Origin: Pseudomonadota bacterium
GTDB lineage: Bacteria; Pseudomonadota; Alphaproteobacteria; Rickettsiales; SXRF01
Assembly (NCBI GenBank): GCA_038043465.1
Contig: JBBTBX010000001.1
Location: 30,686 to 94,685 of the forward strand
Direction of reading: 5' to 3'
Length of the DNA stretch: 64,000 bases
Of the stretch, positions 1 through 64,000 are shown in pieces. The position numbers were made by a program, and so were the translations under genes. The notes under the pieces are model-generated. The model was given only the letters and a program-made list of their open reading frames with translations, was not told the origin of the DNA and did no database searches. Every line of letters starts with the position of its first letter. Position 1 is the stretch's first letter.

Positions 1-564
1 CCAATCAGAAAGAACACGGGTTCCACCGGTAACCGCGTCACAATCGCTGCCTGATTCACGGATTACCGGAGCTGATTCACCGGTTATGGCACTTTCATCG
101 ACGGAGGCTATGCCATATACTACTTGCCCGTCGCTGGGGATGGCATCGCCAGCCTCAATCAATACCAGATCGTCTTTCTGCAGTCTTGACGCGGGGATGC
201 TTTCATATTCATTTCTTTTTTCGATGCTGCGGATTTTTTTTGCATTCACCTCTTTACGCAGAGTACGCAGACTCTCAGCCTGGGTTTTGCCTCTATCCTC
301 GGCGAGGCTTTCGGCAAAATTGGAAAAGAGAACGGTTATCCATAGCCATATCGCTACCCAGAATGTGAACCATTGTGGCTCTTTTCCTATGTTTCCGCCC
401 ATAAGAGAGTATATATATAGACCGGAAACTACGATTGTTCCCAGATAGACAACGAATACCACAGGATTGCGGATTTGTACCGCCGGAGAAAGCTTCACAA
501 ACGCCTGAACGACAGAACGGGCTATGCTGGCATTGTTGGTTTTTAAAGGGTGCTGGTTGCTCAT
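1..564 (-). CDS. kdpB: K+-transporting P-type ATPase subunit KdpB, N-terminal 188 codons (gene continues past window start)
   Basis: Reverse translation from ATG at 562-564 gives MSNQHPLK...NFAESLAEDRGKTQAESL...SVDESAITGESAPVIRESG...TGGTRVLSDW, the conserved KdpB N-terminus. ATGA overlap with the kdpA stop. Confidence 0.9.
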   Translation of the reverse strand, partial: MSNQHPLKTNNASIARSVVQAFVKLSPAVQIRNPVVFVVYLGTIVVSGLYIYSLMGGNIGKEPQWFTFWVAIWLWITVLFSNFAESLAEDRGKTQAESLRTLRKEVNAKKIRSIEKRNEYESIPASRLQKDDLVLIEAGDAIPSDGQVVYGIASVDESAITGESAPVIRESGSDCDAVTGGTRVLSDW

Positions 565-2309
565 TTGGCTACCGTGATATTGTTTATTGAGATTTTGTCA
601 TTTACCAAGCTTTCTATATGGAAATGCTCGGCTACCGGCCCAAGGACAATCGCCGGGACATAGGTTAGTATTCCAACGATTATAAGTATCCAGGTAAGGA
701 GAAAAACAAAAAGTGGTGTGTGCGTTGGTAAGGTTCCGGCATTGGTCGGGGTTATGTTTTTACCGGCAAAAGAACCAGCAATGGCGAAAGCAGCAATTAT
801 GACAAAATAGCGGCTGAAGAACATGGCAATTCCGAGTGAAATATTATAAAATTCAGTATTAGCTTTGATACCGGCAAATGAAGCACCATCGTTATTTCCT
901 GCCGAAGAAAAAGCGTATAATATTTCGCTGAAACCCTGCGCTCCTGAGTTCAGTATTGCAGCTTTTCCGGCATCGGTGGAAATGGCGATGGCGGTTCCGA
1001 ATAATACAATAACCGCAGGAAAAATTACTATAAGAGATGCCATTTTTATCTCAAAAGCGTTTATTTTTTTGCCCATATATTCAGGGACTCTGCCGACCAT
1101 CAGACTGCCAACAAAAACAGTGAGGATTACGAAAGCCATTATGTTATATATGCCGCTGCCTATTCCGCCAAAAATAACCTCGCTGAACTGAGTGAGGATG
1201 ACGGGAGAGAGTGCACCAAGAGGAAAAAAAGAATCGAGCGCGGAATTGGATGAGCCGTTGGAAGTTGCAGTTGCTATGGAGGCGTGCAGCGCGGAGCTTG
1301 TCGTACCAAAACGGATTTCCTTGCCCTCCATATTGCCTTCCTGGGTATCAATTACGCTGGTATCAAATAATGGATTTCCTTTTTTCTCGCTGACTACTGA
1401 CAGGATGAGCAATGGTATGAAAATAATCGACATGGTGGCGATGAGAGCCCAGCCCTGCCTTCTATCGCCAATCATGCAACCAAAAGCATAAGTAAGGGCG
1501 GTTGGTATCAGCAATATAGCAATGCTTTGAATAAAATTACTGAGTGGAGTTGGATTCTCAAAGGGATGCGCTCCGTTTGCGCCAAAAAACCCACCACCGC
1601 TGCTGCCTATGGTTCGCATTGCAACCTGCGAGGCGACAGCACCTCCGGGGATTCGGGATTCGGGATTCAGGGTTTGGGTTTCAAGAGGCTCATAACTTGT
1701 GTAGCTATTAAAGTTCTGCACTACGCCTTGTGACGCTAGAAATATAGCAAAAATGAAGCTTAATGGGAGGAATATATAAACAATTCCGCGCACAACATCG
1801 ACATAGAAATTGCCAATGGTTTTCATCTGTCTGCGGAAAATGCCACGGGAGATGGCGGCGAATGCGGTTAGTCCGGTTGCGGTGGAAATGAAATTCTGGA
1901 CGCTAAGACCTATGGTCTGGGAAAAATTGCTTAAAATATTTTCGCCGGAGTAGCTTTGCCAATTACCGTTGGTTACAAAGCTGATTGCGATGTTGAATGC
2001 AAGATCAGGTCTGACGGACGCAAAATTCTGAGGATTGAGTGGTAGTATATCCTGAAAAACTAATATGAAGAATAGCAGGGAAAAGCCAAGAAAACCTAGC
2101 AGAATCACGGAACCGGCATATTGCATCCAGTTCATTTCCTTGTTTTCATCAATGGCGCAAATGCGGTAAATCAGCCTCTCCAGCCAGCCAAGCGGTTTTT
2201 CCATGTAGGTTTGTCTGCCCATAAAGACGAGGGCGATATATTTCCCCAGAGGTTTTATCAGGATGGCAACAATGGCAAGGGATATAATAATGTGTAGGAA
2301 TTCTGACAT
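561..2309 (-). CDS. kdpA: K+-transporting ATPase subunit KdpA
   Basis: 582-aa polytopic membrane ORF with the KdpA-like N-terminus (IKPLGKYIALVF) and the usual position upstream of kdpB. Confidence 0.95.
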   Translation of the reverse strand: MSEFLHIIISLAIVAILIKPLGKYIALVFMGRQTYMEKPLGWLERLIYRICAIDENKEMNWMQYAGSVILLGFLGFSLLFFILVFQDILPLNPQNFASVRPDLAFNIAISFVTNGNWQSYSGENILSNFSQTIGLSVQNFISTATGLTAFAAISRGIFRRQMKTIGNFYVDVVRGIVYIFLPLSFIFAIFLASQGVVQNFNSYTSYEPLETQTLNPESRIPGGAVASQVAMRTIGSSGGGFFGANGAHPFENPTPLSNFIQSIAILLIPTALTYAFGCMIGDRRQGWALIATMSIIFIPLLILSVVSEKKGNPLFDTSVIDTQEGNMEGKEIRFGTTSSALHASIATATSNGSSNSALDSFFPLGALSPVILTQFSEVIFGGIGSGIYNIMAFVILTVFVGSLMVGRVPEYMGKKINAFEIKMASLIVIFPAVIVLFGTAIAISTDAGKAAILNSGAQGFSEILYAFSSAGNNDGASFAGIKANTEFYNISLGIAMFFSRYFVIIAAFAIAGSFAGKNITPTNAGTLPTHTPLFVFLLTWILIIVGILTYVPAIVLGPVAEHFHIESLVNDKISINNITVAK

Positions 2310-2322
2310 GATTCGCGCTTCT

Positions 2323-2412
2323 TTATGGGAAAATATCCGGTTTCAAAGTGGCAACCACAAGATATATAAATAAAAAGCCGGATATAATGCCAAGGACGGT
2401 GTAAAGATCCAT
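2323..2412 (-). CDS. kdpF: KdpF-like 29-aa membrane peptide
   Basis: Hand translation MDLYTVLGIISGFLFIYLVVATLKPDIFP. Single hydrophobic helix directly upstream of kdpA, as for kdpF. Confidence 0.65.
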   Translation of the reverse strand: MDLYTVLGIISGFLFIYLVVATLKPDIFP

Positions 2413-2417
2413 AATTC

Positions 2418-2510
2418 CTATTCTTCTTTCAGAGATTCACAAAGAAATATAAGGCCTGCTGCGAGGATAAAAAATAAAGTGCCGAGCGCGAAGAATGATA
2501 ACATACTCAT
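2418..2510 (-). CDS. Second 30-aa hydrophobic peptide upstream of kdpF
   Basis: Hand translation MSMLSFFALGTLFFILAAGLIFLCESLKEE. Its stop lies 5 nt before the kdpF ATG. No homology evidence. Confidence 0.3.
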   Translation of the reverse strand: MSMLSFFALGTLFFILAAGLIFLCESLKEE

Positions 2511-2576
2511 ACCAAAATATTCATACTACATTCTATTAAATTTGTGCGGTGCAGTATAGGCTTTTGTTATTGCGTG

Positions 2577-3458
2577 TCAAGGGTGGGTGGTGGTATTAAA
2601 TTTTAAGCGGCTAGAGATTGGTAGAAATGTACAATATTTCTTTAATTCAATTAGATAACGCTCATAAGAAAATACTTCTCTACCATATTTTTTGTTAATT
2701 TCATACCCAGCCTGCAAGAAGCTTATCAGCATATCTCTAGTGGTCTTGTTTTTAATATGAACTTCATGCTTTTTCAGCATTGAAATTAGCAGGGAACGAT
2801 CGCGTGAGAAGTTTTTATATGAATCCTGTACCTGACAAAGCGAATCTTTATGAAGATAATAATTATGCAGTTTATGGCGAAAATAAAAACATCTGCTAGA
2901 ATGATCATAAATCTGACTCATGAATAATAAATCTTCGCAGTAATTAACTTTGTCAGTGTAATAGATTGTTTTTTTAGGTTTTTTAAAAACTATTGTAGAA
3001 TGTGTGTATGAGGTTATAGCCAGTAACTCATTATACTTTATCACGCGGGTAAGGGTGGAATAGTGGAGGTTCTGAAGTTTTTCATTGGTTTCATCATCAA
3101 TAACTCTGATATTAGACACTACCATTCCATATTTTTCTGCCATAGGCACTGTCATAGCCAATTTGCGCTTGTCAAAGGTATCATCGGCATCGAGTGTAGC
3201 TATAATATTAGATTTCGCCATATCTAGCGCGATATTGCGAGCGTTGGATGGGCCACTGCCAACTTTTCCAGTGCTGCCAAAACGCAGGCGTTTGTCGGTG
3301 ATATTATGCTTTGCGAGAAATTTCTGGTAATCAAATTTATCATCAGAAACTATTATTGCTTCCCAATCAGTAAAGGTTTGCGCAAATAAACTGGTTACAG
3401 ATCTTACAATGAATTTCTCGGCGCGGTATACAGGGATAATAACGGAGACAGAAGGCAT
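2577..3458 (-). CDS. Family 2 glycosyltransferase
   Basis: N-terminus SVIIPVYRAEKFIVRSVTSLFAQTFTDWEAIIVSDD and a DADD motif typical of the GT2 fold. Confidence 0.85.
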   Translation of the reverse strand: MPSVSVIIPVYRAEKFIVRSVTSLFAQTFTDWEAIIVSDDKFDYQKFLAKHNITDKRLRFGSTGKVGSGPSNARNIALDMAKSNIIATLDADDTFDKRKLAMTVPMAEKYGMVVSNIRVIDDETNEKLQNLHYSTLTRVIKYNELLAITSYTHSTIVFKKPKKTIYYTDKVNYCEDLLFMSQIYDHSSRCFYFRHKLHNYYLHKDSLCQVQDSYKNFSRDRSLLISMLKKHEVHIKNKTTRDMLISFLQAGYEINKKYGREVFSYERYLIELKKYCTFLPISSRLKFNTTTHP

Positions 3459-3460
3459 GT

Positions 3461-3874
3461 TTATTTAACCAAAGCCAGTTTCTCAAAATCTGCGCGTGTC
3501 CAAGTTGTTTCCACTCCAACTGATTCAACTTGCGGGAAAATATCAGGTTTGCACACGCGCACGCTGACGCGGTCAACCCGTCCGTCACAACGGAAAATAT
3601 GTTCAAGCAGTTCTGTCGCGCAGTTTTCCAGCAATAATTTATGTTCTCGCTTTGGCCATTCATTAACTACGAGTTCATGGACATAATCATAATTAAAACA
3701 ATCTTCTATCACTTGTGGTTTGGCAGGATATTCGCCTTCTACAACAACATTTACGAACACTCTTTGTTTTATTTGTTCGTGCGGATGAATACCAACCCCT
3801 ATGGTTGTTTCCATATTTTTAATGTGGATATTCCAGCGATGTTTTGGTGGGCTAGAGGACATGTTTGCCTCCAT
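3461..3874 (-). CDS. folB: Dihydroneopterin aldolase family protein (FolB-like)
   Basis: 137 aa; IHIKNMETTIGVGIHPHEQIKQRVFVNVVV pattern and size fit FolB. The start may be the ATG at 3862. Confidence 0.65.
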   Translation of the reverse strand: MEANMSSSPPKHRWNIHIKNMETTIGVGIHPHEQIKQRVFVNVVVEGEYPAKPQVIEDCFNYDYVHELVVNEWPKREHKLLLENCATELLEHIFRCDGRVDRVSVRVCKPDIFPQVESVGVETTWTRADFEKLALVK

Positions 3875-4574
3875 CTATATTTATAATTTGTCCGGTAATG
3901 CTACGTTGCTGCACAAGCCAAAAAACAGCTTCGGAAAGTTCATCAAGTGATGGTTGGTTTTTTAATGGTACTAGCTGCTTTATTTTTTCTTCGTAGCCAT
4001 CATGGTTTTCGCCAGAAGGGAGCATTGCACCCGGACATACGCCATTTACGCGGATGTCTGAGCCGAGGGCGCGGGCTGCCATTTTTGTAAAATCCGCGAG
4101 GGTTTTTTTGGAAAGCAGATAGGCAAAATGGCTTATCTGGTTTTGGGCAATGTCAGTGTCCAAAATATTTATTACACACGCGCCGGAATTTTTGCCGAAT
4201 TTTTTGGCGAAGGCTTGGGTTAGAAAAAACGGAGCTTTAAAATTTATCGCAAACTGGCGGTCAAAAAGTGCTTCATCGGTTTCCATAAATTCACAGCGTT
4301 CAAATATTGAAGCGTTATTTACCAGCACATTACAATGCGGCATTTTAGCGTGGATTTTTTCGATGAGTCCGGAAAGTCCTTTGCTATCACTTAAATCATG
4401 GGAGAATATCTCGCAAGCAACGCCGGTTTTCTGTATTTCTTTCTGCAAGGCAGTGGCTTCATTTTTTGAATTATTATAATGCAGGGCAATGTCAAAATTT
4501 TTGTGGGCGAAATAGGTTGCCATTGCTGCGCCGACGCGTTTTGCACCACCTGTTATGATAACTGCTTGGCGCAT
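3852..4574 (-). CDS. SDR family oxidoreductase (pteridine reductase/FolM-like by context)
   Basis: TGGAKRVG Rossmann motif and a YLLSK catalytic motif. Adjacent to the folB-like gene. Confidence 0.8.
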   Translation of the reverse strand: MRQAVIITGGAKRVGAAMATYFAHKNFDIALHYNNSKNEATALQKEIQKTGVACEIFSHDLSDSKGLSGLIEKIHAKMPHCNVLVNNASIFERCEFMETDEALFDRQFAINFKAPFFLTQAFAKKFGKNSGACVINILDTDIAQNQISHFAYLLSKKTLADFTKMAARALGSDIRVNGVCPGAMLPSGENHDGYEEKIKQLVPLKNQPSLDELSEAVFWLVQQRSITGQIINIDGGKHVL

Positions 4575-5182
4575 TAGCTGGCAGCCTTTTTCAAATCACG
4601 GCTACCAGGTTTTATCGCAGGGATTTTCTGTAGCTCTGGCGGTAGCGCGTCTGGCTTATAAGTTGGAACATCGAGTTTCAGCAGAGAAATTAGTGGAATG
4701 GTGAGGCTTACATCGTTGCTGCCGCGACGATCGATAAGGCTTGCCACCGCCACAGCTTTTGCCCCAAAAGATTCGACGCACAAAACCGCTTCCATAGAGG
4801 ATTTGCCAGTAGTAACCACATCTTCCACGATTAGGATTTTCTGCCCAGCTGCAAGAGCAAAACCACGACGCAGGGCGAATTTCCCTTCCACGCGCTCGCA
4901 GAACATAGCGTCAATTTTAAGCTGCCTTCCCATTTCATAACCAACCACTACACCACCCATAGCAGGGGCAATTATTGCATCAATTTTATTTCCTGTCGCC
5001 TGCATCCACTCGCGGATTTTTAGAGTCAGGGCAGCGCATAAACGCTCGCCACGTGCCGCGTCCATCATCACCCGAGCGCATTGCAGGTAAGTTGGGCTGT
5101 GCAGACCAGATGAGAGGATAAAATGCCCGCTGAGCATTGCGCCAGCGTCTTTAAATTCCTGAATTATAGTTTGTTCGTTCAT
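4574..5182 (-). CDS. pyrE: Orotate phosphoribosyltransferase
   Basis: GHFILSSGLHSPTYLQCA and the PRPP-binding ILIVEDVVTTGKS motif. Confidence 0.9.
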   Translation of the reverse strand: MNEQTIIQEFKDAGAMLSGHFILSSGLHSPTYLQCARVMMDAARGERLCAALTLKIREWMQATGNKIDAIIAPAMGGVVVGYEMGRQLKIDAMFCERVEGKFALRRGFALAAGQKILIVEDVVTTGKSSMEAVLCVESFGAKAVAVASLIDRRGSNDVSLTIPLISLLKLDVPTYKPDALPPELQKIPAIKPGSRDLKKAAS

Positions 5183-5186
5183 ATTT

Positions 5187-5224
5187 CCCCCTCCCTAACC
5201 CTCCCCCGCAAGCGGGAGAGGGGA
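5187..5224. repeat. 38-bp GEG-type palindromic element, copy 1 (intergenic pyrE/panC)
   Basis: ccccctccctaaccctcccccgcaagcgggagagggga, identical to 38961-38998. Contains the hairpin cctcccccgc/gcgggagagg. Confidence 0.9.
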
Positions 5225-5226
5225 TG

Positions 5227-6066
5227 TTAGAGATCCTCCACTGCGATATTATCAATTAAACGCGTTTTTCCAAGCCATGCCGCAACCAGCAATATTACAT
5301 CTTCTGCCAGTTCTGAAAGTGGAGAGAGGCTTGTGCTATCACAAAGCTCCAGATATTCTACTTTGAAACCGTGCTCAGTAAGGCTGGCAACGCCTTTTGC
5401 CAGGGAATCGGCAACACTGGAATATTTCATTTCCTTCAGTGTTTGATTCATAATTGTGTGTAGAAGTGGCGCGGTTTTGCGTTCGCTTTCGGAAAGATAA
5501 CGGTTGCGCGACGAAAGTGCGAGCCCATCTTCTTCCCTGATGGTTGGGGAGGCGATTATCTCAATCGGTATGTCGAGATCTTCGATCACGCGCTCGATGA
5601 TGCAGAGCTGCTGGTAATCCTTCATGCCAAACACGGCGACATGCGGCATTATCCGAAGTAGTAGTTTAGTAACGACAGTTGCCACTCCGTCAAAATGACC
5701 GGGACGGAATTTGCCGCATAATATGGTGCTGATTTTTCCGGCACTTATTGTGGTTGTGAAACCTTCCGGATACATATCTTCCACGCTTGGCGCATAGATG
5801 ATGGAAGCTCCAAGGGTTTTAGCCAGTTCTGCGTCTGCATCCAATGTGCGCGGGTATTTATCCAGATCTTCGGTCGGCGCAAACTGAGTGGGATTTACGA
5901 AAATACTAACCACCACAATATCGGCACTCTCCAATGCTGTGGTTATCAGCGAGCCATGTCCGGTGTGCAGCGCGCCCATAGTCGGAACGAGCGCGACTTT
6001 CTTTCCGGATTGCGCCAGCTCCAGCAAGGATTGCTGCAGGGTCTCAAAGTCATTTATAATTTTCAT
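5227..6066 (-). CDS. panC: Pantoate--beta-alanine ligase
   Basis: PTMGALHTGHGSLI HIGH-type motif. Start placed at MKIINDF (ATG at 6066) rather than the longer ORF. Confidence 0.9.
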   Translation of the reverse strand: MKIINDFETLQQSLLELAQSGKKVALVPTMGALHTGHGSLITTALESADIVVVSIFVNPTQFAPTEDLDKYPRTLDADAELAKTLGASIIYAPSVEDMYPEGFTTTISAGKISTILCGKFRPGHFDGVATVVTKLLLRIMPHVAVFGMKDYQQLCIIERVIEDLDIPIEIIASPTIREEDGLALSSRNRYLSESERKTAPLLHTIMNQTLKEMKYSSVADSLAKGVASLTEHGFKVEYLELCDSTSLSPLSELAEDVILLVAAWLGKTRLIDNIAVEDL

Positions 6067-6110
6067 AGAGGGCAATTTATTAGGAAATGTAAGCAGTAGC
6101 AAGCACAATT

Positions 6111-6143
6111 AGGGATTGGGGATTAGGGATTAGGGATTGGGGA
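6111..6143. repeat. Heptanucleotide-periodic word array (GGGATTR)
   Basis: agggatt ggggatt agggatt agggatt gggga, period 7. Confidence 0.8.
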
Positions 6144-6260
6144 GAGCAAGTATTAACTAAATTTAAACTATATTATAATAATCTCTAGTGTCTAACTTTT
6201 TTAGGTATTGTTATTAGATACTAACTTTGCTATTTGTCCGCCTGCGAAAAAAGTTAAAAA

Positions 6261-6346
6261 AAATCTACCGCCTACGGCATATTATTTCGGAAATCGCCTA
6301 CGGCAATATTATTTGGAAATCGCCTACGGCAATATGACTTGGAAAT
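6261..6346 (+). repeat. Three tandem ~26-bp direct repeats ending 12 nt before the yfiR-like start
   Basis: aaatc(tac)cgcctacggcatattatttcgg / aaatcgcctacggcaatattatttgg / aaatcgcctacggcaatatgacttgg, then a partial aaat. Confidence 0.85.
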
Positions 6347-6354
6347 ATTAATTT

Positions 6355-6873
6355 ATGCTACGACGTTCTTTATCACATGGTCTGATTGCCTGCGTTTTTA
6401 CTTTATCAAGTTTAACGGCTTCTTCTGCCTTGGCGGATGATGATACTGGGTATAGGGTGAAAGTAATCTTTATTTCAAAGATTATTGGATTTATAACCCC
6501 TATATCTAAAGAGCCTAAAATTGAAGTTTGTGTTCTTGGGGATAACCCAATTCTGGATAGAGCGAGTTCTGTACAGAACATAAGCCTTGTTAAAGAAAGC
6601 AAACTCAGTAATATTAGTTCACATTGCCATGCTCTGTTTATAGGGGCTGCAGAAAGTGAAGAATATAAAGATGCATTGGCTGTGCTTAAAGGAAAACCAG
6701 TGCTCACTTTTAGTGATGCGCCTGATTTTATTGAACGTGGCGGTATGGTTATGTTCCCTCAGGGTAGAACAATTAAGCCTGTGATTAATAAAGCCGCTAT
6801 AGAAAGGGCAGGACTAAAGGCCGACCCATTGATGCTGGAAATGAAATCAGTATTCGAAGTTATTGATGATTAG
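6355..6873 (+). CDS. YfiR-like periplasmic protein (DUF4154 family)
   Basis: Signal peptide, then ISSHCHALFIGAAESEEY...KPVLTFSDAPDFIERGGMVMF, as I recall for the YfiR/DUF4154 family. Confidence 0.65.
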   Translation: MLRRSLSHGLIACVFTLSSLTASSALADDDTGYRVKVIFISKIIGFITPISKEPKIEVCVLGDNPILDRASSVQNISLVKESKLSNISSHCHALFIGAAESEEYKDALAVLKGKPVLTFSDAPDFIERGGMVMFPQGRTIKPVINKAAIERAGLKADPLMLEMKSVFEVIDD

Positions 6874-6882
6874 GGAAAACGT

Positions 6883-8391
6883 ATGTTTAGATTAAACAAT
6901 CTATCAATTAAACAGCGTCTTACTTTAATAATCATGGCTATCAGCAGTATTTCGGTGCTGATTACAGTTTTAGCAATATCAATCATTGGTGTTTATAATA
7001 TACGGAATAACCTTATCGGCGAGCTTGATGTTTCAGCATCTATCGTTGGGGATCGCAATACTGCGGCGTTAGTGTTCGATGATAACCAGCGAGCTGATGA
7101 AAGCCTGAATGTTTTTGCAGTGAAACAAACAATTATACAGGCATGTCTTTTTAATAAGGATGGGGCATTCTTCGCGCGTTACGCTAACAAAATTTTTGGT
7201 GAGGAGATTAAATGTCCGGTCGTTGTTGGTCAGTGGAAGCTTATCAAAAACAATAATATTGAAATTATGAAACCGGTTCATAAAGGTGAGGAACTGGTTG
7301 GGTATATTTATCTGGAATCGACACTGGAAGAAGTTGAAGAATATATTGAAAAGCAGATTGTGGTGGCTTTTGCAATTGTTATTTTTGGACTGCTGATTTC
7401 TTATTTTCTTGCTATTAATCTGCAGCGCAGCATATCGCGCCCGATACTTAACCTTTCTGATACTGCAAAACAGGTTTCGGCTGATAAAAATTATTCAATA
7501 CGGGCGGCGGTGCTTGGCGATAATAAGAATGACTTTAATAATGAGCTGGTGATCCTTACTAATTCTTTCAATGAGATGTTATCGGAAATTGACGCGCGCA
7601 ACGCTCAGCTTAAAAAGCAATATGACGAGCTGGAAAAAGCCAAGGATGCGGCGGAAAATGCTAACCGTGCCAAATCACAATTCCTCGCTAATATCAGCCA
7701 TGAATTACGCACGCCGCTTAATGCGGTTATCGGCTTTTCATCAATACTCATGAACCAGTTGTTTGGCCCGCTTGGTGATGGCAAATATCTTGAATATGCC
7801 AAGGATATTAATGAATCCGGCGCACATCTTCTGGATATTATCAATGATATTCTCGATCTTTCAAAAGCTGAAGCCGGTAAGCTGGTACTTAGTTATGAAG
7901 AAGTGCATATCGGCAAGGCGATCAACAAATGTATAACCATCATTACCGAACGCGCCCAGCGTGGTGGTGTGTCGGTTACTTCCGATATTCCTAAGATGTT
8001 CCCGCCTTTGGTGGTGGACAGGTTGCGCTTTATTCAGATTGTTCTTAATATCCTTTCCAATGCAGTTAAATTCACGCATGAGGGTGGAAAAGTGCATATT
8101 GCTGTGCGCGGTAAGGAAGAGGGCGGTGAATTTAAAGAATTTATGGTTATGATTTCTGATACCGGTATCGGGATGACAAAGGAAGATATTGTGTATGCCT
8201 TCAAAAGTTTCGGTCAGGTGGATAGTGGGCTTAACCGTAAGTATGAAGGTACTGGACTCGGATTGCCGCTTACCAAGAAGTTGATGGAGCTGCATAACGG
8301 TTCGATCCATATTGACAGTGAGCTTGGTAAAGGAACACTGGTTACTCTTACTTTTCCAGCTACTCCACCTGTAGGGACGTTCGTGAGTTAG
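6883..8391 (+). CDS. Sensor histidine kinase (two TM helices, periplasmic domain, HAMP, HisKA, HATPase_c)
   Basis: H-box ANISHELRTPLNAV; N and G boxes NAVKFT and DTGIGM...GTGLGL. No receiver domain and no response regulator nearby. Confidence 0.9.
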   Translation: MFRLNNLSIKQRLTLIIMAISSISVLITVLAISIIGVYNIRNNLIGELDVSASIVGDRNTAALVFDDNQRADESLNVFAVKQTIIQACLFNKDGAFFARYANKIFGEEIKCPVVVGQWKLIKNNNIEIMKPVHKGEELVGYIYLESTLEEVEEYIEKQIVVAFAIVIFGLLISYFLAINLQRSISRPILNLSDTAKQVSADKNYSIRAAVLGDNKNDFNNELVILTNSFNEMLSEIDARNAQLKKQYDELEKAKDAAENANRAKSQFLANISHELRTPLNAVIGFSSILMNQLFGPLGDGKYLEYAKDINESGAHLLDIINDILDLSKAEAGKLVLSYEEVHIGKAINKCITIITERAQRGGVSVTSDIPKMFPPLVVDRLRFIQIVLNILSNAVKFTHEGGKVHIAVRGKEEGGEFKEFMVMISDTGIGMTKEDIVYAFKSFGQVDSGLNRKYEGTGLGLPLTKKLMELHNGSIHIDSELGKGTLVTLTFPATPPVGTFVS

Positions 8392-8440
8392 GGGCGTAGT
8401 TCGTTGATGTAACTACGAGTTACGAGCTACGTATTTACGT
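8392..8440. repeat. Heptad word array/hairpin between convergent kinase and bioA
   Basis: gcgtagt tcgttga tgtaact acgagtt acgagct acgtatt; cgtagtt pairs with aactacg. Confidence 0.7.
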
Positions 8441-9679
8441 GTTAAGTACATCCTTAATCGCATTTGTAATCGAGCTTAGTTCATTGCTGCTGATGGTGAG
8501 TGGTGGCATGGTATATATCACATCCTTGAACGGACGCAGCCATACGCCACGCTTTACAAATTCTGGGCGCAGGGCGTAAATATCAATTTTGGCTGTATCA
8601 ACCTGCACCACGCCGATTGCGCCTTTAACGCGCACGTCAACCACGCCACTTAAATTTTTGCAAGGCGCGAGTTCGGCTGCCAATTGCGTCTCGATTTTTT
8701 CCACCTGCGATAGGCGTGGCTCGTTCTCAAATAAATCCAGCGAGGCATTAGCAGCGGAACATGCCAGAGGGTTTGCCATAAAAGTAGGACCGTGCATAAA
8801 AGCATCTTCTGGATTGTCGCTCAAGAAAGCATTAAAAATTTCATCAGTAGTGAGGGTTGCACCAAGAGTTATCGCACCACCGGTTAGGGCTTTGCCGATA
8901 CACATTATGTCCGGCGAAATTCCCGCTTCGTCACAGGCGAACATAAAGCCAGTGCGGGCAAAACCTGTGGCGATTTCGTCAGCGATGAAGAGTATGTTAT
9001 GTTTCTTGGCAATGCGGTAAATCTCGGAAACTGTGTCGGCACTATGGAACAACATACCACCCGCGCCTTGAACCAGTGGCTCGAGGATGATGCCCGCGAT
9101 ATTGCCCTGCACTCCAGCGAGCAGGCTGTCAAACTCAGCAAAACTATATTCATCGCTGGGTATATCCAGCACATATTGTTTGATAACGGAATTGCGGAAG
9201 GCTTTGTGCAGCGATTTTTCGGGATCGGAAACCGACATTGCGCCGAGAGTATCGCCATGATAGCCATTCTTGAAACAGATAAAACGATCTTTAAGCGGCT
9301 TGCCAACATTACGCCAATATTGCAGGGCGATTTTAAGCGCGATTTCCACTGCCACCGAGCCGGAATCGGCAAAAAAAACTTTGTTGAGTCCGTCAGGAGT
9401 GATGGCGCACAGGCGGCTGGCTAGGGTGGTTGCTGGTTCGTGGGTGAGTCCGGCAAACATTATATGCGGCATGAGCTGCAACTGCTTTTCCATAGCCTGC
9501 ACTATGTGCGGGTGGTTATAACCGTGACAGGCACTCCACCATGAGGAAATTCCGTCTATCAGTTCGCGACTGTCCGACAGCTTGATTTTGCAGCCGCTGG
9601 TCGAAGTTACGGGAAGCGGTTCGGGCGCAGTCTGCATTTGGGCATAGGGTAGCCAGATATGGTGGTTTTCCAGTTTCAT
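8435..9679 (-). CDS. bioA: Adenosylmethionine-8-amino-7-oxononanoate aminotransferase
   Basis: WLPYAQMQ..., SWWSACHGYNHP and FIADEIATGFARTG, with the PLP lysine in CIGKALTGG. Confidence 0.9.
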   Translation of the reverse strand: MKLENHHIWLPYAQMQTAPEPLPVTSTSGCKIKLSDSRELIDGISSWWSACHGYNHPHIVQAMEKQLQLMPHIMFAGLTHEPATTLASRLCAITPDGLNKVFFADSGSVAVEIALKIALQYWRNVGKPLKDRFICFKNGYHGDTLGAMSVSDPEKSLHKAFRNSVIKQYVLDIPSDEYSFAEFDSLLAGVQGNIAGIILEPLVQGAGGMLFHSADTVSEIYRIAKKHNILFIADEIATGFARTGFMFACDEAGISPDIMCIGKALTGGAITLGATLTTDEIFNAFLSDNPEDAFMHGPTFMANPLACSAANASLDLFENEPRLSQVEKIETQLAAELAPCKNLSGVVDVRVKGAIGVVQVDTAKIDIYALRPEFVKRGVWLRPFKDVIYTMPPLTISSNELSSITNAIKDVLNT

Positions 9680-9750
9680 GGTTGAGGTTATAGAAAAAAA
9701 GGTTAAAAGAAGCTATTTGTAATTTGTATTATTGTGTAATTTAATATATA

Positions 9751-9771
9751 ACAATAATTAGCAATTATTGT
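9751..9771. promoter_or_regulatory. Perfect 9-3-9 palindrome upstream of parD (candidate autoregulatory operator)
   Basis: acaataatt agc aattattgt, 18 nt before the parD ATG. Confidence 0.4.
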
Positions 9772-9788
9772 TATTAATGGAGCAAAAT

Positions 9789-10049
9789 ATGAATATTTCC
9801 CTTACCCCGCATTTTGAAGAAATGGTTAAAAATAAACTCGCTAGTGGCTCGTATCACTCTGCAAGCGAGGTTATTCGCGATGCTTTAAGGTTGTTGGAAG
9901 AAAGGGATAATGAGCGATCAATAAAACTGGAAGAATTACGCAAACAAATTCAGTTGGGAATTGATAGTGGTGAACCTAAGCCTATGAATATAGAAAATAT
10001 TAAGGCGCGCGGGCGCAAGAAACTGACTGCTATGAAAAAGAAATCATAA
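9789..10049 (+). CDS. parD: ParD-family (RHH) antitoxin
   Basis: MNISLTPHFEEMVKNKLASGSYHSASEVIRDALRLLEE. GGAG 7 nt upstream of the ATG at 9789. ATGA-style junction with the toxin gene. Confidence 0.8.
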   Translation: MNISLTPHFEEMVKNKLASGSYHSASEVIRDALRLLEERDNERSIKLEELRKQIQLGIDSGEPKPMNIENIKARGRKKLTAMKKKS

Positions 10050-10243
10050 TGTCACGGCTGCTTATCCGCGCACAGGCGGAAAAAGACCTTGATGAAATCT
10101 GGTGGTATATAGCGCAGGATAACCCACTAAATGCAGATGGATTCCTTGATTTAATTCAGGAAACTTGTTTGGCTATTTCTGAGTATCCCAATATAGGCGA
10201 AGCGCGTGGCGAATTAATAAAGAAGCTGCGTAGTTTTCCAGTG
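10049..10243 (+). pseudogene. parE: ParE/RelE-family toxin, 5' fragment (interrupted by an IS)
   Basis: MSRLLIRAQAEKDLDEIWWYIAQDNP...LRSFPV, then reads into the IS inverted repeat. The frame resumes at 12428. Confidence 0.8.
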
Positions 10244-10252
10244 GGTAGTGTC

Positions 10253-11128
10253 TCAGTTTGAATTTTCTTTCTTTTTATAGCTCCCACGCTTTTTAGGCAA
10301 TTCTTCTTTTACCAAATTGGCGATTTCTTCTAAAGTCCATACATGATTAGCAATACCAGCTTCCATAGCTGGGGTAACACGCAAAGTTTTATGTATCCTA
10401 CCAAAGTTATAATGCATAAAATGTAGTGCTATAGCATGTTCATGGTTTTCTATTTTTTTAGAAAATCCGTTAGTTAGCCTTGTGAAGCGACGCATACCCA
10501 TACGCATAGTAAGATTTTGACGTTCAACATGGCTAGTAGATACATTTTTAGCATCTGGCTTGCCAATAACCAATTTTTTGATAGCACCAGTGCAATTCGC
10601 AGGGCTATAACGCTTTTGCCCTTCAACTGGATTACCATACATTTTAACTAGCATTGCATAATCAACATCATTACCGAACGCACCTTCAACAGCTTCTAAA
10701 TATGGTTTATAGCCGTCACTGGTAAGCTGGATACGATTAGCCATGCGGTCAGCAATATCTTGTACAAACTCATTTGCACACTCAGCGTCACGGCTGCCGA
10801 CTAACCAGCTTGGGATTATTTTTGTATCTGCACAAATAGCAGTCCATGTCCATACGTCACCAGCATCTTGCGGAGCTGATTTAGCACTTTCCACATTCTT
10901 TGCTTTAGCATAGCAAAATGACCAGATTTCACCAACCTGTACACGCTTACAAGGAAGGTTGCGAAGGTTATTATATTGATATTCCGCAGCAGCAGAACCA
11001 ACATCTACAAGTATTTTAGTTACGCTATTTATTGATACATCAGCCATCCTGCTTGTGGCACGAAGGCTATTGCCTTCTACAAGCATACCGAGGATTTGTG
11101 CGCGTTTTTGTAAAGTAAGTTTGTTCAT
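10253..11128 (-). CDS. IS1-family transposase (single ORF)
   Basis: N-terminal HTH, then LTSDGYKPY...TSHVERQNLTMRMGMRRFTRLTNGFSKKIENHEHAIALHFMHYNF, parallel to IS1 InsB TDG..Y...IERHNLNLRQ..ARL.RK...FSKS. Start placed at MNKLTLQ. Confidence 0.75.
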   Translation of the reverse strand: MNKLTLQKRAQILGMLVEGNSLRATSRMADVSINSVTKILVDVGSAAAEYQYNNLRNLPCKRVQVGEIWSFCYAKAKNVESAKSAPQDAGDVWTWTAICADTKIIPSWLVGSRDAECANEFVQDIADRMANRIQLTSDGYKPYLEAVEGAFGNDVDYAMLVKMYGNPVEGQKRYSPANCTGAIKKLVIGKPDAKNVSTSHVERQNLTMRMGMRRFTRLTNGFSKKIENHEHAIALHFMHYNFGRIHKTLRVTPAMEAGIANHVWTLEEIANLVKEELPKKRGSYKKKENSN

Positions 11129-11442
11129 AAGATACTCATTGCTTGTTTCAATATGAACATTATGCTTGACCGAATAAGCATTGTCAATAGAAAAAGACAA
11201 ACATTTTACATAAGCTGATATGCTTATGTATCTTGTAAATTTGACATAATAAATCACCTTTACCCTATCTCTTGGATGGGTGAAATAAAGGTTGACTTGA
11301 TAGTCTGTATATGTATAAATGGAGGGGAGAAGAGCAGATAACGGACTGCGGGAGGGTATATTAAAAAATATCCCTCCACGCAGGTTTTACCTACTACGCA
11401 GTCCTAAATATATCTAACCATAAGTTGCTCCTTTCAATTACC

Positions 11443-11937
11443 TCAGAATAAGTTGTTAATATTCCCCTGTGCTTCTAACACAGGGGTTTTCTTTGTCACC
11501 GCTCCCTCTTGGGGAGCAAGTGACGACAGAAACCAGCGATTATTACGATTAACGATACGTCCCTTTTGACGATGGCGTTGAATCGTAACAGATAGGGTAG
11601 TGGATTTTGCTTCTATACCATACTTATCTTTCATATAATTCTGAATTTCAGCAGATGCCGCGCCGTTTGCTCCATAATGCGTGACCGCTTCGATTATGGC
11701 ATCGGTTAGATTAATGGCAGAACTGGACTGCATCTCATTCAATATAATGGTTTTGTCAGTTTCTTCTGATGAATATCGGTTGAAAACACGCAGTGCCGCC
11801 TCGATGTCCTTTGCTTCAACGCGGAGATTGGCTAGCTGTGATTCTAACACGCTAAACTCGCTCTTAATGGCTTCCAGCCTTGATAGCAACGGCTTACACA
11901 TATCCATAAATAACTCCAAGTTAATTAATACGGACAT
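11443..11937 (-). CDS. IS passenger ORF: coiled-coil N-terminus plus H1/H5-like winged-helix C-terminus (hypothetical)
   Basis: 164 aa; LTDAIIEAVTHYGANGAASAEIQNYMKDKYG...TIQRHRQKGRIVN resembles a linker-histone-type wHTH. Function unknown. Confidence 0.5.
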   Translation of the reverse strand: MSVLINLELFMDMCKPLLSRLEAIKSEFSVLESQLANLRVEAKDIEAALRVFNRYSSEETDKTIILNEMQSSSAINLTDAIIEAVTHYGANGAASAEIQNYMKDKYGIEAKSTTLSVTIQRHRQKGRIVNRNNRWFLSSLAPQEGAVTKKTPVLEAQGNINNLF

Positions 11938-11970
11938 ACACTAGCACACAAACAAGCAGGTACGCAAGCA

Positions 11971-12216
11971 CTAAGTTTGTTTTTTATTTTCCCACCTTTT
12001 TTTTGAGGCATCAGAGGCTATCTTTTTTCGCTGCTCAGGTGTTAAGCTGTTAGCCCTAGCCTTACCGCCTTTTGCACCACCGAGTTTACCTAAGGCAACG
12101 GCAGCAGGATTCTTACCATCATCAACTGGCTTATCATCCCTTTCACCAGCAGCAATATCCACTATGCTTTTGGCAAGCTGGTTAAGGTCGCGGGGTCTTT
12201 TGGGTTTTTTAGTCAT
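11971..12216 (-). CDS. IS passenger ORF: 81-aa basic protein with KGGKARA...TPEQRKKIA..A..KRW motif
   Basis: A recurrent small basic protein type seen in plasmid/phage contexts (recollection). Function unknown. Confidence 0.55.
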   Translation of the reverse strand: MTKKPKRPRDLNQLAKSIVDIAAGERDDKPVDDGKNPAAVALGKLGGAKGGKARANSLTPEQRKKIASDASKKRWENKKQT

Positions 12217-12334
12217 TTTTATGACGCTCTAATAGGATTTTATAAATTTTATCCATCTTGTCGGATATATTATAAAGCATCCCTAGCGCACCACCGATTA
12301 CAAAAGGCAGCAGATACATTTGCCAGTCAGTCAT
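12209..12334 (-). CDS. IS passenger ORF: 41-aa peptide with one hydrophobic helix
   Basis: Hand translation MTDWQMYLLPFVIGGALGMLYNISDKMDKIYKILLERHKND. ATGACTAA overlap with the next ORF. Confidence 0.35.
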   Translation of the reverse strand: MTDWQMYLLPFVIGGALGMLYNISDKMDKIYKILLERHKND

Positions 12335-12427
12335 AAACACCTCCTTATTTTGAGGTAATTATTACATAGGCTTGCATAAGCGGTCAAGCATTGATAGAAT
12401 AGTTAAAATTCAAACTGAGACAATACC

Positions 12428-12531
12428 TTCCAGTGGGTAATTATCTGGTTTTTTATATTCCACAAAAAAATGGGATTGATGTGGTTAGGGTGTTACACGG
12501 TTCTCGGGATATGAAGCAGATATTTCAATAA
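12428..12531 (+). pseudogene. parE: ParE/RelE-family toxin, 3' fragment
   Basis: After removing one copy of the target duplication the frame continues FPVGNYLVFYIPQKNGIDVVRVLHGSRDMKQIFQ*, a typical ParE C-terminus. Confidence 0.8.
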
Positions 12532-12533
12532 TT

Positions 12534-12556
12534 TCCTCTCCCGCAGGGGGAGAGGA
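12534..12556. repeat. Short GEG-type palindrome (tcctctcccgcagggggagagga), copy 1
   Basis: Identical 23-mer at 33329-33351; related to the core of the 38-bp element. Confidence 0.85.
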
Positions 12557-12728
12557 GAAGAAACGTGGATTTTCAGGTATTTGCCAATTGTTACAGTTAT
12601 GTGAAGATTTTATGAAATTAATGATTGCTTAAATCAGCATTTGCCATATAATCACAGATGCTGGTTTAACCAGACGCTATAAAATGCATATTAATTTTTA
12701 ACAGACGAAATATTAAAGGATACGGCAA

Positions 12729-13067
12729 ATGAAATATTTTATAACTTTAGGAATTATATTTTCTGCATTTTCTGCCTATGCTGTTGAGAAGGTTCCAGCG
12801 ACAAGCACTCAACAACTAGCTCAGGTTGAAGGGGCGGTGATGCCTGTGATGGGTGTTAGTGAGGACAGTCACACCATAGGAGGATATGGAAACGGCTCTT
12901 CCTCTCAAGAAGAACAGGAAGTACAAATCCCAACTGGTGAGATGCATACTAATATGCCAATGCTTGATGCGCCAACCTCCGATGGGGTGCATATTAATAA
13001 TATGCCAATGCCTGATGCGCAAGCCACCGGTGAAATGACTAATATGCCAATGATGCGCCAGCGGTGA
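12729..13067 (+). CDS. Secreted Met-rich repeat protein (NMPM motifs)
   Basis: Signal peptide MKYFITLGIIFSAFSAYA. Three DNA repeats of taatatgccaatgc.tgatgcgc encode TNMPMLDAP / NNMPMPDAQ / TNMPMM. Confidence 0.5.
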   Translation: MKYFITLGIIFSAFSAYAVEKVPATSTQQLAQVEGAVMPVMGVSEDSHTIGGYGNGSSSQEEQEVQIPTGEMHTNMPMLDAPTSDGVHINNMPMPDAQATGEMTNMPMMRQR

Positions 13068-13102
13068 GATGATCAGTCAATAAAAATTTAGGGATAATTT
13101 AA

Positions 13103-14080
13103 TCACGCAGCTTCTGTTTCGTGCTTACACTCTAGCTGCATAGGTTCTAGCCCAAGTTTGGCAAAGAGGGCGCGGTCGCTTTCTGCTTCAGGGTTGGCGG
13201 TGGTGAGCAGTTTTTCGCCATAGAAAATGGAATTTGCACCCGCGAAGAAACATAATGCCTGAGTTTGCTCGTTCATTTCTTCACGCCCAGCGGAAAGGCG
13301 CACGAAAGATTGTGGCATAAGGATGCGCGCAACGGCAATTGTTTTGACAAACTCAAAAGCGTCCAGCTCGGCGCGCCCCGCTAGTTTTGTTCCTTCAACC
13401 TGCACCAGCAGGTTGATAGGCACGCTTTCTGGGTGTTTTGGCAGGTTGGCGAGGGTTTGCAACAGCCCAGCGCGGTCGGTCAGGCCTTCGCCCATTCCTA
13501 CGATGCCACCGCAGCAAACATTCATGCCCGCGTCACGGACATTGGCAAGGGTATCGAGCCTGTCCTGATAGGTGCGGGTGGTGATGATTTCGCTGTAAAA
13601 CTCTTCGGAAGTGTCGAGGTTATGGTTGTAGTAATCCAGCCCTGCATCTTTCAACTTACGCGCTTGACCAGCATCGAGCATGCCGAGTGTGGCGCAGGTT
13701 TCCATGCCTAATTCTTTTACGCCTTTTATGATGTCAGCGACATTTTCAATATCGCGGTCTTTGGGCGAACGCCACGCCGCACCCATGCAGAAACGGGATG
13801 CGCCAGCGTCTTTGGCTTTTCGCGCTTCGGCAAGCACGGCTTCTTTTTTCATAAGCTTTTCAGCTTTAACGCCCGAATCAGCAGAAACGCTTTGCGGGCA
13901 GTAAGCGCAATCCTCGGCGCAACCGCCAGTTTTTATGGAAAGAAGGGTGCTTATCTGCACCTCATTAGGCGCGAAATTCTCACGGTGAACGCTATGGGCG
14001 CGAAACAGCAAATCATTAAATGGCAACGCAAACAAAGATATTATTTCGTTTTTTTGCCAGTCGTGCCTGAGTGTGGTCAT
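13103..14080 (-). CDS. bioB: Biotin synthase
   Basis: Radical-[14 protein letters not shown] motif; full-length BioB-like sequence. Confidence 0.95.
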
Positions 14081-14139
14081 ATTTGATTATCCTTATAAAA
14101 CGTGCATTATTGGTAGCAATTTAATAGCATTATCTTTAA

Positions 14140-14245
14140 TATACTCTTCTCATTTCAAGAATTGGCGTTGTTAACCTTCAACTCGTGTAGTTTTTCTACA
14201 CTTCGTCTCGGTTGTCTAGCCAATTCTTGAACTGCTTTGAGTATA
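14140..14245. repeat. 106-bp MITE-like palindromic element, copy A
   Basis: tatactcttctcatttcaagaattggc...gtgtagtttttctacac...gccaattcttgaactgctttgagtata. Near-identical to 57204-57309. Confidence 0.9.
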
Positions 14246-14275
14246 ACAAGTCATTTTGATATAATATACGTAATT

Positions 14276-15091
14276 ATGCAGTTAGATATTTCAGTAATGA
14301 GTGCCGAGTGGGCAACGGAAACACTATTATTTGTAATACAAATAGTATTGTGCATGCTTATATTCCTTGCTGTTGAGCGCCTACGACCTATCCAGAACAT
14401 GCAGCCGTTTAATCAGGAAAAAAGAGCCGAACTCTGGCTTATGCTGGTGAATGGGATATTTTTTCAGCCATTTATTTATTTCGTGGTAGTATTGTTTTTT
14501 ACGCATACGGTGAAAGAATTAATCCCATATCAGATATTCGACAGTGAAATCCAAATATTGCCGTTTTTTTTACAGGTTTTTATCGGGTTGTTGTTGCTGG
14601 ATCTTAAAGTATATATCAGGCATCGTTTTACCCATAATTTTATGTGGCAAACTCACGCGGTGCATCATAGCGCAAATGATGTGAACTGGTTGACGAGCGC
14701 GCGGCTTCACCCCAGTGAACTGTTTGTGGACACCGTTTTTACCATACCAGTTATGTACCTCCTTGGTTTTAGTGGTGATGGAATAGTCTATGCTTCAATG
14801 GGGATGTTTTTTTTCAATTTATTTACGCATTTGAATTTGAATTTGGAATATCCAAGTTTCCTGCGCTATCTTGTTGGTAGCCCGAACTTTCATCGCTGGC
14901 ATCATGCCAAGCTGGAAACAGAAGCTTTTAACAAGAATTTCTCGGTGATTTTTCCGTTTATTGACCTTGCCTTTGGCAGTTTTTACCATCCAAAAGGAAA
15001 GTTACCAAAGGAATATGGAATTTATCAGCGACCAAATGAAATTCCAATAACTCAGACTTTGTGGGGATATTTAAGCTATCCGTTTAGGTGA
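14276..15091 (+). CDS. Fatty acid hydroxylase / sterol desaturase family membrane protein
   Basis: Histidine boxes HRFTH, HAVHH and HRWHH in a polytopic protein. Start moved to the ATG at 14276, outside the MITE. Confidence 0.8.
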   Translation: MQLDISVMSAEWATETLLFVIQIVLCMLIFLAVERLRPIQNMQPFNQEKRAELWLMLVNGIFFQPFIYFVVVLFFTHTVKELIPYQIFDSEIQILPFFLQVFIGLLLLDLKVYIRHRFTHNFMWQTHAVHHSANDVNWLTSARLHPSELFVDTVFTIPVMYLLGFSGDGIVYASMGMFFFNLFTHLNLNLEYPSFLRYLVGSPNFHRWHHAKLETEAFNKNFSVIFPFIDLAFGSFYHPKGKLPKEYGIYQRPNEIPITQTLWGYLSYPFR

Positions 15092-15112
15092 TCTACTACA
15101 CCTTATGCGATC

Positions 15113-15245
15113 GTCATGCGAGGAGCTTTAGCAAGCCTGTCCCCGCCCAACCTTGCTTGGAAGAATTGGCGGGGATGGCAATCCAGTTCTTTCCGCATAT
15201 TGTAAATACTGGATTGCCGCGAGAACTACGTTTTCTCGCAATGAC
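15113..15245. repeat. Composite GTCAT...ATGAC palindromic element between convergent genes
   Basis: gtcatgcgagg...ccccgcc/ggcgggg...caatccag/ctggattg...cgcgagaa/ttctcgc...aatgac. Confidence 0.7.
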
Positions 15246-15250
15246 GCAAG

Positions 15251-17386
15251 TTATGATTTTTCTGCCATTTTTCTTCCCAATTCTGGATAATCAATCTTGC
15301 CAGTGCCGAGGCGGGGAATTTCCGCGATATGGATGATATGTTTAGGCAGGGCAATTTCTGGTATGCCTTTTTCTTTGGCGGCTGCTTGCAGTGATTCGCG
15401 GGTTAAGGTTGCACATTCGCTATATAAAACTATATGTTCGCCTTTTTTGTCGTCGGGAGCGGAGATTGCGGCGTGGGCTACTTCAGGGAATAGATGCAGT
15501 GCTAATTCTTCTGGAACCATCAGCGAAACCATTTCGCCGGCGATTTTGGCGAAGCGTTTAGCGCGTCCAGCGATAGTAATAAACCCGTTTTCATCAATTT
15601 CGACGATGTCGCCAGTGTCATACCACTCGCCTTGTGGCTGGATTATGCCGGGCTTGTCGGCTTTGATATAACCGAGCATTATGTTTGCCCCTTTGACAAG
15701 CAATCTGCCACCGCGCTCCATGCCTGTTACTGGTTCAAGCTTACACTCAATGCCGGGGAAAGCACGACCAACACTGCCGGTTTTATGTTCTATCAATGTG
15801 TTGAAGGAAATTACCGGACTGGCTTCGGTCACGCCGTAGCCCTGCAATATATTCACATCGAATTTATCAGCATAAAGATTCTTGGTTGATTCCTTGAGTT
15901 TTTCCGCGCCAGCAACCGCGAGGCGGACTGAGCGGAAATCATAAGGATGAGCATAGCGGGCATAGCCATTGAAAAATGTATCAGTGCCGAGCATTACCGT
16001 TGCATCAATGTCATAGATTAATTCTGGAATAACGCGGTAATGCACTGGGCTTGGGTATAGGAACATATTTATTCCACGCATCAGTGGCAGGAGCATGCCG
16101 ATGGTAAGGCCAAAGGAATGGAACACCGGCATGGCGTTGAATAATATGTCAGACGGGGTTAAATCGAGAACCGAGCAGGCTTGGTTGATGTTGGCAATAA
16201 TGTTGCTGTGCGACAGGGCAACGCCTTTGGGAGTGCCTTCCGAGCCTGAGGTAAATAAAATCACGGCTGGAGATTCAGCATCGGTTTTAGCGATTATTTC
16301 ATTCAGGGTTTCTTTGGCAAATGTTGCTTGGATCCAACCTTTCAACTTATCAGAAATGGTAACGGTCGGACGAATATCTTCCAGATAAATCACTTTGTAA
16401 TTTTTCTCGAGTGCGGCGGCGATATGCTCCAGTTTCCCTTTTTCAATGAAGGCACGCGAAGTGAGGACAGTCTTTGCCGTTGCCATGTCCATGGCACTCA
16501 GGATATTTTTTTCGCCAGCCGAGAAATTAAGCATGGCAGGGACTTTCCCAAGCATCTGTAGCGACATGAAAGTAACCAGCGCGCCGAGAGCATTAGGAAG
16601 CAGGACACCTACAAAATACTGTTCTGCAAGTTGTGGCTTTAATTTTTCCTGCAGAATAAAGGCGCGGGTGAAAAGCTGGTGATAGCTAATGCTCGTGCGG
16701 GTTATATCGGTTGCGATTTTATGGGTGTCACCATATTTTGCGGAAGCTTCCAGAATCGCTGAAAGCAGCGGACGGCGATAATTGGAGGAAGTAAAGGCGG
16801 CATTGGTCATCACTTCATAAATAGCAAGCGCGGAAATTTCTTCGCCTTCCGCATATTTTTTGGGTGGCAGGAAGGTGATGGTTATTTTAGGAAAAAAACG
16901 AGTACGGAGTTTCTTCCCAAGCTTGCCGAATTTAGAATATTGCGCGCCGTTGATATGCACTGGAAGAAGCGTTGCTCCGGTTTTTTCGATGATACGCCCA
17001 GTGCCGTCATAAATTTTCATGATGCCACCGGTGGTGGTGATGCGCCCTTCCGGAAAAATAACCAGCTTCGCACCCTTCTTGACATCGGTCATCATTGTTT
17101 TCATCGACATCGGGGCGAGTGGATCAATTTTATAGGTCTTGAGCAGCAAATCCACCCAGCGGAAATACCATTTATTCGCCTGATGGACATTCATGGCGAA
17201 GGCTGGTTTTTCAGGAATAAAAACCGAGAGCAAGAGGGGGTCGAGGAAGGATTGATGGTTGGAGGCGATAACCACTTTTTCGCCTGCGGCGTGGTAATTT
17301 TCCAGCCCGTGAATTTCAACACGGTACAGGGCTTTTAAAAGGAAGGTGAGGGTGGGGCGGAGAAATGATTCTTCAAATTTTTTCAT
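15251..17386 (-). CDS. aas: Bifunctional 2-acylglycerophosphoethanolamine acyltransferase / acyl-ACP synthetase
   Basis: 711 aa. N-terminal PlsC-type NHQSFLDP motif; C-terminal AMP-binding TSGSEGTPKGV. Confidence 0.9.
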   Translation of the reverse strand: MKKFEESFLRPTLTFLLKALYRVEIHGLENYHAAGEKVVIASNHQSFLDPLLLSVFIPEKPAFAMNVHQANKWYFRWVDLLLKTYKIDPLAPMSMKTMMTDVKKGAKLVIFPEGRITTTGGIMKIYDGTGRIIEKTGATLLPVHINGAQYSKFGKLGKKLRTRFFPKITITFLPPKKYAEGEEISALAIYEVMTNAAFTSSNYRRPLLSAILEASAKYGDTHKIATDITRTSISYHQLFTRAFILQEKLKPQLAEQYFVGVLLPNALGALVTFMSLQMLGKVPAMLNFSAGEKNILSAMDMATAKTVLTSRAFIEKGKLEHIAAALEKNYKVIYLEDIRPTVTISDKLKGWIQATFAKETLNEIIAKTDAESPAVILFTSGSEGTPKGVALSHSNIIANINQACSVLDLTPSDILFNAMPVFHSFGLTIGMLLPLMRGINMFLYPSPVHYRVIPELIYDIDATVMLGTDTFFNGYARYAHPYDFRSVRLAVAGAEKLKESTKNLYADKFDVNILQGYGVTEASPVISFNTLIEHKTGSVGRAFPGIECKLEPVTGMERGGRLLVKGANIMLGYIKADKPGIIQPQGEWYDTGDIVEIDENGFITIAGRAKRFAKIAGEMVSLMVPEELALHLFPEVAHAAISAPDDKKGEHIVLYSECATLTRESLQAAAKEKGIPEIALPKHIIHIAEIPRLGTGKIDYPELGRKMAEKS

Positions 17387-17650
17387 ATGTTTTAGTTCCT
17401 ATAAGCTTGATTTTATAATTAACAATTTTTGTCTTTATGGAAAACAAAAAATGTAGTATATTGAGTTTGCCCTGTTGTGCGCGAAGTTCTAAGTTCCACT
17501 TAGAATACGCTTTTAAGCATAGCCACAACGGGGTTTATTTTCTTTTTGTAAGCTCCCTATCAAGTTCAGATTTTTTTGAAGTAAATACCCAATGTCGATA
17601 TGGGTGTTTCCAAGTGTACTCATGTCCATGTTGTAAGGAAGTTGTAGTTC

Positions 17651-18010
17651 CTATAAAAATATTTTCCAGTTGGCGCGAAGTGTTTCTGAAAGTTTTTTTG
17701 CCATTTCTTTGCCTATGGAACGTTTACCATTTTCCATTTCTGAAAGATGATGTTGATGTATTCCTAGTTTTTCGGCAAGTTGTTTTTGTGTCAAATTCTC
17801 ACGGTAACGCAGCCCACGAAGTATAGTTGCAGGGCGTTTTACATCATCTGTTAGTACTGGAAATACTACATGTGCGGGGATGCTGTCTTCGTTATTTATT
17901 TCTTCAATATATGAAACCAGCTCACGTCCAATTTTTTTAGGAACGGTATATATTTCTGGCTTTGCTGTTAGCCCTTTAATTGTAATTGTAATTTCTTCAA
18001 TATGGCGCAT
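17651..18010 (-). CDS. XRE-family HTH antitoxin (HigA-like)
   Basis: C-terminal LTQKQLAEKLGIHQHHLSEMENGKRSI. Overlaps the upstream toxin gene by 14 nt. Confidence 0.8.
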   Translation of the reverse strand: MRHIEEITITIKGLTAKPEIYTVPKKIGRELVSYIEEINNEDSIPAHVVFPVLTDDVKRPATILRGLRYRENLTQKQLAEKLGIHQHHLSEMENGKRSIGKEMAKKLSETLRANWKIFL

Positions 18011-18269
18011 TTTCTCTACTCCCTACGTAATATATTTCAATCAATTTTATTTTTTTATTTTCTATTGTCCAGCATGCCACCCATTTGTAACTCAAATGAC
18101 AATGATAACGATTTCCACCAAGCTTTGAGTAATTAGGCCAATCTGGTAAAACAGCTCCATTTAACTGTAAGTCCTGAGTGAGAGTTATTAGAGTGTCTTG
18201 CTCACGTTTTGGAAGTTTATCTGATTGTTTTTTAGCTTTATTGGTAAAGTTTACTATCCAGTCACTCAT
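17997..18269 (-). CDS. RelE/ParE-superfamily toxin (toxin-first, HigB-like arrangement)
   Basis: 90 aa; KLGGNRYHCHLSYKWVACWTIENKKIKLIEIYYVGSRENAPY fits the RelE fold signature. Confidence 0.75.
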   Translation of the reverse strand: MSDWIVNFTNKAKKQSDKLPKREQDTLITLTQDLQLNGAVLPDWPNYSKLGGNRYHCHLSYKWVACWTIENKKIKLIEIYYVGSRENAPY

Positions 18270-18497
18270 AATATATACCTATTTTTGGTATAATGCAAGT
18301 AGAAGATTTCAGGGTGATTAAGAGTAACATAGGTTGAGATATTATACCTTTTGCACTTCAAAAATTGGAAATTTGTGAAGTGCGTACGCTCGCTACGCGG
18401 CGAAAAATCGGACTTTCGGTCTCGATTTTCGTATACCCATCCCAACTCTTCAGTTGGAATGGGTATACTAGACCCCGTGTCAAGCACGGGGATTAAG

Positions 18498-19796
18498 TTA
18501 TGCAACGATTTTTCGGACATACCACGCCACGCCTAAAGTTAAAACTGCGACTATAATAAACAAATCTTTTACGCCTAGTCCATATGATAATAATATTGCG
18601 GAAATTATGGCGGCTATTGTCATTGCCAGTGAGTCACTGAGGTTGCTGGCAGCGATTATCTGCGAGCGATGGCTGGGGGTTGTGCGTGACTGCAATAGCG
18701 CGTAAAGCGGTACGATATAAAGCCCGCCGCATATGGCAACCAACAACATGCAACCAACTACCAGCAGGTGACTGTTCACGCTAAAAAATTCAGTTATGTT
18801 CATCAACCTGCCACTTTCAGGAGCGTCAGGAGTGAAATAGATCATAAGCCCGGTGAACAGCGCGATTCCTATTGCCGATATGGAGGTGAAGCGGGTGGAG
18901 ATCTGGCTTTTCAACAATTTATCGCAAAGCAACGAGCCTATCGCGATTCCTACTGAAAACACAGTCAGAAATAATATGTATACCTCATTGTCGGCGTGGA
19001 TTACGCCGCGTGCATAATTGGCGAACTGGGAAATATATATCGAGCCAACGGTGATGAACCAGGAGAGGGCGAGGATGGTGCGCATCAGGGTTTCGTCGCG
19101 CCAGGCATAAGCCATTATGTTGCGGCTGCCTTTCCACAGATTGAAGCTGATTTGTGTGTGCGGATGGGCGGAAGGTGCGCGCGGAACAAAAAGGCTGGCG
19201 ATGAAGCCGATTACGGCGACTGCAATGGCGACTATCCCAATTAAATTATCAGGAGATTCTACAATAATTCCGCCTACTATCATGCCGATGAGAATGGCAA
19301 GATAACTGCCACTGGCGATGAAGCCGTTACCGACCAGAAGCTCTTCGCGTTTCAGATGTTGGGGCAGGATGCTGAATTTGATGGGGATGTTGAAGGCGGA
19401 GTGGGTTCCGCTTATAAATAAAATTATCATGAGCAGGTTGATGTCATTATGGTAAAAGCCATAGCCCGCGCCGATAACAATAAAAATCTCGGCGATTTTG
19501 GTTATGACTATCAGGCGGGATTTCTCGTATTTATCGGCGATTTCTCCGGCGATTGATGAAAATAAAACCATGGGAGTTACCAGAAGCGCGTAACATATCG
19601 TTACCAGAATTTCCGGTTGCATGGTGAGTTCAATATTATGTTTGGAAGCGTAGGTGATGAGTACCACAAGACCGGAACGAATCAGGTTGTCGTTGAATAT
19701 GCCAAGGCAAATGGACAGGAACATTGGCAGGAAACGGCGGTTAGTAAATAATTTATACTTAAGGGCTTTTTCAAGATCCAGTCCGTCTAGTTCCAT
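18498..19796 (-). CDS. lplT: MFS lysophospholipid transporter
   Basis: 432-aa 12-TM MFS protein in the dgkA/aas context, as for the E. coli lplT-aas pair. Confidence 0.8.
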   Translation of the reverse strand: MELDGLDLEKALKYKLFTNRRFLPMFLSICLGIFNDNLIRSGLVVLITYASKHNIELTMQPEILVTICYALLVTPMVLFSSIAGEIADKYEKSRLIVITKIAEIFIVIGAGYGFYHNDINLLMIILFISGTHSAFNIPIKFSILPQHLKREELLVGNGFIASGSYLAILIGMIVGGIIVESPDNLIGIVAIAVAVIGFIASLFVPRAPSAHPHTQISFNLWKGSRNIMAYAWRDETLMRTILALSWFITVGSIYISQFANYARGVIHADNEVYILFLTVFSVGIAIGSLLCDKLLKSQISTRFTSISAIGIALFTGLMIYFTPDAPESGRLMNITEFFSVNSHLLVVGCMLLVAICGGLYIVPLYALLQSRTTPSHRSQIIAASNLSDSLAMTIAAIISAILLSYGLGVKDLFIIVAVLTLGVAWYVRKIVA

Positions 19797-20155
19797 AGCA
19801 CCACCAGCCAGATTATGAGAGCATTTGCAAGGCTGAGCAGAACTGCACCGCTGGCTATGTCTTTAGCCTTTTTCGAGAGGGGGTGTATCTCGGTGGAGAT
19901 GCGGTTTATTGCTACTTCCACCGCAGTGTTGAGCAGCTCGACAATCAGAACCAGAAACAGGCTGCCAATTAAAATGGCTCGCTCGCTTGTGTCTTGAGTG
20001 ATGATAAAAGCAAAGGGCAGGGCGAAAGCAGTTATGATAATCTCGGTGCGGAAGGCGGCTTCACCCCAGCCGGCTTTTATTCCCTCTATTGAATAACCAA
20101 AAGCGCGGATAACGCGCTTTAGTTCGTTGGAAAAAGGAGATATTGGATTTGTCAT
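19787..20155 (-). CDS. dgkA: Diacylglycerol kinase
   Basis: 122 aa; EAAFRTE and ELLNTAVE(V)AI(N)R motifs of DgkA. Confidence 0.9.
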   Translation of the reverse strand: MTNPISPFSNELKRVIRAFGYSIEGIKAGWGEAAFRTEIIITAFALPFAFIITQDTSERAILIGSLFLVLIVELLNTAVEVAINRISTEIHPLSKKAKDIASGAVLLSLANALIIWLVVLWN

Positions 20156-20269
20156 TTTTTGATTCTAGCATTGCTTTTTGTTAGGTGAAACAAAATATTG
20201 GAGTTCATTCCAGCCCTTGCCTCTCCAATCTGCATTAGAAGCAAGTTCAATAGTCGTATACCATTGATT

Positions 20270-20356
20270 TGTCATACCGCACTTGATGCGGTATCTGGAA
20301 AAAAAACCAAAGACGGAATTTGTTGCCCCAGACCCCGCAATAAATGCGGGGTGACA
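20270..20356. repeat. Double-hairpin GTCAT...TGACA element
   Basis: tgtcataccgcacttgatgcggtatc ... gaccccgcaataaatgcggggtgaca. Confidence 0.75.
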
Positions 20357-20374
20357 AGGGTGAGTGCGGAATTA

Positions 20375-21412
20375 TTATATTTTATCTGGCAGATTGAATA
20401 TCTCGGTTACGGCGGTTATGCCTTCAAAACCCTGCACGGAGAGTTTTCCGGTTGCTGCGTCAGCAATCAGGCACAGGCGGGTGAACGGGTTCAGGATAGG
20501 CGCGGTGAGCCATGAAAAATTAGAATTTATTTCATGTCCCTGTAATTTGCAGGCCTGTTGCCAACGACCTTCGCTATTGAAAAACGGGCGGGCGCGGAAT
20601 TTATATGGTTTCTTATCTTTTTCCATTTCGCTTTGAAATTGGTTACTGGCAACTACTTGCTGGTCAGCTCCGATTTCACGGATTTCCGCCGAATCTTCGG
20701 TGCGTTCTATGACACAGCCTTCGCTGTATTTAAGTCCGGTGAGTATAAAGATGGCGGGAACGGCAATAGGAGTTTTTGCCAGCATTTCCTTCGCCGAATT
20801 ATAATCAGATGCTTGCTCAAAAACCTGCCTCAGCAAATGGGCTGGTGGCAGGCCGGTTTGTGACTGTGCTGCTTTACGATTTTTGAACCAATCGGCAATC
20901 ATGTTCCTGCTATAGCGACGCATTGGCGCGAGGTTTAAGGCAGCACTGAAACGCCCAGGTGCCATGGCGTTGAATATGCCGGAAATGCCTGGCCAGGTTA
21001 CGTTGTAAAAATCACCGGCCTTGCCCTCCTGCAAAACTACCATGACATGCTTGCCGAGCTTGGGGAATGGCCAATCTAAGACCCGCATCAGGCTGACATT
21101 TTCATCGTTGCTATATGCGCCGCTGGTGCAGCCCCATTCATAGGATAGGTTGAGTGAATATATGCCGCGGATGCCGAGGATGCTGTCGAATGATTCGATT
21201 TCATGCAGGAAAGGATTGCGCGTTCCCGTCAGCCATGCGTGTGATTTCTTATCAGCAAAAGGCAGGATGAGGCTGCTTGCCAGATGCGAAAAATAGCCAT
21301 AGCTTTTGCGGGCTGCGAGCACCAGAGTCTTTGCCGTGTCCGGATAGGCGCGCAGCAGGTCAATGGGCGTTTTGCCGCGCAAATCGATGAAAGGAATTGT
21401 GTTTTTTATCAT
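20375..21412 (-). CDS. Ntn-hydrolase superfamily protein, acid-ceramidase/NAAA-like (tentative)
   Basis: WGCTSG candidate nucleophile, MRVLDWPF and WPGISGIFNAMAPGRFSAALNLAP resemble choloylglycine-hydrolase/acid-ceramidase signatures (recollection). Confidence 0.45.
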   Translation of the reverse strand: MIKNTIPFIDLRGKTPIDLLRAYPDTAKTLVLAARKSYGYFSHLASSLILPFADKKSHAWLTGTRNPFLHEIESFDSILGIRGIYSLNLSYEWGCTSGAYSNDENVSLMRVLDWPFPKLGKHVMVVLQEGKAGDFYNVTWPGISGIFNAMAPGRFSAALNLAPMRRYSRNMIADWFKNRKAAQSQTGLPPAHLLRQVFEQASDYNSAKEMLAKTPIAVPAIFILTGLKYSEGCVIERTEDSAEIREIGADQQVVASNQFQSEMEKDKKPYKFRARPFFNSEGRWQQACKLQGHEINSNFSWLTAPILNPFTRLCLIADAATGKLSVQGFEGITAVTEIFNLPDKI

Positions 21413-21420
21413 AAGTTTAG

Positions 21421-21469
21421 ATGATAAGATTATTGGATGATAAGATTATTGGATGATTAGAATATTTCC
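21421..21469. repeat. 16-bp tandem repeat, about 3 copies, in a divergent promoter region
   Basis: atgataagattattgg atgataagattattgg atgattagaatatttcc. Confidence 0.85.
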
Positions 21470-21551
21470 AAGTTATAATATTCGATTCCTTTTTGAAAGA
21501 AAATATTGTAAATCCATTCATCTTATTATCTTTTTATCTAAAAGGTTTTCC

Positions 21552-22142
21552 ATGCCAGAAAATATTATAAAATCACAAAAACCCACACGCGAGCAGGCGG
21601 AAGAGGCGGTGCGGGTTTTGCTGCGCTGGGCGGGGGATGATCCGGCGCGTGAAGGTTTGCTGGATACGCCGAAGCGGGTGGTGAAATCGTATGAAGAATT
21701 ATTCAACGGCTATGAAACTGACCCGCGCGAGATTCTGAACCGCACTTTTAAGGAAGTTGATGGCTATGATGAAATGGTGGTGCTGCGCGATATAAATTTT
21801 AATTCGCACTGCGAACATCACATGGTGCCGTTTACCGGCAAGGCGCATGTCGCTTATCTTCCCGGTTGCAAGGTTATTGGTCTTAGCAAGCTGGCGCGCC
21901 TTGTTGATATGTATGCTAATCGTTTGCAGATTCAGGAGAAACTAACTTCACAAATTGCTAATACCCTCAATGATATTTTACAGCCGAAGGGTGTGGCGGT
22001 GGTGATTGAAGCAACGCATATGTGCATGACCATGCGCGGGGTGCGTAAACACGGGACAGTGATGCAGACCAGCAAATTACTTGGCTTGTTCAAGAGCGAC
22101 CCGCGTACGCGTCAGGAATTTTTTAGTTTACTTAAGAGCTAG
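21552..22142 (+). CDS. folE: GTP cyclohydrolase I
   Basis: [21 protein letters not shown] and IQEKLT motifs. Start placed at MPENII (ATG 21552). Confidence 0.95.
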
Positions 22143-22218
22143 TGAATAGTGGACAGTGGTTGGTGATTGGTGTAATCCAAATTAATCACAAACCACTAAT
22201 CACCAACTACTAATCACC
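22143..22218. repeat. Heptad word array forming an imperfect hairpin between folE and apaG
   Basis: tgaatag tggacag tggttgg tgattgg tg ... aatcaca aaccact aatcacc aactact aatcacc. Confidence 0.8.
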
Positions 22219-22611
22219 ATGTACAGCCAGACTACGAGAAATATTAAAGTTACGGTTTATCCGGCTTATCTTGATTTGCAATCAGATCCTGAGGCGCGTC
22301 ACTATGTCTGGGCTTATTCTGTCCAGCTTGATAATATCGGTGAAGAAAAAGTGCAGCTGCTTAATCGCCGCTGGCATATCACTGACGCGACAGGAGCAGT
22401 GCAGGAGGTGCGCGGGACAGGGGTGATTGGTGAACAGCCGGTTCTGGAGCCGGGTGATACGTTCCGCTATACTAGCGGCGCGGCGTTGCGTACCACTTCC
22501 GGAATAATGACCGGCGAATATGAAATGGAAACGGAATTTAAAGAACGTTTCCTGATAAAGATACCGGTGTTTTCACTGGATAGCCCAGAACAGATGAAAA
22601 GACCTAATTGA
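22219..22611 (+). CDS. apaG: ApaG (DUF525) protein
   Basis: Y.W.Y.V...N.G...VQLL.R.W.ITDA.G pattern across 130 aa. Confidence 0.9.
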   Translation: MYSQTTRNIKVTVYPAYLDLQSDPEARHYVWAYSVQLDNIGEEKVQLLNRRWHITDATGAVQEVRGTGVIGEQPVLEPGDTFRYTSGAALRTTSGIMTGEYEMETEFKERFLIKIPVFSLDSPEQMKRPN

Positions 22612-22641
22612 GTTTTGAGTGCTGAGTTTTGAGTTTAGAAA

Positions 22642-22806
22642 ATGAGAAGTCGAGAAGGCGAGAATAAATGGCTTAAGGCAGAGATTGAAAAGGGCATGGA
22701 TGATATTGCTGCTGGTAGGGTGCTTGATGGGAAAGTGGTTTTAGCAGAGTTAAAAACAAAAGCCCTACTTTCTTGCGGGAGAGGCAAAAAAGGGAGGATT
22801 ACTTGA
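22642..22806 (+). pseudogene. ParD-type antitoxin C-terminal remnant (no RHH N-terminus)
   Basis: MRSREGENKWLKAEIEKGMDDIAAGRVLDGKVVLAELKTKA parallels the C-terminal half of the parD product at 9789. No toxin follows. Confidence 0.3.
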
Positions 22807-23975
22807 CCACACAACTTCGTACAAAATTGGTTTCTGAATTTGTCTGCACTACGGACAAATGTCCGGACACGTGCTGCAAACACTGGTCGATGCAGATGGA
22901 CTTAGTGACCTATGAGAAATACAAAAAAGATGCGCCGGAGTTGCTTGATGCGGTTGAGGAAGATTATGACCAAACATTTATAATGAAGAAAGATACGCAA
23001 ACTGGTTATTGCGTGAAATTTGATGGTGGGAAATGTGGTGTCCATATTAAATATGGCGAGAAATTTTTAGGTGATGCTTGCTATTCCTATCCGCGCATTA
23101 CACGGGCTGCGGGTGAGATGAATATCATAACTGCTACTATGTCATGTCCGGAAATTGCGAGGATCGCGCTCTATGGCGAAAATCCATTTGCTATTGAAGA
23201 GGCGATTCCTTCGCGCGTGCCGCAGGAAATAAAAAATATTCTGGCAGATGGTTTATCGCGCGAAGATGCGCTTAATATCCATAAATTATTTATCGCTGCT
23301 ACGGAAGATGAGGCGGCAAGCGCGGAACAGATTTTTGCGCGTATCAGCAGCGCATCACGTTCGCTGACAAGGATGGAAAAAAAAGGTTGGCTGGGAGCTG
23401 CTTCAATGTATTTACGGTTGGCGGATAGTTCGCTGCCTGCGCCAGAGAAAAATATAAATGATCCATTTAATTTACTGCACTCATTATGTGGTTTGGTTGT
23501 TGCTTCCAAAAAAAATATACCACCGCGTTTGCAACAAACTATTTCAGAGATGGAAAAAGCTTTGCGCGTAAAACTGGATTGGGAAAATGTTTTGATTCAC
23601 ACCAGTGATGAAAGTTTGGATGCTTATAATAATTTGCAGGCATTATGGAAAAATGAAATGCAGGAAACTTATACGCCACTTTTAAAGCGGTGGCTGGGGG
23701 CGCAAATTTCTGCGTCACTATATCCTTTTGCTGGTCTGGGAGGAAATTTACCGGAACGCATTACTATCATCGGAGTGCGGTTGGCAATTTTAAAGCTTGC
23801 ATTAATGTCAATATATAGTATCAATGATGGAAAGTTACATCAAGATGATGTGATTAGGGTGGTTCAGAGTCTGTCGCGCTTCTTAGAGCATCTGGCTGAC
23901 CCGAGCTTTTCTCTACGGATATATGAAGAGACCGGCTGGAATAAGGAAAACCGCCTGCTTGGTTTGCTTTTCTGA
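22803..23975 (+). CDS. fliB: Flagellin lysine-N-methylase (FliB family)
   Basis: FVCTTDKCPDTCCKHW and GYCVKFDGGKCGVH Cys clusters, as in FliB/YkgJ-type proteins; directly upstream of the flagellin. Start placed at TTG 22803, after AGGGAGGA. Confidence 0.7.
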   Translation: MTTQLRTKLVSEFVCTTDKCPDTCCKHWSMQMDLVTYEKYKKDAPELLDAVEEDYDQTFIMKKDTQTGYCVKFDGGKCGVHIKYGEKFLGDACYSYPRITRAAGEMNIITATMSCPEIARIALYGENPFAIEEAIPSRVPQEIKNILADGLSREDALNIHKLFIAATEDEAASAEQIFARISSASRSLTRMEKKGWLGAASMYLRLADSSLPAPEKNINDPFNLLHSLCGLVVASKKNIPPRLQQTISEMEKALRVKLDWENVLIHTSDESLDAYNNLQALWKNEMQETYTPLLKRWLGAQISASLYPFAGLGGNLPERITIIGVRLAILKLALMSIYSINDGKLHQDDVIRVVQSLSRFLEHLADPSFSLRIYEETGWNKENRLLGLLF

Positions 23976-24120
23976 TAAAAAAACAAAAAATATCTGCCTC
24001 GTTAACCTATTATTAATGATGTTTGTTGATAATGGGTTTATGTGTGGTCAGTTTGGCTGCATGGTTAACCGGAGCAATTAGCTCCTTTATAAACTTTAAC
24101 GTCCAAGTAGGAGAAAAATC

Positions 24121-27100
24121 ATGGCTAATTCAATTAATACCAATATTTCTGCGTATTTCGCGCAGGCAAATATTGGAGCAGCTTCAGCATCATCTTCATC
24201 TTCAGTATCGCGTCTTTCCAGCGGTAACCGTATCGTGAAAGCGTCTGACGACGTAGCTGCTCTTTCAACTGGTACATCACTCAAAACACAGGTATTGGCA
24301 CTTAGAACTGCTCTTACCAACGCTTCGCAAGGTACATCGCTGCTTCAGGTAGCTGACGGCGCGCTTTCGCAAGTAACAGAAATTCTTCAACGTCAGAAAG
24401 CTATTTCACTACAAGCTGGTTCCGGTTCATTAACCGATACTGACCGTGGTTATCTTGATCAGGAATTCCAGGCTCTCTCAACCGAAATAGATCGTCTGAC
24501 CGGAGCTACAAACTTCAACGGCGTGAAACTTCTGAACGGTTCTCTTTCAACTACTGCTGCTGTTGCTGAAGTTGAGACTGCTGCAACTAAAGGCTCTCTA
24601 AGTCTTAACTTCGGTGCTAGCAATATTCTGGTTGGTGAAGTTGTTACCATTAACGGTACTACTCTTACCGCTGTTGCTTCTGGCGCAACCGGCGCGCAGT
24701 TCAACCTTGGTGCTAACATCACGGAAACAGTTTCAAACCTTGCAGATCGTTTGAATACCCTTGCCGACAGCACTACCTATAACACTACTCTTGGTGAAGC
24801 TATTTATTCTGCTGCTGGCTCAACCCTTACTGCTACAGCTCGTGCTGGTGGTGCGTTAAGTAATGCTTTCCGTTTGGATAACACCCCTCCTGCTGCTATA
24901 ACCGCTATACCAATTGGTGATGTTGACACAACCAACGGTTCTGCGAGCGTTGTTGTTACTATGGCTAACTCATATGCTGTTGGACAACGGGTTATCATCA
25001 ACCTTGGTACTGATGCTGCTATCGGTGGTATTGCTCATACTGCTCTGCGTGGTGTTATTACCGCTGCAACCGGTGCTTCATTTACCTTCACTGCTCAGGC
25101 AACTGCAACTGCAACTGCTGCTAACGCTACTGCTGCAACTGCGATTCTTGATGCTGCTAACACTTTTAACGAAGCTACAGTTACTGGTGGAAGCCAAGCA
25201 AGTTATTTCAACCTGTTTGCAACAACTACTGGGTTTACCAGTGCTACCACTGTAATTTCTGCTGCAACTTCTACTGCGGCGTTGCCATTCCAGGATGGTA
25301 ATACCTTTACCGCTACAGTAAACGGTACATCTCATACACTTCATACTTTTGCAGCAAGTGATACGCTGAAAGGTTTGGTGGATGGTATTAATGCCAGCTC
25401 TCCAACAACTGGTTTTTCTGCTTCTTTAATTATGGATTCTAACAATCGTTACAATATCCGTATTAAAGCTGAAGGCAATACTGGCCCAATTTTAATTAAC
25501 GGTGGTACAAATTACTATGCGACAGGCGCGTCTACCAATCTGTTGACTGGTGATAACCTTTCCACACTTGATACAATTGGTAACTCTACCGCAGCCCAGT
25601 TCTCTGGTAAGAGCATTATCTCCAGCGGTTACACTGACCTGGTTGGTGCTGCTGGTGCAGTTACCATTACTGCTGCTACTCAGGCTGCAACTGTAATCGG
25701 TGCTACTGCTGCCGCTCCGTTCGTGGTTGGTGAGAATGTCAGTGTTACCATAAATGGTGAAAGCAAAATTCTGCATACATTTGTGGCTGCTGATACTCTG
25801 GCAACAGTTATAGCTAGCATCAACGCTAAAACTGCAGACACTGGCGTTTACGCTGCTGTATTATCGGATGCCGATGGTCTGGCTGCTTACAACATTAGGC
25901 TGTATACAACTGCACCTACTCCAGCAACTGATCAGTTCCTAGTAGAAGCTGGTATTGGGTCTTCTCTGGCTTCCAGCACTCTTACCACCTTAACTACTAC
26001 CAATGGTGGCTTGTCACGAGTTACTACAGCTACCATGCAAGGTGGTGTTGATGACGGTATTGGTAAAGGTAATACTAATGCTACCGGTTCGGTTGGTGAC
26101 TCTATCCTGCAGAGTCTTGGTACAACTAAAGCCAATGCTTCTTTATTGTTTACTGCAATCCCAACGGCGAATGATTCTATCACCGTAGGTGGTCAGTTAT
26201 TCTACTTTACCTCTAACACGACCGCAGCTCCTAATGAGATCCTGATTGGTTCTACTGTTCAGGAAACCATTAATAACACTGTATCTGCACTACATAATTA
26301 TGTAGAAAATGGTCATGCTATCGGTACTGCAGCTTATGAGCTTAACCAGATTGATATTTCAGCTACTGCAAATTCTTTGGTGTTTACCGCTAAAGCTATG
26401 GGTACTGTAAAAACTCTTACTGGTGGCACTTCTGCGATTGCAGAATCATCTACTAACATTGCGCTGGTAGGTGGCAACCTTAATAACGGTTCTACTAACT
26501 ATGGTGTGGACGTTACTGGTATAGCTAATTCTGCTTTTACTGGTTCTATAAGTGGATTTACTGCTACTTATACCGGCACAACTGATACTATTGACCTGTC
26601 AGTGAAAATTGGTGATTTCACTTACACTGCTCAGGATGTTGATGCTACTGTAACCAGCGATACCCGTATCCGTTTATATTCTGATACAGTTGCTGGTAAA
26701 AACGGTGGTTTCTTTGACATACAACTTAAAGCTAACCAGGTTAACTCGTTTACTAACCAGGCTGGTGCGGATGCGGTTGCGGCTCGCCTCGATGGTGCTT
26801 TCAGCAGCTTGAATTTCTTACAAAACCGTAATATTTCAAGCTATACTGGTTCTGGAAGTATCACTTCTGGTGGTTCTGTAATTGGTTCACTTCAAGGAAG
26901 TAAGGTAACTGCGCAACTGAAGGAGTTTGAAAATGTAAACCTGTCAGATGTAAAAGTTGTTGCTCCATCAGGAAGCAACACCGATGTCAGGATTACTCTT
27001 ACCATCAGCGGTGTTGATTACTCTACCGCTTCTGGTATTGGCAGCGAGCTTGGTGCTAACCAGACCTACAAGCTGGTAAGCTCTGAAGATCCTAATCAAT

Positions 27101-27603
27101 TTGTAAACTTTACCACTGGTAATACTACAATTGATATAGATTCTTCTGAGAAAGCCCTTGCTGTACAGGCTGCCCTCAAGACTGCGTTTGGTGCAACCGC
27201 CGGTTCATCTTCGCTGTCCTTCCAAGTTGGATCTTCTTCAAGTGATACTCTCGAAGTAAGTATCGGTAGTGCGCAGACTTCTTCACTGTATGCGGGTAAA
27301 ACGTTGAACGTATTGAGTCAGGAAGACGCTATTATAGCTGGCGACCAGCTTGATATAGCACTGGCAACAGTGACTTCACTACGTGCATCGGTTGGTGCGC
27401 TTCAGTCACGATTCAACTTTGCTGCAGCTAACATCCAGATTGCGGTTCAAAATCAGGATGCTGCTCGTGGTGAACTATTGGATACTGACGTTGCGACAGA
27501 ATCAACAGCGTTTGCTACTTCGCAGGTTAAGCTACAGGCTGGTATCTCAGTACTAGCTCAGGCTAACCAGCAGTTGCAGAACTTGTTGAAACTGATTCAG
27601 TAG
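24121..27603 (+). CDS. fliC: Flagellin, 1160 aa (giant)
   Basis: Canonical termini: MANSINTNISAYFAQ...GTSLLQVADGAL...LDQEFQAL and LRASVGALQSRFNFAAANIQI...ATSQVKLQAGISVLAQANQ. About 890 aa lie between them. Confidence 0.9.
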   Translation: MANSINTNISAYFAQANIGAASASSSSSVSRLSSGNRIVKASDDVAALSTGTSLKTQVLALRTALTNASQGTSLLQVADGALSQVTEILQRQKAISLQAGSGSLTDTDRGYLDQEFQALSTEIDRLTGATNFNGVKLLNGSLSTTAAVAEVETAATKGSLSLNFGASNILVGEVVTINGTTLTAVASGATGAQFNLGANITETVSNLADRLNTLADSTTYNTTLGEAIYSAAGSTLTATARAGGALSNAFRLDNTPPAAITAIPIGDVDTTNGSASVVVTMANSYAVGQRVIINLGTDAAIGGIAHTALRGVITAATGASFTFTAQATATATAANATAATAILDAANTFNEATVTGGSQASYFNLFATTTGFTSATTVISAATSTAALPFQDGNTFTATVNGTSHTLHTFAASDTLKGLVDGINASSPTTGFSASLIMDSNNRYNIRIKAEGNTGPILINGGTNYYATGASTNLLTGDNLSTLDTIGNSTAAQFSGKSIISSGYTDLVGAAGAVTITAATQAATVIGATAAAPFVVGENVSVTINGESKILHTFVAADTLATVIASINAKTADTGVYAAVLSDADGLAAYNIRLYTTAPTPATDQFLVEAGIGSSLASSTLTTLTTTNGGLSRVTTATMQGGVDDGIGKGNTNATGSVGDSILQSLGTTKANASLLFTAIPTANDSITVGGQLFYFTSNTTAAPNEILIGSTVQETINNTVSALHNYVENGHAIGTAAYELNQIDISATANSLVFTAKAMGTVKTLTGGTSAIAESSTNIALVGGNLNNGSTNYGVDVTGIANSAFTGSISGFTATYTGTTDTIDLSVKIGDFTYTAQDVDATVTSDTRIRLYSDTVAGKNGGFFDIQLKANQVNSFTNQAGADAVAARLDGAFSSLNFLQNRNISSYTGSGSITSGGSVIGSLQGSKVTAQLKEFENVNLSDVKVVAPSGSNTDVRITLTISGVDYSTASGIGSELGANQTYKLVSSEDPNQFVNFTTGNTTIDIDSSEKALAVQAALKTAFGATAGSSSLSFQVGSSSSDTLEVSIGSAQTSSLYAGKTLNVLSQEDAIIAGDQLDIALATVTSLRASVGALQSRFNFAAANIQIAVQNQDAARGELLDTDVATESTAFATSQVKLQAGISVLAQANQQLQNLLKLIQ

Positions 27604-27620
27604 TTTATTAATTTAGGAAA

Positions 27621-27647
27621 GGCTCGGGGTGGTTAACACTCCGAGCC
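27621..27647 (+). terminator. Hairpin after fliC (attenuator or terminator)
   Basis: ggctcgg ggtggttaacact ccgagcc, 18 nt after the stop. No clear U-run. Confidence 0.45.
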
Positions 27648-27663
27648 AATCTTAGGAGGTTAT

Positions 27664-28026
27664 ATGAACAATTTAGGAATAACATCACCGCCCATTGTAA
27701 TAAAACCTGTAGTTTCTATGCCAAGTCCGGCGCCCGTGGCTAGTAAGTCCGAGGTGCCTTTTGTGTCAATAGGATCTGGTAGTACCGGCTTTGACGAGCA
27801 GGTTGCACAGCAACAAAGGTTCCAGGCGGTTCAGCGCATTTCTCAGAAAATGACTGATCCATATGTGGTAAGTGACAGAACTTTCACTATTTTTAAAGAC
27901 GCTACCGGACAATACATTACCAGATTCACCAGTTTGCGTGATGGTAAGGTAACTTATATTCCTGAGCCGAATTTGTTCAGGATGGGTGGCGAAAGTGAAA
28001 AAGTATCGTTTAATTTGAAGGTTTGA
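27664..28026 (+). CDS. flaG: Flagellar protein FlaG
   Basis: FTIFKDATGQYITRFTSLRDGKVTYIPEP is the FlaG signature region. Confidence 0.8.
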   Translation: MNNLGITSPPIVIKPVVSMPSPAPVASKSEVPFVSIGSGSTGFDEQVAQQQRFQAVQRISQKMTDPYVVSDRTFTIFKDATGQYITRFTSLRDGKVTYIPEPNLFRMGGESEKVSFNLKV

Positions 28027-28065
28027 TACAACTTTAAGTTGCTAGTTGCCAGGTGATAAAGGTTC

Positions 28066-28081
28066 AGGCATAATTTTTGCA
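28066..28081 (+). promoter_or_regulatory. Sigma54-type promoter upstream of fliD
   Basis: aGGCATaatttTTGCA matches TGGCAC-N5-TTGCA with correct GG/GC spacing. 129 nt before the fliD ATG. Confidence 0.5.
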
Positions 28082-28209
28082 TAGAATTTGTACAGGGTTT
28101 GCATAGGGTTTGTTTGGGTTTTGTAAATATAATATTGCAAATTGCTTGGTACTTTAAATTCACGACAGCGTTTAATAAAGCTGGGCTGGGATAGTCGAAA
28201 GGAAGTTTT

Positions 28210-30024
28210 ATGGTGAGTCAAATACAGATCGGTAATTTTTTCAAGTTTGGCGGAAAAACTGTATCGAATGGTGTTGGCGGATCTGGTATTGATACAGAGG
28301 CTCTGATCAAAGGGCTCACCGAGGCCAAGTCGATTCCTGCGACGCAATTACAGGATAAAATTGATGTAAATGCCAGTAAGGCTACGGCACTGGGCGAATT
28401 TAAAAGCCTGCTTGGTAAACTTAAGGATTCGGTGGCGATTTTGCGTAACCCTCCTGGGGTCGGTAATGCGGCGGACAATGCTTTTAAATATAGAACCGCT
28501 GTTATCAGCAGTAATACTGAAGTGTCAGGTTTGGAATATGTGGTGGCTACGGCTTCACCTGGTACAGCTTTGCAGTCTTACACAGTAAGCGAAATTACCA
28601 GCATTGCCAAAGCAAGAAAACAATCTACCGGTAACATAAATATTGCTACAGCTAATGATGCTGCGGTTTCAGCCGCTCCGGCGGCAGGGCAATTTAAAGC
28701 CGGTACTTTTACTCTTAAAGGCGAGAGCATAACACTGAATGATGGCGAAAGTCTGAACTCTGTGGCTGCCAAGTTTAATTCCATTTCCGATAAAACCGGA
28801 ATATCAGCCAGTATAATTAAAGTTGGAACTGGTGTTTACCAGCTTTCATTTGCTTCTACCAAGACTGGAACTGATGTGGATTTTGATTTTAACAACGTAA
28901 GTCCTGCCGGTACTCTGGTTGATGCTACCGGTGTTTTTACGCAGGTTACTATTTCAGATAAACAGCAAGCGTCTAATGCTGTTTTTAAATTCAATGGTGT
29001 GTCCATAACCAGGCAGGGCAATACTATAAGCGATTTGGTTGACGGACTTTCTCTGACCATCAAAAAAGATATGGTGGCTGCTCCTCTTACTGAAGTTGGG
29101 GTTTCCATTGAGGCGGATCAGAATATAGGGAAGAACAGCATCATCAATTTTGTTAATCTGTATAATGAACTGAAAGTTTTTGCTGCCAAGCAATCAGAGC
29201 TTGATGATAATGGTCTTTATAAAGATACGGCAGTGCTTAGTGATAGTGCGCTACTGCGTAATACTATGAGTTCTGTTGGGGGGATATTGTCGTCGATAGT
29301 TTCTGGTCTTGGCTTAAATGCTCCAAGCAGGCTTGCCGATGTGGGCATTACTTTTATTGATCAGGAAGCAACCACTGATTCACCTTCTGTACGTAATTTG
29401 ATGAGTGTTGATGATACAAAGCTCAGCACTGCCATAGCCAATGATCCGGATGCTGTACGCAAGATATTTGAATTTGATTTCGTGACCGATAATACTTCTC
29501 TACGTATTTTTTCGCGCACCAATGCGTTGAAGGCAACAGATTTTGACCTTACTATCACGCCCAGCACTTCCACTTACAAAGCAACTTATGATGATGGTTC
29601 GGGACCTGAAATCGTGGATCTGGATGCTATTGAGATTAAAAACGCATCTACCGGAGTTGTAACCGGTTACACTTTGAAAGGGAAGGTGGGTACGGCGTTT
29701 GAAGGGTTGGTTATGGTATATGCCAGCACTGCGGACGGCACTGCAAGTGTTAATGCTACGCAGGGTATCGCCGATAAAATTTTTAACGTTTCTGATGCTG
29801 TTCTAAAGAGCAATACTGGTACGCTTGCGGTTGAGCTTAACGCACTCAAAGATTCCGATACGCGTTTGAAGGAAAATATTGATAGAATAAACGCGCAGGT
29901 TGAAGTTTTTCGCCAACAATTGCTTGATAAATTTGCGCGTTTGGAACAAGCTATTTCCAACGTCAATACACTGCTCTCTAGTCTGCAGGCTAATGATGAT
30001 GCGCGAAATGGTATAAATAGCTAG
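28210..30024 (+). CDS. fliD: Flagellar filament cap protein FliD
   Basis: N-terminus GIDTEALIKGLTEAKSIPATQLQDKID and C-terminal coiled coil INAQVEVFRQQLLDKFARLEQAIS. Confidence 0.9.
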   Translation: MVSQIQIGNFFKFGGKTVSNGVGGSGIDTEALIKGLTEAKSIPATQLQDKIDVNASKATALGEFKSLLGKLKDSVAILRNPPGVGNAADNAFKYRTAVISSNTEVSGLEYVVATASPGTALQSYTVSEITSIAKARKQSTGNINIATANDAAVSAAPAAGQFKAGTFTLKGESITLNDGESLNSVAAKFNSISDKTGISASIIKVGTGVYQLSFASTKTGTDVDFDFNNVSPAGTLVDATGVFTQVTISDKQQASNAVFKFNGVSITRQGNTISDLVDGLSLTIKKDMVAAPLTEVGVSIEADQNIGKNSIINFVNLYNELKVFAAKQSELDDNGLYKDTAVLSDSALLRNTMSSVGGILSSIVSGLGLNAPSRLADVGITFIDQEATTDSPSVRNLMSVDDTKLSTAIANDPDAVRKIFEFDFVTDNTSLRIFSRTNALKATDFDLTITPSTSTYKATYDDGSGPEIVDLDAIEIKNASTGVVTGYTLKGKVGTAFEGLVMVYASTADGTASVNATQGIADKIFNVSDAVLKSNTGTLAVELNALKDSDTRLKENIDRINAQVEVFRQQLLDKFARLEQAISNVNTLLSSLQANDDARNGINS

Positions 30025-30054
30025 CAATAAAACAAGGAATAAAAAAGGAATAAA

Positions 30055-30534
30055 ATGGTTGAAAAACAAAAATACCAGGCATATGCCGCTGCCACGCAGA
30101 CCGTAGCTCCTGTTCGCCAGATTATATTGCTGTATGATGGAATTATCCGCCTTGTGCAGCAGGCAAAAGAAGCCATCAACGAAAAACGGATTGAAGACCG
30201 TTATAACTTGCTTATAAAAGCTTCCGAGCTGGTTGGTGGCTTGCAAGGTTGCCTCGATTTTGATAATGGCGGGGAAATCGCGAAAATCCTCTATAGCTAT
30301 TATTCATCAATTGATACGCGTTTATTTGCGATTCACCGCACTAATAGCATAGAGGAATGTGAATCGGTTATCGCCGATTTAAAACAGATGCGCAGTGCAT
30401 GGAATGATATTGATCAGGATAGTTCTCGCGCAGGGGCACAGGGAGGAAATGTTTCCGAGTTTCCTGTTGCTTCCAATTCCGGCAATGGTTCGATTATTCC
30501 GCCTTCTGCTGAGGGGCTGACGCTGTCAGCTTAG
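30055..30534 (+). CDS. fliS: Flagellar export chaperone FliS
   Basis: QIILLYDGIIRLVQQAKEAI...LIKASELVGGLQGCLDF fits the FliS four-helix pattern. Confidence 0.9.
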   Translation: MVEKQKYQAYAAATQTVAPVRQIILLYDGIIRLVQQAKEAINEKRIEDRYNLLIKASELVGGLQGCLDFDNGGEIAKILYSYYSSIDTRLFAIHRTNSIEECESVIADLKQMRSAWNDIDQDSSRAGAQGGNVSEFPVASNSGNGSIIPPSAEGLTLSA

Positions 30535-30633
30535 TAGTGGTCAGTGGCTGGGTGGACAGTGGTTGGTGAAGTAAGAAGTTGAGCTTCCATTATAAAGTCG
30601 TTATACACTGACCACCATCCACTAACCACCATT
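30535..30633. repeat. Heptad word array with distal inverted copy after fliS
   Basis: tagtggt cagtggc tgggtgg acagtgg ttggtga ... cactgaccaccatccactaaccacc. Confidence 0.8.
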
Positions 30634-30642
30634 TCCTAACTT

Positions 30643-30658
30643 TGGCACGGTCTTTGCT
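30643..30658 (+). promoter_or_regulatory. Sigma54-type promoter upstream of fliK
   Basis: TGGCACGgtctTTGCT is a near-perfect -24/-12 element, 44 nt before the fliK ATG. Confidence 0.65.
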
Positions 30659-30701
30659 TAATATTTCAGGTAGATAAAAACCTGAAGTTAAGTGAGGAAA
30701 T

Positions 30702-32537
30702 ATGCCGGCTTTACAATTCTCGTTAGCAACGCTAAGCGGATTAATTAATGGAAATCAGGCGGATAGCTCGGTTAAGGGTGGCGATGCATCAAGTAAAAAA
30801 TCTGGTGCTGACCAGTTTTCCTCGTTGCTTGACGTGGTAGGAAATACTGGTGATTCCGGTAATCAGGCGGGCTTTGGCAATAAAAAAGATGAAAAAGACC
30901 CAGCGGCTGTGGAAGTTAATGCCGCCCAGCCTTTCCGCGATCCTTTGGACAAAACCATCCAGAAAGTGTTGAGAAATAAAATAGAAAATAAAGAAACTAA
31001 TAAAAGTGAGGATAAAAATTCTGAGACTTCTACGCGTCCAGTTAAAAATACAAAAAATTATGATCAGAATAATGCGCCGGTAAGAGATAAAGTTGAGAGC
31101 AAAACTGTGGGTGATACAGAAGCTCCGGCCGATGAATTGACCTCTGAGGAATTGAAGGAAAAAATTGCCAGACATGCGGATAGCTTGAGTGATTTGCTGA
31201 ATATTATTGCACAGCTTCTGGCGGGTGCTGGTGTTGGTGGGCAGGTTCTGACGGTTAATGTGAATTCGCAGGTGAAAATAGATGTGGTTAGTTCTGCGGA
31301 TAATCTGGCGATTACTGACGCACAGAAAAATGCAGGATTGCCGGAGATATTTGCAGATTTGAAAAATACCCTTGCCCAGCTTCAGCAATTTTTGCAGGCG
31401 GCAAATTCTGAAGGAGCAGCGCAGGGTGCAGATGGCAATTTGTTGTTGAGTGATGAGCAGAATGCGGCACTTAATGCAATTAATGATGCTCTGCAAAATG
31501 ATTTGAACGCACTCAAGAATTTATTGCCACAAGGGCTTGGCGGAGATGATAAGAAAGCTGCGTCTGCTCTGGCACTTGATGCATTACATAATCAGGGTGT
31601 TGATGATGATAAATTATTTGCGATGGCAGAGGATGTTAAAAAATTGCTGGAAGATGATATCGCGCTGATTAAAGAAGCATTGCAGAAATTTCGCAGTGAC
31701 AGGGCAGGGGAATATCAGCAAGCTGATGTTGGTTCAAAGCTGCCGGTGAAGCCGCTTATCACTATCGCAGCAAATAATAATTCCTTGCTGCCTGAAGCTA
31801 ATAACAAACCGGATGCAATTGTTTCTGCGCCAATTGTGCAGCAGGCGGCGGGTGTTGCCAGCGAACAGCCAGTTACTTCGCAACAATCCATGCAGCAGCA
31901 AAATAATTCTCTTCTGCCGGTGGCTTCTGCGGTGCAGTCTGCTACAAGCTCAGACAGCAATAGTAATTTTTCGGGTAATTCCGGACAGAATAATAATGCC
32001 GGGCAGCAATTTTCACTGGCGGGAGCTGCGCCATCTTCTGCGCGGGCGAATGTTCCAGCAGGAGCTTCACAATTTTCGAGTATGCTTAACCGTGCCGAGC
32101 AAGTTCCGGTTACTGATCAGGTGGTGTTCCATGTAAAAACTGCCATCGGTAGTGGCAATAGCAAAATAACTATCCAGCTAAATCCGGAAGAATTGGGGAA
32201 ACTGGATATTACGCTCGATGTAGATTCCAAGGGTAAAACCGGAGTGACGATTACTGCGGATAATAAACAGGCTCTGGATTTGCTACAGCGTGATTCCAGC
32301 GGTTTGCAGAAAGCTCTTTCGGACGCCGGACTTAAAACTGATGCGGGAAGCTTGAGTTTTAATCTGCGTGGCGGTGAAAAAGAAGGGCAGGGGCAGAATC
32401 AATATCAGGCTACCAGCCAGTATCAAAAATCGCAGCCGGAAGAATTATTGCCGGAAGAAGTGAATATGGCATCGCTGGTGGCAGTGACGCGTAGCTATAC
32501 TGTTAATTTGCCAGATGGTCTGGATATTAAAATATAG
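30702..32537 (+). CDS. fliK: Flagellar hook-length control protein FliK
   Basis: Low-complexity N-terminal and central regions. C-terminal Flg_hook-type domain ITIQLNPEELGKLDITLDVD...GVTITADNKQALDLLQRD. Confidence 0.85.
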   Translation: MPALQFSLATLSGLINGNQADSSVKGGDASSKKSGADQFSSLLDVVGNTGDSGNQAGFGNKKDEKDPAAVEVNAAQPFRDPLDKTIQKVLRNKIENKETNKSEDKNSETSTRPVKNTKNYDQNNAPVRDKVESKTVGDTEAPADELTSEELKEKIARHADSLSDLLNIIAQLLAGAGVGGQVLTVNVNSQVKIDVVSSADNLAITDAQKNAGLPEIFADLKNTLAQLQQFLQAANSEGAAQGADGNLLLSDEQNAALNAINDALQNDLNALKNLLPQGLGGDDKKAASALALDALHNQGVDDDKLFAMAEDVKKLLEDDIALIKEALQKFRSDRAGEYQQADVGSKLPVKPLITIAANNNSLLPEANNKPDAIVSAPIVQQAAGVASEQPVTSQQSMQQQNNSLLPVASAVQSATSSDSNSNFSGNSGQNNNAGQQFSLAGAAPSSARANVPAGASQFSSMLNRAEQVPVTDQVVFHVKTAIGSGNSKITIQLNPEELGKLDITLDVDSKGKTGVTITADNKQALDLLQRDSSGLQKALSDAGLKTDAGSLSFNLRGGEKEGQGQNQYQATSQYQKSQPEELLPEEVNMASLVAVTRSYTVNLPDGLDIKI

Positions 32538-32579
32538 GGCTTATGGCATAAGGCATAAGGCATAAGGCTTAGGGATTAG
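32538..32579. repeat. Heptad word array (GGCATAA x3, GGGATTA)
   Basis: ggcttat ggcataa ggcataa ggcataa ggcttag ggattag, immediately after the fliK stop. Confidence 0.85.
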
Positions 32580-32593
32580 AAAGGTAGGAAGTT

Positions 32594-33280
32594 ATGGTTG
32601 CTAGTAGCTTTACAAGCAGAGTTGATAACATCAATAATGTAACGAATAAAAACGCGAGCGAGACTGATAAAGCGGCTGCTAAGGCGCAGACAAATTATCA
32701 GGATTTTCTCAAGCTGCTTACCACGCAGTTGCAGAATCAGGATCCGACTGCGCCGACTGATACTAACCAGCTCACGCAGCAGATAGCAACGCTTTCGCAG
32801 GTGGAGCAGCAGATTAATACTAACAGCAATTTGCAGAAATTAATCAGCCTGTTTAACACGAGCACCTTGAATAGTGTGGTCGGGTATATCGGCAAACAGG
32901 TGGAAGCAGATGGCGACAAGGGCGTTATGCAGGGAGGCAAGGCGAGCTTTGTTTATGATTTGGAAAAAGAAGCGCAAACTGTTGATTTGACAATATTAGA
33001 CCCTACCGGAAAAGAAGTTATGAAGGCAAATGGCACGAAAGTTGCAGGACGTAATGAAGTACTATGGGGAGGAAAGGATGGAGACGGAAAACAGTTAGCG
33101 GATGGGACTTATACTATTAAGGTTGTGGCTAAAGATGCTGCCGGAAATGATCTGAAAGCCAAGACCTCAACAGTTGGAGTGGTATCTTCGATAGACACAA
33201 AAGACGGAACAACAGTTTTGACATTAGGTGATGTAGTGGTGGCGTTGGATAAGGTTAAGTCGGTAAGACAGGCTATATAG
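32594..33280 (+). CDS. flgD: Flagellar hook assembly/capping protein FlgD
   Basis: YQDFLKLLTTQLQNQDPTAPTDTNQLTQQIATLSQVEQ plus a FlgD Ig-like C-terminus. Confidence 0.9.
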   Translation: MVASSFTSRVDNINNVTNKNASETDKAAAKAQTNYQDFLKLLTTQLQNQDPTAPTDTNQLTQQIATLSQVEQQINTNSNLQKLISLFNTSTLNSVVGYIGKQVEADGDKGVMQGGKASFVYDLEKEAQTVDLTILDPTGKEVMKANGTKVAGRNEVLWGGKDGDGKQLADGTYTIKVVAKDAAGNDLKAKTSTVGVVSSIDTKDGTTVLTLGDVVVALDKVKSVRQAI

Positions 33281-33328
33281 TAAGTAAAAAGTTTTTATAA
33301 CCCACGCTATGCGTGGTAACAAAAACTA

Positions 33329-33351
33329 TCCTCTCCCGCAGGGGGAGAGGA
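33329..33351. repeat. Short GEG-type palindrome, copy 2 (flgD-flgE spacer)
   Basis: tcctctcccgcagggggagagga, identical to 12534-12556. Confidence 0.85.
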
Positions 33352-33385
33352 ACGCAAGGTGAGAATTTGGTGAAGAATAACAAAA

Positions 33386-33418
33386 GATCCTGTGCAGCCT
33401 TACGGCTCACAGGATGAC
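33386..33418. repeat. GATCC-hairpin-GGATGAC half element (flgD-flgE spacer)
   Basis: gatcctgtg cagccttacggct cacaggatgac; same architecture as 43061-43099 and 53311-53337. Confidence 0.8.
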
Positions 33419-33433
33419 AGAAGGGGAGAAGTT

Positions 33434-36400
33434 ATGAGTTTATATGGTGCGTTATATTCTGGTGTATCTGGTCTTAAAGGTCAGAGTAACAAGATTGGTA
33501 TCATTTCCGACAATATTTCCAACGTGAACACGGTTGGTTATAAAGGAAACCGTGGCGGGTTTGAAAGTCTCGTGACTTCTTCTGCCAGCGAATCACAATT
33601 CTCACCTGGCGGTGTTATCGGCGCGAACCAACAGCTAGTGAACAAGCAAGGGCTGTTGCAATCTACCGATTCGTCAACTGACATTGCGGTTTCCGGCGAT
33701 GGTTTCTTTGTGGTAAACCAGCAATCTGACGGGGCAGGGCAGGTATATTACACCCGCGCCGGTTCGTTCACACAGGATGCGACTGGTAACTTCCGTAATG
33801 CCGCCGGATTTTTCCTACAGGCATGGCCACTGGATCGTGAAGGACGCTTGCCGGGGGAAACCGGAAATTTAAATACTAACTCCAGCGCGAACCTGACCAG
33901 CCTTACTACGGTCAACGTGACTAACCTCACCGGTGTTGCTGCTGCTACTTCGACAGTGTCAATCGGTGCTAACCTGAACTCGGCACAGACGGCATATCCT
34001 GGGGCTTCCGGCACTGCTAAACCAGATCCATTCCATACACAGAATAATGGAATTGCTGCGAAGGATATTTTGATTCCTGGTGGCGTGAACAGCCTTACCA
34101 GAGGTGATCGTATTACAGTTTCTACCGGTCAGGGACTTAGTTACACTTACCGTTACAGCGGTTTTACTTTCGGACGTGATGTTACTAATGCCGCCTCGGT
34201 TGGTGATAATGATCGGGCGGTTATTTCATCGCCGAATACTATAACTTCGGCTGCAGTGGCTATGGCAAATAACCCGGTTACTACCGGCGCGGCGGCTAGT
34301 ACTACCGTAACCATTACCAGTACGGCGCATGGTCTTACCACTGGGGATGCAGTAACTCTCGCTGGTCTTGCTACAACTGATGGCATTCCGGCTGGTGAAT
34401 TAAATGCTACCCATATTATTACGGTAACTGGTGCTAATACATTTACTATAACTACTACTACCGGTGCAACTGCTGGTGGTGTTACCGGTGGTGGTGCTGC
34501 TGGATTTAAAACTAATTTACCATTTAAAACTACCAATGCCAGTGCCGTGGTTACAGTAAGGCAGGTTGGGCACGGATTGGTTAATAATGAAGTGGTAACT
34601 TTGAGCGGTAACACCGGAGCTGTTGGCGGTATTCCGGCAGGTGACCTGAACGGTTCGTTTCTAGTCACGTACATTGATGATGACCATTATAGCATTACGG
34701 CAGCATCCACCGCTACCTCGACTGCCGGTGGCGGAGCTGGAACTGTGGTTGCCACCACCAGATTGTTTGGTGGCGCGATTATGGACGCGAATAATGCTAC
34801 AACTCGTTTCCTCGCTGATACTGGAACAAGTTCATTCAGCACATCGGCTCTTAAATTCACTATTACAACTACGGCAACAGGTACTGTGAATTTTAGCTAT
34901 ACTTCAGCGTCACCAAATGCACAGCTTGGACAGTTCAATACACTGAATAATCTTGCTGATGCCATAAATGCGGTAACAGGTCTTTCTGCCCGTGTCTCTG
35001 GTGGCAGGCTTTATGTTGGGGCGACCGATGCCAATGCCGCCATTACTTTTGCCAATGGCTCAAGTGTTGGTACTGCTGGTCCTCCGGTGCAGTGGGGTAT
35101 TGACTGGATAAGAGAACTTGGTTTATCTAATCTTGGTACTGGCTCTGATCGTTTTGCTTCTCTGGAAGGACTTGCGAATCTAGTCAATAATTCTTCTGGT
35201 TTGACCGCGACTATTGAGAGCGCGTTGTCATCAGCCAGCGTCAAAATCAACGTTAATAACCCGCTTGATACGATTACGTTCTCAGATTTTCCGGTGTTAC
35301 CTAACGTTACCCTTGGTGCTACTCCGTTTACTACAACGGCAGGCAGCGGAGTTGTAACCGTCACTTTACCGGCTGCTCCATCGCCATCATACGTTACCGG
35401 TGATGTGGTTGATATGGGAACTCTTGCCGGTGGTCCTTATGACGGAATTGCTGCTGCGAATCTTTCCGGACTGTTTGAGATTACTGTAGTGAATGCTACG
35501 ACCTTTACCATTGTTGCTAAGAATAATGCGGAAGCAACTGCTGGTGCAACAACTGGTCCTGCTGGTATTTCCATGGTGCAACCACAGAACTACGGAAGTC
35601 TTGTGGCAGAACTTGGTCTGGTTGACTCATTAAACGGTACTGCCTATTCAGTTGCCGGACCGCAGACGACAGGAGCAATTGGACCGGCTTATGACCCAGG
35701 TGATGCTGCCAAAAATATTGCTGGTGGTGCTATCACCGCACAATTCAGTCGCCCGATACGAGTCTATGACTCACTGGGAACGGGGCATGATTTGAGTATG
35801 AGTTTTATCAAAACTGATATTAATACCTGGGCTGTGGAAGTTTATGCTGCCAATGCAGGTGAGGTGACTTCGCCACTACCTAGCGGTCAGATTGTTACGG
35901 GCGCTATTACCTTCAATGGTGACGGTAGTTTGCAGAGTGTTGACAGTGCACTTATTAATCCGGTTGATATAACCTGGACCAATGGTTCGGTGTCGAGCAG
36001 TATTACTTTTAATTGGGGAACTTCCGGTTCACCGTTTGGCACTCCCAACGCTTCTTCAATCGGTAAGACCGATGGGCTTAGTCAGTTTAATAGTGCTTAT
36101 CGTGTGAATTTTGTGAATCAGAACGGTGCGCCAGTGGGTGACTTGACCAGCGTGGCTATTACCGAAGAAGGTTTTGTGGTTGCCAGTTACAGCAACGGGC
36201 AGACGCAGAATCTGTTTAAAATTCCGCTTGCTGATTTTGCTAACCCTAACCAACTCCAGACTTCATCGGGTAACGTGTTTTTACAATCCGCGCAATCAGG
36301 TGAGGTTAATTTGCGGCAATCGGGAAGCAGTGGTGTTGGTAAGATTGCTTCATCATCGCTTGAACAATCCAACGTGGAACTCGCGGATCAGTTGACTGAT

Positions 36401-43422: not shown

Positions 43423-45129
43423 ATGAATACCACCGGCACTGCCCGCCTTGAAAAAATACTGAATAGTTTGCGCCCTGTATGGCTTTCAGTGTGCGTAAAT
43501 AGTTTTTTCATCAACCTGCTAATCTTGCCTGTTTCTTTATATTCCTTACAGGTATTGGATCGGGTACTGAGTACCGGCAGCTTAGCAACATTATTATGGC
43601 TTACAGTAATCATGCTGGCTATGTTTGCGGCGGCAGGGTTATTGCAGACACTGCGTAGCATGGTGTTACAGAAAGCCGCTGACTGGTTGCATGATTCCAT
43701 CATCGAAGTAGTACTCCCTCTGGTTCTGGCGCAAACGGCAGCAGGTGGCAGAGGAGCGCAACATTTGCGTGATGCATCGACTATCAAACAATTCATAGGT
43801 GGCAATGGGCTGGTCACTCTAATGGATACGCCGTGGTCAATCTTATATATAGCCGCCTTATTCATCGTGCATTGGTCACTCGGTTTGCTGGTAGTGGCAG
43901 GTGCAGCATTGCTTTTGCTGATGGCATGGCTGAATGAAACATCAATGCGCCGTCCCAGCCAGGAAGCGGGTGCAAGGCAATTACGCGCCATGCAGGAGCT
44001 GGAACTGGCAACACGCAACGCCGAAGTAACGCAGGCGATGGGCATGGTTACAGCACTTTCTGCCCGCTGGAAGGCAATGCAGAAAACCACAGGCGAATTA
44101 CAGTTGACAGCCGGAAACCGCGCTGCAGTTATTCAGGGTGGAACTAAATTCCTGCGACTTTCCCTGCAGATATTTGTCACTTGCGCTTCCGCATGGCTGG
44201 CAATTTATGGCCATGTAACCACTGGAGCTATTATTGCTGCTTCAATCCTTGCCAGCCGCGCCCTCGCTCCGTTTGAGGCAGCCATTGCCAGCTGGAAAAG
44301 TTTTACCGAAACCCGCACGTCTTACTCACGGCTTAAAAAAGCTTTCACTGATGAACTGCAGAACGAAGAATCAATGAAATTGCCTGCTGCTGTTGGCGCA
44401 ATTGCTGTGGAAAATGTAACTTACAGCACAGAAGGTAGAGAAGAGCCGATACTTAAAAACATAAATTTTGGTCTGAATGCCGGAGAAATTTTAGGTATTG
44501 TTGGTCCAAGTGGTTCCGGAAAATCCACTCTGGCGCGGGTAATAATGGGCGTATGGCAGGCGGAAAAAGGGGTGGTGCGATTGGATGGTGCAGATATACG
44601 CCAAATAGCGCGCACAGAGTTTGGCAAATCAGTTGGATATCTACCGCAAGATGTTGAATTATTCAGTGGAACAATAAAAGAGAATATATCACGCTTTAAC
44701 TCTGATGCTACGCCGGAAGCAGTGGTGCAGGCTGCCAATATGGCTAGTGCGCATGAGTTGATTCTGCGCCTGCCTAAAGGCTATGATACGGAAATTGGTC
44801 AAGGTGGCGCGGTACTATCTGCCGGGCAACGCCAGAGAATTGGACTTGCCAGAGCGTTTTATGGCGATCCTAAGCTACTCATGCTTGACGAGCCGGATGC
44901 CAGCCTTGATGACGTTGGACAACAGGCATTGATTGCGGCACTCTATCTTGCCAAACAACGAAAAATAACCACGCTGCTTATAACTCACCGTAATAGCCTT
45001 CTGGAGCATGTTGACAAGCTTCTGGTGCTGCGCGATGGAAGGCTGGAAACATTCGGAGCAATTTCCGAGGTAATGGCATTGTATAATAAGGCAAGAGCGC
45101 AAACAATCCCGGTTAAAGGCAATCCATGA
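43423..45129 (+). CDS. Type I secretion ABC permease/ATPase (PrtD/HasD-like, no C39 domain)
   Basis: 568 aa; N-terminal 6-TM domain, Walker A GPSGSGKST, signature LSAGQRQRI, Walker B LLMLDEP. Confidence 0.9.
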   Translation: MNTTGTARLEKILNSLRPVWLSVCVNSFFINLLILPVSLYSLQVLDRVLSTGSLATLLWLTVIMLAMFAAAGLLQTLRSMVLQKAADWLHDSIIEVVLPLVLAQTAAGGRGAQHLRDASTIKQFIGGNGLVTLMDTPWSILYIAALFIVHWSLGLLVVAGAALLLLMAWLNETSMRRPSQEAGARQLRAMQELELATRNAEVTQAMGMVTALSARWKAMQKTTGELQLTAGNRAAVIQGGTKFLRLSLQIFVTCASAWLAIYGHVTTGAIIAASILASRALAPFEAAIASWKSFTETRTSYSRLKKAFTDELQNEESMKLPAAVGAIAVENVTYSTEGREEPILKNINFGLNAGEILGIVGPSGSGKSTLARVIMGVWQAEKGVVRLDGADIRQIARTEFGKSVGYLPQDVELFSGTIKENISRFNSDATPEAVVQAANMASAHELILRLPKGYDTEIGQGGAVLSAGQRQRIGLARAFYGDPKLLMLDEPDASLDDVGQQALIAALYLAKQRKITTLLITHRNSLLEHVDKLLVLRDGRLETFGAISEVMALYNKARAQTIPVKGNP

Positions 45130-46559
45130 ATATAAGCATCCCAAGAATCAGAACTTTGTTGGAAAAACTGGAAGGACATCCGCGCCTTGCCCGAGCAGTG
45201 GAGGCAATCGACAATTTTGTACAACTACTCAGTAATAAAGATTATAAGGGAAATAATTCTGCCATTGCCAGCGCGCATGCCCCTATGCGTGCCACTGCGC
45301 TAGTAATAACTGCTATTACCTTTATCACCATAGTTTTTGGTATGATAGTTCCTATTGAAAGTGCCGCCATTGCGCATGGCAACGTAGCTGTAATAACCAA
45401 ACGCAAAACCGTGCAGCATCTGGAAGGTGGAATTATCAAAAATATCCTGGTGGAGGAGGGGCAGCTGGTTAAGAAAGATCAGCCACTCGTAGAAATCAGC
45501 GATGTTGCTCCCAAAGCCAACCGTGAAATAGTCCAGAGTGAATTATGGGCGATGCGTGCGTCAGAAACGCGTATACAGGCATTGCAAAGCAGTACGGCAG
45601 AATTAAAGTTTCCAGATGAATTAGAAGAAGCGGCAAAAAATCAGGAATCCCTGCAAAAAGCAATGCGCTCGCAAGCAGAATTATTTACCACCCAGAATGA
45701 CAGCCATCTTGGCAAGCTTGATTCATTGTGGCAGCGCATATCAGGAATAAAAGAAGAAATAATCGGGCTTACAGCACAAAAGAAAAGCGCGCATGGTCAG
45801 CTTGCCTTGATTATCGAGGAAACAAATTCAGTAAAAGAATTATATAAGGACGGCATGGCAACCAAGCCACGCCTGCTTGAGCTGCAACGTAAAGCTGAGG
45901 AATTAAAAGGCAATATCGGTCAATACGGTGCGCAGATTGCCAAGGCTGAACAAAGCATAACCGAAAGCCAGATGGATGTAATCAACCTGGAAAATGATTT
46001 TGCCGGTAAACTTGCCGAAGAGCTGCGTGATGTCCGCTCTAAAATTAATGATTATGATGAAAAACTGCGCGCTGCCACTGACGTTATGACGCGCACGGTA
46101 ATCATCTCCCCGTCAGAAGGTATCGTAACCGGTCTTAAACACCACACTATAGGCGGTGTGATAGCTGCCGGAGCACCGATAATGGACATTACTCCGCAAG
46201 GTGACAAGCTGGTAGCGGAAGTGCATGTACAGCCTACTGATATTGACGTTGTTGAAGCTGGAATGCAGGCGCGCATCGTGCTTTCGGCGTATAAATCACG
46301 CAGGATGCCAATTCTTACCGGAAAAGTAACGCAGGTATCGGCTGACGCTTTCAATGAACAACAAGGTATACAAACCGTATCATATTACACCGCAAGGGTT
46401 GAGGTAGATGCGAAAGAATTAGCTGCCCTCGATAGTGCCGTAAAACTGTCACCGGGAATGCCTCTGGAAGTATATATTAATACCGGTTCGCGTTCATTCT
46501 TTTCTTACATGCTGGCACCGATTACCGACAGTTTGAACAAGGCCTTCAAGGAAGATTAA
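45126..46559 (+). CDS. Type I secretion membrane fusion protein (HlyD family)
   Basis: 4-nt overlap with the ABC gene; single TM, long coiled coil, and C-terminus Y.ARV......L.PGMP.EV.I.TG.RS...Y. Confidence 0.9.
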   Translation: MNISIPRIRTLLEKLEGHPRLARAVEAIDNFVQLLSNKDYKGNNSAIASAHAPMRATALVITAITFITIVFGMIVPIESAAIAHGNVAVITKRKTVQHLEGGIIKNILVEEGQLVKKDQPLVEISDVAPKANREIVQSELWAMRASETRIQALQSSTAELKFPDELEEAAKNQESLQKAMRSQAELFTTQNDSHLGKLDSLWQRISGIKEEIIGLTAQKKSAHGQLALIIEETNSVKELYKDGMATKPRLLELQRKAEELKGNIGQYGAQIAKAEQSITESQMDVINLENDFAGKLAEELRDVRSKINDYDEKLRAATDVMTRTVIISPSEGIVTGLKHHTIGGVIAAGAPIMDITPQGDKLVAEVHVQPTDIDVVEAGMQARIVLSAYKSRRMPILTGKVTQVSADAFNEQQGIQTVSYYTARVEVDAKELAALDSAVKLSPGMPLEVYINTGSRSFFSYMLAPITDSLNKAFKED

Positions 46560-46767
46560 GGGAAAGTTTTATAAACTCCTCAGAATTATAGCTATGGCGT
46601 GGCTTACGCCAGATCTTTTAATCCCGACTTTTGTCGGGATAAAAAATATTTTCTAATTATGCTAGACCAGTGGCATCATGAGTAGTAACTTCTCTACTTG
46701 TTTTATTTAGGGCTTTCATCAATTCGTTGATGACAGCGGGGTTTAAACGGTTCAAGCGGAGAAAATT

Positions 46768-47574
46768 ATGCAGGATTTTTCTTATTTACATAAAGGCGGT
46801 TTCGCTATGTATATGCTGATGGCTATGTCAGTTTATGCTATTGCTGTGATTGCTTTTAAGATATGGCAATTTAAGAAATCCAACGTGTTTGACCGTAGTT
46901 TCATTGAGCCGGTACTGCGCGATATTAAGCAGGGTGACCGCACCCAGGCAACCAAAACCTTGGAGACTATCCGTGGGCCGGTGGCGCGGATCATGCGTGT
47001 GACTTTTGAGTGTGTGGCAAACCGCGAAATGTCGCAAAAAAGCAAAGAGGCGGAAATTACCCGCGTTGGCTCGGCGGATATACGCTATCTTGAATCACAT
47101 CTGCGCGGGCTGGAAATGACTGCTATGATCGCGCCGCTGATGGGGCTGCTCGGAACTGTGGTCGGGATGATAAATTCCTTCTCCAAATTAAGCTCGGCAG
47201 GAACGAGAGTTGATCCATCTATCCTTGCCGGCGGAATCTGGGAGGCTCTGCTTACCACTGCCGGCGGTCTTTCAGTTGCGATTCCGGCACTGGGAGCGCA
47301 CTATATTCTGGACGGGGTGATAGAGAAAATGCGGGCGACGATGAAGGATGTTTCGGTGCAGATTCTCTCACTTGAAGATGAATTCCGCAAGAATGAAAGG
47401 CTGCTTGCCATTGACCAGGCAAGGAAAGCTGAAGAAACTCGATTGAAACGTGAAGAAGAAACAAGGAAGCAGCGGGTTCAGTCTGATGCTGCCGCTGAAG
47501 AGCAACAGAAAACTGCACCTAAAAAAATGTCTACTTTGCATCTTCTGAGTCCTAAATATTCGGGGGGGAGTTAG
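46768..47574 (+). CDS. exbB: MotA/TolQ/ExbB proton-channel family protein with charged C-terminal extension
   Basis: Three TM helices and GLLGTVVGMINSF / ALLTTAGGL motifs. Confidence 0.85.
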   Translation: MQDFSYLHKGGFAMYMLMAMSVYAIAVIAFKIWQFKKSNVFDRSFIEPVLRDIKQGDRTQATKTLETIRGPVARIMRVTFECVANREMSQKSKEAEITRVGSADIRYLESHLRGLEMTAMIAPLMGLLGTVVGMINSFSKLSSAGTRVDPSILAGGIWEALLTTAGGLSVAIPALGAHYILDGVIEKMRATMKDVSVQILSLEDEFRKNERLLAIDQARKAEETRLKREEETRKQRVQSDAAAEEQQKTAPKKMSTLHLLSPKYSGGS

Positions 47575-47630
47575 TAGGGATTCGGGGTTCGGGATTAGGG
47601 GTTCGTAGTTCGTAATTCGTATTACCCCTC
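47575..47630. repeat. Heptad word array after exbB
   Basis: gattcgg ggttcgg gattagg ggttcgt agttcgt aattcgt att, period 7. Confidence 0.8.
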
Positions 47631-47670
47631 ACCAAGAAAGATGATGATAAATGAATTGAGAGTTTAGTTT

Positions 47671-48129
47671 ATGGAATATGAACGCAATCTGGAATTTGGA
47701 CGGACATCGCGCAGGGTTTTGAACTTGCCGCTGATACCGCTTATCGATGTTGTATTTATTCTGATTATTTTCTTTATGCTCACTACTTCGTTTATGCGGA
47801 TTGAATCGCTGGAGCTGATGTTGCCATCTGTAGGTAAAGCGGCATCGAAAAAAGAAGTCACGCATATTTTTGTCAAGGAGAATGGCGAGATTATTCTTGG
47901 CAAGCGCAATGTTGAGCCGGACGAGCTTAGCGAAGCACTGCTTCGGATATTTGCCGGTGATCCGACGGCTTCGATTATGCTGCTCTCGGCAGAAGGAGTT
48001 ACCATGCAGCAGCTCGTTGCAGTTATGGACAGAGTATCGGCGGCTGGCGGCAAGAGCTTGTTTGTGCGTAAATGGGTTCAGGACGAAGATAAACAATCGG
48101 ACGCGCCAGATGGCGACGCGCAGCAATAG
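47671..48129 (+). CDS. exbD: ExbD/TolR family protein 1
   Basis: LPLIPLIDVVFILIIFFMLT N-terminal TM helix and the ExbD fold length. Confidence 0.85.
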   Translation: MEYERNLEFGRTSRRVLNLPLIPLIDVVFILIIFFMLTTSFMRIESLELMLPSVGKAASKKEVTHIFVKENGEIILGKRNVEPDELSEALLRIFAGDPTASIMLLSAEGVTMQQLVAVMDRVSAAGGKSLFVRKWVQDEDKQSDAPDGDAQQ

Positions 48130-48139
48130 GAGATAGTTC

Positions 48140-48556
48140 ATGGATTTCCCCCGCACCCGCCGGAAAAAAATAGAAATTGGATTGATACCGCTGATTGACG
48201 TGTCCATGTTCCTGCTGATTTTTTTCATGGTTTCCGGAGTTGTTGAAAAAATTGACCTGATACCGATTGAACCGCCGGTTTCGCAGCATGGCAATATGAT
48301 GGATGAAGGGCATATTCTGGTGCTTCTGGGCAGCCATGATGAGATTATTGTAAATGATGAAATGGTAACCATGGAAGAAATGCAGAAGATGCTTACGCCG
48401 GAGCTTACAGCTAATCCCGCAAAAGTGGTGACGGTTAAGGCGGATGCTGTTGTTCCGGCTAACCGCATGATTGAAGTTATGGATGCGATTAAGGCAGCGG
48501 GCGGTCATCATCTTTCAATCCTTACCCAATCCATAGCGAAGGTTGATAAAAAATAA
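48140..48556 (+). CDS. exbD: ExbD/TolR family protein 2
   Basis: IGLIPLIDVSMFLLIFFMV; V.VKAD......MIEVMDAIKAAG. Confidence 0.85.
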   Translation: MDFPRTRRKKIEIGLIPLIDVSMFLLIFFMVSGVVEKIDLIPIEPPVSQHGNMMDEGHILVLLGSHDEIIVNDEMVTMEEMQKMLTPELTANPAKVVTVKADAVVPANRMIEVMDAIKAAGGHHLSILTQSIAKVDKK

Positions 48557-49321
48557 ATGCGTGCAACATTTAAAACCTCAACGCTGGAATATCTGAATTC
48601 TTCGCATTTTGCGCTGATGTGCGGGCTTGCCCTTGTGCTGCATATTATGACCGCGTTTGGCATCAGTATGATACCGCATATCAAGATTATTGATATTCCA
48701 GTGCATGCCATGAATATCCGCCTCGGTGACAGTGATGTTGAACAGGCTAAGCAAAATAAAGATGAAGTGGTTATGCCACAACCAACATCTGATAATTCGG
48801 AAATGTTGGAATCAGCCATGACCAAGCTTATCAGGAAGCCTCCGGAAAAAGCGGCAAAGCCGTCTCCGCCCAAACCTAAACCTCTACCGCTTGAAAAACC
48901 GCCGGTGCAGACTCCACCTGTGACTGAAAGAACTGATACGCCACGCCAGTTTGTGCGCGCAACCACACCTGATAAAATAGTTCCAGGAGTAGGTTCGGTT
49001 CTGGGAAACAGCGCGGATAGCAAGGCAGCAATCAAGATGAGTTATGAGCAGAAAATTTCCCTGTGGATCCAGAAATTCAAGCTATATCCTGAAAGTGCGC
49101 GGGCGCAGGGAATGCAGGGCAGCACAGTGGTGCGTATAAGGATTGATAGGCGTGGCAATATCCGTTACAGTGGGCTGGAAGGAAATACCGGATATGCAGA
49201 ACTGGATCGCGCTGCCCTTGATATGGTGCGGCGTGCCAACCCTGTTCCTGCCGTGCCGGAAGGCTATCCGGAAGGGGAGATGTTTGAGTTTCTAATTCCA
49301 GTGAATTTTGCAATAAAATAA
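48557..49321 (+). CDS. tonB: TonB family energy transducer
   Basis: N-terminal TM helix, Pro-rich KPSPPKPKPLPLEKPPVQTPP, and C-terminal YPESARAQGMQGSTVVRIRIDRRGNI...GYAELDRAALDMVRR. Confidence 0.8.
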   Translation: MRATFKTSTLEYLNSSHFALMCGLALVLHIMTAFGISMIPHIKIIDIPVHAMNIRLGDSDVEQAKQNKDEVVMPQPTSDNSEMLESAMTKLIRKPPEKAAKPSPPKPKPLPLEKPPVQTPPVTERTDTPRQFVRATTPDKIVPGVGSVLGNSADSKAAIKMSYEQKISLWIQKFKLYPESARAQGMQGSTVVRIRIDRRGNIRYSGLEGNTGYAELDRAALDMVRRANPVPAVPEGYPEGEMFEFLIPVNFAIK

Positions 49322-49436
49322 ATGAGTAGTTCGTAATTAGTAGTTCGTAATTAGTAGTTAGTAAGAATATTCTTTACGAGTTACTAATTACTAATTACGA
49401 ACTACTAATTACGATGTACGAACTACGAATTACGTA
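49322..49436. repeat. Long imperfect hairpin built from heptad words after tonB
   Basis: gagtagt tcgtaat tagtagt tcgtaat tagtagt tagtaag - aatatt - ctttacgagttactaattactaattacgaactactaattacg... Confidence 0.85.
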
Positions 49437-49458
49437 TTGGTGTTATGGAGATTAAATA

Positions 49459-51285
49459 ATGGGTTTGTGTAGTGTTATAATTGTTGCAAGTAAGGGCGAT
49501 GAGCTATTGTTCGCGACGATTGAAACCGTGCTTGCACAAAAACAACTTGGCGAACTGATAATTTTTGATAATGGAAACGCGCCTGATGTTGTTTCCCGGT
49601 TGCAGCAATATTCACTTTCCGAGGCAAGAATTAAAGTGATTACCATGCGTGGTGATGCCAATTTTGCTAAATGTTGTAACATTGCGGCAAGGCAGGCTAT
49701 CTCAGAATATCTGGTGATTTTTAAGAGCGGTTATCTTATTTCGCCGGACGGGTTGGCGGAGCTTGTCCAGGTGCTGGAAAATGAGAATAAAGCCATGCTC
49801 AGCAGTGGGGTGCTGGTCAATTATGATGGTAATATACATAATGTTTTCCGCAATAAAATAGTTACCCCGAAATCCACATTTTTTGACATTGTTTCGGTAC
49901 AGACCGGCAAATCAAAAAGTATCTTTGCTGAAGAAGCTATTGCTAAAAACCTGTCATTTGAAATGGCAACTGTTCCTAGTGCCTGCATGTGTATTCGTAC
50001 CAGTGATTATAAGAGGCTTGCTGGTCTTGATGAGGATTTCTTTACACAGGATGAAGAGGTGGATTTAAGCCTGCGCGTGCAGCAGGTGGGTGGCAGGGTC
50101 ATGTGCGTACCTGGAGTGAAAATTACCCGTTTGCCGGGGCCTAATGATAATAAAATCTCTATAGCGCGGCAGGCACATGAAGCGAGAAATACAATACGCT
50201 ACCTGAATAAATTTTTCTCGGCGCACCAGCCATTTGGAACGTTGTTTTTGTTGAACCTGCTTATTATGTTCCATTTATTTATAAAAATTCTTGGCAATGG
50301 TTTTGTCGAATTTTTTCAGGATATTAAACCGCATTATAATAATGATGCCGCGAAACGCCTGATGATCCTGGTGCTGGGGATTGTCGATCTGCCCAAAAAT
50401 GAAGAACTTGCCAAGAAGATTGTGTTGGTGACTGGTGCTGACAGCCAGATTGGGCTATGCGTCATCCGCCGTCTTATTGCTTCCGGGGCAGGGGTGCTTG
50501 CTATTGCCGGAGAGCATGAAATTCCCTATTATCACAATAATCTACGCTGGATGAAAAAAGATCTTTCCGACCCGAATTTAAACCTTGATGGTTATTGCGC
50601 GGATTTTGTGGTGCATTGCGCGCCACTATGGCAATTGCCGACGATGCTTCCAATGCTGCATAACGCTGAAGTAAAGCGGGTTATTGCTTTTGGCTCAACG
50701 CTGGTGTTTTCCAAGTCGCTTGCTGCCAATGATTATGAAAAAGATGTGGTAGCGAAGCTGCAAAGCGCGGAATTGCTGCTTGCTGAAAAATGCGCTGAAT
50801 TTAATATTACCCATACTATTTTCAGGCCGACGCAGATTTATGGGGTGGGTCTGGATTATGGCATAAGTTCTATTGCCAGAATCATAAGGCGTTTGGGGTT
50901 CATGATGGTTTATCCTCCGGCTTTTGGACGCAGGCAACCGGTGCATGTTGATGATTTGGCGGCGGCGGTGATGCAGAGTATCAAAAATGAAAACAGCTAT
51001 AATAAAAGCTATAATTTAAGTGGTGGTGAGGTGCTTATATACCGCGAGATGCTTGGCAAATTGTTTGCCCTTTATAAGAAAAAAACATGGGTAATAAACA
51101 GCACTGCCCTGCCATTTGCGCTGGATATTATTGGCAAAATCATGCGCAGGAAACATATTAATGGCGAAGTTGCCAGACGGATGAATGATGATCTGGTGTT
51201 TTTCCATGATGATGCTAAGTCCGATTTCGGCTATCACCCACGCACATTCCTGACTGGTGGGATGAAGGATATTGAGGGGTTTTAG
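49459..51285 (+). CDS. Fusion protein: N-terminal GT2 glycosyltransferase plus C-terminal NAD-dependent epimerase/dehydratase (SDR)
   Basis: CSVIIVASKG.. and DEDFF..DEEVDLSLR (GT2). Hydrophobic linker LFLLNLLIMFHLFIKIL. VLVTGADSQIGLCVIRRL Rossmann motif. Confidence 0.8.
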   Translation: MGLCSVIIVASKGDELLFATIETVLAQKQLGELIIFDNGNAPDVVSRLQQYSLSEARIKVITMRGDANFAKCCNIAARQAISEYLVIFKSGYLISPDGLAELVQVLENENKAMLSSGVLVNYDGNIHNVFRNKIVTPKSTFFDIVSVQTGKSKSIFAEEAIAKNLSFEMATVPSACMCIRTSDYKRLAGLDEDFFTQDEEVDLSLRVQQVGGRVMCVPGVKITRLPGPNDNKISIARQAHEARNTIRYLNKFFSAHQPFGTLFLLNLLIMFHLFIKILGNGFVEFFQDIKPHYNNDAAKRLMILVLGIVDLPKNEELAKKIVLVTGADSQIGLCVIRRLIASGAGVLAIAGEHEIPYYHNNLRWMKKDLSDPNLNLDGYCADFVVHCAPLWQLPTMLPMLHNAEVKRVIAFGSTLVFSKSLAANDYEKDVVAKLQSAELLLAEKCAEFNITHTIFRPTQIYGVGLDYGISSIARIIRRLGFMMVYPPAFGRRQPVHVDDLAAAVMQSIKNENSYNKSYNLSGGEVLIYREMLGKLFALYKKKTWVINSTALPFALDIIGKIMRRKHINGEVARRMNDDLVFFHDDAKSDFGYHPRTFLTGGMKDIEGF

Positions 51286-51303
51286 GGTTATGAGTGCTGA
51301 GTT

Positions 51304-51462
51304 ATGAGTGCTGAGTTTGAAGCTGAATTGTTAAAAACCAAAATCCGCTTAGGCTGTGAACAGCTTGATCGCGGAGAATACAGTAAACTATCCGTTCAGG
51401 ATGTGATGAAAAAAGCGAAGAAAATTCGTACGAAAAAAATACAGGCTTTCCCTTCAAGCTGA
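51304..51462 (+). pseudogene. ParD-type antitoxin C-terminal remnant, second locus
   Basis: MSAEFEAELLKTKIRLGCEQLDRGEYSKLSVQDVMKKAKK. Preceded by a duplicated atgagtgctgagtt word; no toxin gene follows. Confidence 0.3.
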
Positions 51463-51599
51463 GCAAGTTCTACCCGATATTTTTGTCCTTTATGCCTAAT
51501 ATTTTATAGAAAATCAGATTCAATTGTTGAAATATCTGCAATTTTGCATCAGAAACTAGATATTAAATCTAAATTCAAAGAATTTTGAGGTGATATAAA

Positions 51600-52469
51600 A
51601 TGGCGCGGATTGCTTATGTTAACGGCAGGTATGTGGATCACGCGCTGGCGAGCGTGCATATTGAAGATCGTGGCTATCAGTTTTCTGACGGGATATATGA
51701 ATATATCGCGTTTTATAACGGGAAATTGCTGGATGCGGATGCACATTTCAAACGTCTGGAGCGCAGCCTGAATGAGCTGGAGATTGGGTTTCCGGTGGCG
51801 GCTTCGGCACTGGGGATAATTGTCCGTGAACTAATCGAACGTAATGGGCGCGATGATGGTGGGCTGTATATTCAGGTTACGCGGGGGACGGCGAAGCGCG
51901 ACCATGTATTTCCCAAAAATGCGCGTCCGGCACTGGTGATGACGGTTTGCGGCGCGAAAACCCCAAAACCTCATGAATTTAGTGATGGGGTGAAAGTTAT
52001 TACCCAGCCTGATAGACGCTGGGCGAGGCGTGACATTAAATCTGTGTCGCTGCTGGCTAATATTTTAGCTAAACAGGAAGCGGCACGGCAAAAAGTGCGT
52101 GAAGCTTTGCTTATGGAAGCTGACGGAACGATCAACGAAGGATCAGCTTCCAATATGTTTATTGTGACAAAATCCGGTGTTTTGCTTACGCATCCGGCAG
52201 ATGAAAATATACTGGGCGGGATTACGCGCGATGTGGTTCTGAAGCTGGCGCGCAAGGTGGGAATTGAAGTTGAGGAGAGGGCGTTTAGTGTAGCTGAGGC
52301 AAAAAATGCGGCGGAAGCTTTTATAACCTCAACCAGCATTAATGTTCTGCCGGTGGTGAAGATTGATGACCGGCTGGTTGCGGGCGGCAAAGTTGGAGAA
52401 GTTACTAAGAAGCTGGGTGAGATTTATAACGCCCATATTTATAAGCAGACGGGGAAGGTTATGAGTTAA
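51600..52469 (+). CDS. dat: Class IV aminotransferase (D-amino-acid transaminase-like)
   Basis: VHIEDRGYQFSDGIYEYI..Y.G and the catalytic-region signatures of the fold-type IV family. Confidence 0.8.
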   Translation: MARIAYVNGRYVDHALASVHIEDRGYQFSDGIYEYIAFYNGKLLDADAHFKRLERSLNELEIGFPVAASALGIIVRELIERNGRDDGGLYIQVTRGTAKRDHVFPKNARPALVMTVCGAKTPKPHEFSDGVKVITQPDRRWARRDIKSVSLLANILAKQEAARQKVREALLMEADGTINEGSASNMFIVTKSGVLLTHPADENILGGITRDVVLKLARKVGIEVEERAFSVAEAKNAAEAFITSTSINVLPVVKIDDRLVAGGKVGEVTKKLGEIYNAHIYKQTGKVMS

Positions 52470-52486
52470 TCGTCATCCCTGACAAA

Positions 52487-53236
52487 CTATTTCAGATAAT
52501 ATAATATGCGGCAGGATATGGTGTCGCTATTGTTATAAACTCCGGCAGTGGAGCAGCTGTTCGCAATTATTGCCCCGCCGCTTTTTGCTGCGGTATCAAG
52601 CCCACGAAATTTTCCACTGGTAGGCACGCCATCATCTATTTTTTCATCTATTTGTCTTGTTCCAGTTGGGCTTATTGCTGGCGCAGCAAGGCTTCCGGAG
52701 GTGGCTAAATCAGAAAAGTTCAATGTATTGGCTTTTCTTGCCGTAACCTGATTATATAAATCGTCGTTATAGAAATAGCCGCATCTATCGTTGATGCCGT
52801 TAAATATTACAACACTATTCCAGCAAGGACTGACAATGGAAGCAGGAAGAAGTCCGGAAAGAGCGAGGGTTTTTATCGCCATAACGTTTTCGCATTGCCA
52901 CCATGCAGCTCCGCCATAGTCTATAATGCCATTGCCGTTACCGTTGCCGACACCATTGGTCATGGCGTTGCATGTGGTATAATTTGCGTAATCACCAAAA
53001 ATCTCGGTGGCATTCGGGCAGTCGCCAATGATACAGTTATATTTTGTGCGAAAGGTAAGAGCTGCTGTTTCAATCTGGGTAATCAGGGAAACTGCCGACC
53101 TGGTTTCTGCCGCTTTTATTAAATCGCGCCCGACCAGCACACCGCCGACCACCAGCCCGATAATAACCAGTACCAGGGAAAGTTCGATCAGGGTGAAGCC
53201 CGCGCGATTTTTATATGCTGTTGCAGTTTGGTTCAT
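52487..53236 (-). CDS. Prepilin-type N-terminal methylation-domain protein, paralogue 2
   Basis: KNRAGFTLIELSLVLVIIGLVVGGVLVG; FRTKYNCIIGDCPNAT; NGVGNGNGNGI. Confidence 0.75.
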   Translation of the reverse strand: MNQTATAYKNRAGFTLIELSLVLVIIGLVVGGVLVGRDLIKAAETRSAVSLITQIETAALTFRTKYNCIIGDCPNATEIFGDYANYTTCNAMTNGVGNGNGNGIIDYGGAAWWQCENVMAIKTLALSGLLPASIVSPCWNSVVIFNGINDRCGYFYNDDLYNQVTARKANTLNFSDLATSGSLAAPAISPTGTRQIDEKIDDGVPTSGKFRGLDTAAKSGGAIIANSCSTAGVYNNSDTISCRILYYLK

Positions 53237-53278
53237 TCTTGTTGTAATACTACAAAAATAATTTTTGAGGAATAATAA

Positions 53279-54007
53279 ATGTTTTCAGGTAAAATGAATA
53301 ATAATGAAAAGATCCCTCGGCAAGCTCGGGATGACATAAAATTACCCAAGCCGAGGGCGGTTATTTTTGACTGGGATAATACGCTGGTTAATACCTGGCC
53401 GATTATCCATGACGCGCTGAACAAGACATTCGCGGAATATGGCTTGGATTTGTGGGAATTTGAGCAGACTAAGGCGCGGGTGCGTAAATCGATGCGCGAC
53501 TCATTTCCGGAAATCTTCGGCGAAAACTGGCAGGCAGCGGGCGCAGCTTATCAGGCGCATTACCGTGCCAGCCATTTGAACAGGCTCGAGGCGTTGCCAC
53601 AGGCGCGTGAGGTTTTGGATATGGTTAGGAAGCTGGGGCTTTACAGCGTGGTGGTGAGTAATAAAAAAGGCGAGAATCTGCGCAAGGAAGCGGAGCATAT
53701 CGGCTGGACTAATTTATTTGATAATATCACAGGCGCGGATGACGCAGCGCGGGACAAACCCTTTGCTGATCCTGTGCTGCTGGCTCTGGCGGGAAGCGGT
53801 TTTGCGCCTGCACCTGATGTGTGGTTCATTGGTGATAGCGAAATTGACCTCGAATGCGCGAAAAATACTGGCTGCACCGCGATTTTATATGGCGATGATG
53901 CCACCGCGCATCCAGACTATAACGCAACCCATTATCAGGGATTTCCATATCATGCACATGTGGTAACGCATGGGGAGATGTTGGAGTTGTTGGGGAAAAG
54001 GGATTAG
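53279..54007 (+). CDS. HAD-superfamily hydrolase (phosphoglycolate-phosphatase-like)
   Basis: Motif I FDWDNTL, SNK, and motif IV GDSEIDLECA. The predicted N-terminal 20 codons run through a palindromic element. Confidence 0.8.
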   Translation: MFSGKMNNNEKIPRQARDDIKLPKPRAVIFDWDNTLVNTWPIIHDALNKTFAEYGLDLWEFEQTKARVRKSMRDSFPEIFGENWQAAGAAYQAHYRASHLNRLEALPQAREVLDMVRKLGLYSVVVSNKKGENLRKEAEHIGWTNLFDNITGADDAARDKPFADPVLLALAGSGFAPAPDVWFIGDSEIDLECAKNTGCTAILYGDDATAHPDYNATHYQGFPYHAHVVTHGEMLELLGKRD

Positions 54008-54097
54008 GCATTGGGGATTAGGCATTAGGGAAGGAGAAACTACATTATGCTAAATATTCAGGAGAGTAGGGAGGCTTTCTTGTGAGTTTTATTCTTG

Positions 54098-55498
54098 TTA
54101 TTTTCGACCATTTTCTTGGGTAGATTGTTGTGGAGAAGGTGTGCTAGGTGCGGGAATATTATCAGGTATTCTTTCAACGCAGCCATATTTAAGCATATGT
54201 ATATCAAAATTATAACGCATGATTTCGGCGCGAAACTGCAAGTGCGCAGCCAACCGTGGCGCGTTTAAGTTTTGACTTTCCAGCATCAGCTTGTGTTGCT
54301 CACTAGGATCCAGCTCTTTTTTCAATTTATCTAGTATTTTCTTATAATCATCTGGATTTTTTTGTAATTGCTTTGCTAAATCATTGTAATCATCAGCTGT
54401 TGTTAATCTTTTAATATCAGGGTGGCATTCACCATTAGGCAGGTAATAGTCTGCGCCGTTTTTGCTATTACCTTTTAAAATAGGAGATTTCTCATTTACA
54501 TCACGATTGTCAAAGGTAACAAAAGGAATTCCCAGCCGATCGTCTACATAACCTTTAGTTGTTTCGTAATCACTACTGCCAAAGTGCCCTCCCCCTCCAA
54601 GAATTATATATTTGCCACTGCGTGGCATTTCTTTGTGATCTTCAAGAATCCTTTCTGTCCATGTATAGTTAGTGCTTGCGGTCCTGTTGTTTCCAGCTCC
54701 ACCAGATTCAAAACCTCTGGCCGGGTCATCTTTATCAATATTTATAATGCGGATGCCATTTTCTTTGGCAGCTAAAAATAGGCGTAACTCATCGCCATAC
54801 CTGTCTATAGGCTCTTTAAACTTGTAAGAGCCAGGACCGCCCTTTTCATTTTCCTGCTTTATTACCTCTGGAGTTCTTTTCGCAAGCTCCTCTTTCAGAT
54901 CCTTTATTGACATATTACTTAATTTTGAGAAACCTGCGCTGTCAGCGTCAAAATAAATCGTGTCAACACCAGCCTTCTTTAAGTCGGTCATGTTATTTGA
55001 TACTAAGGGATAAGATGAACTGCTGTTATGGTAGTCACCAATAGCAATCCCAGGGTTTTTTGAAAGGAGGTCAACGAGTAATTCCTTCGGGGTGTTAGTG
55101 CTTGGAGCAATTGACGTATGCTTTGCTGGAGCGTCTTTTATATAATCCCTGCGGAAGATTTCATTTAAATCATCTGTATTATTTAATTCTTTCTTTGCGG
55201 AGGGATTTTCCTCATGCCATTTCTGAAGTTGTTTATTGGCTTTTTCCCTAATTTCATCAGCAGCCTCTTTCGGCATGACTCTTAGGTCATCATTTATTGG
55301 CTTCATGACCTTGTTGTATTCGTTCTCAGCACGGGTGAAGTCATCGGCGGTTATATGCTCGCCCTTTTTTGCTCGTTCTTTGATAGCGAGGTAGCTTTTC
55401 AGGAGCTTAATACGAGCGTCAGCAATATCATTTTCTATAGGATTGCCGACCACCCTTACTTCTGGAATCTCTAATATTTCTTCTGTTTCTTTAGCCAT
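54098..55498 (-). CDS. Hypothetical 466-aa protein, possibly ChaN/Tiki/erythromycin-esterase superfamily
   Basis: Clean long ORF. IAIGDYHN...LKKAGVDTIYFD and NRTASTNYTWTERI...KYIILGGGGHF resemble the paired GxxH motifs of that superfamily (recollection only). Confidence 0.6.
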   Translation of the reverse strand: MAKETEEILEIPEVRVVGNPIENDIADARIKLLKSYLAIKERAKKGEHITADDFTRAENEYNKVMKPINDDLRVMPKEAADEIREKANKQLQKWHEENPSAKKELNNTDDLNEIFRRDYIKDAPAKHTSIAPSTNTPKELLVDLLSKNPGIAIGDYHNSSSSYPLVSNNMTDLKKAGVDTIYFDADSAGFSKLSNMSIKDLKEELAKRTPEVIKQENEKGGPGSYKFKEPIDRYGDELRLFLAAKENGIRIINIDKDDPARGFESGGAGNNRTASTNYTWTERILEDHKEMPRSGKYIILGGGGHFGSSDYETTKGYVDDRLGIPFVTFDNRDVNEKSPILKGNSKNGADYYLPNGECHPDIKRLTTADDYNDLAKQLQKNPDDYKKILDKLKKELDPSEQHKLMLESQNLNAPRLAAHLQFRAEIMRYNFDIHMLKYGCVERIPDNIPAPSTPSPQQSTQENGRK

Positions 55499-55622
55499 TT
55501 AATTTGCCAAATATAATTGCAATTCTAAGAAGCCATAATACACCATAATGCACTTATTTTTTGTTACAATTTAATGAAATTTAATATTTTGGGGGAATAT
55601 GTAGTAAATATAAAGGGTTAGT

Positions 55623-55652
55623 TAGACCCCGCAACAAGTGCGGGGTGACAAG
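55623..55652. repeat. GACCCCGCA hairpin half element
   Basis: tagaccccgcaacaagtgcggggtgacaag; near-identical to 20328-20357. Confidence 0.85.
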
Positions 55653-55669
55653 ATTCAATAGGGATTATT

Positions 55670-57199
55670 TTACACCGTTTCCCGTTGCTTTCCCAGTTGC
55701 ATCTGGCGGTAGGAGAGGGCTTCGCTGATATGAGGGTGGGTCACGGTTTCGCTTTGCTCAAGGTCAGCGATGGTGCGGGCGACGCGTAGAACCCTTGTAT
55801 AGCCACGCATGGAAAGTTGCAGTTTCTCGGTGGCGTTTTCCAGAAGTTTGCGGCCTTTATCATCGGGAACTACAAAATTATGCAGGGCTTCGCCTTGTAG
55901 TTCCGCGTTGGTGCGCTCGCGCATTTTGAGCAGAGAAAAACGCAGTTTTTGTAGTTCGCGGGCTTTTGCGACGCGCTCTGCCACTGTCGTGCTTGCCTCA
56001 CCTTTATCACTTGTAAGCATGTCCAGTGTTGCGACTTCAGGAACGTCAATCGCCATGTCGAAACGGTCAAAAAGTGGCCCAGAAATTTTCCCTTGATATT
56101 CACCAGCGCAACGCGGGGCTTTGTTGCAGGCGCGGTTGGCATCGCTTAGATATCCGCAGCGGCAGGGATTCATCGCGGCTATTAATTGGAAGCGGGCAGG
56201 GTAGGTTACATGCGCGGCTGCGCGGGCGACGGAGACAGTTCCGGTTTCCAGTGGCTGGCGCAGCGATTCTAAAACCGCACGCGGAAATTCGGGAAGTTCA
56301 TCGAGGAATAATACGCCATTATGCGCCAATGAAATTTCGCCGGGCAGGGCGCGTTTGCCACCGCCAACCATTGCTGCCATTGATGCGCCGTGATGTGGGT
56401 CGCGGAAGGGACGCTCAGCTGATAATTTCCCGCCTTCGAGTTTTCCAGCGATGCTGTTTATGATGCTGACTTCGAGGATTTCATGTACGTCAAGTGGAGG
56501 AAGGATGGTGGGCAGGCAGGAGGCGAGCATAGATTTTCCGGCACCGGGTGGCCCGAGCATGAGCAGATTATGACCTCCGGCAGCAGCGACTTCTATGGCG
56601 CGCCTTGCGCTTTGCTGTCCGCGTATCTCGCGCATATCACGACCGCGCGGTTGCAGGATTTCGGTTCCGCGTTCCGGTTGTTGTAATATCTGCGTTCCTT
56701 TGAAATGATTGAGCAGGGCAGGCAGTGATGGGGCAGCGATAATGTCGCCAAGTCCTGACCAGGCTGCTTCTGAACCGCAGATTTTGGGGCAGATTAAACC
56801 GTTGCCCTGTGCCAGTGCCAGCATAGCAGCGGGCAGCGCGCCGGAAATGCCAAGCAGTCCACCATCTAATGATAATTCGCCAAGGGCTGTATAATTGGAA
56901 ACATCTTCTTCCTCGAGAACGCCCATGCTGATGAGGACGGCAAGAGCAATCGGCAGATCGTAATGGCTGCCTTCCTTCAAAATATCGGCGGGGGCGAGGT
57001 TGACGATGATGCGTTTTAGCGGTAGAGACAGGCCGAGCGCGTGGATGGCGGAGCGCACACGCTCACGTGATTCGGCAACGGCTTTGTCGGGCAGTCCAAC
57101 CACGGTGAAGACGGGCATTCCCGCCAGTATCTGCACCTGAACATCAATAGCTTTGGCTTCGATTCCGTCAAACGCTACTGTTGCTACGTGGGCTACCAT
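55670..57199 (-). CDS. YifB/ComM family Mg-chelatase-like AAA+ ATPase
   Basis: Lon-protease-like N-domain, Walker A GPPGAGKS, and GVLFLDELPEF. Confidence 0.9.
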   Translation of the reverse strand: MVAHVATVAFDGIEAKAIDVQVQILAGMPVFTVVGLPDKAVAESRERVRSAIHALGLSLPLKRIIVNLAPADILKEGSHYDLPIALAVLISMGVLEEEDVSNYTALGELSLDGGLLGISGALPAAMLALAQGNGLICPKICGSEAAWSGLGDIIAAPSLPALLNHFKGTQILQQPERGTEILQPRGRDMREIRGQQSARRAIEVAAAGGHNLLMLGPPGAGKSMLASCLPTILPPLDVHEILEVSIINSIAGKLEGGKLSAERPFRDPHHGASMAAMVGGGKRALPGEISLAHNGVLFLDELPEFPRAVLESLRQPLETGTVSVARAAAHVTYPARFQLIAAMNPCRCGYLSDANRACNKAPRCAGEYQGKISGPLFDRFDMAIDVPEVATLDMLTSDKGEASTTVAERVAKARELQKLRFSLLKMRERTNAELQGEALHNFVVPDDKGRKLLENATEKLQLSMRGYTRVLRVARTIADLEQSETVTHPHISEALSYRQMQLGKQRETV

Positions 57200-57203
57200 T
57201 GGT

Positions 57204-57309
57204 TATACTCTTCTCATTTCAAGAATTGGCGTTGTTAACCTTCGACTCGTGTAGTTTTTCTACACTTTGTCTCGGTTGTCTAGCCAATTCTTAAACTGCT
57301 TTGAGTATA
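57204..57309. repeat. 106-bp MITE-like palindromic element, copy B
   Basis: Differs from copy A (14140-14245) at only a few positions. Begins 5 nt upstream of the yifB start codon. Confidence 0.9.
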
Positions 57310-57410
57310 GTTCCTTATAATAAATCGTGGTAGACGTGGTAAAGGTGATAGTCGTGGTAAAGAATTATTATTACCACGTTTATCACGAATGCCACGCTTG
57401 CCACGAAAAA

Positions 57411-57977
57411 TTAACATCCCGCTCTCGCCAGCAAACGCATGGTTTCATAAAGTGGCAAGCCAACGACATTGGAATAGGAGCCGGAAATCCACGGGATGAA
57501 GGACTCAGCATAGCCCTGTATGCCATAGCCGCCGGCTTTGCCTTCCCATTCTTTGCTTGTGATATAATCAGCGATTTGTTTGTCGCTTAGGCGGTTCATT
57601 TTGAGCTGGGTGAGAGCGATGTCTTCATATTCCCTGCCATTTTTTATGATGCATATGGCAGTGTAAACACGGTGTCTGCGTCCGGATAAATGGCGAAGAC
57701 ACATCACCGCTGTTTTTGCATCTTCGGCTTTGGGGAAAATTCTTCTGCCACAGGCGACCACCGTATCGGCTGCTAGTATTAAATTTTGTGGATATTTTGC
57801 GGCAACGATGAGTGCTTTTTCCCGCGCCAATCTTGCTGCGTATTTTGCGGGTAATTCAGCTTTATGAGGAGTTTCGTCAATATCTGCTGCGACAACCTGC
57901 TGCGGCACTATTCCCACTTGCTTTAACAATTCCAAGCGGCGCGGTGAGGCTGAGGCGAGTATCAAATTATTTTTCAC
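57411..57977 (-). CDS. maf: Maf-family nucleoside triphosphate pyrophosphatase
   Basis: [16 protein letters not shown] and [10 protein letters not shown] motifs. Confidence 0.9.
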
Positions 57978-58185
57978 GGAATTTGATGCGTCCCTTGGTG
58001 AGGTCGTAAGGAGTCATCTCAACTATAACCTTATCGCCAGCGAGGACGCGGATGCGGTTTTTACGCATTTTGCCGGAAGTGTGGGCAATCACGATATGCC
58101 CGTTTTCCAGAGTCACGCGGAAGGTTGCATTGGGCAGCAACTCGGTGACATGTCCGGGGAATTCAAGTAGTTCTTCTTTAGCCAT
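57967..58185 (-). CDS. infA: Translation initiation factor IF-1
   Basis: [69 protein letters not shown]. Confidence 0.95.
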
Positions 58186-58196
58186 AAAATCCTTAA

Positions 58197-58294
58197 TAGT
58201 GAATGGTGGAGAGTGGTTGGTGGATTGTATATTATATCTACACACAAATTACAAACTGCAAATTACTAGTCACTAACCACTCTCCACTATTCAC
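58197..58294. repeat. Heptad word hairpin (24-bp imperfect stem, ~50-nt loop) between UPF0262 gene and infA
   Basis: tagtgaa tggtgga gagtggt tggtgga ... cactaaccactctccactattcac. Confidence 0.8.
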
Positions 58295-58758
58295 TTTATA
58301 TGCAATACGCAAATAAGAGTAAATAGCCGTCTAGCTGTCGGAAAATCAACGACAATCCGGTCTTTTAGTATTTCCTGCAGCATTTCCGAACCTTCGTTAT
58401 GCACGCCACGCCTGCCCATATCAATCGCTTCGATTTTGCTGGGGTTGGCTGAGGATATAGCCGCCTGATAGCTCTCGAAAATCATGAAATAATCACGGAT
58501 AATACCGCGCAAAGGGGCGACAGAAAGCACAACCTTGGAATATTTTTCTTCCTGTGGCGAATGCACGCCCATGATAAGCTTGCCGTCCTCAATGCCTAGC
58601 TCGACGTTGTATGGCCCGCTTTTCATGCAGCGTGGCTCGAAACAATTTTCATGCAGCAGATCGGCAATGGCTACGTCGCGCTCATGCTCCGCTTCCTTGG
58701 AGCGTTTTTTCATGCTGCTTTCATCAAGCATTATGTTGGCTATTCTTTCGGGCTTCAT
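58291..58758 (-). CDS. UPF0262 family protein
   Basis: EAEHERDVAIADLLHENCFEP and the position between hisD and infA, as I recall for alphaproteobacteria. Confidence 0.75.
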   Translation of the reverse strand: MKPERIANIMLDESSMKKRSKEAEHERDVAIADLLHENCFEPRCMKSGPYNVELGIEDGKLIMGVHSPQEEKYSKVVLSVAPLRGIIRDYFMIFESYQAAISSANPSKIEAIDMGRRGVHNEGSEMLQEILKDRIVVDFPTARRLFTLICVLHIK

Positions 58759-60041
58759 GAGCGAATCGCAAGGGAAAGTCTATGTGCTTCCAGACCTTCG
58801 CTTTCTGCCAAAGTTTGTGCATAATGGCTGATTTCAGCAAGTGATTTTTCGCTGCAGCCAATAATTGAAGTGCGTTTTAAAAAGTCGAAAACGGAAAGAC
58901 CGGAGGAAAAACGGGCGGTGCGCGAAGTGGGCAGAACGTGTGAAGGCCCTGCTATGTAATCGCCAATAGCTTCCGGAGTGTGCCTGCCAAGGAATATCGC
59001 ACCGGCGTTATGCAGTAATGGTAGCATTGCTTCCGGATTCTCTACAGCCAATTCCAAATGTTCAGGCGCAATTTTATTGCTGATGTCGCAGGCTTCCTGC
59101 CAGTGTTTTACCATAATCACTGTGCCGTAATCATTCCATGATTTAGAAGCTATTGCACGACGGGGCAGATCAACTAAAATTTGTTCCACTTCCGAAATAA
59201 CTTTGTCGGCAAATTTTTCATCATTGGTAATTAAAATTGATTGTGCTGACGAATCATGCTCGGCTTGCGAGAGTAAATCGGCGGCTATCCACGCCGGATT
59301 GTTTTTATCGTCGGCGATGACCAGAATTTCGGAAGGCCCTGCGATCATATCAATTCCAACTTTTCCAAAAACCTGGCGTTTGGCTTCGGCAACATAAGCA
59401 TTGCCGGGGCCAACGATTTTATCAACCGCTCCTACGGTTTTAGTTCCGTAAGCCAGTGCAGCCACCGCTTGCGCTCCACCGATTTTGTATATTTCGTCAA
59501 TCCCTGCAACATGGGCTGCTGCAAGCACCGCTGGATTCAATTTTCCTTCCGGTGCCGGAACGACTGCTGCCAGCCTTTTTACGCCAGCGACTTTAGCGGG
59601 AACAGCATTCATCAGCACCGAGCTGGGATAGGAAGCAAGACCGCCGGGAACATAAAGACCAACTGAATCTATTGCTGTCCAGCGATGCCCAAGGCGGGTT
59701 CCGGTGTCATCAAGGTAATCAAGGTCAATCGGCATTTGCCTGATGCTGTAGTTGCGTATCCGCGCTGTTGCAACTTTCAGCGATTTCATCAATTCCGGTG
59801 AACAAAGTGCCAGAGCATTAGCGATTTCTTTTTCACCGACTTTTATGTTTTCGGCAGTTGCGGTGAACTTATCAAATTTCTGGGTGTAGGATAACAACGC
59901 TTCGTCACCTTTGGTTTTCACCTGGGCGATTATGTCGGAAACAGTGGCAGAAATTCCCGATTCCGATTCCCCGCGCAGGGCAAGGAAGGCAGAGAATTTC
60001 TCTGTGAAGTCTGCTGCTGATGTTGTAAGTTTTATTGGCAT
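58755..60041 (-). CDS. hisD: Histidinol dehydrogenase
   Basis: Full-length 428 aa; QAEHD, GPSHVLPT and GLEAH motifs. Confidence 0.95.
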   Translation of the reverse strand: MPIKLTTSAADFTEKFSAFLALRGESESGISATVSDIIAQVKTKGDEALLSYTQKFDKFTATAENIKVGEKEIANALALCSPELMKSLKVATARIRNYSIRQMPIDLDYLDDTGTRLGHRWTAIDSVGLYVPGGLASYPSSVLMNAVPAKVAGVKRLAAVVPAPEGKLNPAVLAAAHVAGIDEIYKIGGAQAVAALAYGTKTVGAVDKIVGPGNAYVAEAKRQVFGKVGIDMIAGPSEILVIADDKNNPAWIAADLLSQAEHDSSAQSILITNDEKFADKVISEVEQILVDLPRRAIASKSWNDYGTVIMVKHWQEACDISNKIAPEHLELAVENPEAMLPLLHNAGAIFLGRHTPEAIGDYIAGPSHVLPTSRTARFSSGLSVFDFLKRTSIIGCSEKSLAEISHYAQTLAESEGLEAHRLSLAIRS

Positions 60042-60060
60042 AACACCTCATAGTATTTCG

Positions 60061-60708
60061 TCATACAGCTTCGCGGAAGCGGTTTATAAGTTCGTTTATC
60101 TCGCTGTTGCGGGTTTTAAAAGCAGCGCGGTTTATTACCAGACGCGATGATATTTTCATTATAGTTTCGACTTCGCGCAGTCCGTTTTCCTTCAGGGTTT
60201 TTCCGGAGCTGACAAGGTCGACAATATAAGGCGCGAGCTCCAGTTTCGGGGCGAGTTCCATTGCGCCGCTAAGCTTTATACACTCCGCCTGAATGCCTTT
60301 TGCCGCGAAATAACGGCTGGTGATGTTCGGGTATTTGGTTGCCACGCGGATATGGCTTATGCGCTCCAGATTGTTATTTTTTGCTGCGGTTGATTCGGCA
60401 ATGGACAGGCGGCAATGCCCGATGTTCAAATCAAGCGGTGTGTACAAGTCGGAATAATCAAATTCGCTGAGTACATCGCTGCCGGCGATGCCAAGCTGCG
60501 CTGCACCGAACGCCACAAATGTCGGCACGTCAAAACTCCGCACGCGGATGATAGAAATATTCGAGTCTTTGCAGGCGAATTGCAGTTGCCGGCTGCTGTC
60601 ATCAAAAAAAGACTGTTCAGGAAAGATACCGGCTTTCTCCAAAATAGGAGTTGCTTCTTCCTGAATCCTGCCCTTGGCAATGGCTATGATGATTGAACTT
60701 GAACTCAT
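60061..60708 (-). CDS. hisG: ATP phosphoribosyltransferase (short form)
   Basis: [25 protein letters not shown]. The N-terminus appears rebuilt by cassette insertion (see findings). Confidence 0.9.
60666..60695. repeat. 30-bp direct repeat, copy 1 (within hisG codons 5-14)
   Basis: tcctgcccttggcaatggctatgatgattg; 29/30 identical to 61354-61383. Confidence 0.9.
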
Positions 60709-60732
60709 ATTTATAACGCTTTCATAACATTT

Positions 60733-61023
60733 TTATTTAGGTCTATTTTCACGGCTATGCCAAACTCTAATGATAAATACCACAGTTGGGGAAGTCTGTA
60801 CATAACGGACAACATATGCCTGACGACCAAAAGGGATATAGAACTCACGCCAAGAGGGCATAGCGGAAATTTGCACGCCTATATTGGGAAAATCAGCAAT
60901 TTTTGTTATATTTTCCTTTATACTTTTAAGAGCCATCAAAGCAGCTTCGGGATTTTCGTTTTTCAGAAAATCATGAAGGCGCAACAAATCAGAGTGGGCA
61001 GCAGGCGACCAGAGAATTTTCAT
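60733..61023 (-). CDS. ParE/RelE-family toxin
   Basis: 96 aa; MKILWSPAAHSDLLRLHDFL...FPNIG...REFYIPFGRQAYVVRY......VVFIIRVWHSRE. Confidence 0.8.
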   Translation of the reverse strand: MKILWSPAAHSDLLRLHDFLKNENPEAALMALKSIKENITKIADFPNIGVQISAMPSWREFYIPFGRQAYVVRYVQTSPTVVFIIRVWHSRENRPK

Positions 61024-61298
61024 TTTGGAGATAAAGAAACCTGCTTATTAAGCGTGGCTATTTCACTATTTATCCATTTCATAGCTTCTTCGTTAGCTAC
61101 AGCATTCCCTGTTTCCAGATATTCCTGCAATCTTCGCTTATCTTCATCAAATTCATGCCTGAAGACATCGTCACGACGCAAAAAATCTTCAAGCGCAAGG
61201 AGCATCAAGCCATTTTCATCAGTACCATAATGCACTACCGCTTCATTAATTCTGGCGGAGAGAGCAGAATCCATAGTTATATTAAATTGATTAATCAT
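61020..61298 (-). CDS. Cognate antitoxin (family uncertain)
   Basis: 92 aa; 4-nt overlap with the toxin gene. Small acidic protein with a putative N-terminal DNA-binding part. Confidence 0.6.
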   Translation of the reverse strand: MINQFNITMDSALSARINEAVVHYGTDENGLMLLALEDFLRRDDVFRHEFDEDKRRLQEYLETGNAVANEEAMKWINSEIATLNKQVSLSPK

Positions 61299-61353
61299 AG
61301 CCTTAGTATATAAGAAAAGACTTTATTATGCAAATAGTTATATTCACATTGTT

Positions 61354-61390
61354 TCCTGCCTTTGGCAATGGCTATGATGATTGGTTGCAT
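61354..61390 (-). pseudogene. Relic hisG start (ATG at 61390, [12 protein letters not shown]...) containing 30-bp direct repeat copy 2
   Basis: The minus strand reads ATGCAACCAATCATCATAGCCATTGCCAAAGGCAGG, then diverges. It lies 6 nt after the HD-gene stop. Confidence 0.7.
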
Positions 61391-61396
61391 TGTTTG

Positions 61397-62347
61397 CTAT
61401 CTTCCTAATTTATTAAGTGATTTCTGATCTGTGTTTCCAGTACGGATCATTTCGTCAATTATCTTAAAAGTAAACGATGCAAATTGCTCTTTAGGTGGAA
61501 TTTCAGCACCGCTTTTTATCATTTGTGCTAATATTTCCATAGAACCTCTTTCAACTAAATTAAATACTTTTGTAGCGTATTCAATCGAAGGATATAGTAT
61601 GTCGTTTTTATTAACATTTTCTTGTGCTGCAATTACCACAACGGAAGATTGACTTAAATTATTTCGTACTTTGTCGTAATTCCAATTTGGAACTTCTTCA
61701 ATGTTAGAAACAGTACTCATAGTTTTATCACATATTTTGATAAGCTTTGCAGGCATGGAGGCATCTTTAATTCTATCTATCTGCCATTTGGTTTTAGAGA
61801 CAAATTTTTCATCCTTAACGCTGTTATAATCAACAGGATTGGTAACTTCATCAATCAGTTTTAGAAGCTTATCTGCAAATTCTTTGTTTGGAAATGCTTC
61901 TCTGACCTTACCGATTGCTTTCTGACGAGCCACTAGTGGGTTAATACCAGCTTCTGATTCGGGCATGGTTTTTGGATCTTTTCCAGCCTCTATCAGCTTT
62001 AAATATTTTTTTACTTCATCTTTTTTATAATCTTCTATCCCATCATGCAGAAGTGCTGCAGCGAGCAAGACGCTTCTGTCCGGTATTTTTTCATTATCGC
62101 CAATGCATTTATGAACCATGTCATAAACTTGTAAAGGGTGAGTTATGTAATCTGGTTTTTGCAGCCCTTTACGAGTCTGACCATCATGGAATTCTACGGC
62201 TAACAAATACGCTCTGCGAATAATTTTCTTTTCATCTCTGAGAGCAATACTCCCCACACCGCGTTTCAAAATATCATTCCTAATAATATCCCTGACATTG
62301 TGCGGATATTTATCAATGTTTTCCGGATATTTTTTTGCAGATTCCAT
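61397..62347 (-). CDS. HD-domain protein, RelA/SpoT-type (p)ppGpp hydrolase-like (no synthetase domain)
   Basis: FHDGQTRKG...DYITHPLQV, AALLHDGIEDY, EVTNP and AKLIKICDK parallel the SpoT hydrolase motifs. Confidence 0.6.
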   Translation of the reverse strand: MESAKKYPENIDKYPHNVRDIIRNDILKRGVGSIALRDEKKIIRRAYLLAVEFHDGQTRKGLQKPDYITHPLQVYDMVHKCIGDNEKIPDRSVLLAAALLHDGIEDYKKDEVKKYLKLIEAGKDPKTMPESEAGINPLVARQKAIGKVREAFPNKEFADKLLKLIDEVTNPVDYNSVKDEKFVSKTKWQIDRIKDASMPAKLIKICDKTMSTVSNIEEVPNWNYDKVRNNLSQSSVVVIAAQENVNKNDILYPSIEYATKVFNLVERGSMEILAQMIKSGAEIPPKEQFASFTFKIIDEMIRTGNTDQKSLNKLGR

Positions 62348-62356
62348 AATAAACCC

Positions 62357-63670
62357 TCATGCTGCTTCTTCTACTAAAGTAAGTGCTGGTTTTGTGCGCT
62401 CGCTGATGCGCTCGATTTTCGCGCCGCAGGCCGATAGTTTTTCTTCAAGGCGTTCATAACCGCGATCGAGGTGATAGACGCGGTGGATTATGGTTTCGCC
62501 TTGTGCAGCCAGAGCCGCAATCACCAATGAAAGTGAGGCGCGTAGGTCGGTAGCCATTACTTCCGCGCCGGTCAGTTCGGCAACACCACGGATCATTGCG
62601 CTTGAACCATGCACCACAATTTTCGCGCCCATACGCGTGAGTTCCGGCACGTGCATATAACGGTTTTCAAAAATCGTTTCGGTTATCATAGAGGCACCTT
62701 CGGCAACGCAAAGCATCGCCATCATTTGCGCCTGCATATCGGTTGGGAAACCGGGGAAAGGCTGGGTCATTATATCAATTCCCTGAATTTTTTTGCCGGC
62801 AATAACACGGATGCCGCGTTCGGTTTCCAGCATTTCAACACCGGCAGCAGCAAATTTTTCGGCAATCGCCTGCATATGCTCCATGCGCGCGCCAATCAGT
62901 TCAACATCACCGCCGGTTATGGCAGTAGCTGCAGCAAAAGAGCCGGCCTCAATACGGTCAGGAATTATTGAATAATCGCAACCGGAAAGCTTTTCTACGC
63001 CTTCTATACGGATTGTGTCATGACCGATGCCGTCAATTTTCGCGCCCATTTTTTGCAGGCAATAAGCCAGATCGCAAACCTCAGGTTCACGCGCGGCATT
63101 ACGAATTATTGTTACACCTTCAGCAAGGCTTGCTGCCATCATTACGTTTGCGGTTGCGCCAACTGACACCTTCTCAAAGGTGATTTCCGCGCCTTTTAGT
63201 TTGCCGTGTGTATGAGCATGGATGTAGCCTTCCGCCAGCTCAATATGTGCGCCCATCTGCTCAAGAGCTTTCAGGTGCAGGTCGATAGGGCGAGTGCCGA
63301 TCGCGCAACCGCCGGGCAGGGAAACTTTTGCCGCGCCGAAACGGGCAAGCAGAGGCCCTAAAACCCATACCGATGCACGCATGGTACGCACCAGTTCATA
63401 AGGCGCGGTGAGGTTGTGAATGTTGGCTGAGGACATCGACATTGTGCGCCCGATATTCGCTCCGGCTGAGGAGATGGAAATATCAACACCGTGCTGCGCC
63501 AGCAGGTTCGCCATAGTCACTATATCGGCGAGATATGGAACGTTGGTGAGGGTTAGCGTATCGTCAGTGAGCAGGCTCGCTGCCATCAGTGGAAGCGCGG
63601 CATTTTTTGCCCCAGAGATGGGGATTATTCCTTGCAGTGGCTTACCGCCTATTATTTTTATTTTATCCAT
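62357..63670 (-). CDS. murA: UDP-N-acetylglucosamine 1-carboxyvinyltransferase
   Basis: [27 protein letters not shown] and the active-site GGCAIG.RPIDLH. Confidence 0.95.
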
Positions 63671-63768
63671 TTTTTCGTGACTCGTGGTTAGTGATTCGTG
63701 ATTCGGAATTAAGGACTAGAGATTGTGGGGAATACCCGAAACACGAAACTCTAATCCCGAAACCCGTC
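63671..63768. repeat. Heptad word arrays in inverted orientation between dcd and murA
   Basis: tcgtgac tcgtggt tagtgat tcgtgat tcggaat ... cccgaaa cacgaaa ctctaat cccgaaa cccg. Confidence 0.8.
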
Positions 63769-64000
63769 TTAGGCAACTTTCTCAATTCGTGGCAGGGTCA
63801 CACCTTTTTGTCCCTGATACTTTCCTTTGCGGTCGCCATAGGAAACTTCGCAGACAGACTCGCCTTTTAAAAACAAAAACTGGCACGCGCCTTCATTAGC
63901 ATAAATTTTTGCGGGCAGGGGAGTGGTGTTAGAAAATTCAAGCGTAACATGTCCTTCCCATTCCGGCTCCAGAGGAGTCACATTCACGATGATACCGCAG
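63769..64000 (-). CDS. dcd: dCTP deaminase, C-terminal part (gene continues past window end)
   Basis: [33 protein letters not shown]......[20 protein letters not shown]. Confidence 0.9.

Follow-up and report, generated by a model that had tools for sequence, protein, structure and literature searches.

The window analysed here, a 64,000-nucleotide stretch, carries flagellar genes in the order fliB–fliC–(FlaG-like)–fliD–fliS–fliK–flgD–flgE (Pfam and NCBIfam), and the synteny around fliC is kept in the related loci L002, L003 and L005–L007. A plasmid search by megablast returned no match. The features discussed below are:

22803..23975, + strand: fliB, flagellin lysine-N-methylase homologue; likely start TTG 22803 behind a GGGAGG Shine–Dalgarno sequence
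24121..27603, + strand: fliC, giant flagellin; ATG start; 1160 aa, 117 kDa, pI 4.5
24121..24540, + strand: N-terminal D0/D1 helices (aa 1–140); Pfam Flagellin_N at aa 5–141, AF2 helices at aa 2–129
24583..24885, + strand: module A1 (aa 155–255), strand-strand-helix-strand-strand; first copy of pair 1; no family member that was examined lacks it
24886..25155, + strand: module S (aa 256–345), small and all-beta (AF2); optional in the family, 0–2 copies
25282..25515, + strand: module B1 (aa 388–465), Flagellin_IN; first copy of pair 2
25714..25956, + strand: module B2 (aa 532–612), Flagellin_IN; second copy of pair 2
26116..26400, + strand: module A2 (aa 666–760), second copy of pair 1
26560..26850, + strand: module C1 (aa 814–910), four strands then a long helix (AF2); first copy of pair 3
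26932..27225, + strand: module C2 (aa 938–1035), second copy of pair 3
27226..27603, + strand: C-terminal D1/D0 region (aa 1036–1160) and stop codon; Pfam Flagellin_C at aa 1077–1159, AF2 helix at aa 1067–1158
27664..28026, + strand: conserved 120-aa ORF in the FlaG position, presumed FlaG-like; conserved in L001–L008
28210..30024, + strand: fliD, filament cap, 604 aa; Pfam FliD_N and FliD_C, with its own Flagellin_IN motif at aa 169–218
30055..30534, + strand: fliS, flagellin export chaperone; Pfam FliS, E 2.9e-25
33392..36493, + strand: flgE, giant hook protein, 1033 aa; NCBIfam FlgE models, E up to 6e-94

The ORF at 24121–27603 is a true 1160-residue flagellin of an uncultured Rickettsiales-like alphaproteobacterium, and it is longer than the 1000 aa used to define giant flagellins (PMC6248924). 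Its ATG has an AGGAG Shine–Dalgarno sequence upstream. The textbook flagellin ends noted in a preliminary description, made from the sequence by eye, were borne out by Pfam: Flagellin_N (PF00669) aligned with E 9.3e-31 and 107.2 bits against a cutoff of 26.6, Flagellin_C (PF00700) aligned with E 8.5e-16 and 58.5 bits against a cutoff of 23, and Flagellin_IN was also found in the ORF. The conserved terminal helices (aa 1–140 and ~1036–1160) form the D0/D1 core of the filament. The ORF contains neither Cys nor Trp, and a composition count of the central 890 aa (T 139, A 133, G 91, S 87, N 66) agreed with the earlier picture of a Cys-free insert rich in these five residues; the pI of this outer region is 4.4. 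In NCBIfam, the best flagellin model scored 164 bits on the ORF, and none of the flagellin equivalog models reached its curated cutoff, since these models have no counterpart of the insert.

The organism is known from metagenome bins alone, and the filament role is read from sequence and predicted structure. It is improbable that the protein is instead a minor or specialised flagellin, FlgL, or a type III-exported adhesin, with a short flagellin from another locus forming the propeller. Multiple flagellins are common in bacteria, and the 64-kb window, with the rest of the genome outside view, contains no flgK, flgL or second flagellin; the FlgL model TIGR02550 also gives a weak N-terminal match of 59.5 bits. 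That score, however, lies far under both its cutoff of 127 bits and the flagellin scores, so that the protein is separable from this paralogous hook-filament junction protein. Flagellin_C is present, the gene holds the canonical fliC-flaG-fliD-fliS position conserved in seven loci, and the giant flagellin of Bermanella is the only filament protein found there (PMC6248924), all of which argue for a filament subunit.

The centre of this flagellin is a chain of about seven small modules, A1–S–B1–B2–A2–C1–C2, joined by short linkers, in which ancient internal duplication has left two copies each of A, B and C. Three pairs of duplicated segments had been proposed in the preliminary description, and profile–profile comparison (hhalign) found all three homologous (E 4e-11, 4.7e-26 and 3.7e-8 for pairs 1, 2 and 3). 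Pair 2 (aa 388–460 and 532–610) has a Smith–Waterman z of 19 against shuffles and an hhalign probability of 99.7 between B1 and B2, and when the segments were scanned alone, both copies passed PF07196 Flagellin_IN (23.6 and 25.3 bits; cutoff 22.7). The profile HMM scan suggested earlier placed Flagellin_N, Flagellin_C and, in both pair 2 copies, Flagellin_IN. Pair 1 (aa 158–240 and 674–760) is marginal by Smith–Waterman (z = 2.5) and reaches a probability of 97.2 over 85 columns between A1 and A2. Pair 3 (aa 822–900 and 954–1025) is undetectable pairwise (Smith–Waterman z = -0.4) and weak with 37-sequence profiles (probability 54.5), but position-restricted profiles of ~240 members each aligned C1 with C2 at a probability of 95.0 over 70 columns. 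The predicted pattern of four strands followed by a long helix is common to C1 and C2, and in 77 family proteins the C2 profile matched where C1 lies (i-E < 1e-3). The insert had been called visibly modular; the homology of pair 3 stands, but it is seen with deep profiles only. Self-BLASTP of the flagellin gave no off-diagonal matches because the repeats are too old for BLAST.

Iterated module profiles were dropped as circular, the A2 and C2 profiles having absorbed A1 and C1, and their probabilities of at least 99 for A1/A2 and C1/C2 were left unused; position-restricted profiles took their place. A and B modules resembled each other in these profile comparisons with a probability of 81–89 over ~40 columns; that the A modules might be diverged IN-like units is only a hint. 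Weak Pfam matches to Lum_binding, DUF4989 and Chorion_S16 (E 0.016–0.28) were rejected as noise. Direct similarity of B2 to the FliD of the same genome was weak (hhalign probability 24.7), and the outer region matched no PDB sequence at E values up to 1.

Structure prediction and Foldseek searches, also proposed in the preliminary description, gave a confident central fold with FliD D2–D3 domains as its best solved matches. The AF2 model of the 890-aa centre has a pLDDT of 84.9 and a pTM of 0.81, and its best match in the PDB is 6iwy (E 1.9e-4, probability 0.98). Many FliD chains match this model at probabilities of 0.8–1.0, including 5h5v, 5fhy and 6sih at 0.93–1.0; these matches are to the central model as a whole, the module bearing each being left unspecified. 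The full-length model has a low pTM of 0.43, so the placement of the outer block on the core is not given by it; all of its top PDB matches are flagellar filaments, the best being 9au6 (E 1e-16). Because the B modules are Flagellin_IN and the best solved matches are FliD D2–D3, the outer surface was put together from domains that flagellar proteins already had. An enzymatic or ligand-binding outer region, like that of flagellinolysins, in place of a structural or antigenic coat is very improbable. Flagellins with enzymatic inserts are known (PMC7643111), and the module-S fold is also found in phage baseplate and tail proteins, some of them surface-binding. Against this, Pfam gave no enzyme family at E values up to 1, the PDB sequence search was likewise empty, the significant Foldseek PDB matches are FliD domains only, and the protein has no Cys, only 6 His and no metal-site motif.

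That the size and internal repeats are an artefact of assembly or gene calling (collapsed or chimeric repeats, or a two-gene fusion) is effectively refuted: although the assembly is of metagenome type and repeats are a known failure mode, >20 independent assemblies (NCBI, ENA, JGI and Logan) carry orthologues of 1160–1175 aa (51–93% identity) whose modules follow the same order, the repeat copies share only about 20–40% amino-acid identity, DNA repeats in the gene do not exceed ~32 nt, and one uninterrupted frame carries both flagellin termini.

The source clade routinely encodes flagellins of 900–1725 aa, whose size tracks the number of IN modules. The scaffold A1...A2-W-C1-V-C2 does not vary within the family, and lengths from 900 to ~1700 aa are set by the B (1 to 6 or more) and S (0 to 2) modules lying between A1 and A2. 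An exhaustive search with the outer region returned 196 representatives, and the lengths and match positions of those listed fit its own flagellin family. The preliminary description had allowed that close relatives might routinely encode flagellins of this size with already characterised domains; the size is indeed routine among them, but their outer domains are not already characterised. Its statement that flagellins above 1000 aa are rare and mostly from marine gammaproteobacteria was overstated: Thomson et al. 2018 (PMC6248924) counted 92 UniProt Flagellin_N proteins >1000 aa, from alpha-, gamma- and delta/epsilon-proteobacteria, Aquificae, Planctomycetes, Firmicutes and other phyla, and described their growth by internal duplication. 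The flagellin reported here is a new family within this already known class.

Divergence was compared mainly in one close pair, the window and locus L002, in which dS was 0.90 for the outer region and 0.07 for the fliC core. Other flanking genes had a dS of 0.18–0.40, aside from two outliers below this range (orf120, 0.013; a DUF2671 gene, 0.071), and protein identity was 82% for FliC and 94–100% for its neighbours. Positive selection as the source of the surface divergence was ruled out, since dN/dS in the outer region was 0.16 and dS itself was raised. We infer that homologous recombination, with the conserved ends as its anchors, has probably exchanged the surface cassette between lineages. 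Such swapping would resemble H-antigen alleles, with phages, grazers or hosts as the likely pressure.

Directly upstream of fliC, here and in all seven related loci (L001–L007), lies fliB. The mechanically called ORF begins earlier than the likely start, at TTG 22773, and is 400 aa long; its aa 20–374 align to positions 4–366 of the 373 in NF038110 (Lys_methyl_FliB) with 138.6 bits against a cutoff of 85 (NCBIfam). Residues 25–35 of this ORF read C-TTDK-C-PDT-CC, which is the CX4CX3CC motif defined as binding a [4Fe-4S] cluster in PMC8598068. The curated model, the motif and the adjacency all agree with the earlier assignment of a FliB-like gene; the Shine–Dalgarno sequence favours the start at 22803 given in that description, and by its sequence the gene is a homologue of FliB-type [4Fe-4S] lysine methylases.

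Gene identity and conserved adjacency suggest that this FliB methylates the giant flagellin. It would act on exposed flagellin lysines in the cytoplasm prior to export, and the methylated surface would be more hydrophobic, favouring adhesion. Lysines are sparse in the outer region (19/890, 2.1%), and few are conserved (K758, K829 and K1020 at >=87%). Up to 16–18 sites per flagellin subunit are methylated in Salmonella, the only organism in which FliB activity has been demonstrated (PMC8598068, PMC7181671). Because outer-region lysines are so sparse and so few are conserved, the effect of methylation on the surface may be smaller here than in Salmonella.

Downstream of fliC, the FlaG-like label of the 120-aa ORF is provisional because Pfam and NCBIfam searches with it gave no match; we take its C-terminal motif and position to resemble those of FlaG. 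Farther along, one insert copy in the giant hook protein FlgE passes Pfam E1_FCCH (PF16190; 37.7 bits, cutoff 29.5). Module S of the flagellin has no Pfam match, PF16190 included, at E values up to 5; it aligned with three FlgE insert sites at hhalign probabilities of 63–78, and the central model has weak Foldseek matches to UBA6 (probability 0.35–0.47). A small beta module of the module-S type thus appears, from these profile comparisons, to be common to the flagellin and the 1033-aa hook, which suggests that giant hook and giant filament evolved together.

Overall, the best explanation, to which we assign a probability of about 0.8, is that this giant duplicated-module flagellin is the filament subunit, with putative methylation by FliB and a surface cassette that probably recombines. 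The outer modules would coat the filament, giving it a thickness of ~30 nm and an acidic, Thr-, Ala- and Ser-rich surface. We infer this thickness by analogy: flagellins of 1020 and 1190 aa form filaments of at least 30 nm (PMC6248924), the 792-aa flagellin of Geovibrio thiophilus forms one of 24 nm (PMC11532411), and giant-flagellin filaments are taken as those thicker than the 24 nm filament of Salmonella.

A broader reading, possible but doubtful, is that the clade builds a coordinated 'giant' flagellum, in which filament (flagellins of 900–1725 aa) and hook (FlgE of 1033 aa), both decorated, would share a small E1_FCCH-like beta-barrel module known also from phage baseplate and tail proteins, the module array at the filament tip would expand, contract and swap between lineages, and a FliB acting far outside Enterobacteriaceae would methylate it. 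Basal, aquatic Rickettsiales would then have in the flagellum a variable organelle for adhesion or host contact and not just a propeller, which, if true, would bear on how host association began in Rickettsiales. The FliB–flagellin pairing is extended here to an alphaproteobacterial lineage whose flagella are believed to function in horizontal transmission and in the targeting of hosts (Castelli et al. 2024, PMC10847448). The outer domains of flagellins span a wide and still mostly uncharted structural space, with 682 predicted clusters of which few are solved (Fields et al. 2024, PMC11532411). With its unchanging scaffold and its IN modules numbering from one to six or more, the present family is a clean natural series in which to ask how outer-domain mass relates to filament diameter, stiffness, motility and adhesion. 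Current understanding is not overturned, and the protein is a well-defined candidate for cryo-EM and a methylation assay.

Several known systems resemble parts of this locus. Salmonella enterica FliB with FliC/FljB (Horstmann et al. 2020, PMC7181671; Wang et al. 2021, PMC8598068) shares a fliB gene beside the flagellin gene, the CX4CX3CC motif and membership of the curated FliB model. The host here, in contrast, stands far outside Enterobacteriaceae, where FliB has been described, and the putative substrate, in which lysine density is lower, has 2.3 times the length of its Salmonella counterpart; its methylation, and any effect of this on adhesion, are predicted.

The Oceanospirillales giants (Bermanella marisrubri, 1020 aa; Oleibacter marinus, 1190 aa; PMC6248924) are likewise >1000 aa with canonical D0/D1 ends, a centre enlarged by internal domain duplication and inserts, and a length series among relatives. 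Their filaments are experimentally thick (>=30 nm), the phenotype expected here from sequence. They come from marine gammaproteobacteria, whereas the present family comes from alphaproteobacterial, Rickettsiales-like metagenome bins and is accompanied by a fliB gene and a giant hook; by module description, its Flagellin_IN/FliD-like units in the arrangement A-B(n)-A-C-C are set apart from the tandem DE regions of Oceanospirillales. FliD (HAP2) D2–D3 (PF07196) supplies the best solved matches, B1 and B2 pass its Pfam model, and the genome's own FliD has the motif; here, however, the modules lie inside flagellin, in 1 to 6 or more copies.

The full model finds its closest structural match in the 792-aa flagellin of G. 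thiophilus (9au6; Fields et al. 2024, PMC11532411), although 9au6 is not among the top 50 Foldseek matches of the outer region alone. The present flagellin is ~370 aa longer, and no Ig-like domain was identified in it, unlike the Ig-like D2/D3 domains of G. thiophilus. Both have multi-domain outer layers and an acidic surface. The D4 domain of G. thiophilus is a relative of FliD D2, and its D5 arose as a second copy of D4, so that the two flagellins follow one principle, in which flagellar domains are recruited and then duplicated.

A giant flagellin gene, fliC, was confirmed exactly where the preliminary description had placed it, and a Pfam scan detected both flagellin ends as well as Flagellin_IN matches in the middle of the protein:

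24121-27603, + strand: fliC, giant flagellin, ATG start, 1160 codons, AGGAG ribosome-binding site a few bases 5'
aa 5-141 of FliC: Flagellin_N (Pfam, E 9e-31)
aa 1077-1159 of FliC: Flagellin_C (Pfam, E 8.5e-16)

FliC (117 kDa, pI 4.5) has no Cys and no Trp. T, A, G, S and N predominate in the central 890 residues, the outer region between the helical ends that form the core, and this region has a pI of 4.4 and a Ser plus Thr content of 25%. We put confidence in the core explanation, a true giant flagellin carrying three old internal duplications beside a FliB homologue, at about 0.8.

The three pairs of duplicated segments proposed earlier were all recovered, though plain BLAST of FliC against itself revealed no repeats. 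Pair 2 (modules B1 and B2, aa 388-465 and 532-612) had a Smith-Waterman z of 19 against shuffles and an hhalign probability of 99.7 (E 4.7e-26), and each copy passes Pfam Flagellin_IN when taken alone. Pair 1 (modules A1 and A2, aa 155-255 and 666-760) was only marginal in pairwise comparison (z = 2.5), whereas family profiles brought it out clearly (hhalign probability 97.2, E 4e-11, 85 columns). Pair 3 (modules C1 and C2, aa 814-910 and 938-1035) could not be seen in pairwise comparison (z = -0.4), and 37-sequence profiles gave it only a weak probability of 54.5; position-restricted, non-circular profiles of ~240 family members per copy raised it to a probability of 95.0 (E 3.7e-8 over 70 columns). 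The C2 profile matched the C1 position in 77 proteins, and both copies share a predicted pattern of four strands then a long helix. Copies are ~20-40% identical in the three pairs, and judged from the sequence these duplications are real but old. An assembly artefact as their source is excluded, both by the longest DNA repeat in fliC being ~32 nt (such repeats are Ala/Thr codon runs) and by full-length orthologues of 1160-1175 aa (51-93% identity), with identical module order, in more than 20 independent assemblies.

Searched exhaustively against 1.84 billion representatives, the outer region alone returned only 196 proteins at E <= 1e-3, 65 of them at E 1e-30 or better; among the matches listed, lengths and match positions fit flagellins of 640-1725 aa. 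Module HMMs revealed a constant family scaffold, A1 ... A2-W-C1-V-C2 (W and V are further segments), and a variable cassette between A1 and A2. In this cassette B (Flagellin_IN) modules number from 1 to 6 or more and small all-beta S modules from 0 to 2, and the copy numbers explain family lengths of ~900 to ~1680 aa. The window's FliC is a mid-sized member. The preliminary description had counted close relatives with flagellins of this size and already characterised domains against its finding; giant size is indeed the norm in the clade, but the domains are uncharacterised. The closest loci are in metagenome bins named Rickettsiales bacterium, Pseudomonadota or Alphaproteobacteria, GC content is ~44%, and a gene of the DUF2671 family, which we take to be typical of Rickettsiales, lies next to the hook gene flgE:

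36814-37152, + strand: DUF2671 (PF10877) gene, directly 3' of flgE, same position in related loci L002, L003 and L005-L007

Very long flagellins were also seen in freshwater Comamonadaceae, Limnohabitans and Burkholderiales bins (loci L021, L025, L027 and L029), with tblastn matches spanning ~3.0-3.4 kb and only the core in common with the window's FliC. No fliB was found near the flagellin gene in these four loci, and their flagellins are another, uncharacterised group of giant flagellins.

With a pTM of 0.43 (mean pLDDT 74), the AF2 model of full-length FliC leaves the placement of the outer block on the core undefined; its significant PDB matches are all flagellar filaments, the best being 9au6, a 792-aa Geovibrio thiophilus flagellin (E 1e-16). 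The outer region alone (aa 146-1035), built on a 52-sequence alignment, was modelled confidently (pLDDT 84.9, pTM 0.81), a result that speaks for a defined body of several domains and against a beads-on-a-string arrangement. Among solved structures, this model is closest to the D2-D3 domains of FliD, the cap protein of the filament, with matches led by H. pylori 6iwy (E 1.9e-4, probability 0.98) and including Salmonella, E. coli, Pseudomonas, Campylobacter and Serratia FliD (probability 0.8-1.0). No enzyme fold was among these structure matches, and a PDB sequence search with the outer region gave no match.

Neighbouring proteins are 94-100% identical between the window and L002, the closest locus for flanking genes, while FliC is just 82% identical, with its divergence concentrated in aa 361-800, and FliB 90.5%. 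Nei-Gojobori dS values for this comparison were:

outer region of fliC: 0.90, with saturation in modules B1 and B2 and segment W
fliC core: 0.07
orf120 (27664-28026, + strand, a conserved 120-aa ORF between fliC and fliD): 0.013
DUF2671 gene: 0.07
remaining flanking genes: 0.18-0.40

The high dS of the outer region and its dN/dS of 0.16 argue against positive selection acting on point mutations there. Synonymous divergence this high under purifying selection suggests that diverged alleles have recombined and the central cassette has been replaced. Such a pattern is familiar from enterobacterial H-antigen genes. The orf120 product had no Pfam or NCBIfam match; it occupies the FlaG position, has a FlaG-like C-terminal motif and matches its L002 counterpart with 100% identity, and its dS, far below that of its neighbours, suggests a recent co-transfer or sweep of this segment. 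The fliC leader (23976-24120) is unusually conserved, with 74% column identity across 8 loci, in all of which GTAGGAGAA is invariant at the ribosome-binding site. It contains a sigma-28-like -10 element, GTTGATAA, at 24026-24033 and two predicted hairpins (~24043-24064 and 24071-24085, GGAGC-AATTA-GCTCC) with a few compensatory changes across the 8 loci, and post-transcriptional control may act at this leader.

The hook protein is also giant, compared with ~400 aa in most matched NCBIfam FlgE models:

33392-36493, + strand: flgE, hook protein, 1033 aa

This size is kept in L002, L003, L005 and L007. The FlgE insert includes a Pfam E1_FCCH domain (37.7 bits, cutoff 29.5), and a small beta module of the type of flagellin module S (24886-25155, aa 256-345) probably occurs in it three times (aa 301-362, 381-447 and 646-716). 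Foldseek against viral structures matched short, all-beta phage-protein domains (~100 residues, 33-38% identity, rmsd 1.4-3.1), among them uncharacterised Rhodobacter phage RcTitan proteins, baseplate J-like proteins and a major tail protein; the output is without query coordinates, and module S is likely the matching part. These matches suggest one domain common to phage virion, hook and filament proteins. That a co-evolved giant hook and filament, sharing this phage-like module, act as a variable host-contact organelle is an idea we regard as rather doubtful. FliD (28210-30024, + strand, 604 aa) and FliK (30702-32537, + strand, 611 aa) are also rather long, and fliK is the clade's least conserved flagellar gene (46-53% identity in L005-L007). 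Three further features lie near the flagellar cluster:

39625-40458, - strand: type IV pilin-like protein with N_methyl motif
41588-42991, + strand: GGDEF-EAL protein
43423-46559, + strand: ABC/HlyD type I secretion pair

The FliB-type methylase gene reported upstream of fliC held up: its product passes NCBIfam NF038110 (flagellin lysine-N-methylase; 138.6 bits, cutoff 85) and carries C-TTDK-C-PDT-CC, the CX4CX3CC motif that binds an essential [4Fe-4S] cluster in Salmonella FliB (PMC8598068). By model and motif it is a bona fide FliB homologue, likely starting at TTG 22803 with GGGAGG just 5'. It lies directly 5' of fliC in 7/7 clade loci, and fliB adjoining fliC was absent from all unrelated giant-flagellin loci retrieved. 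Between apaG and fliB we observed a 54-aa ORF (22642-22806, + strand) that contains WLKAEIEKGMDDIAAGRVLDGKVV, is presumably similar to the C-terminal portion of ParD-type antitoxins, and has ~90 nt kept in L005.

Giant size and duplication are already known phenomena from the survey of Thomson et al. 2018, which counted 92 Flagellin_N-domain proteins above 1000 aa in UniProt and attributed growth to internal duplication and insertion (PMC6248924). The rarity first assumed, mostly in marine gammaproteobacteria, was too narrow, as giant flagellins occur in many phyla, alphaproteobacteria included (PMC6248924). Flagellar genes are reported to be common in basal and aquatic Rickettsiales (PMC10847448). 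Open-access text yielded no paper on the family of this flagellin, on the link to FliB or on the giant hook; FliC is a new family within the known class of giant flagellins. By analogy with flagellins of 1020 and 1190 aa, which form filaments of at least 30 nm (PMC6248924), FliC may build a thick filament, and it could conceivably serve in adhesion or vary antigenically. In Salmonella, FliB adds methyl groups to as many as 16-18 lysines on the surface of each subunit, and hydrophobicity and adhesion rise (PMC7181671); in contrast, lysines number only 19 (2.1%) in the FliC outer region, few of them conserved (K758 96%, K829 91%, K1020 87%). FliC may by analogy carry methylated lysines, and methylation by FliB is plausible, its extent being uncertain. 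In the G. thiophilus flagellin, D4 resembles FliD D2 and D5 duplicates D4 (PMC11532411), the same principle of FliD-like outer domains and duplication as in the window's FliC.

Follow-up and report, generated by a model that had tools for sequence, protein, structure and literature searches.

Why do the gene spacers of an alphaproteobacterium begin, directly at the stop codon, with tandem words of seven nucleotides, and what do the hairpins formed by some of these arrays mean for the genes around them? We explored this question in a 64-kb stretch of DNA (the window), focusing on the spacer that follows tonB. The host is an uncultured groundwater alphaproteobacterium of ~45% GC, with a gene content that includes flagellar, ExbBD-TonB and UPF0262 genes. 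The genome nearest to the window bears the name 'MAG: Rickettsiales bacterium SF1_2_7', and its protein homologues are named Rickettsiales or Alphaproteobacteria, consistently with the alphaproteobacterial surroundings described in the initial annotation. Since a scan of genome contigs for close genomes gave a single match (L004), taxonomic breadth was taken from protein homologues; the relatives compared form a graded series, from 98% down to 56% identity.

A long heptad hairpin follows the tonB stop codon

The focal element occupies the spacer between tonB and a GT2-epimerase gene:

49322–49438, no strand assigned: heptad hairpin immediately downstream of the stop codon of tonB (49319–49321)

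Its left arm (49325–49365), made of TCGTAAT/TAGTAGT words, is separated by a loop (~49366–49373) from a longer right arm of complementary ATTACGA/ACTACTA words (49374–49438), and the words previously read at 49322–49436 were thus found as described. TRF recorded period 7/14/21 arrays at 49321–49364 and 49374–49438, and the RNA fold has a ~34-bp stem of −52.8 kcal/mol (z −8.9), a stability equalled by 0/200 shuffles. Downstream of the hairpin, the SD sequence GGAG precedes the GT2-epimerase gene start at 49459.

Period-7 arrays are concentrated in the spacers of the window

Self-match at lags 7/14/21/28 was raised in intergenic DNA only (0.328 vs ~0.275; coding 0.249). Strict lag-7 segments numbered 11, ten of them intergenic, while other lags between 4 and 12 gave 0–3, and concatenated spacers held 8 strict arrays vs a shuffle mean of 0.13, which bears out the period-7 excess over shuffled controls that had been proposed as a check. 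Strict arrays reached a density of 17.2 per 100 kb in the window vs 2.7 per 100 kb in unrelated metagenome contigs totalling 365 kb (6.3 times), and lags other than 7 had similar densities in the two. TRF gave period 7/14/21 rows at every heptad locus, with higher-order units of 14 nt matching at 93–100% vs 70–77% for 7-nt units.

Heptad arrays were present at all 14 loci listed earlier, and the tally for the window is 14 spacer loci plus one in-frame copy in a coding sequence. Besides the focal hairpin, these are:

36494–36564, no strand assigned: heptad hairpin of CAGCGGT/CAGTGGT words, flush with the flgE stop and perfectly paired over a 19-bp core
22143–22218, no strand assigned: heptad hairpin filling the entire folE-apaG spacer, stop to start (z −5.1)
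58197–58294, no strand assigned: heptad hairpin in the UPF0262-infA spacer (minus-strand genes; z −6.1)
30535–30633, no strand assigned: imperfect heptad hairpin of TAGTGGT/CAGTGGC words, flush with the fliS stop (z −2.6)
8395–8434, no strand assigned: short pair of convergent heptad arrays in the spacer of two convergent genes (z −2.65)
39541–39622, no strand assigned: convergent heptad arrays of weak complementarity (z −1.0)
63674–63768, no strand assigned: convergent heptad arrays of weak complementarity (z −0.2)
6108–6143, + strand: single array, TAGGGAT/TGGGGAT x5, in a divergent spacer (TRF, lag-7)
22608–22636, + strand: single array, GAGTTTT/GAGTGCT (TRF)
32538–32579, + strand: single array, TAAGGCA x3 plus variants, flush with the fliK stop
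47575–47621, + strand: single composite array of TAGGGAT/TCGGGGT words followed by TCGTAGT/TCGTAAT words, flush with the exbB stop
51286–51318, + strand: single array, GAGTTAT GAGTGCT x2 (a 14-nt unit repeated at 100%), flush with the GT2-epimerase stop
53999–54031, + strand: single array, TAGGCAT/TGGGGAT, providing the TAG stop of a HAD hydrolase gene
1648–1668, − strand: in-frame array, GAATCCC x3, inside kdpA; the only CDS copy

The kdpA copy lies in a stop-free orientation, measures 3 x 7 = 21 nt and encodes part of LNPESRIP, in a loop with a 4-residue insertion vs E. coli KdpA. The 14 spacer loci comprise four strong hairpins, two moderate ones, two weak convergent pairs and six single arrays, so that about half of them carry paired arrays. 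In an Rfam 15 covariance-model search at gathering score, no family matched any array; the only matches, a tRNA-Arg and a DUF3800-VIII sRNA, are both clear of the arrays. These elements are head-to-tail tandem arrays of 7-nt words, dispersed and concentrated in non-coding DNA, and are thus STRR-like long simple-sequence repeats. The resemblance to STRR that had been suggested extends to the word GGGGATT, which is identical to a Nostoc unit; STRR in the strict sense are excluded, the host not being a heterocystous cyanobacterium.

The arrays share a word skeleton, a position and a polarity

All arms share the skeleton T-M-G-K-R-R-T (roughly TAG-TRR-T), with an information content of 5.27 bits vs 3.59 ± 0.16 in column-permuted arrays and with G at word position 3 in 97% of words. 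The words fall into four subfamilies, each found at several loci, and 12/13 arrays of the relatives fit the same skeleton. MAGs in which such arrays occur include JBEBHV01 (SF1_2_7), a Hainich H41 bin, GCA_039808985.1 and the closed GCA_041396965.1. Among published heptamers, only GGGGATT, GGGAATC (one base from the window word TCGGGAT) and GTGATTA reach the top 7% of skeleton scores, and the remaining units score no better than random heptamers; a skeleton universal across phyla was therefore ruled out, most published heptamers being a misfit.

All 14 post-stop arms begin between −9 and +4 nt from the stop codon (joint p ~1e-9 over the 8 spacers long enough for testing), and the placement of arrays right at stop codons, as originally claimed, is thus upheld. 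At 22611, 54007 and 58291 the array itself provides the stop codon: the first word at 22608–22636 includes the TGA of apaG, a gene that in the congener L014 ends in TAA and has no array, and an arm of 58197–58294 overlaps the TGA of UPF0262. With regard to the idea that stop codons seed the arrays, TAG stops at array-adjacent genes (8/14 vs 17/50) showed a trend only (p = 0.13).

Polarity relative to genes has no exception within the window. On the sense strand, 14/14 post-stop arms are rich in G (G/T-rich, stop-rich words), pre-start arms are the complement of post-stop words in 8/8, and the G-rich arm is 5' in 13/13 hairpins. At 39541–39622, the C-rich arm (in the sense of the minus-strand genes) adjoins the start codon at 39540; at 63674–63768, the arrays extend over the spacer between the upstream gene's stop codon and the start of aroA; and the array at 6108–6143, G-quadruplex-capable by sequence, is C-rich in sense and lies upstream of a minus-strand gene. 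In a relative, L008, the array at 18617–18779 violates the sense-strand rule. Because all single arrays of the window lie on the + strand, a replication-strand effect may also be at play there.

Stops in all three frames occur within 45 nt in nine of the 14 array spacers, vs 3.6 expected from composition (p = 0.002), and in 4/22 array-free spacers, vs 4.0 expected. The arithmetic by which a repeated stop-containing heptamer closes every frame therefore holds for nine arrays and fails for the other five (TGGT/CAGTGGT/TCGGGAT types). One reading of this excess, in which the arrays are selected as all-frame barriers to read-through or frameshifted ribosomes, would also accommodate a skeleton that amounts to two stop-like triplets plus one base, and the four genes in which a second in-frame stop directly follows the first. 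We regard it as very improbable: TGGT/CAGTGGT-type arrays have few or no stops, so that a barrier is not the common function that had been hypothesized; AT-rich spacers already provide stops; and two or three words would be enough, yet arrays reach nine words plus a partner arm. The stop content of heptamers has been discussed as a limit on their location (MacGregor 2015, PMC4679880), and the property is better read in that way, as a tolerance filter.

The constancy of words, position and polarity would also be expected if heptads were reiterated sites for a putative factor that recognizes DNA or RNA in steps of 7 nt, and the arrays a regulatory code at gene boundaries; candidate readers are an RNA-binding protein, Rho (by exclusion or loading) and binders of G-quadruplexes. 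The nearly invariant G at position 3 and the retention of the skeleton across loci and relatives are consistent with such sites, and the C-rich, G-poor 3' arms, always placed after a G-rich partner, may resemble Rho-loading RNA. In Nostoc, moreover, heptamer repeats affect recO/recF reporters and a binding partner has been postulated, and GGGGATT repeats have been demonstrated to form G4 in vitro. However, four G-tracts occur only at 6108 and 47575 (2/14), which rules out G-quadruplexes as a common denominator, the words vary widely by locus, arrays are dispensable between strains, heptamers published from other phyla mostly misfit the skeleton, and no candidate protein was identified. A dedicated reader of the heptads is accordingly an improbable explanation in our judgement.

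Paired arrays form stable hairpins that lack terminator features

The proposal that arrays pair into long hairpins held for some of the loci. Pairing is strong at 22143, 36494, 49322 and 58197 (z −5.1 to −10.3, the extreme being 36494–36564 with −50.7 kcal/mol and z −10.3) and moderate at 30535 (z −2.6) and 8392 (z −2.65), and it fails at 39541 (z −1.0) and 63674 (claimed from 63671; z −0.2), as well as at the six arrays without a partner. At 22143–22218, the stop region pairs with the apaG AUG at the base of the stem, and an SD sequence is absent.

As had been stated, the hairpins are devoid of a U-tract: a terminator scan picked up no heptad hairpin, their tails having no T-runs, and canonical intrinsic terminators were thus ruled out. 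As in the main idea of the initial annotation, the paired arrays might nonetheless be selected as U-tract-less terminators or as putative 3'-end stabilizers of mRNA, with heptads as the raw material from which this lineage builds them. Hairpins of high stability (z −5 to −10) immediately 3' of genes, the greater structure of gene-downstream spacers relative to divergent ones, and a G-rich-first polarity identical on both strands, as for bidirectional RNA hairpins, all point in that direction. So do the relatives at the tonB locus, where orthologues of the hairpin are present in L011 and L012, with L005 retaining a remnant; words and copy numbers differ in L011 and L012 and the arms are still matched (e.g., TCGTACC/GGTACGA). 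A large hairpin of some kind follows tonB in 6/8 relatives, formed by three unrelated element types.

Against selection of this kind, 6/14 arrays are partnerless and two pairs fold no better than shuffles; several hairpins, with no U-tract, lie inside likely operons, and one of them fills the folE-apaG spacer completely, which makes full termination there impossible. Folding energies of sense and antisense RNA revealed no consistent G-U asymmetry (sense favoured in 5/10), the two folds being about equally stable, so that a signature of strand-specific RNA selection (G-U vs A-C) was uninformative. Moreover, although the focal spacer is 100% identical in L004, it falls in a stretch of 343 nt without SNPs in a mosaic alignment; its identity is therefore no sign of constraint, and purifying selection was dismissed on that ground. 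Together with the loss of hairpins in close strains and a congener (below), these observations make selected terminators or stabilizers rather unlikely. A single, sparse metatranscriptome (X23) shares words with the region, and its contigs reach none of the arrays in 40000–59999.

Arrays are stable between close strains and turn over between species

Arrays were stable between strains diverged by 2–4%: no 7- or 14-nt indels were found in L004 or in the contigs of X9 and X13 (like X14 and X19, runs from groundwater or drinking-water populations), and the 12-kb X9 contig had 0 gaps over 4.1 kb. Comparison with relatives, which the initial annotation had suggested for presence, absence and copy number, thus revealed gain, loss or replacement between strains and species and no copy-number variation in close strains. 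The focal left arm is replaced by other sequence in X19 and X14, and 49323–49402 has an alternative allele of 172 nt; at exbB-exbD, a MITE-like palindrome stands in place of the 47575–47621 array in L004, X13 and X14; and the 76-nt folE-apaG hairpin of the window corresponds to 8 nt in L014. Since these close strains (X19, X14, L004, X13) and the congener L014 replace or omit them, the heptad hairpins appear, from sequence comparison, to be dispensable.

The lack of 7- or 14-nt length differences at 2–4% divergence largely refutes the idea that the arrays are hypermutable contingency loci, in which slippage by 7 nt would cause phase variation. Such loci might be brought to mind by tandem repeats that lie close to gene boundaries and, in some cases, beside surface or flagellar genes; the arrays are nevertheless degenerate, follow stops instead of lying in promoters or 5' coding regions, and are flanked mostly by housekeeping genes, so that this notion is almost certainly wrong.

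Replacement alleles raise a different question, i.e., whether the arrays are themselves small elements that move or are copied, MITE- or REPIN-like or spread by recombination between arrays, which would account for a shared skeleton and shared subfamilies at many loci. The recurrence of the four word subfamilies, a GGGAT-TCGTAGT-TCG junction found at different loci (window 47575 and L008 6345), alleles in which the whole spacer is replaced, and contigs of the same metagenomes that match array arms at 80–90% would fit this view. True MITEs are, moreover, common in array neighbourhoods, inserted beside or inside arrays (L008 18617–18779, L011 996, L012 540). The arrays themselves are, however, without terminal inverted repeats, target-site duplications or fixed-length units, and word order, copy number and length differ at every locus. 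Comparisons of the window with L014 and L004 showed whole-spacer replacement with no TSDs, the folE-apaG hairpin is no clean insertion relative to L014, and a palindromic consensus of the REP/REPIN kind was absent, the arms being locus-specific with only the 7-nt skeleton in common. Mobility of the arrays is, on this evidence, quite unlikely.

Discussion

Bacterial genomes harbour several classes of elements to which the heptad arrays can be compared. REP/BIME/REPIN sequences of enterobacteria and pseudomonads are abundant imperfect palindromes, located after genes and within operons. They are transcribed and can shield the mRNA upstream of them from exonucleases that attack at the 3' end; no single copy is indispensable, and copies vary from strain to strain. 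REPs follow one fixed consensus per family and move by means of RAYT transposases. The paired arrays are likewise imperfect palindromes in spacers after genes, dispensable and strain-variable, but all that they share is a skeleton with a period of 7 nt, the words being particular to each locus. With intrinsic terminators they have in common a stable hairpin shortly after the stop codon, and they differ in the missing U-tract, in far longer AT-rich stems (20–34 bp) with often large loops, and in the predicted location of some hairpins between co-transcribed genes.

STRR sequences were reportedly described by Mazel and colleagues in 1990 in heterocystous cyanobacteria (Calothrix/Nostoc), and small palindromic elements are said, in work by Elhai in 2008, to insert into cyanobacterial STRR arrays. 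The window arrays resemble these as dispersed intergenic tandem heptanucleotides with a CCCCAAT/GGGGATT unit in common and, in the relatives, with palindromic elements inside arrays; they belong to a different phylum, and STRR2/3 units misfit the T-M-G-K-R-R-T skeleton.

In Xanthomonas and Nostoc, GGGAATC and GGGGA(C/T)T heptamers respectively form genome-wide, mainly non-coding tandem arrays (Rehm et al. 2015, PMC4692102), with the G-rich strand <50 bp after a sense stop or antisense upstream of an ORF, and are under-represented between divergent genes (PMC4692102). Xanthomonas has 70–75 convergent heptamer pairs able to form stem-loops, an arrangement rare in Nostoc, and its GGGAATC repeat type is retained while length varies between species (PMC4692102). 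The Xanthomonas arrays thus resemble those of the window in their convergent polarity, in lying after stop codons and in lengths that vary by species, and the window words TGGGGAT/TAGGGAT and TCGGGAT are the same as, or one base away from, the Xanthomonas/Nostoc units. Differences are the uncultured ~45% GC alphaproteobacterial host, the many skeleton-sharing words vs one dominant unit, the inability of most window arrays to form G-quadruplexes, and the contact of window arrays with the stop codon (0–4 nt).

Marine Beggiatoaceae, some cyanobacteria and Bacteroidetes carry TAACTGA direct repeats (MacGregor 2015, PMC4679880). As in the window, the heptamer amounts to two stop triplets plus one base, with all-frame stops in one orientation, and lies tight against gene boundaries, where a canonical SD is often absent beside the repeats. 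Unlike the window arrays, TAACTGA is one fixed word in direct repeats only, with no predicted structure, and it lies mainly just upstream of starts in its stop-rich orientation, the opposite of the pre-start polarity in the window. Heptamer arrays outside cyanobacteria have already been described in Xanthomonas, Burkholderia, Beggiatoaceae, Bacteroidetes and Geobacter, and are not a new phenomenon.

The explanation that we favour, to which we assign roughly even chances, is that the arrays are lineage-wide STRR-like heptanucleotide satellites that evolve in situ and are filtered by translation signals, the pairs being dispensable REP-like hairpins. Slippage during replication, or unequal exchange, would lengthen arrays where they stand, up to the point at which they run into selected sequence. 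On the gene-end side, only the stop-rich, C-poor orientation would survive, because an array abutting or replacing the stop codon then extends the protein in no frame; on the start-codon side, only the G-poor complement would survive, because it is free of SD-like or start-like triplets. A filter acting in this manner at both gene ends would result in convergent arrays, between which inverted duplication or template switching could then create and homogenize long hairpins. Once transcribed, these may act like REP-type extragenic palindromes, giving the RNA a generic structure within 3' UTRs and intercistronic regions, and may protect 3' ends or attenuate read-through, while stop-to-start stems may couple translation of the two genes. 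The hairpins would not be canonical terminators, and the all-frame stops would be a by-product of the word skeleton.

Growth of satellites in situ under such a filter is in line with the period-7 excess in spacers only, the 14-nt units, the shared skeleton, the stop-flush position and the polarity, as well as with the stops supplied by arrays, the stop-free CDS copy, the turnover, the lack of 7-nt indels in L004 and X9, and the matched arms in L011/L012, and it has a precedent in the Xanthomonas arrays. The idea of a slippage origin goes back to Mrazek 2007, as cited in later work; slippage alone fails, however, to explain one skeleton at unrelated loci, and since close strains show no copy-number variation, growth itself was not observed and its mechanism is inferred. 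The polarity filter, too, is an argument, against which stand the confinement of single arrays to the + strand and the exception in L008 (18617–18779), and the tonB-downstream hairpins in 6/8 relatives could mean selection for a hairpin at that site.

A bolder reading, and one that we consider a long shot, regards the arrays of this alphaproteobacterium, Xanthomonas and Nostoc as a directional gene-boundary code, read across phyla by the expression machinery. The G/U-rich arm, transcribed first, would sequester a C-rich, G-poor arm that would otherwise load Rho, and the invariant G-rich-first polarity would follow from this shielding; single G-rich arrays would be harmless to sense transcripts and Rho-loading for antisense ones, and stop-to-start hairpins would enforce translational coupling. 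If this were true, selection would maintain the arrays as insulators, and they could not be called junk.

In cyanobacteria, heptanucleotide arrays have been on record since 1990, and in Xanthomonas, Burkholderia, Geobacter and Beggiatoaceae since 2007–2015; the lineage of the window represents an independent, AT-richer case. Three of its features are unusually clean, i.e., one skeleton that resembles two stop codons plus one base, contact with the stop codon, and a polarity to which the window holds no exception. With them, the vague description 'repeats near genes' gives way to rules that can be tested, with a translation-signal filter on one side and Rho shielding or stop-codon seeding as alternatives, and the gain, loss and MITE replacement in orthologous spacers of relatives at 98%–56% identity constitute a natural experiment on junk vs function. 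For annotation, the arrays mark, and sometimes supply, true stop codons, and they account for genes that start without a Shine-Dalgarno sequence.

Heptad arrays and hairpins in an alphaproteobacterial groundwater genome

The window belongs to a 98.7-kb contig from a Hainich groundwater metagenome, and its nearest genome, 'MAG: Rickettsiales bacterium SF1_2_7' (contig L004), shares 96-98% nucleotide identity with it. Since Rickettsiales is the label of this MAG, and Rickettsiales or Alphaproteobacteria that of homologues of the GT2-epimerase protein, the alphaproteobacterial surroundings proposed in the initial annotation hold. Near-identical DNA was found in groundwater, drinking-water, biofilter and wastewater metagenomes. 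We analysed 64 kb of the host genome and about 130 kb from relatives, using our own crude gene calls corrected with those of the collection. Arrays of 7-nt words (heptads) were present at all 14 loci previously listed:

49322-49438, focal heptad hairpin (one of the strong hairpins in the next line), in the spacer from the stop of a TonB-family gene (48557-49321) to a GT2-epimerase fusion gene (49459-51285)
22143, 36494, 49322 and 58197, strong hairpins (z -5.1 to -10.3)
30535 (z -2.6) and 8392 (z -2.65), moderate hairpins
39541 and 63671, convergent arrays folding no better than shuffles
6108, 22608, 32538, 47575, 51286 and 53999, single arrays

The pairing of arrays into hairpins that had been described was thus seen at the four strong and two moderate loci, but not at the two convergent pairs that fold like shuffles or at the six single arrays. 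In the focal element, about five TCGTAAT/TAGTAGT heptads are followed by a short AT loop and about nine complementary ATTACGA/ACTACTA heptads; Tandem Repeats Finder returned arrays of period 7, 14 and 21 on either side of the loop, and an inverted-repeat finder returned arms of 39 nt, 92% complementary. The predicted RNA fold has a stem of about 34 bp (-52.8 kcal/mol, z -8.9), equalled in stability by 0 of 200 dinucleotide shuffles. As had been noted, the hairpins are U-tract-less: no array hairpin in the window had a U-tract or appeared in a consensus terminator scan, and no Rfam family matched the arrays. Most arrays alternate two words (14-nt units match at 93-100%, 7-nt units at 70-77%), a higher-order pattern expected of satellites growing by slippage or unequal exchange.

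Period-7 signal is confined to intergenic DNA

Only intergenic DNA had elevated self-match at lags 7, 14, 21 and 28 (for lag 7, 0.328 vs about 0.275 at the lags around it); in coding DNA the signal was of period 3 alone. Strict lag-7 segments numbered 11 in the window, 10 of them intergenic, while lags 4-12 otherwise yielded 0-3. In the comparison with shuffled controls that had been suggested, concatenated spacers held 8 such segments vs 0.13 expected from dinucleotide shuffles. Moreover, their density was 17.2 per 100 kb in the window vs 2.7 in unrelated metagenome contigs (365 kb in all, retrieved as the surroundings of folE), in which the other lags had a density similar to that of the window.

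Arrays share a word skeleton, a position and a polarity

Three regularities were absent from the initial annotation. First, all 22 arms (an arm being one array block), read in the G-rich orientation and each in its best phase, share the skeleton T-M-G-K-R-R-T, with G at position 3 in 97% of words and an information content of 5.27 bits vs 3.59 +/- 0.16 after permuting columns within each array; the skeleton also fits 12 of 13 arrays of relatives. Four word subfamilies recur: TCGTARN; YAGTGGT/TGGTGRT; TAGGGAT/TCGGGAT/TAGGCAT; and GAGTKYT.

Second, the placement of arrays right at stop codons proved strict: every post-stop arm starts within -9 to +4 nt of the stop codon (joint probability about 1e-9 under uniform placement, in the 8 spacers long enough), and at 22611, 54007 and 58291 an array word includes the stop codon.

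Third, the sense strand of post-stop arms is G/T-rich in 14/14 cases, arms ahead of a start codon have the complementary, C/A-rich words in 8/8, and the G-rich arm is 5' in 13/13 hairpins on either strand (8 in the window, 5 in relatives). Single post-stop arrays of the window and relatives keep this polarity in 10 of 11 cases, the exception being L008 18617-18779; all single arrays in the window lie on the plus strand, where gene direction and replication direction are confounded.

As a separate observation, TAG ends 25 of the 64 called genes in the window (39%), high for a bacterium; its share is 8/14 adjoining arrays vs 17/50 elsewhere (p 0.13).

Stop content as a proposed constraint

The arrays had also been proposed as all-frame translation barriers. 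The arithmetic is right, since the skeleton, read as TAG-TRR-T, comprises two stop-like triplets plus one base, and all three frames were stopped within 45 nt past the annotated stop in 9 of 14 array spacers vs 3.6 expected from mononucleotide shuffles (p 0.002), array-free spacers giving 4/22 vs 4.0 expected. However, five arrays, of the TGGT, CAGTGGT and TCGGGAT types, have no such stops, so that these are not the common function, and selection of the arrays as barriers is decidedly unlikely. For TAACTGA repeats, the stop property was likewise raised and treated as a limit on repeat location (MacGregor 2015, PMC4679880). The only in-gene array, (GAATCCC)x3 in kdpA (1648-1668, minus strand), fits this constraint view, being exactly 21 nt, in-frame and free of stops in its orientation; it codes for part of LNPESRIP, within a loop where 4 residues are inserted compared with E. 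coli KdpA.

Turnover among strains and species

In the comparison with relatives suggested earlier, presence varies between strains and species, and copy number between species. At the closest range, L004 has an identical focal spacer and one SNP in the 51286 array, and a 12-kb contig from metagenome run X9, 2.2% diverged, spans three arrays with 0 gaps; the arrays are therefore not hypermutable, and phase variation is unlikely in the extreme. We rejected constraint as a reading of the L004 identity, because the spacer falls in a 343-nt stretch without SNPs in an alignment that is mosaic. Replacement was also seen among close strains: at exbB-exbD (47575), L004 and runs X13 and X14 carry a MITE-like palindrome from stop to RBS, and the focal hairpin's left arm and loop (49323-49402) give way to a different sequence of 172 nt in X19 and, as a minor variant, in X14.

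A heptad hairpin persists in the tonB-GT spacer of L011, L012 and L005 (protein identity 81-83%): the loop is conserved, words and copy numbers differ, and arm changes are matched (in L011, TCGTACC pairs with GGTACGA). In L005 a MITE has taken the place of the greater part of the left arm. Among relatives of 56-73% identity, L006 and L013 have unrelated palindromic MITEs in this spacer, L008 has a small hairpin and L010 has none. In the congener L014 (FolE 88% identical), the folE-apaG spacer is 8 nt with an SD vs a 76-nt stop-to-start hairpin in the window, and apaG ends in a TAA stop without an array.

Selection of the hairpins as terminators or stabilisers would fit the presence of a large hairpin of one kind or another downstream of tonB in 6 of 8 relatives and the greater structure of gene-downstream spacers, but unpaired arrays, this dispensability, positions inside likely operons and the absence of any sense/antisense asymmetry in folding make it rather improbable. 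Mobility or copying between loci would account for the shared skeleton and for a composite junction common to the window and L008; with no TIRs, TSDs or clean insertions, we regard it as doubtful. In relatives, MITEs recur adjoining or within arrays.

Synteny of L004 (1-131, 11859-11941) with the window (39541-39623, 51335 onward) breaks off close to a heptad array at either end, adjoining 39541-39583 and 16 nt past 51286-51318, which suggests rearrangement or insertion breakpoints at array-bearing spacers.

Other repeats and genes in the window

Words repeating every 9 nt build a hairpin at 57326-57407 (CGTGGTAGA/CGTGGTAAA..., then ...TTACCACG/TCACGAATGCCACG), the period-9 counterpart of the heptad hairpins, between minus-strand genes and adjoining a MITE copy. 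A 77-nt MITE-like palindrome is present twice (14156-14232 and 57220-57296, 3 substitutions); its relatives (AGAGCATTTTCCATTTAATCGTGCG...) are many in L008, often straight after stop codons. Spacers also hold a REP-like palindrome, CCTCTCCCGCAGGGGGAGAGG (12535-12555, 33330-33350, variant 5186-5226; also L005, L010, L011, L013), and a short palindromic repeat, GACCCCGCAAnAAnTGCGGGGTGACAAG (20331-20358, 55625-55652; also in L008 and L010 spacers). A composite double palindrome (43009-43110; GTCATCCTGTG...CACAGGATCTG...GATCCTGCG...GCAGGATGAC) lies upstream of tRNA-Arg(CCT) (43183-43259); its family provides the alternative exbB-exbD spacer allele in L004, X13 and X14 and flanks a duplicated tRNA in L005. 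Two direct repeats may be protein-binding iterons: CGCCTACGGCAATATTATTTGGAAAT (26 nt x3, 6269-6346), in a divergent promoter region, and GATGATAAGATTATTG (16 nt x2.9, 21420-21466), running into the folE start.

Among the genes, flagellin (1160 aa, 24121-27603) and the FlgE hook protein (1033 aa, 33392-36493) are unusually large, with FliS, FliK and probably FlgD close by. A DUF3800-VIII sRNA matched in Rfam at 17466-17537 (48.9 bits vs a gathering score of 40.2) overlaps the start of an ORF called at 17437-17826. At 60733-61298, a ParE toxin gene and a small antitoxin-like ORF upstream form a toxin-antitoxin pair; the matching neighbourhood in relatives holds ParD/ParE and BrnT/CopG pairs.

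Relation to known heptamer repeats and proposed origin

The window arrays belong to a known, unexplained kind of repeat, the closest description being that of Rehm et al. 2015 (PMC4692102): Xanthomonas GGGAATC and Nostoc GGGGA(C/T)T repeats are biased to non-coding DNA, with the G-rich strand sense within 50 bp past stops or antisense ahead of ORFs, are scarce between divergent genes and, in Xanthomonas, form 70-75 convergent pairs with stem-loop capacity; species keep the repeat type and vary its length, and no function was found. Further cases are described in Geobacter and Beggiatoaceae, and Mrazek 2007 is cited as ranking heptamers as the top long SSR class in many bacteria and as proposing polymerase slippage. 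To these the window adds an alphaproteobacterial host, a multi-word family built on a single skeleton, arrays strictly flush with stop codons, and a series in which gain, loss and replacement are documented. As to a heptad-reading factor, G4 or Rho logic, a preprint on Nostoc describes effects of heptamer repeats on reporters and postulates that a partner binds them; we consider this explanation a poor prospect here.

The most likely explanation, to which we give about an even chance, is an STRR-like heptanucleotide satellite family with in-place growth, a translation-signal filter and REP-like hairpins. The anatomy, statistics and turnover of the arrays are observed, and the steps that follow are inferred. 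Expansion in place would halt on reaching selected sequence, so that arrays come to lie flush with stops. Polarity is best read as a filter imposed by translation signals: the stop-rich, C-poor orientation could abut or overwrite a stop codon and would never lengthen a protein, and the G-poor complement, without SD-like or start-like triplets, may abut a start codon. Such a filter would lead to convergent arrays, and inverted duplication or template switching between arms would make and homogenise hairpins, giving matched arm changes even without selection. At 22143, pairing at the foot of the stem joins the folE stop region to the apaG AUG, and the SD is gone; we therefore propose translational coupling, in which a ribosome terminating on folE would unmask the apaG start. 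Once transcribed, the hairpins would be REP-like, generic and individually dispensable, and may protect 3' ends or damp read-through.
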